64,000 nucleotides of DNA, from the NCBI GenBank assembly GCA_964409235.1, contig CAYPCN010000001.1, positions 79,389 through 143,388 of the forward strand, in the 5' to 3' direction. Below the pieces are notes generated by a model. The model had not been told where the DNA came from and did not search any database. It saw only the letters and a program-made list of their open reading frames with translations. Positions within the stretch are counted from its first letter, which is position 1. Every line of letters starts with the position of its first letter. A program made the translations under genes and the position numbers. Source of the DNA: an uncultured bacterium (lineage in GTDB: Bacteria > Chlamydiota > Chlamydiia > Chlamydiales > FEN-1388). Positions 1 to 64,000 of this stretch are shown piece after piece.

Positions 1-1
1 G

Positions 2-1690
2 CGTCCGCAAAGCCTGGCGGTGGACTGTGCCAACTACGTCATGATCAGCATGGGGCAGCCGCTCCATTCTTTTGATGCCTCTGCCTTCCCAGACCGTACG
101 ATTGTTGTCGATCGCACGAAAGGTGGAGAGCCAATCCACCTGCTCGATGGAAGGACGCTCTCTCTCCCTCCTGGCGTGCTCGTCATTTCTAACGGCACGG
201 TGCCATGTGCCATCGCTGGGGTGATGGGCAGTGAAGAGAGTTCTGTAACCGAAGCGACGGACAGCTTGGTCATCGAGTCAGCAGTCTTCGACCCCAGGGC
301 GGTGCGAAAAAGCGGGAAGGCGACAGGGACCTTCACTGAGGCTATGCGGCGGTTCGAACGCGGCATCGATCCGAATGGATATGGCCGGGCTCTAGCGCTG
401 TATTGGTCTCTCCTCTCTTCATCGTGCCCGCAGAGTTCTCTTGATGCCGTCGTCGTGCGAGGGCGAGAGGCCGTTCCCCCCAAGGAGATCCTCTGTCGTC
501 GTTCACGTGTGGTATCGCTCTTGGGTACGGAGATCAGCATTCAGGATATGGAGCTGGTCTTTTCCCGCCTGCGGTATCCAGCACACTGGGTGAACAGTGA
601 CACGCTCTCTGTTGCTGTTCCTGCCTATCGGCACGATGTGACAGAGGAAGTGGACCTCATCGAAGATATTGCCAAGCTTACGAGCTTTGCGCCAATTGCC
701 ACTGAGAAAAAGCCAAAAATCGTGCTGACACATCTGCCAGATCATCCTCTGTATGTGTGCGAACGGCGGACGCGCCATCTTTTCACGCTTCTCTCCCTCC
801 AAGAGTTTGTGACGTGCGATCTCATCAGCCCAACATTATGCGAACTCGTTGCTGACCAACCTGTGCCTCGTCACGCGATTATTTCTGTGATAAATCCTCT
901 GTCTGTTGAACAATCTGTTTTGCGGCCCTCCTTGTTTCCTGGACTTGTGGATTGTCTGCGAAGGAATATCGCTTTTGGCAACAAATCCATCGCTGCCTTT
1001 GAAATCGGGACGGCGCATCTACGGGTTGAAGGCAAGTTCACAGAGCATCTTGTGGCTGGGGTTTTATTATCAGGGAGGAGAGGTCCTGAGCATTTTACTG
1101 AAGAGTCTCCAGAGGTTGATTTCTTTGATCTGAAGGGCATTTTGGAGAACTTCGTTCAAGCGCTCGGAATTTCAACGCTCGTCGTGCAGCCATCGTCGAT
1201 ACCTCTATTTCATAGCGGTCGCCAGGCGATCGTCGTCTGTGCGGGACAGCAGGTTGGCATGCTTGGGGAGGTACACCCCCGAATTCTCGCCTCTCTTGAT
1301 ATTCGTCAGCGAGTCTATTTTATGGAGCTCGACGTGCAGGATTTGTTTGCCAATGCTCATGGCCCGGCATCGATGAAAGCGCTGGCTATGTTCCCTAGTA
1401 TGGAGCGCGACTGGACGCTGACCGTGCCCGAGTCCCTGTCGTTTCAAGAGTTGATCAATACGGTTCTGGATCATCAGTCGCCAATCGTCGAGGATGTCTC
1501 TTTGAAGAGCATCTTCCGCCACGAACGGCTAGGAGAGGGAAAGAAGAACGTCACCCTGCGCCTGGTCTTTAGAGATGTGGCGCGAACGCTCACACATACA
1601 GAGGTTGAAGAGGCCTTTTTCGCGATCGTTCGAGATGTCAGCCAGCGCCTTGGGGTTCCGCCGATGGCAGAAAATGTGGAAAAAAATTGA
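2..1690 (+). CDS. pheT: Phenylalanine--tRNA ligase beta subunit, C-terminal ~560 aa; the 5' end lies outside the window
   Basis: The reading frame stays open to the window edge. NYVM..GQPLHSFD (B3/4 domain), a B5 region and the C-terminal FPSMERDWTL...VTLRLVFRD domain match the PheT pattern. Confidence 0.9.
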   Translation, partial: RPQSLAVDCANYVMISMGQPLHSFDASAFPDRTIVVDRTKGGEPIHLLDGRTLSLPPGVLVISNGTVPCAIAGVMGSEESSVTEATDSLVIESAVFDPRAVRKSGKATGTFTEAMRRFERGIDPNGYGRALALYWSLLSSSCPQSSLDAVVVRGREAVPPKEILCRRSRVVSLLGTEISIQDMELVFSRLRYPAHWVNSDTLSVAVPAYRHDVTEEVDLIEDIAKLTSFAPIATEKKPKIVLTHLPDHPLYVCERRTRHLFTLLSLQEFVTCDLISPTLCELVADQPVPRHAIISVINPLSVEQSVLRPSLFPGLVDCLRRNIAFGNKSIAAFEIGTAHLRVEGKFTEHLVAGVLLSGRRGPEHFTEESPEVDFFDLKGILENFVQALGISTLVVQPSSIPLFHSGRQAIVVCAGQQVGMLGEVHPRILASLDIRQRVYFMELDVQDLFANAHGPASMKALAMFPSMERDWTLTVPESLSFQELINTVLDHQSPIVEDVSLKSIFRHERLGEGKKNVTLRLVFRDVARTLTHTEVEEAFFAIVRDVSQRLGVPPMAENVEKN

Positions 1691-1814
1691 GCGAGAATCA
1701 AGGATCGAGGTACACTCAGGACTTCCCGCCTCTAGTGAGGGAAGAGATACGAGTGGGTTCACCAAGTAACGAGTGTGGTGTGTGATGATGAGGAAATGGC
1801 AAAGCGTTATATCA

Positions 1815-2789
1815 ATGGCGCGAGAGCTCTGTCTGTGTGGGGCGTCGGCGTTTGTCATGGTGGCATGTTCGACCGCTCCCCAAGAAGAAGTCGTGAAGAT
1901 GACGTTCTATCATCCCTATGGGCCTCAGATTGCCGAGGCAGACTGGCAAACGCGTGGGTCTACAGGAGAGGTCGTCGAAGTGCTGAAAAGCGGCGTAGAA
2001 GTGCGCCGTGAATACGTTGGCGGTGTCTTGCACGGCACGTCCTCATGGACATTCCCTCATACAAAGGTGATCGACCGCATCGAGCAGTACAGGCACGGCA
2101 CGCGTATTCTTGCGGCGAGAAACTATGCCTCCGGGAGCCCGCAATTTCAAGAAGAGTGGCTCGACAGCGGCCATCGCATTGTGCGCTCGTGGTATGATGA
2201 CGGTTCTCCGCGTATTCTTGAAGACTATGAGGGGGCTTCGCTCGTTGGAGGTCAATATTTCACACTCGATGGCGAAATAGAATCGACGGTGATGGATGGG
2301 ACCGGCATAAAGATCGAGCGGTCGCGACTTGGGGAGCTTCTCACCCGCGAGCACCTTCAACACAGTCAGGTTGTTTCTACGGAGTCATTTTATCCGAACG
2401 GTCAGGTGCGAGAGGTGGTAGCGTACCGCGACGGCAAGCGTCACGGGCAAACGCGGCGGTACTCGGAATCTGGAGAGCCTTTGAGCATTGAGCAGTGGAC
2501 GCTTGGCATCGTCGATGGTACGCACCTGTACTTTGATGGCGGCCAACCTGTTCGCCAGATTTCCTATGTGATGGGAAAGAAAGAGGGGTTAGAACTGCGT
2601 TTCCGCCCCGGGACTGAAGAGGTGGTCGAAGAGATTTCATGGCGTCAAGACAAGCGCCATGGCCCTACGAAGACCTACCTTGCCGACCAGACGCTGACTG
2701 AATGGTACTGGAGAGGGAGTCAAGTCTCACAAGATCAGTTTGAAGCCCGCAATTCGATGAATGTCGCGATGGCCTCGACGCAAAAGTAG
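1815..2789 (+). CDS. MORN-variant repeat (YwqK-like) putative lipoprotein
   Basis: ORF 1773-2789. The internal Met at 1815 gives MARELCLCGASAFVMVAC, a lipobox-like signal. The body consists of repeated Y..G....E..Y.DGKRHG-type modules. Confidence 0.65.
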   Translation: MARELCLCGASAFVMVACSTAPQEEVVKMTFYHPYGPQIAEADWQTRGSTGEVVEVLKSGVEVRREYVGGVLHGTSSWTFPHTKVIDRIEQYRHGTRILAARNYASGSPQFQEEWLDSGHRIVRSWYDDGSPRILEDYEGASLVGGQYFTLDGEIESTVMDGTGIKIERSRLGELLTREHLQHSQVVSTESFYPNGQVREVVAYRDGKRHGQTRRYSESGEPLSIEQWTLGIVDGTHLYFDGGQPVRQISYVMGKKEGLELRFRPGTEEVVEEISWRQDKRHGPTKTYLADQTLTEWYWRGSQVSQDQFEARNSMNVAMASTQK

Positions 2790-2805
2790 CTGAAGGGTTG
2801 TTTCT

Positions 2806-3825
2806 GTGAGTCATTTCTTTGATGGTAAGTCGTTGCTCATCACCGGTGGCACAGGGTCGTTTGGGCAGGCATGCGCCAAATTCCTCCTCGAACACACGAG
2901 TGTGGGCCGTGTGATCATCTTTTCTCGTGACGAATGGAAGCAGTGGCAGATGCAGCAGTCTGATCCTCTCTTTTGCCATCCCAATATTCGTTTTTTCCTT
3001 GGCGATGTCCGTGATGAAGAGCGACTTAAGCTGGCGCTGCGCGACGTTCAGTACGTTGTGCATGCTGCAGCGTTAAAGCAGGTGCCTGCGGCTGAATACA
3101 ACCCTAGTGAATTTGTGAAGACCAATGTCATGGGAGCGATGAACCTCACTGCTGCTGCCATTGACGCAGGTGTAGAAGGTGTTGTGAGCTTGTCGTCGGA
3201 CAAAGCTGTGAATCCCATCAACCTCTACGGTGCAACGAAGCTATGCTCTGACAAACTGCTGGTTGCTGCTAATTCTTATGTCGGAAAGAGAGGGCTCCCA
3301 AAGTTTTCTGTTGTCCGCTATGGCAATGTCTTGGGAAGCCGAGGCTCTCTGTTGCCCTTGTGGCGATCTCTTGTCGCCAAAGGATCGATGACGCTGCCCA
3401 TCACTGATCTTGCGATGACGCGCTTTTGGATTACTCTTGATGAAGCCGTGCGCTTTGTGTTGATGGCTCTTGGGGAGCAAGCGGGTGGCGAGATTTTTAT
3501 TCCGAAGTCGCCGAGCATGAAGATCGAAGCTTTGGCGCAGGCACTCTTTCCGCAGCAGACTCTGCAAGTGATTGGCATCCGTCCTGGAGAAAAGCTTCAT
3601 GAAACGCTGATCTCTTCTGATGACGCTCGTACTACCTATGAATATGAAACGCACTACCGCATCGCCCCTGCCTTTTCCATCCATCGAACTCCTCTCCTCG
3701 ACGATGTGCTCGATCGATCCTTAGGAAAAGTTGCCGAGACCTTCTCTCTTGCTTCCAACACCAATCCTCTTTTTATCTCTTCCCCGGAGGAGATGAGGGC
3801 TTTCGTCGCTGCGTCAGATGTATAG
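2806..3825 (+). CDS. pseB: UDP-N-acetylglucosamine 4,6-dehydratase (PseB/FlaA1/CapD short-chain dehydratase family)
   Basis: LITGGTGSFG Rossmann motif, HAAALKQVP, SSDKAVNPINLYGATK (YxxxK), VVRYGNVLGSRGS, MTRFWITL and IGIRPGEKLHE are all collinear with PseB-type dehydratases. GTG start. Confidence 0.85.
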   Translation: MSHFFDGKSLLITGGTGSFGQACAKFLLEHTSVGRVIIFSRDEWKQWQMQQSDPLFCHPNIRFFLGDVRDEERLKLALRDVQYVVHAAALKQVPAAEYNPSEFVKTNVMGAMNLTAAAIDAGVEGVVSLSSDKAVNPINLYGATKLCSDKLLVAANSYVGKRGLPKFSVVRYGNVLGSRGSLLPLWRSLVAKGSMTLPITDLAMTRFWITLDEAVRFVLMALGEQAGGEIFIPKSPSMKIEALAQALFPQQTLQVIGIRPGEKLHETLISSDDARTTYEYETHYRIAPAFSIHRTPLLDDVLDRSLGKVAETFSLASNTNPLFISSPEEMRAFVAASDV

Positions 3826-3992
3826 AGCCATCTGCGATGTGCCTTTTGGGAGGACAGAGGAGGGTCTTTTTGGCTGAATCTCCCCCAACCCTCTTCGCCC
3901 ATATGCCAGGGCATATGGGCTTCGTCGGCTTTGGATAGCTCGATCCAAAAATCTCTCCCTTCTCCTCTAAAAACCCACATCGCAGATGACTC
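3825..3992 (-). mobile_element. MITE-like hairpin element, full-length copy A (168 bp)
   Basis: Termini are GAGCCATCTGCGATGTG and CACATCGCAGATGACTC. The interior is collinear with copies at 7391, 14638, 17425 and 44186, and has a central CATATGCC-AGGG-CATATGG palindrome. An extra solo terminus, GGGCCATTTGCGATA, lies at 3999-4013. Confidence 0.85.
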
Positions 3993-4155
3993 GCATAGGG
4001 CCATTTGCGATAATCTACCGAAGTGATAGCATGGACGGTTGCCCGACGTGCATGTTCACGACTCCATCTCTGCACTGGGGATGGCAAGGCAGCTACGATT
4101 GGCCGCTTGTAGCCAGCCGGTTCGGATGGTAGAAATTCAGCGTTGAGAGGGAAAT

Positions 4156-4968
4156 ATGAACCAAGTCTTTACTGTGTTGCTTCTTGTTTTCTCTCTTTCT
4201 TCGTCTTTTGTCCTCGGTAAAAGCCAAGGGCAAGAAGGTGCGCCTCCATATGTCATCGTCCTCTATGGAGCGCCGGGCTCTGGGCGTGGTACCATGGCCA
4301 TTCGACTACGGCATGACTTTGCGTTTCCGACCATTTCTCCAGCCACTCTCCTCACCACCCACGTGCTTGAAGGGACGTCTCTCGGCACCAAGGGAAAGGA
4401 ATATTGCATCCATGGAGGGGAGCTTCCACAAGAGCTACTCCCCGCGATCTTGTGTGATCGCCTGTTACAGCCAGACTGTTCCAAAGGGGCCTTTCTCGAC
4501 GACATGTTTCTGACAGAAGCGCAGATTCGCGACATCCAATGCCAGCTCGAACATCACTTTCGCTTTTTAGCGATTAACATTGATGCCAGTGATGATTTCC
4601 TCATCCAACGTGTGGAGAAGCGAATGATCTGCTCTTCGTGTGGCTATGTCTATGATGACCCTGAGGCAACGCGGCAAACGAAAACGCACTGTGATAACTG
4701 TTCCTCTCCTCTCCACAAGCGCCAAGGTGATACGCCAGAGGTGATCAAAGCGCGCCTGGAAACGTACCGCAAGCAGGTCGCTCCCCTCATGAAGATTTTT
4801 AAGGAACAAGGGGTCTTGGTGCAGGTTCCTGGGAACAGAAAATCGACAGAGCTGTACAAAGACATTCTCCAAACGATTGAGCATATCACGGGGCTTGTCG
4901 CTTCAAAAAAGCATCACAGCGACCTTGCGATCGAACAAGAGTTCCCCAGAATGTACGCTCAAAAGTGA
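4156..4968 (+). CDS. Adenylate-kinase-like protein with a signal-peptide-like N terminus and non-canonical catalytic positions
   Basis: Adk fold with a zinc-LID (CSSCG...CDNCSS, KRQGD, ARLETY). The P-loop reads GAPGSGRGT (Arg where Adk has Lys) and the GFPR-type motif reads DDMFL. The first ~22 aa, MNQVFTVLLLVFSLSSSFVLGK, are hydrophobic. Confidence 0.7.
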   Translation: MNQVFTVLLLVFSLSSSFVLGKSQGQEGAPPYVIVLYGAPGSGRGTMAIRLRHDFAFPTISPATLLTTHVLEGTSLGTKGKEYCIHGGELPQELLPAILCDRLLQPDCSKGAFLDDMFLTEAQIRDIQCQLEHHFRFLAINIDASDDFLIQRVEKRMICSSCGYVYDDPEATRQTKTHCDNCSSPLHKRQGDTPEVIKARLETYRKQVAPLMKIFKEQGVLVQVPGNRKSTELYKDILQTIEHITGLVASKKHHSDLAIEQEFPRMYAQK

Positions 4969-5021
4969 AGCTCTCCGATCCCATTCCCTGGTTTTTCGGC
5001 TGGCGTTCCAGAGGCAGCTGT

Positions 5022-6422
5022 TTAAAACATTGCGTTTCCAGGGGACCGGGGGAATGGAATGACATCCCGAATATTGTCGAGCCCTGTGACGAAGCGTATG
5101 AGGCGTTCGAAGCCAGCACCAAAGCCAGAGTGCGGCACGGAGCCGTACTTGCGCAGTTCGAGGTACCACCAATACGGCTTTGGATCTAAGCCGAATTCTG
5201 TGATTTTCTTCTCGAGAACGTCGAGCCGTTCTTCGCGCTGACTGCCGCCAATAATTTCCCCAATCTTCGGGACGAGAACGTCCATGGCCGCTACTGTCTT
5301 CCCATCGCTGTTGTCGCGCATGTAAAACGCTTTTATTTTCCGTGGGTAGTCAGTGAGGATTACTGGCTTTTGGAAGAATTCCTCCGTCAGGTACCGCTCG
5401 TGTTCAGACTGCAGGTCGAGGCCCCATTCTATAGGGAATTCGAACGTCTTTCCCGACTTTTGCAAGATGCGCACGGCGTACGTATATGTCGCCCGTTCAA
5501 AAGACGTTGCGATCACTTTTTGCAGGCGGTCGATCACACCGGGGTCGATATGCTCATTGAAAAATGCCATGTCATCAGGACAATGCTCAAGAACGTATTG
5601 GAGGACAAATTTAATGTAGTTTTCTGCGCAGGTCATGTTGTCGTCGAGTTCTGCAAACGCCATTTCTGGCTCGATCATCCAAAACTCAGCAAGGTGGCGC
5701 GCGGTGTTCGAATTTTCAGCACGGAAGGTAGGGCCGAAGGTATAGACATCTGAGAGCGCGCAGGCATACGCTTCCGCGTTCAACTGTCCTGACACCGTTA
5801 GGAATGCCGGAGTCGCAAAGAAATCCCTGGTGAAGTCGATCTGGCCTTCGGGTGTTTTAGGGAGCTTCGTTAAGTCTAGTGCCGTTACTTTGAACATCTC
5901 TCCAGCCCCTTCGCAGTCTGACGTGCTGATGATGGGCGGCTGGATATAGAGAAACCCTTGCTGCTGGAAAAAAATGTGCGTCGCATAGGCAACAGCGTTG
6001 CGTATGCGAGCCACAGCGCCAAAGGTATTCGTGCGTGGGCGCAGATGGGCGATGGTTCTCAAAAATTCAAAGGAATGGCGTTTTTTTTGGAGAGGGTACA
6101 CTTCGGGGTTGGCCGTGCCGAGGATCTTCACGGCATTCGCATGGAGTTCGATAGTCTGATTTTGCCCAGGACTTTGGGCGATGATTCCGGTGACGCTGAT
6201 GGACGCGCCAGTAGTCAGCATTGGCAGCAGCTTGTCAAAGCCTTTCAGACCGGCTTCGACGACGACTTGAAGATTCCCGAAGCACGAGCCATCGTTGATT
6301 TCGACAAAGGCAAGATTTTTCTGACTGCGGACCGTTTTGATCCACCCTTTGATCGTGTGTTCTTGACCCACCAGAGGGGCGTGATCTGGTGTCCGTATAA
6401 GCTGTCGAATTTTTGTACGCAT
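5022..6422 (-). CDS. asnS: Asparagine--tRNA ligase
   Basis: 466 aa with an N-terminal OB anticodon domain, class II motifs ([19 protein letters not shown]) and the C-terminal FPR.PG..F. Confidence 0.93.
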
Positions 6423-6425
6423 AGA

Positions 6426-7280
6426 CTATCCAATTTGTTTTTTCAACCACGCAATTTCTGTCTTCCAGACTTCTAGTCCACCGGGAGTTTCGAGGTATTT
6501 AGGAAGAGATGCCAGCCGTGGCTCTTTCATGATAGCAGAAAAACCGGCTTTTCCGATTCTCCCATCTCCAATGGGAAGATGGCGGTCTTTGTGAGAGGCG
6601 CGATCTCCCTCGGAATCATTGAGGTGCAAGGCTTTGAGGTATTGCAACCCTACCACCCTATCGAACTCATCGAGTGTTGCTGCCAGAGCCTCTTTTGTTC
6701 GCATGTCATATCCTGCGGCAAAGGTATGGCAGGTATCCATACACACGCCTATGGGAAGCACTCCCTTGACCATGTCGATGATATAGGCGATCTGTTCGAA
6801 TTTTGCGCCGACAACGCTTCCCTGACCGGCCATTGTCTCGATGAGGAGGTGGAGGTTAGACTGGCTGTCAAAGCAATTCGCCATTGAGAGGAGGGCGTCG
6901 CTAATTTTATTGAGGCACTCCTCTACAGGACTGTCGAGTGCCGCCCCCGGATGAAAATTGACAAAAGAGATGCCAAGCGCAAGACAGCGAAGAATCTCAT
7001 GACGAAAGGCCGTTATGCTCTTCTTGCGAACATCATCGTGAGGAGATCCAAGATTGATCAGATAGCTATCGTGGCTCATGATGTGGCTGAGGCCTGTCTC
7101 TTCGAGTGCTTGCCGAAAGATCCGCACCTCGTCATCAGAAACCTGCTTGGCATGCCATGTGCGTTGGTTAGCGGTAAAGATCTGGATGGTCGTGGCGCCA
7201 ATCTTCTTTCCTGCTATCAAGGCTGTGTGGAGGCCACCAGCAATTGAAATATGAGCGCCGAGCAGTGGAACACCTTGCAT
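6426..7280 (-). CDS. nfo: Endonuclease IV
   Basis: 284 aa. LGAHISIAGG near the N terminus, the TIM-barrel AP endonuclease 2 pattern, HLNDS, and a 4-nt gap to asnS. Confidence 0.9.
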   Translation of the reverse strand: MQGVPLLGAHISIAGGLHTALIAGKKIGATTIQIFTANQRTWHAKQVSDDEVRIFRQALEETGLSHIMSHDSYLINLGSPHDDVRKKSITAFRHEILRCLALGISFVNFHPGAALDSPVEECLNKISDALLSMANCFDSQSNLHLLIETMAGQGSVVGAKFEQIAYIIDMVKGVLPIGVCMDTCHTFAAGYDMRTKEALAATLDEFDRVVGLQYLKALHLNDSEGDRASHKDRHLPIGDGRIGKAGFSAIMKEPRLASLPKYLETPGGLEVWKTEIAWLKKQIG

Positions 7281-7390
7281 ATGTACCTCTCATGCACTAG
7301 GTCGAAAAGAAAACAGGGCTCTGGATCGATATTTTTGTTGCGCCTTTGCCACGGTCTTCCCTGGAAGTTTTGTCCACGATAGACTATTCT

Positions 7391-7558
7391 GAGCTAGTTG
7401 TGATGTGTCTTTTGGAGGATAGAGGAGAAACTTTTTGACCGAATCTACCCAAAACCTTCTCACCCATATGTCAAGGCATGCGGGCTTGGTCGGTTTTTGG
7501 GTAGCTCGATTCAAGCATCTCCCGCTTCTCCTCTAAAAATCCGCATTGCAAATAGCTC
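7391..7558 (-). mobile_element. MITE-like hairpin element, full-length copy B (168 bp), flanked by TATTCT direct repeats
   Basis: Termini are GAGCTAGTTGTGATGTG and CGCATTGCAAATAGCTC. TATTCT is present at 7385-7390 and again at 7559-7564. Confidence 0.88.
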
Positions 7559-7586
7559 TATTCTTAATGGGAGGTGGTGCAGGCTC

Positions 7587-8279
7587 ATGAAGTTCGGTGG
7601 ATTGCAGCGATGTTCATTGATTGACTTTCCCGGGAAGATTTCCGCCGTGCTGTTCACTGAAGGGTGTTCGTTCCGCTGTCCTTTTTGCCATAATCCAACT
7701 CTTGTCTTGCCTGGACAGAATAAATCGTCACCAATCACAGAGCAAGAAGTCTTTTCCTTTTTGGAGACGAGGAAGGGGAAGCTTGACGGCGTGGTGGTGA
7801 GTGGTGGAGAGCCGACGATTCATGCTGATCTGCCAGAGTTTCTCCACGCTGTCAAGAAGATGGGCTTTGCCATCAAAGTCGACACCAATGGAAGCCGTCC
7901 AGAGATGATAGAACGCCTTCTTGCCGAAGGGAATGTGGACTATTGGGCCATAGATCGAAAAGCCTCTCTGGCCCGGTACTCGTTGCTCACAGGCATTGCA
8001 TGTGATCCATCGATCATCGAGAGGTCGTCGCGCATGATCATGCATGCCACTGATGCCTATGAATTTCGGACTACCGTCATTCGCGAGCTGCATGCGCCTG
8101 ATGAAATCGTGCAGATCGGCAAAGAGCTCGCTGGAGCGCAGCGGCTGATTCTCCAGCAGTTTCGTCCTACTGTCACTCTCGATCCTGCTCTCGCCACTGC
8201 CACTGCCTATTCCAATGAAGAGATGGAAGCGCTGTGTGCGTCTGTCAGGCCGTACGTCAAAGAATGCTCTTGGAGATAA
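7587..8279 (+). CDS. Radical SAM activating enzyme, NrdG-like (anaerobic ribonucleotide reductase activase family)
   Basis: ORF 7497-8279. The ATG at 7587 follows a GGGAGGTGG RBS. The product begins MKFGGLQRCSLIDFPGKISAVLFTEGCSFRCPFCHN (CxxxCxxC) and contains GVVVSGGEP. The upstream part of the ORF is MITE sequence. Confidence 0.75.
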   Translation: MKFGGLQRCSLIDFPGKISAVLFTEGCSFRCPFCHNPTLVLPGQNKSSPITEQEVFSFLETRKGKLDGVVVSGGEPTIHADLPEFLHAVKKMGFAIKVDTNGSRPEMIERLLAEGNVDYWAIDRKASLARYSLLTGIACDPSIIERSSRMIMHATDAYEFRTTVIRELHAPDEIVQIGKELAGAQRLILQQFRPTVTLDPALATATAYSNEEMEALCASVRPYVKECSWR

Positions 8280-8318
8280 CCGTTTCTCTTGTGATATTCT
8301 CAAGGGAAAACGCGGAGT

Positions 8319-9053
8319 GTGTTCGTGCGCTATTCAATTGTCATTCCAGTGCACAACGAGGCAGAAAACCTCCCTCCCTTGCTCCATGAACTCAACGAGG
8401 TCATGGAATCTCTGTCGCACCCTTGGGAGCTTCTTATCGTTGACGATGCGTCCAATGATGCAACATGGCCCATGCTGGTGCAACAGCGTCTTAGCCTCCC
8501 GCAGCTTCGCGGCATACGGCTTTTGCATCGGTCTGGCCAGTCGGCCGCCCTGAGCGCGGGGTTCAAAGAGGCGAGAGGCGACATCGTCATCACCCTCGAT
8601 GGCGACGGGCAGAACGACCCTCATGACATCCCCCTTCTTTTGGCCGCTCTCCCTGATGTAGACTGTGTCACCGGGCGGCGGATGTGCCGAGAAGACCCAT
8701 GGACGAAAAGGGTCGTCTCATCGTGTGCCAATGGTCTTCGCCGATGGCTCCTTGGCGATGCTATTCAAGATACTGGCTGCTCGCTGAAGGTGTTCCGAAG
8801 GCACTGTCTTGCCAATCTTCCACTGTTCAAGGGCATGCATCGATTCCTCCCGTCTCTTCTGATCATCGACGGATATCGCGTCAAAGAGGTCCCCGTCTCT
8901 CACCGGCCTCGCCATACTGGCACGAGCAACTACTCCATTTTCAACAGGGGCTTTTCGACGATCAACGATCTGCTGGCTGTATGGTGGATGAAACGGCGTC
9001 ATATTCACATTGAGATCTCCCAACGCCTTGAGGACCTTTCCCATGACGCCTGA
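8319..9053 (+). CDS. Family 2 glycosyltransferase (polyprenyl-phosphate sugar transferase, ArnC/DPM1-like)
   Basis: YSIVIPVHNEAENL, LLIVDDASNDAT, GQSAAL.AGF and TLDGDGQNDP are GT2 signatures. Confidence 0.8.
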   Translation: MFVRYSIVIPVHNEAENLPPLLHELNEVMESLSHPWELLIVDDASNDATWPMLVQQRLSLPQLRGIRLLHRSGQSAALSAGFKEARGDIVITLDGDGQNDPHDIPLLLAALPDVDCVTGRRMCREDPWTKRVVSSCANGLRRWLLGDAIQDTGCSLKVFRRHCLANLPLFKGMHRFLPSLLIIDGYRVKEVPVSHRPRHTGTSNYSIFNRGFSTINDLLAVWWMKRRHIHIEISQRLEDLSHDA

Positions 9054-10839
9054 GCATGTCGATGCCTTCCGTACCTGGATGTATCCCTTTGGATTTGTGT
9101 CGTCAGTGGCATTCGGCCTCCGCTTTGTCATACAGTGGTGGTACAGCGAACGCGAGGGGCGATCTGTCGTCCCAAAAGCCTTTTGGATTCTCTCATGTGT
9201 TGGCAACGCCCTGCTGGCCATTCACTCTCTGATTCAACTCCATTTCCCTATCTACCTCATGCAATCCCAACAGCTGCTGCTCGCCTGGCGCAATCTCAAT
9301 CTCATGGGCAGTAGGCCGTTGCCATTGAGAAAATTTATCTTTTGGTTATGTGGTTCGGCGTTTGCTGCCGTCCTGCTGTTTGCCTCCCAATGTCTCGTGC
9401 TGCCCGAAGCGTCGTTCGGCTGGTTACGAGCGCCTCGTGTCTCGCATGCCTCGGGTGACGTGAGTTTGTGGGTTCACAGTATAGGCATCCTTGGTGTTGC
9501 TGCTTTTTCAGCTCGCTTCTGGCTGCAGTGGTGGGACGCTGAGACCAAGAGGAGGAGTGTGCTCTCCGAACCGTTTTGGTGGATCAGCCTGGTAGGAACG
9601 GCCATAGCAGGACTGTACTTCTTCCTCTTGTCGGACTGGGTGAACCTCCTTGGCCCGCTCTGCGCTTTCGTCCCCTACTCTCGCAATCTCATCCTCCTCC
9701 GCCGCGAGCGTACTCCGCCGTGCGATGTCGTCATCATCGCGGGGGAGACGAGTGGTGACCTGTTGGGAGAGGCCATTGCCCGGCAGCTGGTGCTTCGCCA
9801 CCCGTCGATCGCCATTGGTGGTGTCGCTGGCCCTGCCATGCGCAAGGCGGGGGTGCGCCTCTGGCTTCGGAGTGAGGCCTTTCATGTCATGGGTATTGTC
9901 GACGTGATCAAAAAAATCCCGTTCTTGCTTTTCGCTGTCCGTACGCTCGTCCGCCGCATCCTCGACGCCCACCCTGCCGTCGTCCTATGCATCGACCAAC
10001 CGTCGATGAGCATTGCCATCGCGAAACGCCTCAAACGGCGTGGCTACCAAGGCAAGATCGTCCAGGTGGTGGCTCCTACGGTCTGGGCCTATCGCCCAGA
10101 GCGGGCTGATACTGTGGCCCGCTATTTTGACCTCATTCTTCCGCTGTTTCGCTTTGAAGTTGACTATTTCCGCGATAAGCTGGAAGCGATATGGGTTGGA
10201 CACCCTGCAGCCTCTCTGTCGCGACATGTGCATGCTGCCGATGAGAAGAAGGCAACGCTGGCGCTCTTTCCAGGGAGTCGTCCCGGCGAAATTCGCCGCA
10301 ACCTACCTCTCCAGTTGCAGGCTGCGGCCATGATCCTCGGGCAGCACCCAGAGATGAGCGTTGCCATTGCTACTTCTGACACCCTGCAGCCGATGGTCGC
10401 TCGTGCTGCCCAAGGTTTTGGCATTCCATGCCAGTGCGTGGATTTCGCTGATCGATACCTGCTCATGGAACGCTCGAAAGCGGCCATTGCGAAATCCGGC
10501 ACCATCACCCTCGAGCTTGCTCTTTTCAATGTCCCCACTGTCTGCTGCTATCAGACCGGGCGCTTCACGCAGTGGTGGGCAAAAACCGTTCTCAAGCTCA
10601 CTCCTCGCTTTTTCGCTCTTCCCAATATCCTTACTGGCCAGCAGGTGGTCCCTGAGTGCATCCTCCCTCCGGTCCGTGCGAGCGACCTCGTCCACGCTCT
10701 GGAGCCATACCTCAAAGGTGATAGGACCATTTCTCCTGATGTCCAGCGCCAGCTTCGCTTTCAAATCGATGCCAGTGCCGAGGTGGGTGTGTTGGTCGTG
10801 CAGGCTGTAGAACGCCTTGCTGATGGGCGGCTCCGATGA
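9043..10839 (+). CDS. lpxB: Lipid-A-disaccharide synthase fused to two N-terminal LAB_N membrane domains
   Basis: Two copies of the RF..QWW.SE...SV.P..FW..S..G motif are followed by an LpxB body (IIAGETSGDLLG, IDQPSMSI, GTITLELALFNVP). The chlamydial LpxB has the same architecture. Confidence 0.85.
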   Translation: MTPEHVDAFRTWMYPFGFVSSVAFGLRFVIQWWYSEREGRSVVPKAFWILSCVGNALLAIHSLIQLHFPIYLMQSQQLLLAWRNLNLMGSRPLPLRKFIFWLCGSAFAAVLLFASQCLVLPEASFGWLRAPRVSHASGDVSLWVHSIGILGVAAFSARFWLQWWDAETKRRSVLSEPFWWISLVGTAIAGLYFFLLSDWVNLLGPLCAFVPYSRNLILLRRERTPPCDVVIIAGETSGDLLGEAIARQLVLRHPSIAIGGVAGPAMRKAGVRLWLRSEAFHVMGIVDVIKKIPFLLFAVRTLVRRILDAHPAVVLCIDQPSMSIAIAKRLKRRGYQGKIVQVVAPTVWAYRPERADTVARYFDLILPLFRFEVDYFRDKLEAIWVGHPAASLSRHVHAADEKKATLALFPGSRPGEIRRNLPLQLQAAAMILGQHPEMSVAIATSDTLQPMVARAAQGFGIPCQCVDFADRYLLMERSKAAIAKSGTITLELALFNVPTVCCYQTGRFTQWWAKTVLKLTPRFFALPNILTGQQVVPECILPPVRASDLVHALEPYLKGDRTISPDVQRQLRFQIDASAEVGVLVVQAVERLADGRLR

Positions 10840-11504
10840 AGCGCCGAAAAATGTGGCACCGCGCCCTTGCGTGGATAGTGACAAAGATCTTAGCGGTCTA
10901 CCTGAAGACGCTTCGCATTCAGTTTTTTGGCAAGGAGCGCGTCCAGCATGAGCTGTCGACGTCGCCAACAGGCTGCGCCTTTCTGCTGTGGCACGATTCC
11001 ATCCTTCTCGCCCCTCTCCTGCAGTGGACAACAGCTTTTCAGCCTTTGCTCCTCCTGATCAGCAATAGCCGAGATGGGGATATCCCCTCAGAGATTGGCA
11101 GACAGTATCGAGGGATCAGCGTCCTTCGCGTCAAACATGATGCGCGTGCTGGCGCGTTGGTCGACAGTTGTAAGGCGCTGCAGATGCACCAGTCTCTGTT
11201 CATCACTCCTGATGGCCCGCGAGGGCCGCGCCACCGCATCAAACCAGGGGCCTTGTACGCCTGTCAAAAATCCCAAGCGCCAATCATTCCCATCGTGTAT
11301 GCAGCCTCTTCGGTGAAGAGGCTGTCGTCGTGGGATCAATTTAAGATTCCGTGGCCTTTCTCTCGGGTTCTCTTTTCCTTCCTCGAGCCGATCTTCTGCC
11401 CAAACGAGGGATCGCTAGAACATGTGCAAGCGGACATCGAACGGAAGATGAAGGCCGAGGAACAGCGGCTGTTGCAGCAGCTTGCTGCCACAAAAGGGTC
11501 GTGA
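10836..11504 (+). CDS. DUF374-family lysophospholipid acyltransferase-like protein
   Basis: LLWHDSILLAP, ISNSRDGD and ITPDGPRGPRH motifs. The start overlaps the lpxB stop (ATGA). Confidence 0.75.
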   Translation: MKRRKMWHRALAWIVTKILAVYLKTLRIQFFGKERVQHELSTSPTGCAFLLWHDSILLAPLLQWTTAFQPLLLLISNSRDGDIPSEIGRQYRGISVLRVKHDARAGALVDSCKALQMHQSLFITPDGPRGPRHRIKPGALYACQKSQAPIIPIVYAASSVKRLSSWDQFKIPWPFSRVLFSFLEPIFCPNEGSLEHVQADIERKMKAEEQRLLQQLAATKGS

Positions 11505-11563
11505 TGCTGAATGTCCGGGGACTTGCTTTCGTTTGCTTGACCTATGGCCGCAGGACTTTTCGA

Positions 11564-12514
11564 TCAGTCTGTGGAGGATACAATGCTGAACTGTTGGCTC
11601 GTGGAAAAGGCGCGCTCTGTCCTCTCTACAATCTCTTCAATGACGGCTGTCCTTGCTTGGGAAATCGCCGTTACAAGAGCCTCTTTCGAACTCGAGCCGT
11701 GGCATTTAAAGACCGTTCCTTTGACACCTGCGAGGAGCGCGCCACTTGGCTTGTAGGAGAGCGAGGGGGAGCGGGCGAGCTGTACCATTGCTTCTGCTGT
11801 CTTGAGGAAAATGTTGCCAGCGAAGCCTGTGGTGACCAGCACGTCGACATGGCCTGCCACGACGTCTGGTGGCTCAACATTTCCGATATATTCCCAGTCG
11901 GCCGATGTTGCCATTGACAGGTAGCGATCTGCTTGCCGCAGCTCCGTTGTCCCTCGTCCTGCTTCGCGACCGATGTTCAAGAGCCCGACGCGAGGGCGAT
12001 CGATGCCATGGGATACGGATGCATAGGCGCTGCCCAAGAGGGCATAGGAAAAGAGATCTCGCCCAGAGGCAGCGACAAAGGCTCCCATATCGAGGGCGAT
12101 CACCCTGCCGTAGGGGAGGGGCAGCTCGGCGATGAGTGCTGGGTGGTGGAGGCCAGAAAAACGTTTGAGGTGTATCACGGCCGCTGCTGTCACCGCACCG
12201 GTGTTTGCGCAGGTGACAAGGGCGGAGACATCCCCTGCTTTTACATCCAGCATCGCTTGGACGAGGGAAGAGTTCTTTTTTTTTCGGATGGCTGTGAGAG
12301 CCTCGTCTTTCATCGTAATAACGTCAGGGCAATGTCGGCATTCAAGGCGCGGAGAAGCGCTGTGAAGGGGGATAGAACAGTAACAGCGGAGGGCGAAGCG
12401 ATGATCTTGTACAGCCTCTTGGCAAGCGGCGAACAATGCGAGTTGTTCTTCATCTGCTCCGGCGAGGTCAACGCCAATCACCGGCTGTCCAAGGCCGCAT
12501 GCCTGCTGCTTCAT
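11564..12514 (-). CDS. plsX: Phosphate acyltransferase PlsX
   Basis: 316 aa. IGVDLAGAD, GNVEP, the VLVTTGFAGNIFLKT motif, and the conserved position downstream of rpmF. Confidence 0.88.
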   Translation of the reverse strand: MKQQACGLGQPVIGVDLAGADEEQLALFAACQEAVQDHRFALRCYCSIPLHSASPRLECRHCPDVITMKDEALTAIRKKKNSSLVQAMLDVKAGDVSALVTCANTGAVTAAAVIHLKRFSGLHHPALIAELPLPYGRVIALDMGAFVAASGRDLFSYALLGSAYASVSHGIDRPRVGLLNIGREAGRGTTELRQADRYLSMATSADWEYIGNVEPPDVVAGHVDVLVTTGFAGNIFLKTAEAMVQLARSPSLSYKPSGALLAGVKGTVFKCHGSSSKEALVTAISQARTAVIEEIVERTERAFSTSQQFSIVSSTD

Positions 12515-12528
12515 AGCTGGACGCTTCC

Positions 12529-12708
12529 CTAGGTCGCTGCCGGTGTTGCCTGTCTTCCCGCGTATTTACCACAAGCAGGGCATGCCGTGTGCGGCATCTT
12601 ACGAACTCCGCACGCTGTGCACGCACTGAAGTTCTTTGGTGTTTTTGCATGATGAGCACGCTTGGAATTTTTCCTAGCGTTCGAATGGCGGTTACGTGGT
12701 ACGGCCAT
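12529..12708 (-). CDS. rpmF: 50S ribosomal protein L32 (59 aa; below the ORF-track length cutoff)
   Basis: Hand translation gives MAVPRNRHSNARKNSKRAHHAKTPKNFSACTACGVRKMPHTACPACGKYAGRQATPAAT with a TAG stop at 12529-12531. It has the canonical L32 N terminus and zinc ribbon and sits in the yceD-rpmF-plsX order. Confidence 0.9.
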   Translation of the reverse strand: MAVPRNRHSNARKNSKRAHHAKTPKNFSACTACGVRKMPHTACPACGKYAGRQATPAAT

Positions 12709-12723
12709 GGCATTTCCTTTTCA

Positions 12724-13209
12724 TTATATCTCTTGTAACAACGCGCGAAACGGCTGGTATGTTTCGTCTTCTTGGTCATCCGGACCGGAGATCGCGAGGT
12801 ACTGTTTGATGTCATCAATATGACGGCATACATCACCGCCGCACCGGACGAAAAACGGGACTTCAATGAGAATCGCTTCGCGGAGCTCATCGCTGAGGTC
12901 TACAATTCCCTCTTTGATGGCTTCGGCTGACACGCTTGCTTCCCATGGCGTGAGGGCTACGGAAACGTCGCACATTTCATTGCACATCGAACACGGAAGG
13001 CGAAGCGACGCTTTCACCTGCCCTTCGACCAGTACCCATTCTGATGCCTGATATGCCCTGCCCGAGACTTCGATATCGGAGACAGCCGACAATTCATCAT
13101 CAGGTGGCAAATCGAGAAATGATGGCGGTAGCCGTTCTTCGAACAGCACGTTGCTATTCTCATGCGAGCTGTCAACTCGAACACATAATCTATGTTTTTG
13201 GCGATCCAT
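12724..13209 (-). CDS. yceD: YceD/DUF177 family protein
   Basis: 161 aa, acidic, with CSMCNE...RC cysteine pairs. It lies immediately upstream of rpmF. Confidence 0.75.
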   Translation of the reverse strand: MDRQKHRLCVRVDSSHENSNVLFEERLPPSFLDLPPDDELSAVSDIEVSGRAYQASEWVLVEGQVKASLRLPCSMCNEMCDVSVALTPWEASVSAEAIKEGIVDLSDELREAILIEVPFFVRCGGDVCRHIDDIKQYLAISGPDDQEDETYQPFRALLQEI

Positions 13210-13396
13210 GAAACACCAATCTGGACTTCTTCAGGCCCATTATTCTACCGCCTCTGCGCATTTTCATCCACAGAGGTCTCGGAATTGTCAACCCGGGTTG
13301 TCACAAAATCTCGCGCCCTATAGACTGCGGTTTCTCTACATTGCGTACTTTCTCTCTCATGTGAGGGGGGATACAGCTTGTGTAGATACTGTTTAG

Positions 13397-14638
13397 ATGG
13401 GTGGGAGGTTGTTCATGGAGGTTGTATTGTTGGCTGTTATCTCTGCTGCAATGGCGAGTACGCCCGCTGTTCCCGAGCTTGATGGGCTCGATATAGCAGC
13501 GGCGGTTGTTGCTCCGGAAGAGGCTCCAAAACCAATTGTACCCAAATCTCCTAAAAAGCAGCTTACACAGCCGTTGGAAGCCTTTACAGGGAAAGTCACA
13601 GGCTCAAGAGTGCGAGTACGTCTACAGCCAAGCCTCGATGGCATGATCTTGAAAGAACTCAGCCAAGGCGAGCTCCTCATCGTCACGGGAGAGGTGGACG
13701 ATTTCTATGCCGTCAAACCGGAGTCACAATGCAAGGGCTATATCTACCGTGCCTATGTGCTTGACAATATCGTAGAAGCCAATAACGTCAACCTCCGTCT
13801 CGAACCCGATATCCATGCGCCCATTCTCACGCAGCTTGGACAGGGCGATGTCGTGAAAGGAACGATCTGTCCTGAGAACAACAAATGGCTTATGATCGAC
13901 CTGCCAGATACCGTTCGCTTCTACATCGCCAAAGACTTTGTTGCTAACGTCGGAGACGTCTCCCTCTACAAACGGACCCAAATGCGCCGCCAGCAGCTTG
14001 TCGGCCGCCTGGATGCAATCGAAAAAAATATCCAGCAAGAGCTGGCGAAGCCTTTTGCTGAAGTGCAGCTTGTCCCTTATGTCAACGATTTGAAAACTAT
14101 TGTTGCCCAAAATCAAGACCTCCCAGAACTATCTGAAAAGGCTCAATCGTTGATCAAGACGATCCAAGAGCAGTATCTTCAGTTGAGTCTCAAGAGACCC
14201 TTGGAAGGGGAGAAGGAGAGCGATCGTCCTCTCGAGCAACGCCACGAACAAAGCCAAATAGCAGCTGTGGACACATCGTCGCTGCATGATGTTCGCCATT
14301 TCTCTTCGTTTGCGTTGGATCAACAAGAGAATTCCATTCTCAATAATGCCTTTACCTCTGGCAAAGTCGATAGTAGAGAGACGTTTTACCTCGAAGAGCT
14401 GAGAAATGCTCAAGAGCTCATTGGCCAGCTTGTTCCGTATGATCGACCGGTCAAAAACCGTCCTGGGGATTTTATGCTGGTGGATGCCAAAACAAAAGTC
14501 CCTATTGCCTATCTGTATAGCAATCGTCTGGACCTGCATCAGTTTGCAGGCCAGCACGTGCATCTCATGGTTTCTCCACGTCCTAATCACCATTTTGCGT
14601 TGCCAGCCTATTTTGTCCTTGAAGTCAAAAGCTGGTAG
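13397..14638 (+). CDS. Secreted protein with two bacterial SH3 domains
   Basis: Signal-like N terminus (VVLLAVISAAMAS). Two SH3b-like segments are present (VTGSRVRVRLQPSLDGMILKEL..GELL and NVNLRLEPDIHAPILTQLGQGDVV), followed by a coiled region. Confidence 0.6.
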   Translation: MGGRLFMEVVLLAVISAAMASTPAVPELDGLDIAAAVVAPEEAPKPIVPKSPKKQLTQPLEAFTGKVTGSRVRVRLQPSLDGMILKELSQGELLIVTGEVDDFYAVKPESQCKGYIYRAYVLDNIVEANNVNLRLEPDIHAPILTQLGQGDVVKGTICPENNKWLMIDLPDTVRFYIAKDFVANVGDVSLYKRTQMRRQQLVGRLDAIEKNIQQELAKPFAEVQLVPYVNDLKTIVAQNQDLPELSEKAQSLIKTIQEQYLQLSLKRPLEGEKESDRPLEQRHEQSQIAAVDTSSLHDVRHFSSFALDQQENSILNNAFTSGKVDSRETFYLEELRNAQELIGQLVPYDRPVKNRPGDFMLVDAKTKVPIAYLYSNRLDLHQFAGQHVHLMVSPRPNHHFALPAYFVLEVKSW

Positions 14639-14797
14639 AGCCATTTGCGATGTGAGGTATTGGAGGAGGAGCGTGAGGTTTTTGGATCGAGCTACCCCAA
14701 AAACCGACGAAGCCTATATGCCTTGACATATGGGTGGAGAGGCCTTGGGTAGATTCGATCCTACGCTGTTTTTCAAAAGACACATCGCACATGGTCC
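14638..14797 (+). mobile_element. MITE-like hairpin element, full-length copy C (160 bp)
   Basis: Termini are GAGCCATTTGCGATGTG and CACATCGCACATGGTCC. It starts at the stop codon of the SH3 gene. Flanks are CTGGTA and CTGGTG (5/6 match). Confidence 0.85.
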
Positions 14798-14817
14798 TGG
14801 TGCGACTGCGGGTGATG

Positions 14818-15819
14818 CTACCGTGTGAGCGTTTGGTACATCTGTCCAACGGTTTTCGTGAGGATGTCTGCCCGCTCAATGCGTCGCTGCTTTTTGTCGG
14901 GGCTGGTGCCGATCTCCTCCATATTGAGGGCAGGGCCGAAGGCAAGGCGGGCAGGTGCGAAGCGTACTTGGCGAGACTCTCCGAGTTCAATCTGCGTTGT
15001 GGGAGGGGGCGGCAGGAGGTCTATGGTGGCAAGAGCGAGAAGATAGAGGTGGGTCGGTTGCGTAGCTTTTTGCGAGAGTAAGCAAAACATCTCGACACTT
15101 TGAGGGTCAAAAGGCGCGATGGTGACATTCCCTTGCTGATCAAAGCGATCACGGCCTCCGCTCGGCGCTACGTAGATGCATTTCCCACCTTCGTTGAGCA
15201 GATCTTCGAGCTTGGCAAGGGTTTTAGCATTGTGGAGGAGCTTCTCAGATTTTTTCTCAGGCGGAAAGTCGATGTATTTTTTTGAGAAGATGGAGAGGAT
15301 GTTGACACCGCGTGAAAATGGGATTGCGAGAGGGTCGGTGGTCACGCGGTGACCGGCAATGAAGATCATGGACGTTGCCAGTCGATCAGAGTACGGCGTG
15401 GTGAGGAGGCTGATAATTTGTGGGTCGATTTCTGTTTGGTGGTTGGCGAGGAGGATGGCGTTCTCGCCTCGCTCTGTTGCTTCGATGATAGCATGGAGGT
15501 TATCTTCGCCTGTGATGAAAGACTGGGGTGTATCGAGTAAGGGGCGAACGATTGAGCGGCCAAACTCATAGAAATCGAATGGAAATCTCTCTGCTGTGTG
15601 GAAATGATTGAAGTTGGTGGGGTGGAGTATTGCTTCGTGAATGCATCGAATATATTCTTCGAACAGAGACGTCGGGTCGACCGTTGGCGTAGGTCCTGAA
15701 GCCAATGCCTGTTGGTAACTATCAAAGAATTCAGTGAGCAGACCGGTCGTTTTGTCATCGAATTTCGATTCTCGGAGCGCTGTGTAGAGAGCGTTGATAT
15801 CCATGGATGTTCTTCTCAC
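14818..15819 (-). CDS. plsB: Glycerol-3-phosphate acyltransferase, short plant/chlamydial type
   Basis: 333 aa with the ILLANHQTEIDPQ (HxxxxD) acyltransferase motif, IFIAGHRV and VAPSGGRDR, as in ATS1-like GPATs. Confidence 0.8.
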   Translation of the reverse strand: MRRTSMDINALYTALRESKFDDKTTGLLTEFFDSYQQALASGPTPTVDPTSLFEEYIRCIHEAILHPTNFNHFHTAERFPFDFYEFGRSIVRPLLDTPQSFITGEDNLHAIIEATERGENAILLANHQTEIDPQIISLLTTPYSDRLATSMIFIAGHRVTTDPLAIPFSRGVNILSIFSKKYIDFPPEKKSEKLLHNAKTLAKLEDLLNEGGKCIYVAPSGGRDRFDQQGNVTIAPFDPQSVEMFCLLSQKATQPTHLYLLALATIDLLPPPPTTQIELGESRQVRFAPARLAFGPALNMEEIGTSPDKKQRRIERADILTKTVGQMYQTLTR

Positions 15820-17348
15820 GACAGTTCAATGGTCTGATTGGTAATCGAGGAGACGAACTTGTAATCGTTCAAGTGGAGAGCGTCGTCCGTTCCCCACGAT
15901 AGCTTTGCATTCAGCGATTCGGCAAGCTGTGAGAGGAATTCTCTGTCAGTCCGTTGGAGATGGCGGAACATCTCCGGGTGCACGACGATCTTGATAGCAT
16001 ACTGCTGTTGGCATTGGATGACGCGTTTTACGTCTCGTTCTAATTCGATGGCCACGCTGTCGTGGGTTTTGATCGTTCCTGTTCCCGAGCAGTATGGACA
16101 TGCTGTGTACAGAGTTTGCAAGAGTGACCCTCGGCTTCTCTGCCGCGTCATTTCGATAAGGCCAAACTCGCTCATGCCGAGAATCGTGCACTTTGCGGTG
16201 TCTGCTTTCATGCATTCTTTGAAGTGTTCGAGCACGCGGCGTTGGTTTTTACGCGATCTCATGTCGATGAAATCGCAGATGATCAGCCCTCCGATGTTGC
16301 GAATTTTCAATTGACGTGCAATCTCTTCGGCAGCCTCGAGGTTAATGCGAACGAGTGTTTCCTCCACATCTCCTGTTTCGACATTTGTGCTACGGCCGGA
16401 GTTGACGTCGATGGTGTGCATCGCTTCAGTCTGGTCGAAGTAGAGGTAGCCGCCGCTATGAAGCCATATCTTGCGCTTGAGGCTGCGCTCGATCTCTTTT
16501 TCAACGCCAAAGCGTTCAAACATGGGAAACTTATCGCGATAGAATTCAATGCGGAGAGGGTGCTCAGCGCTATAGGGAGCAAACAGCCGACGACATAGTT
16601 GGTAGGTGGTGTAATGGTCGACGAGGAGGCGCTCAACGCGCTTGTCGACAGCGGTGAGGACAGCCCGTTTGATGATGTCCGATTCTTCGTACAGCAGGCC
16701 GGTGCGAGGAGTCGTTTTATACTTTTCAACAATCCCTTGCCATGTGGAGAACAGCTCTGTGGCTTCTGAGAGGAGCTGCTCATCGCTCGCCTGTTGGCTT
16801 GCCGTCCTGCAGATGATCCCCATCTCAGCAGGGATTTCAAACGTGCGAAGTGTCCGCTTGAGTCGCTCTCGCGCCGTGCGATCTTCAATCTTGCGTGACA
16901 CGCCCCGATGGGGGGAGTTTGGAAGGAATACGAGGTAGCGACCAGGAAGAGAGATTTTTGAGGTGAGCCTCGCTCCTTTGGTACCGATCGGTTCTTTAAC
17001 GACCTGGACAATGACAAATTGATCAGGTTTGAGAAACTGGTCGATCTTGGCATTCTGCGACTCTTCTCTGCTCGAAATTTCGCCTCCAAAGTCGATATCA
17101 AACGCTTCTTCAAGTTTTCGAGTATTTTCGAGAATGTCGCTTAAATGAATAAAGCCGTTCTCTCCCTCATTAATGTCAATAAAGGCCGATTGAATGTTGT
17201 GTAGTATGTTGGTAACGCGGCCTTTATATACGTTTCCCGTTGTCTGTCGTTCGCGTTTGCGTTCGATGACAAGGTTATGGAGTCGACCGTTCTTCAGATG
17301 GGCAAAGCGGGTCTCCTTGGATTCGATGTTCAACAAGATCTCTTGCAT
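15816..17348 (-). CDS. rng: Ribonuclease E/G family endoribonuclease
   Basis: 510 aa. S1 domain (GNVYKGRVTNILHNIQSAFIDI), IDVNSGR, GLIICDFIDM and a CPYCSGTG zinc link. Confidence 0.88.
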   Translation of the reverse strand: MQEILLNIESKETRFAHLKNGRLHNLVIERKRERQTTGNVYKGRVTNILHNIQSAFIDINEGENGFIHLSDILENTRKLEEAFDIDFGGEISSREESQNAKIDQFLKPDQFVIVQVVKEPIGTKGARLTSKISLPGRYLVFLPNSPHRGVSRKIEDRTARERLKRTLRTFEIPAEMGIICRTASQQASDEQLLSEATELFSTWQGIVEKYKTTPRTGLLYEESDIIKRAVLTAVDKRVERLLVDHYTTYQLCRRLFAPYSAEHPLRIEFYRDKFPMFERFGVEKEIERSLKRKIWLHSGGYLYFDQTEAMHTIDVNSGRSTNVETGDVEETLVRINLEAAEEIARQLKIRNIGGLIICDFIDMRSRKNQRRVLEHFKECMKADTAKCTILGMSEFGLIEMTRQRSRGSLLQTLYTACPYCSGTGTIKTHDSVAIELERDVKRVIQCQQQYAIKIVVHPEMFRHLQRTDREFLSQLAESLNAKLSWGTDDALHLNDYKFVSSITNQTIELS

Positions 17349-17424
17349 GCACTCTCCAAAAGTTGAGATAGTACTGCGTCAATCGTACACCTCTGACCTG
17401 TTTCCCTGGAAGAATATGTGACAG

Positions 17425-17550
17425 AAGCCATGCGCGATGTGGATTTTTAGAGGAGAAGGAGGAGATTTTTGGGTCGAACTACCTCAAAACCGACGAAGCT
17501 CATATGCCCCGACATATGAGTGACGAGATTTTGGCTTCGATAGGTAGTCT
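17425..17550 (+). mobile_element. MITE-like element, copy D, truncated on the right and abutting tRNA-Leu
   Basis: The left terminus AAGCCATGCGCGATGTG and the left arm through the central CATATGCC-CCGA-CATATG are collinear with the other copies. The right arm diverges after about 17542 and has no right terminus. The tRNA begins at 17562. Confidence 0.75.
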
Positions 17551-17561
17551 GCAAGAAACAA

Positions 17562-17644
17562 TGCCGATGGCCGGACTCGAACCAGCACCTGGTTACCCAG
17601 AGTAGATTTTGAGTCTACCGCGTCTACCATTCCGCCACACCGGC
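17562..17644 (-). tRNA. tRNA-Leu (anticodon CAA)
   Basis: Hand-folded: acceptor GCCGGTG/CATCGGC, anticodon stem GTAGA/TCTAC with loop CTCAAAA, long variable arm, T arm GCTGG-TTCGAGT-CCGGC. CCA is not encoded. Confidence 0.9.
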
Positions 17645-17750
17645 ATGTGGAAGAGAGCGTACGGAAGCAGTGGTTTTTTTAACCACAGATTTTTCGTGCC
17701 CTGGAGCACAAAAGGAGTGTACTGTACGAGGCGCGATGCCCCGCGACCTA

Positions 17751-17779
17751 TTGATAAAAAATTCGAATGCTACTATACT
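17751..17779 (+). promoter_or_regulatory. Candidate sigma-70/66-type promoter (TTGATA-N17-TATACT) upstream of the kinase gene
   Basis: A near-consensus -35 and -10 with 17-nt spacing lie in an AT-rich stretch about 45 nt upstream of the ATG at 17823. Confidence 0.35.
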
Positions 17780-17822
17780 TTCCATTTTTCAATCCATTTC
17801 TTTGATTCATTGGATTTTATTT

Positions 17823-19283
17823 ATGGCACATCTTATTGAAAATTATATAACGCCCGATTGTTTGCTTAATATAGGTGCCTGGATCCCTCCTCCACCAGAG
17901 GAGATGGGTATATGGCCGGATCAGATTCTTGACCCTGCTGGGACCTCGGCGGAGGATCTCAGCTCTCAGGCGGCACCAGCGTGTAAGGCGCTTGAACCTC
18001 TGCCTGCTACTGTTCCTCCGAGCATGTTGCTTGCTCCACCGCCCTTCATGGGACCTCCGCCGTTTCACAGAAGGAAGATCAGGCTTTCCCAAGCACCACC
18101 GCCTTTGTATGTCGGCGTGCCAGAGATGTTTGCCGCAGCTCCGCCTGTACAATCTATGTATATGACGTCCCAGGATATTGAACGCATGATGTCGAGCATT
18201 CCGTTCGCTTCCTTGACGAGAGAGATGCCTCGGAACAAGGCGTTGGCTGTAGAACGGTTTGTGAAGGACAAGTTGCCAATGGTTCTTCAGGGGATGTCGA
18301 AAGAAGAGACAAAAGCTGTCCATACGTCGAAAAGTCGAGTTCTTGGCGAGTGTCGAATTCGTTGCGACGGTAGATATAGTGACAAAGGCTTTGAGGTGTA
18401 CATCCGGTATGGCGTTATGCGAGGGGGTGTGAAAAAGATTAGCCAAAAGATGTACCTCATCGGTCCTCAGCAAGGTCGGATATGTGCCTATGCCAAGCCA
18501 TTTCAAGATGGTGGAGTCCGCCGGAACAAGGAGAACGACAAGATGTACTGCATGCGAAGCCAGGAATTGGTCCAAGAGGTGTGTATAGGGCAATTGTTTC
18601 GCAATTCGTCTCATATCATCCCCATTGAAATGGTACCGAGAAGAAAGAGACCTACACAGATCAAGGCTATTCAGATGCCATGGTGTAATGGCGGCGATCT
18701 TGCTATGTGTCTTAAAATGAACAGCCCTCCGCTCTCGCACCACGATCGCCTGCAGATCATCAGGGAAATTGCACTCGGAATACGCGAGATCCATTCGAAG
18801 AATATGTGCCATATGGACTTGAAGCCTGGCAATGTGTTGATTCAAAGAACTGCGGAAGGAATCAGCGCTTTTATCTGCGATCTTGGCCGCGTGTGCTTCA
18901 AGGACGTTCGTATGCCGACTCCAATTTCGACGAGGGGGTATACGGCTCCAGAGCAGATTGTGAAAGATGCAGAGACCAAGTTTTCCATGGACATATGGAA
19001 TATTGGCCTGATTGCGTTAGAAATACTGCATGGTCAGGAGAGCAACTTGTACGTCTCTGAGGAGGTAGTGTTGCAGGACAAAGACTTCAACCATCCTCCG
19101 TGTTTTCCCACTCTCGTCGCCTTGTGGTATGGTATCCATACCAAGATTATGCGAAAGCTTGGGAATTCTCCTTGTGATCAACTGATTAAAAGGATGATCA
19201 GTTTTGCCCCTCAGGAACGGCCCACAGCTGATGAAGTGATGACCGCTGTGGAAAAGCTTCTCATAGTCGATTTGTTCAAGTGA
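17823..19283 (+). CDS. Eukaryote-like Ser/Thr protein kinase with a proline-rich N-terminal region
   Basis: ORF 17670-19283; I prefer the start at 17823 (MAHLIENY). The C-terminal half has HMDLKPGNVL, CDLG, GYTAPE and a subdomain XI-like QERPTADEV. The N-terminal part contains PPPPEE, PPPFMGPPPF and APPPLY. Confidence 0.8.
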   Translation: MAHLIENYITPDCLLNIGAWIPPPPEEMGIWPDQILDPAGTSAEDLSSQAAPACKALEPLPATVPPSMLLAPPPFMGPPPFHRRKIRLSQAPPPLYVGVPEMFAAAPPVQSMYMTSQDIERMMSSIPFASLTREMPRNKALAVERFVKDKLPMVLQGMSKEETKAVHTSKSRVLGECRIRCDGRYSDKGFEVYIRYGVMRGGVKKISQKMYLIGPQQGRICAYAKPFQDGGVRRNKENDKMYCMRSQELVQEVCIGQLFRNSSHIIPIEMVPRRKRPTQIKAIQMPWCNGGDLAMCLKMNSPPLSHHDRLQIIREIALGIREIHSKNMCHMDLKPGNVLIQRTAEGISAFICDLGRVCFKDVRMPTPISTRGYTAPEQIVKDAETKFSMDIWNIGLIALEILHGQESNLYVSEEVVLQDKDFNHPPCFPTLVALWYGIHTKIMRKLGNSPCDQLIKRMISFAPQERPTADEVMTAVEKLLIVDLFK

Positions 19284-19353
19284 TTGAGGGGAACCTGGAA
19301 CATGCTGCGCTGGTATCTCTAGAGAATCCCAAGCTCCCTTTGCTCAACGTGGG

Positions 19354-20325
19354 TTACCCTTGTGCCGGTTGTTGAGCGTGAGCTGCTTTCTCTGCGTCAA
19401 GGGCCGCTAAAATTTCATTGCGGCGCTCTCGGTAGTACGCGCCGATCTCTGGGTACGCAATGTTGAGCCACTTTTCAAGCGGATCAAGCCGTACCTGGAA
19501 TTCATAGCGCATGCGTTCAGCAACATCGAGATTGGGTGCGCGAAAGAGGTGGCCAGTGTCGATGTAAATTGCTCTGTCTTCTGCCAATCCGATGTTGTTA
19601 TTGCGAATCAGCGCATCGTCACCGTCGGCAAAGCCTTTTCTTGCCAAAGAAATCAACAGCTCAAAGACTTGATTCACGCGAGCCTGTGTCTCCTCGACCT
19701 TCCCGTGTTCCATCAACTTGTTGATGGTCGGAATCAGATACTTTGCTTTCTTTTGCACGACAAAGCTCGAGTCATCGCCTCGAATGCGGTGGGACTGCCC
19801 ATATTTATCGACGAGCTTAATACCTTGGACCTTGTCCTTGGTTCTGTTCAAATGAACGTACACGATCCCCGTCTCGTCTTGCAGCTCTTCAAAGCACATC
19901 TTCGAACTCGAAAAGATTTCTTCGCGATGCGCAAGGCGCTCTTGGCGCTTCTCCTTCGTCTCTTGGGAAAAGAGATTTTGAACAAAACCGCGATCCAGAT
20001 TTTCTCTGAGCCTTCCTAACTGGAAGAACTTCACGACATACTTTTCATCCTGGGTCTCAAAGACAACGGCCTGCATCCCTCGGCCAAGCCAGGTCAATGT
20101 CTGCTGGCATACCGTAGAGAAAAATCGCTCCCGATCCGATGAGACTTTCACTTCCCATTCCTTTCGAGGAGGGAAATGGGATTCGATCAACTTGGGGTTG
20201 AAGAGTCGGGCCGGCCGGGCGATTTGCGACATCTTGTCGTCGATGCGAAATAACTGTACGGTGACGTAGATCAACATCAACGTGCATGCGATAGTCATAG
20301 AGACAGGAAATATCTTGTTCTTCAT
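19354..20325 (-). CDS. Membrane-anchored protein with an atypical protein-kinase-like fold
   Basis: ORF 19354-20418; the Met at 20325 gives MKNKIFPVSMTIACTLMLIYVTVQLF (TM). Kinase-like features are LGRGMQAVVFET..YVVKF (G-loop plus Lys), DDALIRNNN (D-x4-N) and IYIDTG (DFG-like). The upstream ORF extension is MITE sequence. Confidence 0.5.
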   Translation of the reverse strand: MKNKIFPVSMTIACTLMLIYVTVQLFRIDDKMSQIARPARLFNPKLIESHFPPRKEWEVKVSSDRERFFSTVCQQTLTWLGRGMQAVVFETQDEKYVVKFFQLGRLRENLDRGFVQNLFSQETKEKRQERLAHREEIFSSSKMCFEELQDETGIVYVHLNRTKDKVQGIKLVDKYGQSHRIRGDDSSFVVQKKAKYLIPTINKLMEHGKVEETQARVNQVFELLISLARKGFADGDDALIRNNNIGLAEDRAIYIDTGHLFRAPNLDVAERMRYEFQVRLDPLEKWLNIAYPEIGAYYRERRNEILAALDAEKAAHAQQPAQG

Positions 20326-20348
20326 AGCAACTTCACGTTCTCCATAGA

Positions 20349-20439
20349 GAGCTATGTACGATATAGGTAGAAGATTTTTGGGGAGAGCTCTATCCCCGAA
20401 AACCCACGTCGTGGACATGTACTACATCGCAACTAACTC
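20349..20439 (+). mobile_element. MITE-like element, short degenerate derivative E (~91 bp)
   Basis: Termini are GAGCTATGTACGATATA and TACATCGCAACTAACTC. The interior retains AGATTTTTGG..GAGCT.T.CC..AAAACC. Confidence 0.55.
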
Positions 20440-20482
20440 ATAAACCTAGACAAAGACACCTATTCTACACATGAGGATGTTT

Positions 20483-21280
20483 TTATTGGGATTTTTCGGC
20501 GCTGACTTTCTGGGGGTCGTTGAGAAAACAGAGGTCGTGGCCGGGGAGGTAGCCCGTTGTCTGCGCCGCTGTTTTCACTCGCACCCACTGGAGCTGTGCG
20601 TCGCCTCCCAACACTTCAACGACCTCTCCGGGCCGCATTGTGGTTAGCGACGGCTCTGTGAACGCTGTTTCTGAGGAGGCGCGCAAAGGCGTTGCCTTAA
20701 TGATGACAGCTTGTGGAGGAATGAAGAGCGCATACCATACAAGCGCCGACAACAGAAGGGCTGTGATCGATGCTGCTATACGCCAGAGCCAGGAGAATCC
20801 AAAACCCGGCAGCCAGAGATTCAGCGAGAACACGACAAGTGTGACGGCAATAGCTCCAATGGCAAAGGCAGTGCGTTCAAGAGGAGAGCACCACCGCAAC
20901 CCAACAGCATCGGCAAAAGGTCTCTCTTGTTGAAGATGGGCGACATCTGCCCTCGAGATCGCCGCCTGAAGGTTTTTCTGGATGAGAGGGTTCCTGGGCA
21001 TCAGCATGGCCGCGCGCCGGTAGTAGCAAATGGCCATTCCAAAATCACCAAGGGAGAAATAGATATTCCCGATATTGGTCAACAGCATCCCTGAGGGGTG
21101 ATCTTTTGCATGCGCAAGGTAGATGGCAAGAGCGTCGTTCAAGAGCCGCTGGCGCTCTTCAGTCGTCTTCGCCTGTTCTGCAGCAGCGTATGCTTCCTGG
21201 CCCATTTCAATGCGAGAGAGGGGGGAGGAGGCTTCACAGCAAGAACAGAGCAGGGCTAGGACCATCATCGCTGTTTTCAT
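20483..21280 (-). CDS. BatE-like TPR plus SH3 membrane protein
   Basis: ORF 20483-21433. The Met at 21280 (MKTAMMVLALLCSCC) lies 1 nt after the upstream gene's stop. TPR motifs, two TM segments and a C-terminal SH3b-like segment (MRPGEVVEVLGGDAQLQWVRVK) are present. Confidence 0.6.
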   Translation of the reverse strand: MKTAMMVLALLCSCCEASSPLSRIEMGQEAYAAAEQAKTTEERQRLLNDALAIYLAHAKDHPSGMLLTNIGNIYFSLGDFGMAICYYRRAAMLMPRNPLIQKNLQAAISRADVAHLQQERPFADAVGLRWCSPLERTAFAIGAIAVTLVVFSLNLWLPGFGFSWLWRIAASITALLLSALVWYALFIPPQAVIIKATPLRASSETAFTEPSLTTMRPGEVVEVLGGDAQLQWVRVKTAAQTTGYLPGHDLCFLNDPQKVSAEKSQ

Positions 21281-21281
21281 T

Positions 21282-22952
21282 TCACTCCTTTTCTGTCCGC
21301 AGCTGTTTGACGCGATAGTACAACGACGAGGCTTCATCGTAAATATCTTGGAGATTCGTTCTCTGCTCCCCTCCTTGGTACAACTGGCGGTCAATGAGCT
21401 GTAGCAAGGCTTTGACTTCGGCGACAAGACCATCTCCCGTAATAGCTTCGGGAGAGTCGACGAGCGTTGGCGTCAACCGCATCTCAAAAAGCTGTGCATA
21501 GAATGCTTGGCGCAATAATTGCAATCCCTTCTCTCTCTTCGATCTGTTCATCACTGCCCGATAAAACAGATCGCGGCTCGTCATCCTCTGCTCTCCTTGA
21601 TATCGCAGCTGCCGCTTCATCGCGATCTGCACAAGGCCGATGATCACGGCACCTGCTGCTACTGCGATGATCCAAAAGGGCGATAGCTGCCGCTCAGAGA
21701 TGGTGGTTTCATCGATTTCAAAGGGTGGTGACAAGACAGCGTCTGTGACAAGCTCGTGGTGCTCCAAAGAACCTTCCTGAGATCCTTCGACCATCAGCTT
21801 GACAGGAGCCACTGTCGCTGTCAAATACTGCTCTGAGTAGGGGTCAAAAGAGGCTGTAAAAAATCCCGGAATTTCCAAGGGGCCACTTCGCTTTGGCCGC
21901 GCAACGAGGACAAAGGTCTTGGTTCCCCCCTCTTCTTTCCCAATCGGGGGAGAGGCATCGGTCCAAAAGTTGTCTGTCAACCCAGGGAGGCGGTCTAAAG
22001 CGGGGAATTGCACAGTGGCAAGCTCGCCGCGTCCAGAGACGCGGTATTCAATGCGCACGGAGTCTCCAGCCTTTACATCACTGCCACCTGTAGCCGAGGT
22101 TCGCCATACAAACGATCCCAGCGCTCCGTCAAAGAAGGGAGGGCGGTTCGCTTCAGGGAATGGTAGGATGGTAATAGGAGGGGCGAGCACCTCAGCGCGA
22201 TATAAGGGTGGCTGCAGCTGTGTCCCCTCTTCTGTCATCTGTGCTGCCATCCCTTCTATGGTTGACAGACCAATCTCATGCGTCCCCGGCGTTACCGCTC
22301 TTGCTCGCTGCCGAATGATTTGCACATAGCCCGCTCCAGACCTCTCTGTTGCCACCTCGGGAGAGACTGTTGTCAAAAAACCAGGGACATTCAACATGGG
22401 GAGTTCTTCGCGAAGCAGCTCCATCATCCCACGGAAAAAAATGCGATATTCAAAGACCACCTCCTGTCCAGGGAAGATTTTAGGAGGGGCGAGCACCCTG
22501 GCTTCCAAGCGAAAATGCTCTGAGACGGCAGCAGGTTGTACGTGCAGAGAGATGATATTGGAAGAGTATCGAACACCGCTAACTTCTACTGTCACAGGGC
22601 CAATGCTGTAGACTCCACTCTCGCGCTTTGGCAAGACAGTCCGATAGCGAGTGACGACGAGCTTTGCCTCGTCTTCACTCTCGAAAATTGCTTCAGGAGC
22701 GACCCGTCGTTGTTGCTCCGCCTCCACCTTGATAGCATTTCCATCGAGCTGAAACGAAGAGGCATTGACGTCTTCGCTCGCCATATGGTCGATTGTAATA
22801 TAGAGAGTGATCTCGCGTCCTTCGACAGCGATGCCGTCTGGAATGGAAATAGAGATTTTCGGGGGGAGGTTCACAGCATAGGCGGCCAGCAACGACCATG
22901 TGGTCGCACTGAGGGCCAGAAGCCACCGGCTCCATAGAGGTATTCTGATCAC
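21282..22952 (-). CDS. batD: BatD-like (oxygen tolerance family) protein
   Basis: 556 aa. It has a signal sequence, a long beta-rich ectodomain, a single late TM (FWIIAVAAGAVIIGLVQIAM) and a C-terminal helical tail, and sits between BatB/C-like and BatE-like genes. Confidence 0.55.
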   Translation of the reverse strand: MIRIPLWSRWLLALSATTWSLLAAYAVNLPPKISISIPDGIAVEGREITLYITIDHMASEDVNASSFQLDGNAIKVEAEQQRRVAPEAIFESEDEAKLVVTRYRTVLPKRESGVYSIGPVTVEVSGVRYSSNIISLHVQPAAVSEHFRLEARVLAPPKIFPGQEVVFEYRIFFRGMMELLREELPMLNVPGFLTTVSPEVATERSGAGYVQIIRQRARAVTPGTHEIGLSTIEGMAAQMTEEGTQLQPPLYRAEVLAPPITILPFPEANRPPFFDGALGSFVWRTSATGGSDVKAGDSVRIEYRVSGRGELATVQFPALDRLPGLTDNFWTDASPPIGKEEGGTKTFVLVARPKRSGPLEIPGFFTASFDPYSEQYLTATVAPVKLMVEGSQEGSLEHHELVTDAVLSPPFEIDETTISERQLSPFWIIAVAAGAVIIGLVQIAMKRQLRYQGEQRMTSRDLFYRAVMNRSKREKGLQLLRQAFYAQLFEMRLTPTLVDSPEAITGDGLVAEVKALLQLIDRQLYQGGEQRTNLQDIYDEASSLYYRVKQLRTEKE

Positions 22953-22958
22953 GAGATG

Positions 22959-25577
22959 CTATCCTCCATACAACTCACGGTCCGCTCTATCCATCTTTTG
23001 GAATAGACGAATAGCATCTTCTCCCCGAATTGAAAAGCGTTTTCCAACACCTGCCGTTCGCGGCACCTGTTCTTCGGGCAATGGGCGCTGCTCATCGCTT
23101 TCGCTCAAGAGCGCTCGTAGCCGTCGAAGCGTAGCTATAGAGATGTCGATCTGCTGTTGGACTTTCGGCAATCGGAACGTCGCGGGCTCGGCGATCCGCT
23201 GCTGAATGTCGACGCATACGTCATTCCATTCCTTGAGCAGCTGATCATAGCGCGCGCGCTTCGCAGGATGACTGTGGAAGATGTCGGCATTCCTGAGCTC
23301 GTCTGCCACAAGCGGTTGCAGAGAGAAGAGGAGAATCATCGATCGTAACACATGATCTTGAGGCGTGGAAAGCCTCGAGGAGAGCTCTGCAAACAGCTTG
23401 AGTAGATTGTCAACCTTTTTCTTGACCTCTTGAGGAGTAGCAACAGGAGCTTGTGCCACTTGCCAGAGCCGTCCTGTGATCACGGGATCTAATGCTTCTA
23501 TCTCGTCGCCCACGCCACGAGCCATGGCCGCTGGCAGCGGAGCCTTAGCCTCATGCAAGGGAGGGACGATGAGCGCATACAGGCGCGGTGCCCATCGGTC
23601 TGGATCGTCATTTGTATGGGCAAGAACAGCGTCGAGAGCATCATCAGGATCTTGAAGATACCACGAGGTGAGGAGGAGAGGCAGGAGCTCTGTCAGCGAA
23701 ACTTCGGCTTTCGTTGGATGGCTGGGCAACGACGAGACAGAACCAACCAGCGCAGCTAGCGCCGTTTGTACCGCTGGGCTTGAAGGGCGGTCGACTTCTT
23801 GACAGAGCAGCAACGTCACGGCTTTGAGATGAGCTGACGGCTCTTGCTGCAAGGCAGGCCAGAGCATTGCGCGAGCATACCAGAAGGCTGCTCTTTGCTC
23901 GAGATCTCCTGACGAGTGTTCAAGAAGCCATGGCTGGCTCTGAGGCACAGCACGAGCCAATATCGCTTCAATGACAGCTATGTCATCCGTATCAGCCGCG
24001 GCAGTATCAGGGAAAAAGAGCACTCGATGAGCGGCCTCTGACGCTCGAGAGACCAGACTGGCTATAGCCTCATTTTTCGTTGGTGCACAGGCGAAGTCAT
24101 ACCAAATGCGAATCGCAGAGATGGCAAGAGGAGTCTTCTCCATGTCTCGCGAAAACAGGGCGCGCACCTCTTCAGGCCAGGAGTTGAGGAGAGCTTCTAC
24201 CATAGTGTTCTGTTGCTGTGCGATGAGAGATGCTGCCACCGTCAGCGAGGACGGCTGAGGTACCTCGCGAGCATGCTCTTCAAGCCAGCGCAAGGTATGC
24301 CTCACGGCTTCAAATGGTTCCTGCTGTAGAGCAGGTCCTGCACTCGCCAACGCTGCAGCGGCAAGGATCTCTTTCGAGACGTTTGGATTGGTGCGTAGCC
24401 ATTCATGCAGCAGGGATTGCCAATGGCGCTGCTCGTCATGAGGGCTTGCTGATACCAATCGTACCAATGTTAATCCACGGAGAGCAGCGGGCTCTGGCTC
24501 CTCTTTCTCCGATAGCATGTCAAGCCACTGGAGGGCTTCGGTCTCTTTGCCCTGAAGATAGGAGAGCAGTGCTTTGTCGTACAGAAGTCGCTGGCGTGCC
24601 TTTGGGTCAACGACGGATGTCAATAGCATGTCAATCGCCCGATGGCTGGCTTCATACTCCTGCGCTTGCGCGAGGTCAATCGCGCTTCTTGCCATCGCGT
24701 TGGCCTCGATATCCGTTATCCCTAATAGGTGGGGGCATGCAGCGAGAAATAGCCCCAGAGCATAGAGAGGGACGACAGCTCGTCGCCATAGGAGAAAGCA
24801 AAGCCAAGCGAGGCCAGTACATGCCACAAGGATCAACGATTCTACTGAATCTGGGGCCACTGGCATGGCAGAGTGCGTAAGCCTCTCTCGCATCATGAGC
24901 GCTGCCTTGTCGAGCCCAAGGTCTGCCCATACTCCTCTCGAATCATACACGGAGCAGACGGCTCCTTCGCTGTGCACTGCCATGTGTACAGCACCATCAA
25001 GAGGCGTGCGACCGGGCTTGAGGGCTGTTGCGCTGACAACGACAACCCAAGGAGGAGGACCAGAAAACCGACCAGTTACGTCGTCATAGATCGCGTCAAG
25101 GGTCAGCTCGCGTACCGTTGATGGAGAGGAGAGAATGCCGTCGAGTTGAAGCTCGAAAAACAGACGATCGACTGTTGGGGGGACGACGAGATGTACAGTG
25201 CCTCCTCGCAATTCATAGAGAGAAAGCGGTGTTCCTGGCAAGGCCCGAACCACTTCGGCGGCCGCAGCTTTTTGGATGGACAGCTGGTGAGCGGGATCGC
25301 GGTCTGCAGGCAGAGATCGGGTGTCGATGACCACGGCCACCCCTTGTACGATGCTGAAGGAGAATCGATTCACGCTCGCAATGCCAAGGGCGACGAAAAG
25401 AGCAAGTATTGAAGTGACAAAAAGCATCTTGTAGAGCCGCTGTTGTTCTCGGTCCTCGGGGGCAAGCGGCTGTTCCATGATCGCTCGTATTCGGCGCTCG
25501 CGGCGCGCAAGGAGCCATTCGCCGAGAATAGCGAGGAGGCCAATGGTGCTTGCGATAGTTGCCATATAGAGACTCAT
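22959..25577 (-). CDS. Large BatB/BatC-like fusion: TM, degenerate vWA-like region, TM, long TPR/helical region
   Basis: 872 aa. VAVVIDTRSL sits where vWA has DxSxS. It is followed by a TM block and the TPR-like LLYDKALLSYLQGKETEALQWL. Its start overlaps the batA stop. Confidence 0.5.
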   Translation of the reverse strand: MSLYMATIASTIGLLAILGEWLLARRERRIRAIMEQPLAPEDREQQRLYKMLFVTSILALFVALGIASVNRFSFSIVQGVAVVIDTRSLPADRDPAHQLSIQKAAAAEVVRALPGTPLSLYELRGGTVHLVVPPTVDRLFFELQLDGILSSPSTVRELTLDAIYDDVTGRFSGPPPWVVVVSATALKPGRTPLDGAVHMAVHSEGAVCSVYDSRGVWADLGLDKAALMMRERLTHSAMPVAPDSVESLILVACTGLAWLCFLLWRRAVVPLYALGLFLAACPHLLGITDIEANAMARSAIDLAQAQEYEASHRAIDMLLTSVVDPKARQRLLYDKALLSYLQGKETEALQWLDMLSEKEEPEPAALRGLTLVRLVSASPHDEQRHWQSLLHEWLRTNPNVSKEILAAAALASAGPALQQEPFEAVRHTLRWLEEHAREVPQPSSLTVAASLIAQQQNTMVEALLNSWPEEVRALFSRDMEKTPLAISAIRIWYDFACAPTKNEAIASLVSRASEAAHRVLFFPDTAAADTDDIAVIEAILARAVPQSQPWLLEHSSGDLEQRAAFWYARAMLWPALQQEPSAHLKAVTLLLCQEVDRPSSPAVQTALAALVGSVSSLPSHPTKAEVSLTELLPLLLTSWYLQDPDDALDAVLAHTNDDPDRWAPRLYALIVPPLHEAKAPLPAAMARGVGDEIEALDPVITGRLWQVAQAPVATPQEVKKKVDNLLKLFAELSSRLSTPQDHVLRSMILLFSLQPLVADELRNADIFHSHPAKRARYDQLLKEWNDVCVDIQQRIAEPATFRLPKVQQQIDISIATLRRLRALLSESDEQRPLPEEQVPRTAGVGKRFSIRGEDAIRLFQKMDRADRELYGG

Positions 25578-26623
25578 CGTGCCACCCTCATCCCAACACT
25601 CTCAACAAGGCGGGATCCTGCTGCTGCCATGAGCGCCAGGGCGATCAACCAAAATCCCATTTGGGCTCTATTTTCGATGGGTGGAGGGGTAGGACGCGCT
25701 TCCACTGACTGCGCAATCTGTTTCATAACTTGGCTGAGGGGCTGACCAATGGAAATTTCAAAGTACCTGCCTCCCGTTGCTTCGATAGCATCGATGAGGC
25801 GATCCCGCTCTTCGGGAGAGAGCTGCTGGTAGCTATGCTTGTCAACATTGACGTAGTGGACCTGTACATTGTGCTCTCGGGCGTAGTCCAGAGCCTGGTA
25901 CGTTCTCATCGATCGGAATGGGTCCGCCCTGTCGGCAGGATGAGGCTCTTCGATTCCATCAGTGATGAGGAGAATAGTACTACCGATAGGAACGGTACCT
26001 TTTTGTGCGCTGGGATTGACGCCGGCAAACGCACGGCACGCTGTAATGAGGGCGACGGATTTCATGATGGCATAGCCTATCGCCGTGCCATTGAGTCGCT
26101 CTTCGGTTTCCGGAACGATCTTCTGCACCTGCTCGTGAAAGAACTCCCGATCTCTTGAGAGGGGGACATCGATGTTCGCGGCACGGGCGAAGGTGATGAG
26201 TCCGAGGAAGTCGTTCTCTCCCCCTTCTTGATCCATCAGTGCACGGCATTGTTCTATGCTTGCCGTTACCATTTGCACCTTGGATTGTCTCGGATTAGTC
26301 GGCATGGGCTCTGCCATAGAGCCGGAGCGATCCACGACAAAGAAGAATGCTCGGGAATCTGCAGGATGGGGCTGGGCATACGTTGGGGAGAGAAAATACG
26401 ATTCCAAAGGACCGCTGCCGACAAGGCAGTGGACAAAAGTCCACGAGAGGAAGCCGAGGGCTGCGATATGGAGGACAAGCGACAGAATGCGAATGGCAGA
26501 CGGTAGCGGCGAGACCGGCAGCCACCGCGGTACAGGTAGCTGAAGAGAGGGCAACGGCTGTTTTCGGTTCAGCACAATGACACATGCCGCTGTCACTGCT
26601 GCGACGACCATCCACCACATCAC
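25574..26623 (-). CDS. batA: BatA-like von Willebrand factor A membrane protein
   Basis: 349 aa. N-terminal TMs, FFFVVDRSGSM MIDAS motif, ILLITDG, and a C-terminal TM. Confidence 0.75.
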   Translation of the reverse strand: MMWWMVVAAVTAACVIVLNRKQPLPSLQLPVPRWLPVSPLPSAIRILSLVLHIAALGFLSWTFVHCLVGSGPLESYFLSPTYAQPHPADSRAFFFVVDRSGSMAEPMPTNPRQSKVQMVTASIEQCRALMDQEGGENDFLGLITFARAANIDVPLSRDREFFHEQVQKIVPETEERLNGTAIGYAIMKSVALITACRAFAGVNPSAQKGTVPIGSTILLITDGIEEPHPADRADPFRSMRTYQALDYAREHNVQVHYVNVDKHSYQQLSPEERDRLIDAIEATGGRYFEISIGQPLSQVMKQIAQSVEARPTPPPIENRAQMGFWLIALALMAAAGSRLVESVGMRVAR

Positions 26624-26794
26624 GATAGCGCTCCATTCTCACGAAGTCCTCTCTTATCTTTTCTTGTCCTTTATTGCAAACGCAAAAAAAAGAACACAGT
26701 TGTAGAAAAAAACGCAACGAAAGACAATTTACATGCGCGCGATCGTTTTAATTTATTGCGGACTAATAATTTGAATATTTGTAACAAAGACAAA

Positions 26795-27523
26795 ATGGCG
26801 GATTCCCACACAATTCTTCCATCATGCACTTTTGAGAATGAACGACAAGAGAAGGGTCATCTCATCTGCATGGTCGGGCTGCCTTGCTCTGGCAAGTCGT
26901 CGGTTACTCGCGAGCTGAGTGCAGTGGCAGAGGTACGTACGTTGTGCGAACCTGAGGAAGAGGCCTGGGCAGAATGCGTGACGATGCGGGAGTATTCCGG
27001 CCGGTTTAGTGCTCATATGTGGTTCCGCTCCATCCGCACCTGCCAATTGTATCAGGCTAGTGCCTTAGCTCGAAAAGGGCATACCGTTATCGTCGACTCA
27101 TACCTTGACAAGCTGTTATATTTCTGCCTGGGCCGACAGGGTATGAACTGGCTCCTTCCTGCCAATGACCCATATTTTGAGGTGGTGCGCCAGACGGCCC
27201 GCATTGACTTAGAGTCACTACCGCTCGCGGACTCCATCATTTTTTTTGACTCGGACCTGCAAACGTGGCATAAACTGTTGCGGACTCGATCTCGGAAGGT
27301 GGAAAACGGCCTGTTCACTGATGACGTTTTCCATATGCAAGAGTACCTAAGATCCGGCGTAGAGTTCTTGCGCAGCAACTATGGAGTGCGAGTGATGACG
27401 CTCAAAACCCAGTTCAGCCATCCAAGAGAAGCTGCCAAAAGAATTCTCCATGCTCTTCGGAAAGGAGCTCTTAGAGACTCTTCTCCACGTTCTTCTGAAA
27501 GTTCCGTGCTTATATATCCGTGA
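26795..27523 (+). CDS. Deoxynucleoside-kinase-like P-loop kinase, paralogue 1
   Basis: ORF 26756-27523; ATG at 26795. GLPCSGKSS P-loop, CEPEEEAW, VIVDSY..DKL (DRS/DRY-like), and an LLRTRSRKVE lid-like Arg cluster. Confidence 0.65.
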   Translation: MADSHTILPSCTFENERQEKGHLICMVGLPCSGKSSVTRELSAVAEVRTLCEPEEEAWAECVTMREYSGRFSAHMWFRSIRTCQLYQASALARKGHTVIVDSYLDKLLYFCLGRQGMNWLLPANDPYFEVVRQTARIDLESLPLADSIIFFDSDLQTWHKLLRTRSRKVENGLFTDDVFHMQEYLRSGVEFLRSNYGVRVMTLKTQFSHPREAAKRILHALRKGALRDSSPRSSESSVLIYP

Positions 27524-27531
27524 GGTGATGC

Positions 27532-28245
27532 ATGAAAATGCTGCTGTGGTCCTGTGTGATCTGTTGTGTGACTTCATGTCTGTTTGGCGGCCAGTCTTCT
27601 ACGGGCCTCTTTATTACAGCTGTTGGCTTGCCGGGGTCCGGCAAGTCGTCGGTGATGCGAGAGCTGGCTGGGCTGCTCGACGCTTCTTGTTTTTGCGAGC
27701 CCGAGGAGCGAGAATGGAAGGACGCTGCCGTGCTTCGACATCTGTCGGGCTATTATACGATGATCAGCTGGTTCCGGTCTGTGCGCGTTCCTCAACTGTA
27801 CCGCGCCAGCGAGCTGCGTGCCTCAGGAGAGATTGCTATCACAGATTCGTACTACGATAAGCTGTTGGCGCACTATATCGGGAAGCCGGGCATGGAATGG
27901 CTGATCAGCCCGTCGGATCCATATTTTGATGTAGCGGTTGCAATGGCCAAGAAAGACTGGGAGCAGTTGCCAACAGCCGATGTCATTATCTTCTTTGAGA
28001 TCTCCCACGACTTATGGAGAGATTTCCTCACGAAGCGCAATCGTTTCCTCGACTGCGACCAAAAGTTTCTTGAGAGTTATTCCACGCAAGAGCTCTTTCT
28101 CAGCGCATGCAAGAAGCTTGCTGAGGAACAGCGCATTACGCTCATCACCATACAGCAGGAGTGGTCCTCACCCAGGTCTGTCGCAGAAAAGGTCAGAAAT
28201 ATTCTATATGCCAAAGGCCTCCTTCGACCACCCGCTACGCGGTAA
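27532..28245 (+). CDS. Deoxynucleoside-kinase-like P-loop kinase, paralogue 2, with a hydrophobic N-terminal extension
   Basis: TGAGGTGA RBS. MKMLLWSCVICCVTSCLFGG is followed by GLPGSGKSS, CEPEEREW, ITDSYYDKL and FLTKRNRFLD. It is collinear with paralogue 1 over its whole length. Confidence 0.65.
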   Translation: MKMLLWSCVICCVTSCLFGGQSSTGLFITAVGLPGSGKSSVMRELAGLLDASCFCEPEEREWKDAAVLRHLSGYYTMISWFRSVRVPQLYRASELRASGEIAITDSYYDKLLAHYIGKPGMEWLISPSDPYFDVAVAMAKKDWEQLPTADVIIFFEISHDLWRDFLTKRNRFLDCDQKFLESYSTQELFLSACKKLAEEQRITLITIQQEWSSPRSVAEKVRNILYAKGLLRPPATR

Positions 28246-28270
28246 CAGCCATTGAAACCAGGGGTTGAGG

Positions 28271-29821
28271 ATGCAGATTTTTGATGCGTATGCCATTCTG
28301 AGGAAAGGGGGAGACCTTCGTCCTGACCTCGTTGAGGAGCTCATTCAAGGGCATCAGCAGATTTCTGCTCCTCAATGGGCATCGCTCGTAGCTTTTTTAG
28401 GGAGTAAGAAGGCCACAGAGTCAGAACAAGCATTGCTTGCATGGATCTTTCAACAGAAGCCATGGTGTCGAGATCTCATCCGAGTTGATCGCGGAGAGAT
28501 GATTGGCGATGAACAGGAACGTCGTTTCCTTCGTGCACTCAACAGGCGTGAAGAGCTGGGTGAAGACTCTATTCGCTGGTGGATTTCTGGCGTCACTTCG
28601 AACGCTCTCCCTCCAGAGCACATCGCCTTCTTCCTTGGCAAGATCACCTGTCTTGGCATGCATGCTCATGATATTCGTCGTATGATACGGGCGATGGTAG
28701 ATTTTGGTCATGTGTATGACTACCGAAATCTCAGGGAGCTCGAATTCCGAAAGATCATCCGCCGGTATCCTAGCGGGGCGCTGTCGGAAAAGGGGGCGCT
28801 CGTCCTTCCGGCGCTCATCGCCGCCATCAGAGAATTCTTCCCAGCTGCCACGTCCTTTCTTGTGGCCCGTTCTCTCAGCTTCACGGGGGGGACGTGGGAC
28901 AAGCTTGCAAGCATCCCTGGCTTTCAATTTCCTGCTCCTGGTGCGGCCTCCATCCATGCTATGCAGCGGTGCGGCGTGGCCATGACAGTCACCCATCACG
29001 ATGCCAATCCTGCTGACAGAATCCTGTACCAGATGCGCAGTCAAACGGGAACGGTGGAATGTGAGGCGCTCATCATCGCCAGCATTGTCAGCAAGCAACT
29101 GACCTTCCCTCCTGACGTCGTGCTCCTTGACATGCGGTACGGTCCCGGTGCTTTTTTCCCTGATAGTACGACAGCATCGCACACTGGTGCTACGATGGCG
29201 CAGATCCTTCGCGATGAAGGCGTTGCGGCCTCGTACACTCTCACCGAGGCAGCGGTGCCCACTGGCTCAGCGATCGGCAATGCTCTTGAAATCATCGAAG
29301 CGCTGGTTCTTCTCAAAGGAGTGCCACAGGCAGCCTGGAATCTGAGTGGGCTGGACAGACAGCGAGCTATTGTACTCCGGCTGTTCAGTATCTTACTGCA
29401 CGAAACCTTCCCTCATATTTCGGAGGAGGAGTTCTTCCGCCTCGGCGAAGAGATGCTCTATAACGGCCGGGCCCTCCGAAGTTTTCTCGACATCCTGTCG
29501 TGCCACGGCGTCCAGCCCTCTGTTCTCGATGCATTGCTCGTCGATCCGTGGGGCGTTATGCTTCCAGGGCTTTGCCCTGTTCCTATCTATTCCCCGCACT
29601 CTGGTGTCCTCTCGTCGATTGATCAAAGGGCTCTCGGAAATCTGGTGAATTTTTCTCTTTCACGGATGGAGGATGGTGGTATGGATAGGAGAGCTGGCAT
29701 CAAGCTCAACAAGCTACCGAAGGAGGCCGTTCATTGTGATGAGCCTCTTGCTTGGGTCTTTACGACCACTTCTCTAGAATCATATCGCGATGATGTTCTT
29801 TCATGTTTCGAGGTGCAATGA
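28271..29821 (+). CDS. Thymidine/pyrimidine-nucleoside-phosphorylase-family protein, divergent, with an ~85-aa N-terminal extension
   Basis: SFTGGTWDKLASIPGF matches the conserved TGGT.DKLESIPGF loop. The first phosphate loop reads RRYPSGALSEKG where DeoA has DKHSTGGVGDK. The glycosyl-transferase helical-bundle pattern appears twice at the N terminus. Confidence 0.65.
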   Translation: MQIFDAYAILRKGGDLRPDLVEELIQGHQQISAPQWASLVAFLGSKKATESEQALLAWIFQQKPWCRDLIRVDRGEMIGDEQERRFLRALNRREELGEDSIRWWISGVTSNALPPEHIAFFLGKITCLGMHAHDIRRMIRAMVDFGHVYDYRNLRELEFRKIIRRYPSGALSEKGALVLPALIAAIREFFPAATSFLVARSLSFTGGTWDKLASIPGFQFPAPGAASIHAMQRCGVAMTVTHHDANPADRILYQMRSQTGTVECEALIIASIVSKQLTFPPDVVLLDMRYGPGAFFPDSTTASHTGATMAQILRDEGVAASYTLTEAAVPTGSAIGNALEIIEALVLLKGVPQAAWNLSGLDRQRAIVLRLFSILLHETFPHISEEEFFRLGEEMLYNGRALRSFLDILSCHGVQPSVLDALLVDPWGVMLPGLCPVPIYSPHSGVLSSIDQRALGNLVNFSLSRMEDGGMDRRAGIKLNKLPKEAVHCDEPLAWVFTTTSLESYRDDVLSCFEVQ

Positions 29822-30252
29822 GATATGTTCTTCTTCTCTCCCTGACGCTCTATACGTGTGCTGGCCTTCGTGCTGCGGACGGCTTTGCGATGAAGGATGG
29901 TGGCAGTCGTGACGCCTATGGTTCTGGAGCTGTTCGAGAGAGTCGCGCCAAGAAAGGTCGCTTTGATCTACTCTCCCCGATAGCCCTTCGGAGATTGGCG
30001 ATTGTCTGCGAAAAAGGGGCGCTGAAATACCAAGAGCGGAATTGGGAGAAGGGGATGCCCATCTCTCGCCTTCTCGATAGTGCACTGCGGCATATCAACC
30101 AGTATGTAGAGGGGTATCGAGACGAAGACCATCTTGCCCATGCGATGTGGAATCTCATGGCTGCTCTTCACTTCGACGAACTCAGGCCAGATTTGTGCGA
30201 TATGCACGGTTATGGAGCGGTGACGTCCGCTCCTGTATCGCCAGAAAAATAG
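29818..30252 (+). CDS. Small secreted-type protein with a phage-like dATP/dGTP diphosphohydrolase N-terminal-type domain
   Basis: The ATG overlaps the upstream TGA (ATGA). MRYVLLLSLTLYTCAGLRA is signal-like. RFDLLSP.AL..LA.V...GA.KY..RNWEKGMP.SRLLDSALRH......G..DEDHLAHA.WNL matches my recollection of the family. Confidence 0.55.
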   Translation: MRYVLLLSLTLYTCAGLRAADGFAMKDGGSRDAYGSGAVRESRAKKGRFDLLSPIALRRLAIVCEKGALKYQERNWEKGMPISRLLDSALRHINQYVEGYRDEDHLAHAMWNLMAALHFDELRPDLCDMHGYGAVTSAPVSPEK

Positions 30253-30350
30253 CGCTTTCCACGTGAGCCTCGGTTGGAAGAGGGGAACTTTTCGTTGACT
30301 GACTTTGAGAAATCGTGCGATAACATCGTCACACAGAAAGAAGGATATGC

Positions 30351-31067
30351 ATGGATCCACATCACAAGTCGATAGAATCCTCCTTGCATTGGCATGAGCG
30401 TCTGCTTCATTGGTCGGGATGGGAGCAAATAGTCGAATACCGCTGCCAGCTAATTGGCCTGAGCGTTGCCATCATTGCCCTCGTATCGCTCTTTGGGTGG
30501 TGGGTTGCCCGCCGGCAGTCCTCGTCCGTTGCCGATACGCTCCGTGCTGAGATGATTGTCCATCGCCTGAGACATCCAGAAGCCTCTTCCGAATCGCCCC
30601 CTATATCCGTGAGCCGTGATCTCCAACGCCTTGAGGACCTGGCCCCTTTGGGAACGCCATTAGGAGCTCGATTTTCTGGTGTCATCGCGCAAGAAGAGAT
30701 CGTACAAGGGGGACAACCCATTTCCCAGGAGCGGTTTTCAGTCGCTTCTGAGGCGCTCTTGCAGGCGCAGCTCCCTCTTCACAGTGCGTGTGTACAGGCG
30801 ACGATGTTGTCTGCTTCCGGCAACATCGACGAGGCGATAGGCGTGCTCAACACGATCATTGAAAAGACGGGAGAGGAGTTCCCCAACCTTCATGGCTATG
30901 CATTGTTGGAAAAGATTTCCTCGCTGCGGGCGCAACAAAAATCCAATCGCACTGTTATCGCTGAGTTGGAGCGCTTTCTTGCTTCGCATCCAGAGACGGC
31001 GGCAGCCTTTGACCGCATTTTTTCCGGGAAGACTCGAGGGCTCCTCGATTTTCTCGCGATTGATTAA
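30351..31067 (+). CDS. Hypothetical single-pass membrane protein with a helical C-terminal region
   Basis: 238-aa ORF with a TM segment LIGLSVAIIALVSLFGWWV. No family recognised. Confidence 0.45.
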   Translation: MDPHHKSIESSLHWHERLLHWSGWEQIVEYRCQLIGLSVAIIALVSLFGWWVARRQSSSVADTLRAEMIVHRLRHPEASSESPPISVSRDLQRLEDLAPLGTPLGARFSGVIAQEEIVQGGQPISQERFSVASEALLQAQLPLHSACVQATMLSASGNIDEAIGVLNTIIEKTGEEFPNLHGYALLEKISSLRAQQKSNRTVIAELERFLASHPETAAAFDRIFSGKTRGLLDFLAID

Positions 31068-31481
31068 GAAATTGTGAAGATTCCCGAAAGAATAGCTTGC
31101 TCGGATTTTCAGAAACGTGATACATCCCTTGATAGGCGGCGTATGTTCTCCGTTGTCGGCAATGGCGCGGGCTGAACATAAGGCCTGCTCAGCACACTAC
31201 AGGGGGTGCTGAGCGTTGATCGGAAGACTACATTCCCTTCATCCCCAAGATCCTTGTCGACTACTAGAGCTTCTCACAGCAGGTAAAGGAGGTGAGTTCA
31301 AAGAGAGAAGAAAAATCCTGAAGGCATGTTCGTTGTTCCTCGTTGATGCGGGGAGAAGAGAACTGGCTACGAAGACCCTGGTGGATCGTGATATTTGGTA
31401 TGAACAGAAGATGAATCGGAACCATAAGCGTACAAGGCTCTCTACGAGTTTTGAACGTCTTACCTACCCGATAGGTATACG

Positions 31482-31682
31482 ATGACCGAAAGCCAACCCT
31501 CCACACTCTTGCTAGAAGAGAGTGGTACCTTTGAGGGGGCAGCGCCGGTGCAGTTTGGCATATGTGAACCTGGAGAATATGTCAGAGAGCAATTATGTCC
31601 CGGTGAAGAAGCAAATCGATTCTGTCTTGCAACACAAGAGTCGATTGCATGGATTGATGGAAGGATGACGATTTCCTTCTAG
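31482..31682 (+). CDS. Hypothetical small acidic protein (66 aa)
   Basis: ATG-initiated ORF ending 23 nt before a strong hairpin terminator. It overlaps an upstream TTG-initiated 89-aa ORF by ATGA. No family recognised. Confidence 0.3.
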   Translation: MTESQPSTLLLEESGTFEGAAPVQFGICEPGEYVREQLCPGEEANRFCLATQESIAWIDGRMTISF

Positions 31683-31704
31683 CCCCACAAAGGGAATTGA
31701 CGAG

Positions 31705-31742
31705 AAAACCCGCGAAAGAATCTTTCGCGGGTTTTCTTTTTC
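31705..31742. terminator. Rho-independent-type terminator hairpin, potentially bidirectional
   Basis: AAAACCCGCGAAAGA-A-TCTTTCGCGGGTTTT is followed by CTTTTTC, with an A-run on the left side. Confidence 0.6.
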
Positions 31743-31760
31743 AGGCCAACGCCTCTTTGA

Positions 31761-31777
31761 GAGCCATTTGCGATACG
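31761..31777. repeat. Solo MITE terminus (GAGCCATTTGCGATACG)
   Basis: 15/17 match to the family terminus. No internal element sequence is adjacent. Confidence 0.5.
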
Positions 31778-31993
31778 CCTTTCAACGGGAGTGCCCTCTC
31801 TTTCTCGAGCTCTTGCATCGCTTTACTTTCTCTCGTAGAACTTCTTGTAGCAACGTGCTGTTGTGATCTGGAGTTCGCGATCAAGGAGAGAACAGACAGC
31901 CTCTTGTACAACTCAGTTGTATACAGAGTGAGTTCTACGGCGAGGGTTGTGTTTTGAGAGCTTCTAAAAACCGTATTTGGGCATCAGCGCAGG

Positions 31994-33313
31994 TCAGTCT
32001 TTGGTTGGGGTCATAGTGCATGAGATCGCGGATAAGAAGGCTGAGAGCGTCTCCATTCTTGGCCGACTCTCTTTGCAGTTGGTCATGGAGTGCTTTATAT
32101 TCTTTTCTATAGGTCGAAATAAAAGATTGCCGACCTCGCTTTGAATGTCGTCTGTAAACCACTGAGTAAGTTCCTGTAATTTTTGAGCTGCTTTTTGTGA
32201 GGGTAATGTTGCTGCTAGTTCCTGCTGGAGCCGAATGTCTTTGGATCGACTTGTGAGTCTGACATATGCTTGCCCGCCAAGCCGCTGAACACGTTTTGCT
32301 CGCTTATATGTTCCCGTGCCAATGGTATCCTTGGCGAAATCTGCCACCAAAAGACCGCTATCGTCTGCGTAAATTTTTAATCCTTTGATCGTGTGATTTT
32401 GCTGTATTGCTCCATTAGGCAGGCGGATGATGAGCGATTCCCAGCCGGTCTGTCCTGCCGTGAAAATTTGTTTTGCAATATCCTCGGTGATGCCAAGATC
32501 ATCTTGAAGACTTTTGAGAACCTTGTGCTCGAGTGTCTCAACTTTTGATTCAAAGGCTTGGATTTTCTGTGGATTGATTGAATCAGGAGGCAAAAGAGAT
32601 TGTCCTTCTAATTTCAACTGTTCATACTCTTGTTTGCTGTCTAGCGGGAGCGTACCAGAAAGCCCTCTGAGACGTTCTAGAGCTGATGAGTATTTGTCGA
32701 GCAGTACAGACATTTCAAACTGTGCGATTTTTTCTTCAAAGGCGGGTACTTCTTCTTGAATTGTCTGGACTTCTTTGTCTTTGAGCGCCCCGTCAAGGAT
32801 TTTCCCGGTCTCTACGAGCCGATCGAAGTCTAGACGTTTTGTCGAGGGACAAGAAGCAGCAAGAGAGTGTAGGCGAGTGTTCAGGGTCTCCAGGCGTTTG
32901 GAAAGAGCGTCTTTCTCAATAGAAGGTTGTTCAGGAGGTGAAAGAGACTGGCTGCCAGAAATGTTTCTAAGTATTCTCTCAAACGTTGTGGTTATATTTT
33001 GAATTTCTCGATCCCTATCCCCCCTTCCTGCTCCTTCTTCTTCAATGTGTTGAATAGCAATGTCTTTCAGTATCCGTAGATTGGTTTGGGCCGCCTCTCG
33101 CTCCTTGGCTGAAAGTGAGCCGATGTCGCCTAATCGTTCCTCGATGGTTTTGAATGTAGACAAGAAGTATTCTCTTGAATAGGTAGGGCGATCATATCGT
33201 TTTTGAACCCACTCAATTTTTCTTCCAATTCCTTGGCCTATAACGTTTGGGATATATATCGTGCGCGTTATGGATTTTGGTACCCCGTGCGCTTCGTCTG
33301 GTCTTGTTGTCAT
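31994..33313 (-). CDS. Coiled-coil protein ending in a truncated kinase-like segment (possible pseudogene)
   Basis: ORF 31994-33406. The Met at 33313 is preceded by an AAGGTGA RBS. A long coiled-coil is followed by IGTGTYKRAKRV (G-loop-like). A kinase subdomain XI-like LIRDLMHYDPNQRLTCADA is encoded in a different frame (ORF 31935-32162). No HRD, DFG or APE lies between them. Confidence 0.45.
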   Translation of the reverse strand: MTTRPDEAHGVPKSITRTIYIPNVIGQGIGRKIEWVQKRYDRPTYSREYFLSTFKTIEERLGDIGSLSAKEREAAQTNLRILKDIAIQHIEEEGAGRGDRDREIQNITTTFERILRNISGSQSLSPPEQPSIEKDALSKRLETLNTRLHSLAASCPSTKRLDFDRLVETGKILDGALKDKEVQTIQEEVPAFEEKIAQFEMSVLLDKYSSALERLRGLSGTLPLDSKQEYEQLKLEGQSLLPPDSINPQKIQAFESKVETLEHKVLKSLQDDLGITEDIAKQIFTAGQTGWESLIIRLPNGAIQQNHTIKGLKIYADDSGLLVADFAKDTIGTGTYKRAKRVQRLGGQAYVRLTSRSKDIRLQQELAATLPSQKAAQKLQELTQWFTDDIQSEVGNLLFRPIEKNIKHSMTNCKESRPRMETLSAFLSAISCTMTPTKD

Positions 33314-33589
33314 CGTCACCTTTGAAGGTGCATGTATTAATGATAGCGGCTGTTGGTCAAAGATACTTCTTTCGTAAAGAAAAAAAGTAATAAATGCCAC
33401 TTGCATTGATGGAAAGGGTCACGCGGCTGTAGAACTCTGGCTTCGAGAAGTAGTATATGAGGGGAGTGAATGACAACTGGGAAGGGCTTGCCAAGGGGCA
33501 CGCAGAGCTCATGCGAAGCGTGGTGTGACTGCGAGCAGCATGAGCGGATCGGAGAGCGTATGCCAAGATTCGCAAGGCGGGAGTCAGGA

Positions 33590-33638
33590 CGCAAAAAGAT
33601 CCTACTCTATCCTCCAAAAAGCACATCGCAAATGGTTC
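33590..33638 (+). mobile_element. MITE-like element, right-end fragment F
   Basis: AAAAAGATCCTACTCTATCCTCCAAAAAG-CACATCGCAAATGGTTC matches the right arm and terminus of copy H. Confidence 0.65.
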
Positions 33639-33713
33639 AAAGAGCTCCGCACCTTGTTTTTTTTCCTATGCCAAGGCTACCATATGTTCATGGTTGTCAA
33701 AAGAGCTAGGGAT

Positions 33714-33977
33714 CCTTACCTACGAGGAGCTCGGTTGATCACGTACGAGGTACGAGCAGTGGATGGTGCTGCCATTGGTACAACAAGAGGAATGTTCGTT
33801 GCAAAATGTGTGCTCGTGCGTAGTCCAGAATGGTGTCAGCCGGCCTGGTACAGCCTGTAATGAGTTCGTGGATATACCGTGCATCGAGATCTCAATGTTG
33901 CTGCAAACATTTTGGCCCTCGGACTAGATGGCCTGGGCATTCGCCCTAGACGCCCCTGTCTTCAGGTAGGGGAGTAG
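33714..33977 (+). pseudogene. C-terminal fragment of an IS200/IS605-type TnpB (OrfB) gene with in-frame stops
   Basis: A single frame reads ...LITYEVRAVDGAAIGTTRGMFVAKC..., then TAA TGA at 33858-33863, then VRGYTVHRDLNVAANILALGLDG. HRDLNVAANIL is the RuvC-III DRDxNAAxNI signature. The N-terminal ~300 aa are absent. Confidence 0.55.
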
Positions 33978-34031
33978 TCACGGTACTCTCTTTTGGAAAA
34001 GAAGTGTTGCATACCTAAGATTGTGGAAACT

Positions 34032-36368
34032 ATGAGCAAATCGCTCGTCATTGTCGAATCTCCGGCCAAAATGAAAACGCTGAAGCAGTTTCTTGGCAGG
34101 GATTTTATCTTTGAGTCGTCATTTGGCCATATTCGAGATCTGCCCGAAGATTCGTTTGGTATCGACATCGAACATCAATTTGAACCGACGTACGTCGCCC
34201 TCCCTGAGAAGAAGGCCGTCATTGCCAAGTTAAAGAAAGCTGCCAAAGAATGCGATACTATCTATCTTTCACCGGACCCCGACAGAGAGGGAGAAGCGAT
34301 CGCCTGGCATATCAGCCAGATTCTCGGCCCTAAGGCCAACGTTCAGCGCGTTTCGTTCAATTCCATCACCAAAGAGGCTGTTGCCAAAGCGCTTGCCCAC
34401 CCCACAGCTATCGACATGGCGCTTGTCAATGCCCAGCAGGCGCGTCGCCTTCTTGATCGCCTTGTTGGATATACGCTCTCTCCCCTCATCAGCCGCAAGC
34501 TTGGCCGTCGAGGCAAAGAGGCGATTTCGGCAGGGCGTGTGCAGTCTGTGGCGTTGAAGCTCGTCGTCGACCGCGAGCGAGCTATCGAAGCGTTTATCCC
34601 ATGTGAGTATTGGAATATCACTGCCCAGGTGAAGACAGAGCCCGCTGCCTTCCCATTTTCCGCTGCCCTCTTCAGCATCGACGGTAAGAGAGTTGACAAA
34701 GAGCCAAAAGACGACTGCGTCACTATTTCTAACGAGCAGACGGCCTCTCAGGTCAAAGAGGCCCTCGAACAGTCATCACCATACACCGTCACCCGCGTTG
34801 AGAAGAAAGAGCGGCGTCGCATGCCAGAAGCGCCGTTTATTACTTCAACTCTGCAGCAGGAGGCGAGCCGCCACTTTCGCTTTTCGCCAACACGAACCAT
34901 GCAGATTGCACAGACGTTGTATGAGGGGGTGGAGCTCGGCACCGGCTCTGAGGGTCTTATCACCTACATGCGTACGGACTCTGTGCGCACAGCACCGGAA
35001 GCGCTCTCTGAAGTGCGCCACTATATCTCGTCTCAGCTCGGCCCTCATCTGCTCCCTGACGAGCCTCGACGTTTTTCTGTGAAGAAAAGTGCGCAGGACG
35101 CCCACGAGGCTATCCGTCCGACCCACGTCAGCCGCACGCCTGAGTCTGTGAAGTCCTTTCTCACCCGCGATCAGTTTCTCCTCTACTCTTTGATTTGGAA
35201 GCGATTTGTCGCCTCGCAGATGCTCCATGCGCTCTATGACACGGTGAGCTGCGATATCAAAGCCGATGACCACTACCTCCTTCGAGCCACAGGCTCGCAG
35301 CTGAAAGAGCCCGGCTTTCTCAGCCTCTACGAGGAGAAAGTTGATGAAGAGTCTGACAAAGATGAGCACCGCTTGATTCCAGAGCTTGAGGTTGGCCAAC
35401 GGCTTCTTCTCGAGGCAGTCACTGCTGATCAAGCGTTCACTCGTCCTCCACCGCGTTTCACTGAGGCAACTCTGATCAAAGAGCTTGAGAAATCCGGTAT
35501 TGGCCGCCCGTCGACCTATGCTTCGATCATGAAAAAGATTTCCGCGCGGGAGTACACCACCAAAGAGCAAGGGCGCCTGAAGCCAACAGAGCTTGGGCGT
35601 GTTGTCACAGAGATGCTCGAGACAAGCTTTCCAGATCTCATGAGCATCGGCTTTACAGCGTCGATGGAAGATTCTCTTGAAGAGGTTGCCGAGAACCACA
35701 AAGAGTGGCGTGATGTCCTGGCTATTTTTTGGGAGAAGTTTTCCAAGACCTTGGAGACCGCCAAAGAGCAGGCGCGCCCGCAAAAAGTGATGACCGACAT
35801 GCTCTGCCCCCAATGCCAAGCGCCGTTGCAGAAGGTGTGGTTTCAGACGAAGTACTTCCTCGGCTGCTCTCGCTATCCAGAGTGCACGTACTCCACGTCG
35901 CTCGAAGAAGCGCAGTTTGACAAGGCTGCCTACCGCGAAGACTTTGACTGGGAGCAGCCCTGCCCCCAATGCCAAGCGTCGATGAAAGTCCGCTTTGGCA
36001 GGTATGGGGCATTCCTCGGTTGTACGAAATATCCAGAATGCCGCGGTGTCGTTCGCATCCCCAAGAAGGGGGAAGAGTTGGCCTCATCCCATCCCTGTCC
36101 TGCTGTAGGCTGCGATGGCTCGCTCGTCCAACGTCGCTCGCGCTTTGGGAAGCTTTTCTGGTCGTGCAGCAGCTTCCCCTCCTGCGATGTAGCTGGATCC
36201 TCGCTCGATCATATTGACGAGAAGTTTCACGACCACCCAAAAACGCCGTATGTATCGAAGAAGAAAGGATCTGGAGAAGCCAAGAAGGCCACCGCTTCAA
36301 AGAAAAAAGCCACCAAACGCCGGTCTGTGAAGAGAGAAAAAACACCACCGGAGGAAGGGACGCAGTAG
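34032..36368 (+). CDS. topA: DNA topoisomerase I
   Basis: MSKSLVIVESPAKMKTL (Toprim), DPDREGEAIAWH, active-site region GLITYMRTDS, C-terminal CxxC zinc ribbons and a Lys-rich tail. ORF 33993-36368. Confidence 0.93.
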   Translation: MSKSLVIVESPAKMKTLKQFLGRDFIFESSFGHIRDLPEDSFGIDIEHQFEPTYVALPEKKAVIAKLKKAAKECDTIYLSPDPDREGEAIAWHISQILGPKANVQRVSFNSITKEAVAKALAHPTAIDMALVNAQQARRLLDRLVGYTLSPLISRKLGRRGKEAISAGRVQSVALKLVVDRERAIEAFIPCEYWNITAQVKTEPAAFPFSAALFSIDGKRVDKEPKDDCVTISNEQTASQVKEALEQSSPYTVTRVEKKERRRMPEAPFITSTLQQEASRHFRFSPTRTMQIAQTLYEGVELGTGSEGLITYMRTDSVRTAPEALSEVRHYISSQLGPHLLPDEPRRFSVKKSAQDAHEAIRPTHVSRTPESVKSFLTRDQFLLYSLIWKRFVASQMLHALYDTVSCDIKADDHYLLRATGSQLKEPGFLSLYEEKVDEESDKDEHRLIPELEVGQRLLLEAVTADQAFTRPPPRFTEATLIKELEKSGIGRPSTYASIMKKISAREYTTKEQGRLKPTELGRVVTEMLETSFPDLMSIGFTASMEDSLEEVAENHKEWRDVLAIFWEKFSKTLETAKEQARPQKVMTDMLCPQCQAPLQKVWFQTKYFLGCSRYPECTYSTSLEEAQFDKAAYREDFDWEQPCPQCQASMKVRFGRYGAFLGCTKYPECRGVVRIPKKGEELASSHPCPAVGCDGSLVQRRSRFGKLFWSCSSFPSCDVAGSSLDHIDEKFHDHPKTPYVSKKKGSGEAKKATASKKKATKRRSVKREKTPPEEGTQ

Positions 36369-36449
36369 GCGGGCGGTTCGAGAACATGTCCGACGATGGC
36401 AGGTCTTGCCTACGAGGTTTCCATCCTTACAAGCCTTTTTTCTTCAGCG

Positions 36450-54628: not shown

Positions 54629-54719
54629 GAGCCATGCGCGATGTGGATGTGTAGAGGGGAAGAGGGAGATTTTTGGTAGATTCGCTACTCTTCTCTAAAA
54701 GGCACATCGCACATGGCCC
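54629..54719 (+). mobile_element. MITE-like element, internal-deletion derivative J (91 bp), flanked by TTCACA direct repeats
   Basis: Termini are GAGCCATGCGCGATGTG and CACATCGCACATGGCCC. The left arm joins directly to the distal right arm (TTTTTGG-TAGATTCG). TTCACA is present at 54623-54628 and 54720-54725. Confidence 0.85.
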
Positions 54720-54738
54720 TTCACACATGGAGAGGTGT

Positions 54739-56049
54739 ATGACGACGATTGAAGCTATCAAAGCTCTTGAAATCCTCGACTCGCGGGGCCACCCTACAGT
54801 CGCAGTCCACGTCCGACTTGCCAATGGGGTCGTGGGAATGGCGGCTGTACCTTCGGGAGCCTCTACAGGCACCTACGAAGCTGTCGAACGCAGAGACGGC
54901 AACAGAAAACGGTATGGTGGCAAAGGGGTACGCGACGTCGTAACCTCTGTCAACACCGAGATTAATGAATGCCTCAAAGGGCTGCTGGTCTTTGACCAGA
55001 CAGCCATCGACCAGCGGTTGATCGATCTCGATGGTACAGATAATAAAGGCCGCCTCGGCGCCAATGGACTTCTTGGCACCTCGTTGGCCTGCGCTCGCGC
55101 AGCCGCGCAAAGCCTTGGCATCGAGCTGTACCGCTATCTTGGCGGGTCTGGCCCTGCTATCATGCCCTGTCCAATGTTCAACGTTCTCAATGGCGGAGTG
55201 CATGCAGATAACTGTATTGACTTCCAAGAGTTTATGATTCGTCCCCACGGTGCTCCCTCCTTTGCAGAGGCACTTCGTTGGGGTGTTGAAACGTACCACG
55301 CGCTACGTGCTCTCCTCAAGAAAAAAGGGTTGACGGTGAGCGTCGGCGACGAAGGCGGCTTTGCCCCGAATTTGGCCTCCGATGATGACGTCCTCGACAT
55401 TCTCGTCGATGCTATTACGCAGGCGGGCTACAAGCCTGGAGCCGAGATCTCTATCGCTCTCGACTGCGCAGCATCGGAACTCTACGATGAAAACGAGCGG
55501 ACGTATGTTGAAAAGAAGCGGAGAGCGAGAAAAGAGCCCTACCAATCCAGAACGGCGGACGAGCAAATTGCCTATCTGCAGCAGCTCGTCAGCAGATACC
55601 CTATTGACTCCATCGAAGATGGGCTGTCAGAAAAAGATTGGGACGGCTGGAAAAAACTCAATGCCACGCTCGGCACTGCCATTCAGCTGGTCGGCGATGA
55701 CCTCTTCGTCACCAACCCGACATTCCTCGAGCGTGGGATTGCCGAACAGAGTGCCAACGCGATTTTAATCAAGCTCAACCAGATTGGCACCCTCACAGAG
55801 ACAGTGCAAACGATTCAGCGAGCAAGGCGCGCAGGGTGGTGCACCATTGTCTCCCATAGATCGGGCGAAACCGAAGATGCCTTCATCGCCGATCTCGCCG
55901 TGGGCCTTGGATGCGGTCAAATCAAAACTGGCGCCCCTTGCCGAAGCGAGCGTACGGCGAAGTACAACCGCCTTCTGTGCATCGAAGATCGAGAAGCAGG
56001 GCATAGCGTGTTTGTAGATACGAATCGGGAGCGTGTACGCCGAGGTTAG
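54739..56049 (+). CDS. eno: Enolase
   Basis: ORF 54673-56049; the ATG at 54739 follows a [38 protein letters not shown] and SHRSGETED are present. The upstream ORF extension is MITE sequence. Confidence 0.95.
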
Positions 56050-57719
56050 CGCGACGAGGAGTCGTCTTTGCTCGGTGACCTTACAATCGGCAGCGCGAGC
56101 GACGATGGGAATTTCTTCGAAGCATGGACGGTGAAAGCTGTCCCCTTCTCTTCCTCGGCACCAAAGCAGATGTCATACGCTGGGTAGTTCGAAGCGCTTA
56201 AGAGAACCCCAATGCGATGGCCGCGAGCAAAGACCATGCTCGTCGACCACAGGTCGACGATCACCAGGCGAGGATCTTTGGCATTGGCTTCATTTGCTCG
56301 TCGAGGCATCACGCGTGCGATCCCCTCTGCAATGAGGTACTGCTCGCCAGTCGGCCAGATATCGACAAGGCGAAGGCAGACGTCGCGCTCGCGCTCGACA
56401 TCGGCAACGTAGAGGTTTGCCCATAGCCTGCCTGTCACTTCGACATCCTCTATGAGCGCCTCTGTCTGGAACAGCAGGACATCTTTTCTCTCTGTCAGCA
56501 CTTTTAAATCACGAGGGCCGTCGGGCATAAAGAGATTGCGGCCTCCGATCGTCGGCACTGGATTTTTTGCGTCAAAGGCCACGGGAAATGATGAGCTCTC
56601 TCCCTCTTTTTGAGACAGCACTCCTTCTGAGGAAAGAAAAAAGCGTTTGTATTCCGCTCCTGGCGGAGGCCAAGAGTCTGCGGTTCTCCAGCAGTTTCCT
56701 TGCGACGGGCTGCCGTCGAAAGGCCCCATGACGTAATACTGGACTACGGGTGCCGTTGCCGCAGCGTTTTTCACGCCCTTGACGTGATGGTCAAGCCATG
56801 TCTGCTGTGTAATATCAACCGGAGGCGTACATTGCTCTGACCTCAGGATAAAATCGCCGAGCTTGCCAGTAGACCGCCATCGATGCCCCCAAGGGCCGAC
56901 GATCAGCTTATGTTTTTGGCGTGCTTCAGGCTGAGAGTGCTGCTGAGCAGCGAAAAATGCGTCGATTGTTCCCTGCAGAAAGATGTCAAACCACCCTCCC
57001 ATATGCAGCTGGGGAACTCGAATTTGGTCGGCATAGTCAATGGCGTTGAACCGACTCCAAAAAGTGTCGTACCTGGACTTCCCCTTCAACCACTCAACAA
57101 CAGAGGGGTGCCGCCGATGGACTTGGAGCCAGCCTTCGACCTGCTCTTTTCGAAATTCTCCGCCAGGGTAAATCGCATACTGATACATGCTTGGCGCTGC
57201 CATCTCAATAAACTGACAGCGAAGGTTCGGCGGCGAGGCTGGCGCGAGCAGAAATTCGGTGATACCTGTAGCGGAGACGCCGATCGTTGATACTGAGCCC
57301 TCGCAGAAATCTGCAGAAGCCAACCACTGCACTGTATCATAGCCATCAGCGGGTTGATGATCGTCTGACCAGCCATCCGTGAGGTATGGAATGGCCTTGC
57401 CACTCTCATCGCAGCACGAGCGCGTGGCTTGAACGACGAGGGCATATCCATTTTTCACTAAGGAAAGCCACTGCGGGTTTACAGAGTCCTTACCAAGAGG
57501 GTGGCGCACCAGAACACAGGGGAATTTCGTTGCTGTCCCATCATGGGGGAGATAGACGTTAGCCGGCAGCTTCATCCCATCTCGCATGGCGATCTCAATC
57601 ACGCGATCTGGAGGAGGTATTGGCGGCGACTCGGCACATACGGTAGCGCACACCACGGCCACCGTCGCTGCCACACAACGAAATACCGAAATTGGAAAGA
57701 AACTCCCGCACAGTACCAT
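56046..57719 (-). CDS. CocE/NonD family hydrolase (S15 X-Pro dipeptidyl-peptidase-like), secreted
   Basis: Signal-like N terminus, [20 protein letters not shown] nucleophile elbow, and a C-terminal beta-sandwich region. Its stop codon overlaps the eno stop codon convergently. Confidence 0.75.
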
Positions 57720-57778
57720 AGCCGCTCTCGTTATGTAGGCGCCACTTGCAATGGCGAAGTTTCGGAAGCTGCTGTTGT

Positions 57779-58087
57779 CTAAACAGCGCTAGGCGTTGTA
57801 TTGAGACGGATCGCCAAGCGAGATTTCAAGCGGCTCGCCTTATTGAGGGTGTACAACCCCTTCTTTGCTGCCTTGTCCAAGAGGCTGCATATCTCTCGGA
57901 AATTCTCGACATTCTTTTCCTTGGAAAGAGCGAGAAGCTCTTTTTGGAAGTCGCGAATCGTGGTGCGAATGCGGGAAGAGGATGCTTTATTCCTCATCCG
58001 CCGCTTTTCCCCTTGAAGCTGGCGCTTCTTTGCCGTGGAAATTCTGCTTACTTTGCCCTTGTTCTTCTCTTGAGCTGGCTCCGCCAT
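57779..58087 (-). CDS. rpsT: 30S ribosomal protein S20
   Basis: ORF 57779-58177; the Met at 58087 gives a 102-aa basic protein containing TAKKRQLQGEKRRMRNKASSSRIRT. Confidence 0.88.
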   Translation of the reverse strand: MAEPAQEKNKGKVSRISTAKKRQLQGEKRRMRNKASSSRIRTTIRDFQKELLALSKEKNVENFREICSLLDKAAKKGLYTLNKASRLKSRLAIRLNTTPSAV

Positions 58088-58338
58088 AATACCGTGATCC
58101 TCAAAACATGGCATCGACCTCAAGCTTACGAGCAACAGTGCTGTGCTCCTCGTCGATGCTTCAACTAAAAGTACCAAAAGTGTACGGGGGCGCGTATTTT
58201 TTTGCTATTGTGTTTGCACAGAGCCCCGTCGTCCTAGCTAGCGGGAGTTGCTGTGTGTGTGAGCCATGTGCGATATGCAAAAATCGCCTGCTTTCTATTC
58301 GTTCTATACAGTATCTTTAGTGTGCGAAACCATATGAG

Positions 58339-58355
58339 CCACATCGCAAATGGCT
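58339..58355. repeat. Solo MITE terminus (CACATCGCAAATGGCTC)
   Basis: Exact match to the reverse-complement of the family terminus GAGCCATTTGCGATGTG (as in copy C), 27 nt upstream of the serS ATG. It is preceded by GAGC, so the 21-mer GAGCCACATCGCAAATGGCTC has palindromic ends. Confidence 0.6.
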
Positions 58356-58381
58356 CCTTATATACACGTCGTGGTGTCATC

Positions 58382-59677
58382 ATGATAGATATCCGTCTTA
58401 TCCGTAAGGATCCCTCTTCGATCCAGCAACGATTGCAAACAAAAGATGCCGATGCAGACCTTTCTTCCGTGCTTGCGTTCGATGAGGCGATTCGTGCAAA
58501 AAAAACCGAAGTAGAGCAGCTGAAGGCGAAGCGCAATGCAGCATCGGACGCGATTGGCCAACTCAAGCGAGAAGGGAAAGACTGTTCTTCGCAGATGGCG
58601 GACGTGACGTCCATCGCCGATCGCATCCATCACCTCGATCGCGAGATCATCGAGTTAGAGCCTCTGTTGACCGACGCTCTCGCACGGCTGCCCAACCTGC
58701 CGATGGATGATATTCCCGTGTCGCCCAGCCCGCAGGACAATGTCCTGGTGCGGTCTTTTGGCGAGCGTCCGACCTTTGACTTCCCAGTGAAGAACCACGT
58801 AGAACTCAATGAGCGCTTAGGGCTCTTTGACTTTGAGCGAGCGACGAAAATTTCGGGTTCTGGCTGGCCGTCGTATAGAGGGCTTGGAGCTCGTCTCGAA
58901 TGGGCGCTGCTCAACTACATGGTTGACTTTCATGGGAGGCATGGGTTTTCCCAATGGTTTCCGCCGCTGTGCGTGAAAAAAGAGGTGCTCTTTGCCTCGG
59001 GCCAGCTGCCTAAATTTGCCAATCAGCAGTATCGAGTCGCTGATGGGGATCAAGAGCTTTTTATGATTCCCACAGCAGAAGTAGCTCTCAACGGATTGTT
59101 GATGGATGAGATTATCCCTGAGGAGGCGTTGCCGCTGAAGTTTTTCGCCTATACTCCCTGTTTCCGCCGAGAGGCAGGCGCCGCAGGCTCGCAAGAGCGG
59201 GGGTTGATTCGCACCCATCAATTCAACAAAGTTGAAATGTTTGCCTTCACAGGTCCAGAGCAGAGCCCGACGGTCTTTGAAGAGTTTGTGGCGGCTGCGG
59301 AGCAGCTTGTACAGGGGCTAGGCCTGCACTGCCGCTCTATGCTGCTCACGACGGGTGATATGTCATTCGCTTCGGCAAAGACCATTGATGTAGAGGTCTG
59401 GCTGCCCGGGCAGAATCGCTACTATGAAGTCTCGTCGATTTCGAATTGTACAGACTATCAAGCGCGTCGGTCGAACACTCGCTTTCGACGTGGGCAGGAA
59501 AAGCCTCAGCTCGTCCACACGTTGAATGGTTCAGGATTAGCAACGTCGCGCCTTATGGTTGCTCTTCTTGAGAATCACCAACGACCTGATGGGTCGGTCT
59601 CCATTCCAGCTGTGTTGCAACCCTATCTTGGCGGTGTAGACATCATACTGCCCCAACCTCCTGGAATGTATCGATAG
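58382..59677 (+). CDS. serS: Serine--tRNA ligase
   Basis: ORF 58253-59677; Met at 58382 (MIDIRLIRKDP). Coiled-coil arm, class II motifs (FRREAG, TLNGSGLA). Confidence 0.93.
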   Translation: MIDIRLIRKDPSSIQQRLQTKDADADLSSVLAFDEAIRAKKTEVEQLKAKRNAASDAIGQLKREGKDCSSQMADVTSIADRIHHLDREIIELEPLLTDALARLPNLPMDDIPVSPSPQDNVLVRSFGERPTFDFPVKNHVELNERLGLFDFERATKISGSGWPSYRGLGARLEWALLNYMVDFHGRHGFSQWFPPLCVKKEVLFASGQLPKFANQQYRVADGDQELFMIPTAEVALNGLLMDEIIPEEALPLKFFAYTPCFRREAGAAGSQERGLIRTHQFNKVEMFAFTGPEQSPTVFEEFVAAAEQLVQGLGLHCRSMLLTTGDMSFASAKTIDVEVWLPGQNRYYEVSSISNCTDYQARRSNTRFRRGQEKPQLVHTLNGSGLATSRLMVALLENHQRPDGSVSIPAVLQPYLGGVDIILPQPPGMYR

Positions 59678-59678
59678 C

Positions 59679-60725
59679 ATGGGTGCCTCGTCGCCAGCTG
59701 TTGACTGCGATGTCTTTTTGCATCGCGCTTGCGGCCCGATCTTTGATGTTCGATCTCCGTGTGAGTACGCTTCAGGGCACATCCCTGGTTCGCATTCACT
59801 TCCGCTTTTCACGGATGCTGAGCGCGCGATGATCGGCACAGTGTATAAGCAGCGCGGCCGTGATGCGGCTGTGCAGCTCGGCCTGCAGGCTGTGGGACCG
59901 AAGCTTGGCGAGATGGCCGCTACGCTACGCTCAGTACTTCAGAAGTCAAAGGCATCCTCTTGCCGAGTGACATGCTTTCGTGGGGGGATGCGAAGCCGTT
60001 CTGTCCAGTGGCTCTGCGAGTTCCTGGGAGTTCCGGCGGTGCGCCTTGACGGTGGCTATAAAGCCTTTCGCCATGCGGTTCTCGACACCTTTTCTCGGCC
60101 ATATCGGTTCATTGTCATCGGCGGTCCCACGGGAAGTGGGAAGACCGATTGGATTGCGACGCTGCGGCAGAAGGGATGTCAGGCGATCGACCTCGAAGCG
60201 TTGGCGAACCATCGCGGCAGTGCTTTCGGGCTTGTGCCTGGCGCTGCCCAGCCGACGACAGAGCAGTTTGAAAATCTTCTCGCTGCGCAGTTGTGGGGGA
60301 TGGACCCTCGACTTCCAATTTTCATTGAGGATGAAAGCCGGCGGATTGGTTCCTGCACCATCCCGCACGGGATCTACGATACGATGGATAGGTCGCAGCT
60401 CCTTTGGCTTGAGGTCCTAAGAGAAGACCGCGTCAATCGCATTCTCTCTGCGTATGGAGAGTTTCCGACGGAGTGGGCGGTTGCGTGCACACAGAAGCTT
60501 GCCAAGCGGCTCGGAGGAGAGCGGACGCAGAAGATCGTGCATGCTCTTGAGAGCGGACACAAAGACCAGGCCGTCGACTGTTTGCTACAGTACTATGACC
60601 AACTCTACCTCCACAGCCGTTCGCTACATCCGCGGCAGCACATCCCCATCACGACCGAAGCATTGGCGAAAGCCATTGAGGAGCGGTCGTTCGTCGGGCT
60701 CGGCCTCTCCGATCCGAGTTGCTAG
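59679..60725 (+). CDS. selU: tRNA 2-selenouridine synthase (rhodanese plus P-loop)
   Basis: DVRSPCEYASGHIPGS, ERAMIGTVYKQRG, CFRGGMRSRS (rhodanese Cys loop) and GGPTGSGKT. Confidence 0.8.
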   Translation: MGASSPAVDCDVFLHRACGPIFDVRSPCEYASGHIPGSHSLPLFTDAERAMIGTVYKQRGRDAAVQLGLQAVGPKLGEMAATLRSVLQKSKASSCRVTCFRGGMRSRSVQWLCEFLGVPAVRLDGGYKAFRHAVLDTFSRPYRFIVIGGPTGSGKTDWIATLRQKGCQAIDLEALANHRGSAFGLVPGAAQPTTEQFENLLAAQLWGMDPRLPIFIEDESRRIGSCTIPHGIYDTMDRSQLLWLEVLREDRVNRILSAYGEFPTEWAVACTQKLAKRLGGERTQKIVHALESGHKDQAVDCLLQYYDQLYLHSRSLHPRQHIPITTEALAKAIEERSFVGLGLSDPSC

Positions 60726-60738
60726 AGGCATACAGCGC

Positions 60739-62142
60739 TTACCCACGATTGGCCAACACTGTATCTCTGATCCACTGGGGGTTCCATCCGAGGATAAACG
60801 AACTTAGAGGGCTGATGATTTGCTCTATCGAAAGAGATTGATCATACGGCGATACCAAGGCATCGAGTACGCGATCTCGATTGGCAACGTCGATCTTGTT
60901 GAGCTGTTCTTTGATTAACTTGGCAAGAACGCCGAGGAAGTCATTCGGCCCCACGACGATCTCTCCAGAGATGATAGCTCGAAGTTCTTTCCCTGAGACA
61001 CCTCCCATGTGTGCTTTGTACAGCAGTGCCATGCCGATCAAAAGCATGGACATCGTAAAGGTGGCGGAAATGGTCTCTGCTTTGTTTTTTGGGAGGAAGC
61101 TGATGAGGAGATTCCGGAACGATTCATTGGTGACCAATGTGGCAATGGTCTGCGCGAAGGCACCGGCAGCATCTTTCATGACTTGAGGTTCTGAAATACC
61201 GACAGGCCGGGGCGTCAACGCCATGGCAATTGGCGCTGCCCACATGAGGGTGGATCCTATCAGTCCCATGGCTAATGATGTTAACGTCGCGGAAAGCTCG
61301 GGAGAGAGAGAAAGAGTACCGCCACCGACAAATGCGGGGAAGAGCGGTAGTATCATTTTCATCGTTGAAGAGTCGACGACGAGCGAGCCAAAGAGGATGG
61401 ACAGGAGAGGCTGCTTGAGCTCTTCTTGCTTTATCACGGCGTTACGAATGTAGTCCGTGAGAATTTCTCTCATCTTTTCATCGTTCAACAGCTCTTGTTT
61501 CCTCATCGCTTCTTTTTGCAGCTCGGCGAGTTCGGAGATGGATTCGCTCCATTTTTGCAGCATCGCGATCACGAGCTGTTGGTAGGAGATGATAAATGCT
61601 TTTTCTAGTGTCTCTTCAGGCGCGGTCTTAAGCGCTGCATGAAGGGCGACGAGCTGGCGAAGCAGGAGTTGCATGGTGCGGGCATCGACAGCGGTGATCT
61701 CCCCATCTTCGACGTATTTTTTTAAGAGGACCTGAAAAGGATTGGCGTCAGCCCCGGCGTTCAACGCCTCGACGATGTCTGCCTCAGAGAAATGCTGAGC
61801 TTTTGCCCAGGCACTCACGCCTGCCAGCGTGACGGCGCTTTCCACAACGCCGAACGATCCTAGGGCGCTGGCGCTTGATACCAAGCCAATGCTAAAGAAC
61901 TCCGGGAAGCTCATAGCAATATGCTGAAAAGCGGCGATGTTAATTTGGGGGGGTGGGATGACCAGCGAGCCGGAGAGAAGCAGCTGTTCGATGCGCTCTT
62001 TTTCACTGACTGATAGCCACGGAGACTGAGAGACGGACGATAAGAGTCCGCCGTAGACGGTCTTTTCTCCCACAACGGATGGCAAGACGCCAAACCATGG
62101 CCAGTAACTGGTGCTGCCGCTGATAGCTCCGAGAGTGCTCAT
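60739..62142 (-). CDS. Hypothetical hydrophobic/helical protein
   Basis: ORF 60739-62181. The Met at 62142 is preceded by an AGAGGAGAA RBS. Hydrophobic blocks include FFSIGLVSSASALGSFGVV, LTSLAMGLIGSTLMWAAPIAMAL and FTMSMLLIGMALLY. No family recognised. Confidence 0.55.
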   Translation of the reverse strand: MSTLGAISGSTSYWPWFGVLPSVVGEKTVYGGLLSSVSQSPWLSVSEKERIEQLLLSGSLVIPPPQINIAAFQHIAMSFPEFFSIGLVSSASALGSFGVVESAVTLAGVSAWAKAQHFSEADIVEALNAGADANPFQVLLKKYVEDGEITAVDARTMQLLLRQLVALHAALKTAPEETLEKAFIISYQQLVIAMLQKWSESISELAELQKEAMRKQELLNDEKMREILTDYIRNAVIKQEELKQPLLSILFGSLVVDSSTMKMILPLFPAFVGGGTLSLSPELSATLTSLAMGLIGSTLMWAAPIAMALTPRPVGISEPQVMKDAAGAFAQTIATLVTNESFRNLLISFLPKNKAETISATFTMSMLLIGMALLYKAHMGGVSGKELRAIISGEIVVGPNDFLGVLAKLIKEQLNKIDVANRDRVLDALVSPYDQSLSIEQIISPLSSFILGWNPQWIRDTVLANRG

Positions 62143-62162
62143 AGTGTTCTCCTCTGACAATC

Positions 62163-62179
62163 CGTATCGCAGATGGCTC
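62163..62179. repeat. Solo MITE terminus (CGTATCGCAGATGGCTC) in the spacer between the two terminal genes
   Basis: 14/17 match to the family terminus. It accounts for the apparent MSHLRYG N-terminal extension of ORF 60739-62181. Confidence 0.45.
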
Positions 62180-63941
62180 ATCCGGTAAGTGTAATCTGCG
62201 ATTGCTGCATCCTATCTTGAGGTGTGCGGGTAATAATAGAAAACTGTCGCATAATGATCATGGCCGGCGCTAAGAGAAAATCGACGGCAACAGAGTTAAA
62301 GTCATGGAGCCGTTGAATTGTTTCTACAAAGGCTCGGTACGCCTTTGCGGCTTTGTTGGCATCGGCGAAATCGTTGAAAAATTTACGGAAGGCGATACTG
62401 ACCTGATCTAAGACTTGCGGAGGAAGTGTCGAAGGGGCGATGTATGGGAGGTTGATCTCTCGCCTTCGTTCTTCCTCTCTCTTCCGTAGCTCTTCGGGTG
62501 TCGGCGTGAAGAGTCGAGAGATAAGAGCGGTTTCGAGGTCCGATAACTTCAGCTCAGCACCTGCGGCTAATGCTTGGGCTTCTCGAACGGCCAACATCAT
62601 GAGGGCCGCTGCTTCGTTGGCCGTTACGAGGCCAAGGCGCATGCCAAGGAGAAGCGAGGCTTTTTCTTCGTCCGATATTCCGGAGATCCCTGCGAGCGTA
62701 GGCTCAGCCCTTGCGGCAGCGAGCAGCTCTTCCTTTGCCTCAGGAGCGAGGGGGGCGTACAGCTTGACAAATTGGGCGACAATCGCGAGCGGCTTCACAG
62801 GGGAGACAACCGTTGGCTTTGGCTGGGGAGGTGACGGCTCGGCAAAAATCTCTTTGATTTTATCTTGGAGTTCTTGCAGGGCATCAGCAACTCGTTGGAA
62901 GAGGACGCCTCTTGGCTCTGCGGTCATGACTGACACCACGACGTCTCCCGTTGTTGGCGAGATTGCCGACGTAACGACGGGAGAGGGTGTCGGTTGTCCT
63001 TGTAAGAGCATGCGTCTGAGGGTATCCCGTTGTGATTCTGTTGCCTTTCTTTCCAGCTGAGCCACGAGCTGTCCCAGGAAGTCAGGACTGAAGATATCGA
63101 CCGTCATGGTGATGCCCTGGTCGTGCAGTGCTGAGAGCATGGCGTCGAGGAAGGCGGGCCCTCCTGGGGCACCGTCAGTGAGCGGGATGAGGCCTTGGGC
63201 GGAGGCGATAATGGCCATGAGCATCGTGCGCGTTGTTGCATCAAAGCCAAGCGCTGTAAGGAGTGTGTCAAGTTCGTCGTAGCCTACGACCATTGCAGCG
63301 AGTTCTATCGCTCGCGCCTGAGGAATGCCAAGCCCCATGAAGCGAGATATGATATCGGCTGTGCTGGCATCGGCAGAGCCGAAGATGGCAGTAGCGATCT
63401 GGCCAGGAGTAAGCCCCATGTTGACTCCTAGGGCCGTGGTCAGGGTGAGCAACAGGATCTGCTGTATCGCGACAAGTCCAGAGAGGAGGTCCTTTTGTGC
63501 TTCTGCTGATAGGCTGGACAGGGAAGGGAAGTTCATGAGCATGTCGATGACGTTTTGGCTCAGAGTGCCGGGTGCGCTCGCTGCAAGAGCGAGCTGCTGC
63601 ATAAGGGCTACCATCAGTTCGGATTTCGTTTGCGCCTCTATTTCGGAGCCTTCCTTCTGTCTCTCGTGTTCGAAGAGTTCTGCGAGCGTCATATTTCTTT
63701 CTTCGAGCTGTTTGAGGATATCTGGCAGTGTGCCCGCCACTTGGAGGCCGGCAAGGATTGCCGCGCGCTCTACAATTTGCTGGATGGCCGTTAAAAAAAT
63801 CGAAGAGTTTGTCACTTGCGTAAGAGCCGCATTGAATTCAGCGGTTGCGGCGAGGACGCTGCCTCCTCCAAACAACCCAAACATCTGATACAGCTGGTCT
63901 AACAGGTCTTGGGTCGAGGCTTTTTCTTGCTCAGAACTCAT
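62178..63941 (-). CDS. Hypothetical Ala/Leu-rich helical protein (587 aa)
   Basis: Long ORF with coding-like composition and moderately hydrophobic central blocks (LLSGLVAIQQILLLTLTTALGV, MLMAIIASAQGLIPL). No family recognised. Confidence 0.55.
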   Translation of the reverse strand: MSSEQEKASTQDLLDQLYQMFGLFGGGSVLAATAEFNAALTQVTNSSIFLTAIQQIVERAAILAGLQVAGTLPDILKQLEERNMTLAELFEHERQKEGSEIEAQTKSELMVALMQQLALAASAPGTLSQNVIDMLMNFPSLSSLSAEAQKDLLSGLVAIQQILLLTLTTALGVNMGLTPGQIATAIFGSADASTADIISRFMGLGIPQARAIELAAMVVGYDELDTLLTALGFDATTRTMLMAIIASAQGLIPLTDGAPGGPAFLDAMLSALHDQGITMTVDIFSPDFLGQLVAQLERKATESQRDTLRRMLLQGQPTPSPVVTSAISPTTGDVVVSVMTAEPRGVLFQRVADALQELQDKIKEIFAEPSPPQPKPTVVSPVKPLAIVAQFVKLYAPLAPEAKEELLAAARAEPTLAGISGISDEEKASLLLGMRLGLVTANEAAALMMLAVREAQALAAGAELKLSDLETALISRLFTPTPEELRKREEERRREINLPYIAPSTLPPQVLDQVSIAFRKFFNDFADANKAAKAYRAFVETIQRLHDFNSVAVDFLLAPAMIIMRQFSIITRTPQDRMQQSQITLTG

Positions 63942-64000
63942 GCTTGCAAGAACTCTTTGGGAGGTAAAGGTTTGCAGGAGTACAAAAGAAGAGAGGAAGA

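Follow-up and report, generated by a model that had tools for sequence, protein, structure and literature searches.

A rare kinase and altered-phosphorylase pair in a deoxynucleotide-related gene cassette, with two predicted exported products, of a Chlamydiia bacterium

The locus considered here raises the question of what a compact group of nucleotide-handling genes does in a Chlamydiia bacterium. An earlier note had described two deoxynucleoside kinase (dNK)-like proteins, a divergent nucleoside phosphorylase relative and a phage-type diphosphohydrolase in four packed genes of one strand; this observation was confirmed, while its interpretation was partly supported. A check of the open reading frames of the window (the whole 64,000-nucleotide stretch of DNA analysed) places four tightly packed genes, g1 to g4, as one operon on the plus strand at 26795..30252, and every motif previously quoted for them is present. 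The gap between g1 and g2 is 8 nt and that between g2 and g3 is 19-25 nt, g3 and g4 share an ATGA stop/start overlap, and GAGGTG Shine-Dalgarno-like sequences stand 4-5 nt 5' of the ATGs of g2 and g4. An AT-rich spacer of 171 nt (26624..26794; GC 0.345 versus 0.532 in the cassette and 0.528 in the whole window) separates g1 from divergent VWA/Bat genes on the minus strand. A promoter in this spacer is presumed; a consensus sigma-70 scan gave no site there, and over the wider region the number of sites did not exceed shuffle expectation. Bat/VWA genes adjoin the cassette in four Chlamydiia-type contigs. The GC of the cassette equals that of the genome and shows no compositional sign of recent transfer; with the recurrent position, this marks it as a stable chromosomal element.

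The cassette recurs in other genomes and is therefore not a chance juxtaposition. Its genes co-occur elsewhere as had been anticipated, but the conserved unit is a pair and not the set of four. Of 18 distinct genomes, spread over about ten phyla, 17 have the kinase gene beside a g3-like gene, with carriers among Chlamydiia, Acidobacteriota, Gamma-, Alpha- and Deltaproteobacteria, Bacillota, Bacteroidota and Verrucomicrobiota, and this pair, widespread in free-living bacteria, is the core of the module. Fusions of the two proteins also occur (P0437, P0439, P0451, P0464); P0437 is 37% identical to g3 and contains RRYPTGGLSEK and TGGTWDK. In 8 of the 18 genomes the kinase and g3 genes are separated by a MutT/MTH1/NudJ-like NUDIX gene. 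DUF5664, the g4 domain, is found in four, accompanied by NUDIX in L004 and L006 but not in the window or L001, so that it joins or replaces NUDIX in Chlamydiia, a Dependentiae-labelled (TM6) lineage and one further lineage. Since two related Chlamydiia genomes (L009, L028) do not have g4, it is not essential to the module. Other neighbours are HD dNTPase-like proteins (L013, L014, L016, L021; fused to the kinase in L020 and P0344), thymidylate kinases (TMKs; L015, L017, L019, L021, L022) and a guanylate kinase (L018). Mobile or conflict-system genes lie nearby at L019 (RteC, DUF4209), L014 (IS66, SMEK) and L013 (an ABC-3C component directly upstream), and ordinary genes (peptidase, UbiD, 5'-nucleotidase) at other loci. 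The earlier note knew of no such pathway, and our literature search likewise found the cluster nowhere described; the kinase and altered-phosphorylase pair is rare and unstudied, yet spread over many bacterial phyla.

The two kinases, g1 (26795..27523, plus strand; alternative TTG start at 26756) and g2 (27532..28245, plus strand), share 39% identity over 224 aa, and both display GLPxSGKS, CEPEExxW, (V/T)DSYxDKL and an Arg-rich (R.R) lid. Their reading as dNK-like paralogues held, with a qualification. The kinase family profile ranks dNK structures first (dGK 2jas, 4e-7; dNK 8puu, 1e-5), and a Foldseek search with the g2 AF2 model (pLDDT 92.8, low over residues 1-20 with block means of 55 and 58) returned dAK 8puu, 2jas and TMKs as best matches. 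On the other side, g1 and g2 remain below the Pfam dNK threshold (E = 0.017 and 0.16; 15.3 and 12.1 bits versus a cut-off of 27), and the family has DSY.DK in place of the dNK/TMK motif (D/E)R(S/Y), whose Arg is thus missing. With profile and fold searches in agreement, g1 and g2 are assigned to a small, unnamed and distinct P-loop family of the dNK/TMK fold class, and not to the AAA or zeta-toxin kinases. The family amounts to 87 clusters among 5.8 billion proteins and 133 representatives at E <= 1e-30 among 1.84 billion. It resembles the dNKs (PF01712; M. mycoides dAK/dGK 2jas and 2jaq, Giardia dAK 8puu) and TMKs in P-loop, overall fold, the EPxxxW motif with its putative catalytic Glu and the Arg-rich LID. 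It differs from them in its low identity (15-18%), in the predicted signal peptide of one paralogue and in the fusion of its domain to HD, NP-II-like or dCMP-deaminase domains (the last in P0330). Best matches to dNKs and the alignment of EPxxxW with the dNK motif make the family look like nucleoside kinases; given the missing Arg and the failed threshold, the substrate could alternatively be a dNMP, a sugar or another compound. Copies of the g1 type (window, L001, L009, L028, L004) form their own clade, g1 being a divergent, presumably cytoplasmic paralogue without a signal peptide and g2 being of the ancestral type.

The third gene, g3 (28271..29821, plus strand; alternative TTG start at 28265), carries RRYPSGALSEK and FTGGTWDKLASIPGF, and about 85 aa at its N terminus form an additional helical module. 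Its suggested place in the thymidine phosphorylase (TP) family, with an altered phosphate loop, held throughout. Glycos_trans_3N scored above the Pfam cut-off and Glycos_transf_3 slightly under it; NCBIfam models for pyrimidine-nucleoside phosphorylase (PyNP) and TP matched at about 1e-56, yet far under their equivalog cut-offs; and PDB profiles matched PyNP 1brw at 1e-56 and TP 1azy at 5e-53. By Foldseek, the AF2 model (pLDDT 95.1) superposes on PyNP and human TP at TM 0.84-0.86, and this NP-II fold is shared over the full length with E. coli DeoA (1azy) and G. stearothermophilus PyNP (1brw), spanning helical, alpha/beta and C-terminal domains. Relatives of g3 number about 79 clusters among 5.8 billion proteins and are separated from canonical PyNP by an E-value jump from 1e-53 to 1e-38, which identifies them as a sharply separated subfamily of the pyrimidine-nucleoside/thymidine phosphorylases.

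Comparison of 69 subfamily with 41 canonical sequences located the differences in the predicted active site. The canonical phosphate loop DKHSTGGVGDK is replaced by RRYPTGALSEK, which is invariant in the subfamily, the Ser of SGRG has become Val, TGGT(L)DK has become TGGTWDK with Trp for Leu, and an Arg-rich insertion of 4 residues has been gained. Neither set shows any variation at the base-site Tyr, Arg, Ser, Ser and Lys, and g3 further shares the TGGT.DK loop and the GNALE..EA motif with TP/PyNP, from which its N-terminal module and its constant pairing with a dNK-like kinase gene set it apart. Given the invariance of the subfamily residues and the retained base site, g3 is probably an active enzyme of altered chemistry. 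Most canonical phosphate ligands are lost (K to R, H to Y, S to P, S to V), and phosphorolysis is therefore doubtful; hydrolysis or base exchange is equally possible. Archaeal AMP phosphorylase (4ga4-4ga6; E = 2e-16, TM 0.83) is likewise of the NP-II type and extended by an N-terminal domain, and it too works after nucleoside kinases, in a nucleoside-kinase to NMP-phosphorylase route. However, g3 has its nearer relatives in PyNP/TP, its N-terminal module does not align with the archaeal one, ribose-1,5-bisphosphate isomerase and RuBisCO genes of the pentose bisphosphate pathway occur in no locus, and the module context consists of deoxynucleotide enzymes (HD dNTPase, TMK, DUF5664).

The last gene, g4 (29818..30252, plus strand), carries RFDLLSP...RNWEKGMP...DEDHLAHAMWNL and belongs, as proposed, to a diphosphohydrolase family, namely DUF5664 (PF18909; 84.9 bits versus a cut-off of 27, E = 4e-24), with a PHROG dATP/dGTP pyrophosphohydrolase match at 3e-22. 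In Arthrobacter phage Wayne, a stand-alone DUF5664 protein hydrolyses dATP, dUTP and dGTP, releasing dNMP and PPi (PMC12884076). Phage proteins are up to 50% identical to g4, and stand-alone proteins from metagenomes 60-67%. In family membership g4 resembles the phage DUF5664/MazZ-type dATP/dGTP pyrophosphohydrolases of Z-genome and Arthrobacter phages. Unlike these, it is encoded on a Chlamydiia chromosome by a gene that overlaps the stop codon of its NP-II-like neighbour, it bears a signal-like peptide confined to its six closest relatives, and the partners PurZ, DatZ and DmtZ are absent. Phage affinities are seen only in g4, so the cassette overall is not phage-derived, contrary to one of the origins suggested before.

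The hydrophobic N termini noted earlier on g2 (about aa 1-21, 27532..27594) and g4 (about aa 1-19, 29818..29874) are genuine parts of their reading frames and recur in orthologues. Across orthologues 44-79% identical to g2 and 61-76% identical to g4 their signal-like character is kept and their sequence is not. All of the g2 orthologues P0121-P0130 and P0145 have such N termini, whereas most kinase family members begin a few residues ahead of the P-loop; g2 has no usable start codon between V13 and the P-loop, and the Shine-Dalgarno-like sequences favour the upstream starts of both genes. In the g4 family the hydrophobic extension is limited to 6 of 120 members, the closest ones (P0001-P0006), and in the four of these whose loci were inspected (P0001, P0002, P0004, P0006) the gene lies beside a g3-like gene. 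The remaining members start at the K/HDSG..RE motif, some after a non-hydrophobic extension. Signal-like peptides are limited to host-associated-looking lineages (Chlamydiia, a TM6-labelled MAG and the 37%-GC L004) and are not found in free-living carriers; in the same lineages the kinase is duplicated into one copy with and one without the peptide. These features suggest that g2 and g4 process host deoxynucleotides outside the cytoplasm, although the hydrophobic segments could alternatively be membrane anchors. A periplasmic kinase requires ATP there, which plausibly fits a bacterium importing host ATP. Export is further favoured by an adenylate kinase of this genome that also carries a signal-like peptide. 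Distant signal-peptide kinases of the g1/g2 family adjoin ribonucleotide-reductase-like genes in other bacteria.

The explanation we favour, tentatively and at a little under an even chance, is that a rare bacterial deoxynucleotide-processing module takes a lineage-specific form in this cassette, part of which would be exported; most likely it would salvage or turn over deoxynucleotides, in part beyond the cytoplasm. A dNK-like kinase would be paired with an NP-II-fold enzyme that keeps pyrimidine-binding residues around a rebuilt phosphate site, and a third slot would hold a (d)NTP pyrophosphohydrolase yielding (d)NMP and PPi, usually the MutT-like NUDIX and here the phage-type g4. Under such a scheme g4 would convert dNTPs, and g1 and g2 deoxynucleosides, to dNMPs, while g3 would form or cleave the glycosidic bond in a product or substrate of the kinase, namely a pyrimidine deoxynucleoside or deoxynucleotide, the net effect being salvage or turnover of thymidine- or uridine-type deoxynucleotides. 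With Sec-type signal peptides, g2 and g4 would turn host dNTPs and deoxynucleosides into dNMP in the periplasm or inclusion, and g1 and g3 would carry out the cytoplasmic steps. Classical thymine/thymidine salvage (DeoA, Tdk and Tmk) is similar in combining phosphorylase, nucleoside kinase and, as in some of the loci, thymidylate kinase; the cassette enzymes are non-orthologous and divergent. Periplasmic scavenging enzymes such as UshA, CpdB and AphA process nucleotides outside the cytoplasm before uptake. Unlike these, the predicted exported kinase and pyrophosphatase would give dNMPs and not nucleosides; our literature search found no description of such an exported pair, and we know of none.

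On an unlikely alternative reading, the module would work as an anti-phage or conflict system by destroying pools of deoxynucleotides, and the chlamydial copy would have arisen from it by domestication. In such a system HD and NUDIX/DUF5664 enzymes would dephosphorylate dNTPs, cleavage by the NP-II-like enzyme would make depletion irreversible, and the kinase domain would act in nucleotide binding or regulation, as it does in P-loop-deaminase defence proteins. The patchy, rare spread across phyla agrees with this, as do the dGTPase-type and SAMHD1-like HD enzymes, the HD-kinase fusions and the resemblance of the NUDIX to the PADLOC candidate PDC-S07 (8e-16); the mobile and conflict genes near loci of several free-living bacteria fit defence better than housekeeping salvage. 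The kinase-deaminase fusion P0330 also has what we take to be the architecture of known dCTP-depleting defence proteins (AvcD, dCTP deaminases). However, PADLOC-DB gave nothing beyond weak P-loop matches for the kinase, g3 and g4, and a full-text literature search found no paper tying thymidine phosphorylase to anti-phage defence. The Chlamydiia cassette is syntenic among housekeeping genes and genome-like in GC, exported parts make little sense for cytoplasmic depletion, thymidylate kinase neighbours indicate synthesis, and the neighbours of other loci are ordinary.

The N-terminal peptides and the altered g3 site bear on two further explanations. It is improbable, though compatible with the restriction of the peptides and of the kinase duplication to host-associated-looking lineages, that g2 and g4 are effectors secreted by Sec and then type II secretion into the inclusion lumen or the host cytosol, where the ATP that a kinase needs is abundant. 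There g4 would cleave dNTPs to dNMPs and g2 would trap deoxynucleosides, so that the host dNTP pool is rewired and host DNA replication slowed or the bacterium fed, with g1 and g3 as bacterial-side partners. Nothing supports transport past the inner membrane and no eukaryote-like targeting motif was found; the exported adenylate kinase candidate fits a periplasmic phosphotransfer set at least equally, and the kinases beside ribonucleotide-reductase-like genes point to the bacterium's own metabolism. Very doubtful, finally, is pool editing by base exchange, whereby a non-canonical pyrimidine deoxynucleotide is made or removed: the pyrophosphatase would yield dNMP, g3 would swap or remove the base at that level and the kinases would re-phosphorylate, in parallel to a phage DutZ or DUF5664 plus DmtZ route. 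The g3 site, having lost phosphate ligands, kept base ligands and gained Arg near the loop, would be in keeping with a substrate whose sugar is phosphorylated and with a non-phosphate nucleophile. Phage modified-base pathways, as in T4 and Z-genome phages, typically include a thymidylate kinase and dNK-like kinases, kinds of enzyme that also occur among the loci. A phage route in which DUF5664 acts with a dNMP base-transferase has been documented (PMC12884076). Against base exchange, no locus contains a hydroxymethylase, PurZ-like protein, glycosyltransferase or dedicated polymerase, all loci are chromosomal, and a search of 50,697 phage records found no g3 subfamily member and only canonical PyNP, at about 26% identity.

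The cassette is followed by a gene for a conserved hypothetical membrane protein (30351..31067, plus strand; family C7), for which Pfam returned nothing significant. It is absent from every non-chlamydial locus and is probably not part of the module, its synteny being confined to Chlamydiia; the gene comes after the cassette in the window, L001 and L009, the three of the four Bat/VWA contigs in which TopA lies downstream.

The four genes of the cassette lie on the forward strand of the window, and the ORF list places g1 at 26795..27523 (alternative TTG start at 26756), g2 at 27532..28245, g3 at 28271..29821 and g4 at 29818..30252, with successive spacings of 8 nt, 19-25 nt and an ATGA overlap. 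These ORFs, gaps and overlap confirm the compact same-strand arrangement described in an earlier note made from the sequence alone, and all of the motifs quoted there are present. The longest g3 ORF begins at a TTG (28265), and an exact-sequence look-up of this longer protein returned no match because the gene caller took the ATG at 28271, where the database gene call starts. A GAGGTG is located 4-5 nt upstream of the ATG in both g2 and g4. The spacer to the divergent VWA/BatD genes measures 171 nt with a GC content of 34.5%. A promoter and terminator consensus scan of 26400-31200 found no sites above shuffle expectation and none inside the spacer; as these scans remained at background, the probable co-transcription of g1-g4 is deduced from gene spacing only. 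GC content is 53.2% in the cassette versus 52.8% in the whole window. The closest genome match to g3, a MAG labelled Chlamydiia bacterium (64% identity; homologous locus L009), displays the same order of Bat, cassette and TopA as the window. The window also encodes sigma-70 and tRNA synthetases, and the setting of the cassette is a chromosomal, housekeeping-type neighbourhood.

The neighbourhoods of g3-like genes were compared across 18 distinct genomes, drawn from the contigs of the closest g4 relatives and from a genome scan with a g3 alignment. A kinase of the g1/g2 family is located directly upstream of the g3-like gene in 17 of these genomes, so that the neighbourhood search proposed as a check in the earlier note bore out the association; the sole genome lacking an adjacent kinase is a MAG labelled candidate division TM6. 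A MutT/MTH1/NudJ-like NUDIX gene is situated between the kinase and g3 in 8/18 genomes, while the g3-like gene is flanked by a DUF5664 gene in four, an HD phosphohydrolase (SAMHD1-like, dGTPase-type or YfbR-like) in five or six, a thymidylate kinase (TMK) in five and a guanylate-kinase-like gene in one. Carriers include Acidobacteriota, Gamma-, Alpha- and Deltaproteobacteria, Paenibacillaceae, Oscillospiraceae and other Bacillota, Chitinophagaceae, Saprospiraceae, Lacunisphaera and the cultured Mucilaginibacter segetis SD-g (L019). Gene fusions were also detected. Kinase and g3 are joined in four homologous proteins (P0437, P0439, P0451 and P0464), the first of which shares 37% identity with g3 over its whole length and carries RRYPTGGLSEK and TGGTWDK. 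HD-kinase fusions occur in L020, in P0344 and in four more representatives, and a 380-aa protein (P0330) unites the kinase with a dCMP/cytidine deaminase domain, which is the architecture of the P-loop-deaminase proteins of dCTP-depleting anti-phage defence. In the Chlamydiia-type contigs (window, L001, L009 and L028) the order of Bat/VWA, kinases and g3 is kept, and TopA follows downstream in three of them (window, L001 and L009). Among these contigs g4 is limited to the window and L001, and no g4 remnant was found in L009 or L028. DUF5664 occurs without NUDIX in the window and L001 and together with NUDIX in L004 and L006. The recurrence, the fusions and the distribution of g4 establish the kinase and the altered NP-II enzyme as the conserved unit, accompanied by an exchangeable (d)NTP pyrophosphatase slot that is filled by either NUDIX or DUF5664. 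A phage origin of the whole cassette, which the earlier note had entertained, is ruled out, since the g3 subfamily is absent from a collection of 50,697 phage records, most of the kinase family comes from bacteria and the GC content of the cassette equals that of the genome.

Individual loci display further variation. Three tandem kinase paralogues (210, 197 and 237 aa) precede the g3-like gene in L028 (4643..8280), which is devoid of DUF5664, indicating that kinase copy number varies within the Chlamydiia-type clade. In three Bacteroidota loci (L017, L019 and L022, about 9350..11260) the kinase and g3 are followed by a thymidylate kinase and then by a protein of 242-252 aa, which in L019 is hydrophobic towards its N terminus and matches DUF5919 weakly. 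L017 and L019 also carry a 152-153 aa protein without known function, and L019 has an RteC gene (conjugative-transposon regulator) upstream and DUF4209 downstream. In a deltaproteobacterial MAG (L013, 3179..4939) an ABC-3C conflict-system component (DUF2326 plus CTD10) is positioned directly upstream of an HD-kinase-NUDIX-g3 array.

Profile and structural comparisons confirm the assignment of g3 to the thymidine phosphorylase family, as well as the replaced phosphate loop and the extra helical module formed by its first ~85 residues. Residues 86-501 match PyNP/TP (PDB profile E = 1e-56, NCBIfam E about 1e-56), and both profile and Foldseek analyses recover the three-domain NP-II architecture and fold. 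The AF2 model (pLDDT 95.1) gives TM scores of 0.84-0.86 to PyNP and human TP, 0.83 to AMP phosphorylase and about 0.65-0.70 to TrpD. In Pfam, Glycos_trans_3N scores above its cut-off and Glycos_transf_3 reaches 25.2 against a cut-off of 27, while all NCBIfam scores fall below their cut-offs (TIGR02644, 192 vs 409; NF004490, 190.6 vs 269; TIGR02643, 143 vs 571). AMP phosphorylase is more distant, with g3 scoring 66.6 bits against a TIGR03327 cut-off of 535; the alignment begins at g3 residue 79-90, leaving the N-terminal modules of the two enzymes unaligned. The list of g3 homologues breaks cleanly between ~79 clusters of 520-540 aa at E <= 1e-53, whose members are labelled 'hypothetical protein' at NCBI, and canonical 434-aa PyNP/TP enzymes from 1e-38.

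A column-by-column comparison of 69 g3-subfamily and 41 canonical sequences located the differences in the phosphate site. The canonical loop D-K-H-S-T-G-G-V-G-D-K (K-H-S in 41/41, T in 36/41, G-G in 41/41) is replaced by a near-invariant R-R-Y-P-T-G-A-L-S-E-K in the g3 subfamily (R-Y in 69/69, P in 68/69, followed by T-G-A), preceded on its N-terminal side by a four-residue, Arg-rich insertion that the canonical enzymes lack. The additional arginines of g3 are R154, R162, R163, R166 and R167. The Ser of SGRG (40/41 canonical sequences) is Val in 65/69 members of the subfamily, the Leu at the variable position of TGGT-x-DK is Trp, and the Asp following the base-binding Arg is Ser. In contrast, the pyrimidine-binding residues Y255, R258, S273, S276 and K277 of g3 (E. 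coli R171, S186 and K190 among their counterparts) are invariant in both sets. The retained base site combined with the changed phosphate loop indicates that g3 is probably functional as an enzyme, with pyrimidine binding retained and the co-substrate chemistry altered. A degenerate pseudo-enzyme is ruled out because the substituted loop is invariant across the 69 sequences.

The kinases g1 and g2 are full-length paralogues, as previously described, with 39% identity across 224 residues. Their assignment as deoxynucleoside kinases (dNKs) held in part. The P-loop GxxxxGK(S/T), the EPxxxW segment with its putative catalytic Glu and the Arg-rich R.R lid are all kept, aligning with the FKEPvEEN and KKRGR segments of 2jas, and the fold is that of dNKs and TMKs. 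However, the PF01712 dNK scores of g1 (15.3 bits, E = 0.017) and g2 (12.1 bits, E = 0.16) lie under the gathering threshold of 27 bits, and the Arg of the (D/E)-R-(S/Y/H) motif, which in dNK and TMK structures follows strand 3, is missing; the family has D105-S106-Y107-Y108-D109-K110, with Ser replacing Arg. Pfam matches of both proteins are limited to sub-threshold AAA_33, AAA_28 and dNK, and NCBIfam returned nothing for g1 and only generic ABC/TMK P-loop noise for g2. A search of 5.8 billion proteins delimited a small, essentially unannotated family of 87 clusters, most members of which have no precomputed Pfam domain and which carries varying JGI names (thymidylate, deoxyadenosine/deoxycytidine and nicotinamide-riboside kinase). 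A full HMMER scan of 1.84 billion proteins yielded 133 kinase representatives at E <= 1e-30. In 44 sequences G32, G37, K38, E56-P57-E58-E59, W62, R169 and R171 are invariant or nearly so, and the profile built from them first matched Mycoplasma deoxyguanosine/deoxyadenosine kinase (4e-7), next Giardia dAK and then TMKs. Foldseek analysis of the g2 model (pLDDT 92.8) returned 8puu (dAK; E = 7e-10), 2jas (TMt 0.75, rmsd 3.7) and many TMKs, with viral dTMP kinases and dNKs also matching. Motifs and modelled structure thus portray g1 and g2 as proteins of predicted dNK/TMK fold with dNK-like motifs, outside PF01712 by its own threshold, and phosphorylation of deoxynucleosides is their putative activity. 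Distant members of the family that carry signal-like peptides (P0196 and P0184) appear in L024 (6001..9378) and L026 (6001..9276) directly upstream of a Ribonuc_red_lgC-like gene and DUF402, the latter two being fused (827 aa) in one of these genomes. A g3-like gene is not adjacent to either kinase, and these loci look like a second, different nucleotide context for the family.

The placement of g4 in the diphosphohydrolase family was verified by HMM search. The protein matches PF18909 (dGTP_diPhyd_N/DUF5664) at 84.9 bits against a threshold of 27 (E = 4e-24, profile positions 3-91 of 99), which makes its membership unambiguous, and it also matches the PHROG dATP/dGTP pyrophosphohydrolase family. 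Each of its 586 homologues carries PF18909, and phage relatives share up to 50% identity. NCBIfam returned nothing for g4, and a PDB sequence search with the mature protein detected no solved relative. The contig retrieved for g4 itself was a Logan contig of 4.9 kb, which supplied no Pfam context for the window. A full-text literature search for DUF5664/PF18909 retrieved phage literature only. In that literature the stand-alone DUF5664 protein of Arthrobacter phage Wayne converts dATP, dUTP and dGTP to dNMPs (+ PPi), and the Arthrobacter phage enzyme is paired with a dNMP base-transferase (PMC12884076; 2026). By analogy, g4 would be a putative stand-alone enzyme converting dNTPs to dNMPs and PPi.

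Sec signals comprise a positive n-region, an uncharged hydrophobic h-region spanning at least about ten residues and, ahead of the cleavage site, small residues. A crude hydropathy heuristic, which flags 10 of 50 window ORFs, scored g2 positive (2.63) and g4 borderline (1.97), and the candidate cleavage pattern is kept among orthologues (VYA|KD, FAL|DE, TYA|DA). Among the best 120 members of the g4 family, only the six closest (P0001-P0006) possess a hydrophobic N-terminal extension, and those from the four fetched loci (P0001, P0002, P0004 and P0006) adjoin a g3-like gene; the others start at the K/HDSG.RE motif, some after a non-hydrophobic extension. The g4-type extensions differ in sequence and share the n/h/c layout (...STYA|DA, ...VISG|DE). 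Signal-like peptides are likewise carried by the g2 clade (P0121-P0130 and P0145) and by a distant kinase clade (P0182, P0184, P0185, P0191-P0194, P0196 and P0198), whereas the g1 clade and nearly all kinases of free-living bacteria reach the P-loop within a few residues of their start. As regards possible lipoprotein processing, the candidate lipobox position holds G in the window g2 versus a candidate Cys in its orthologues, and the AF2 block-mean pLDDT values of g2 residues 1-20 are 55 and 58. The stretch from V13 to the P-loop offers no ATG, GTG or TTG, and an annotation artefact can thus be excluded as the origin of the g2 peptide. Reading the hydrophobic N termini as artefacts of ORF extension is excluded on this ground and is also countered by Shine-Dalgarno-like sites upstream and by recurrence in divergent orthologues. 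The putative export of g2 and g4 is supported by this between-genome comparison. In a rough NJ tree the g1-type copies, including that of L004, occupy one clade and the chlamydial g2-type copies another, which points to an old split between the putatively exported and cytoplasmic paralogues. The flagged ORFs also include an adenylate kinase (4156..4968, forward strand; Pfam ADK 79 bits, zinc-lid CxxC...CxxC) with the N-terminal signal-like peptide MNQVFTVLLLVFSLSSSFVLGKSQ (also given as MNQVFTVLLLVFSLSSSFVLGKSQGQEG), a GAGGG preceding its ATG and no internal or alternative start near the P-loop. This enzyme would be a third exported nucleotide-phosphotransfer enzyme in the genome.

Deoxynucleotide salvage or turnover is a plausible, if tentative, function for the cassette. 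A NUDIX or DUF5664 enzyme and an HD-kinase pair would both provide routes from dNTP to dNMP. The kinase and g3 would act on consecutive intermediates, as implied by their fusion, and g3 would handle a pyrimidine, given its retained base ligands and the frequent presence of TMK nearby. The reaction of g3 might run towards salvage (base and sugar phosphate to nucleoside to dNMP) or towards breakdown (deoxynucleoside to dNMP to base and sugar bisphosphate), the latter following the same logic as the archaeal kinase/AMP-phosphorylase route. With four canonical phosphate ligands lost, g3 is less likely to perform ordinary phosphorolysis, and the nucleophile could be phosphate, water or another base. 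In the lineage of the window, g2 and g4, once exported, would each turn substrates of host origin into dNMPs outside the cytoplasm, and an exported adenylate kinase would fit such a compartment. The most extended form of this salvage reading, which we consider unlikely to hold in full, has Chlamydia-like and Dependentiae-like intracellular bacteria harvesting deoxynucleotides extracytoplasmically. A dNK-like kinase and a DUF5664 enzyme of phage derivation, both exported through Sec, would turn host dNTPs and deoxynucleosides into dNMPs in the periplasm or inclusion prior to uptake, and the exported adenylate kinase would balance the adenylate pool. The cytoplasmic g3 subfamily would catalyze a new NP-II reaction (cleavage or exchange of the base of a pyrimidine deoxynucleotide by an enzyme lacking the canonical phosphate site), and the kinase/g3 pair would represent a deoxynucleotide module that has gone unrecognised across bacteria.

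Anti-phage defence through dNTP destruction would account for the patchy distribution, the associated HD dNTPases, the kinase-deaminase fusion and neighbours such as RteC/DUF4209, IS66/SMEK and ABC-3C. We nevertheless regard it as improbable, given the stable synteny and genome-like GC content in Chlamydiia, the putatively exported components and the lack of a matching PADLOC model. PADLOC-DB 2.0 returned no meaningful defence match to the cassette proteins, with none for g3 and g4 and only weak P-loop matches (PDC-M51B, 5e-5; mad8, 0.0045); the NUDIX protein of L004 matches the PADLOC candidate PDC-S07. That g2 and g4 serve as secreted host effectors appears quite unlikely. A pathway of base exchange or nucleotide modification, comparable to the phage DUF5664 and DmtZ route, seems very unlikely, as none of the loci examined contains a modifying enzyme and the phage records lack the g3 subfamily.

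Each component of the cassette belongs to a known superfamily; neither the kinase family nor the g3 subfamily has been characterised. The full-text literature searched contains no description of a kinase/NP-II-like cluster, of exported chlamydial dNK-like kinases or of a periplasmic adenylate kinase, nor of the non-orthologous NUDIX/DUF5664 slot and the export signals. The dNK-like kinase and NP-II-like cluster spans phyla, its pairing is backed by gene fusion (Rosetta-stone), its frequent partners are NUDIX, HD and TMK, and neither of its core families carries an annotation. In g3, the invariantly remodelled phosphate site suggests a new reaction or a new substrate for an extensively studied enzyme family, among whose members is a human drug-metabolising enzyme, and DUF5664 represents a phage pool-editing enzyme recruited into a cellular operon with replacement of NUDIX. 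The DNA-precursor supply of environmental Chlamydiae and Dependentiae is incompletely understood, and the export of a kinase together with a dNTP pyrophosphatase offers a concrete hypothesis for it; if the defence reading were true, a multi-enzyme dNTP-destruction system would join the known single-enzyme ones. The cassette is a biochemically testable lead for enzymology and nucleotide parasitism.

Several other genes of the window deserve mention. An LpxB fused to a LAB_N domain (9010..10839, forward strand), an unusually long PBP of 1120 aa (37600..40962, reverse strand) and a Ser/Thr protein kinase (17670..19283, forward strand) are typical Chlamydiae features and match the taxonomic assignment. 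Directly after the cassette in three Chlamydiia genomes (window, L001 and L009) is a gene (30351..31067, forward strand) for a protein of 238 aa that combines a hydrophobic segment at the N terminus with a weakly TPR-like region and has no significant Pfam match (MHYT and FxsA only sub-threshold). The lowest-GC stretch of the window (0.469; 32001..34000 region) contains a 470-aa, charged-residue-rich ORF without a Pfam match (31994..33406, reverse strand), which could be a lineage-specific effector-type gene.
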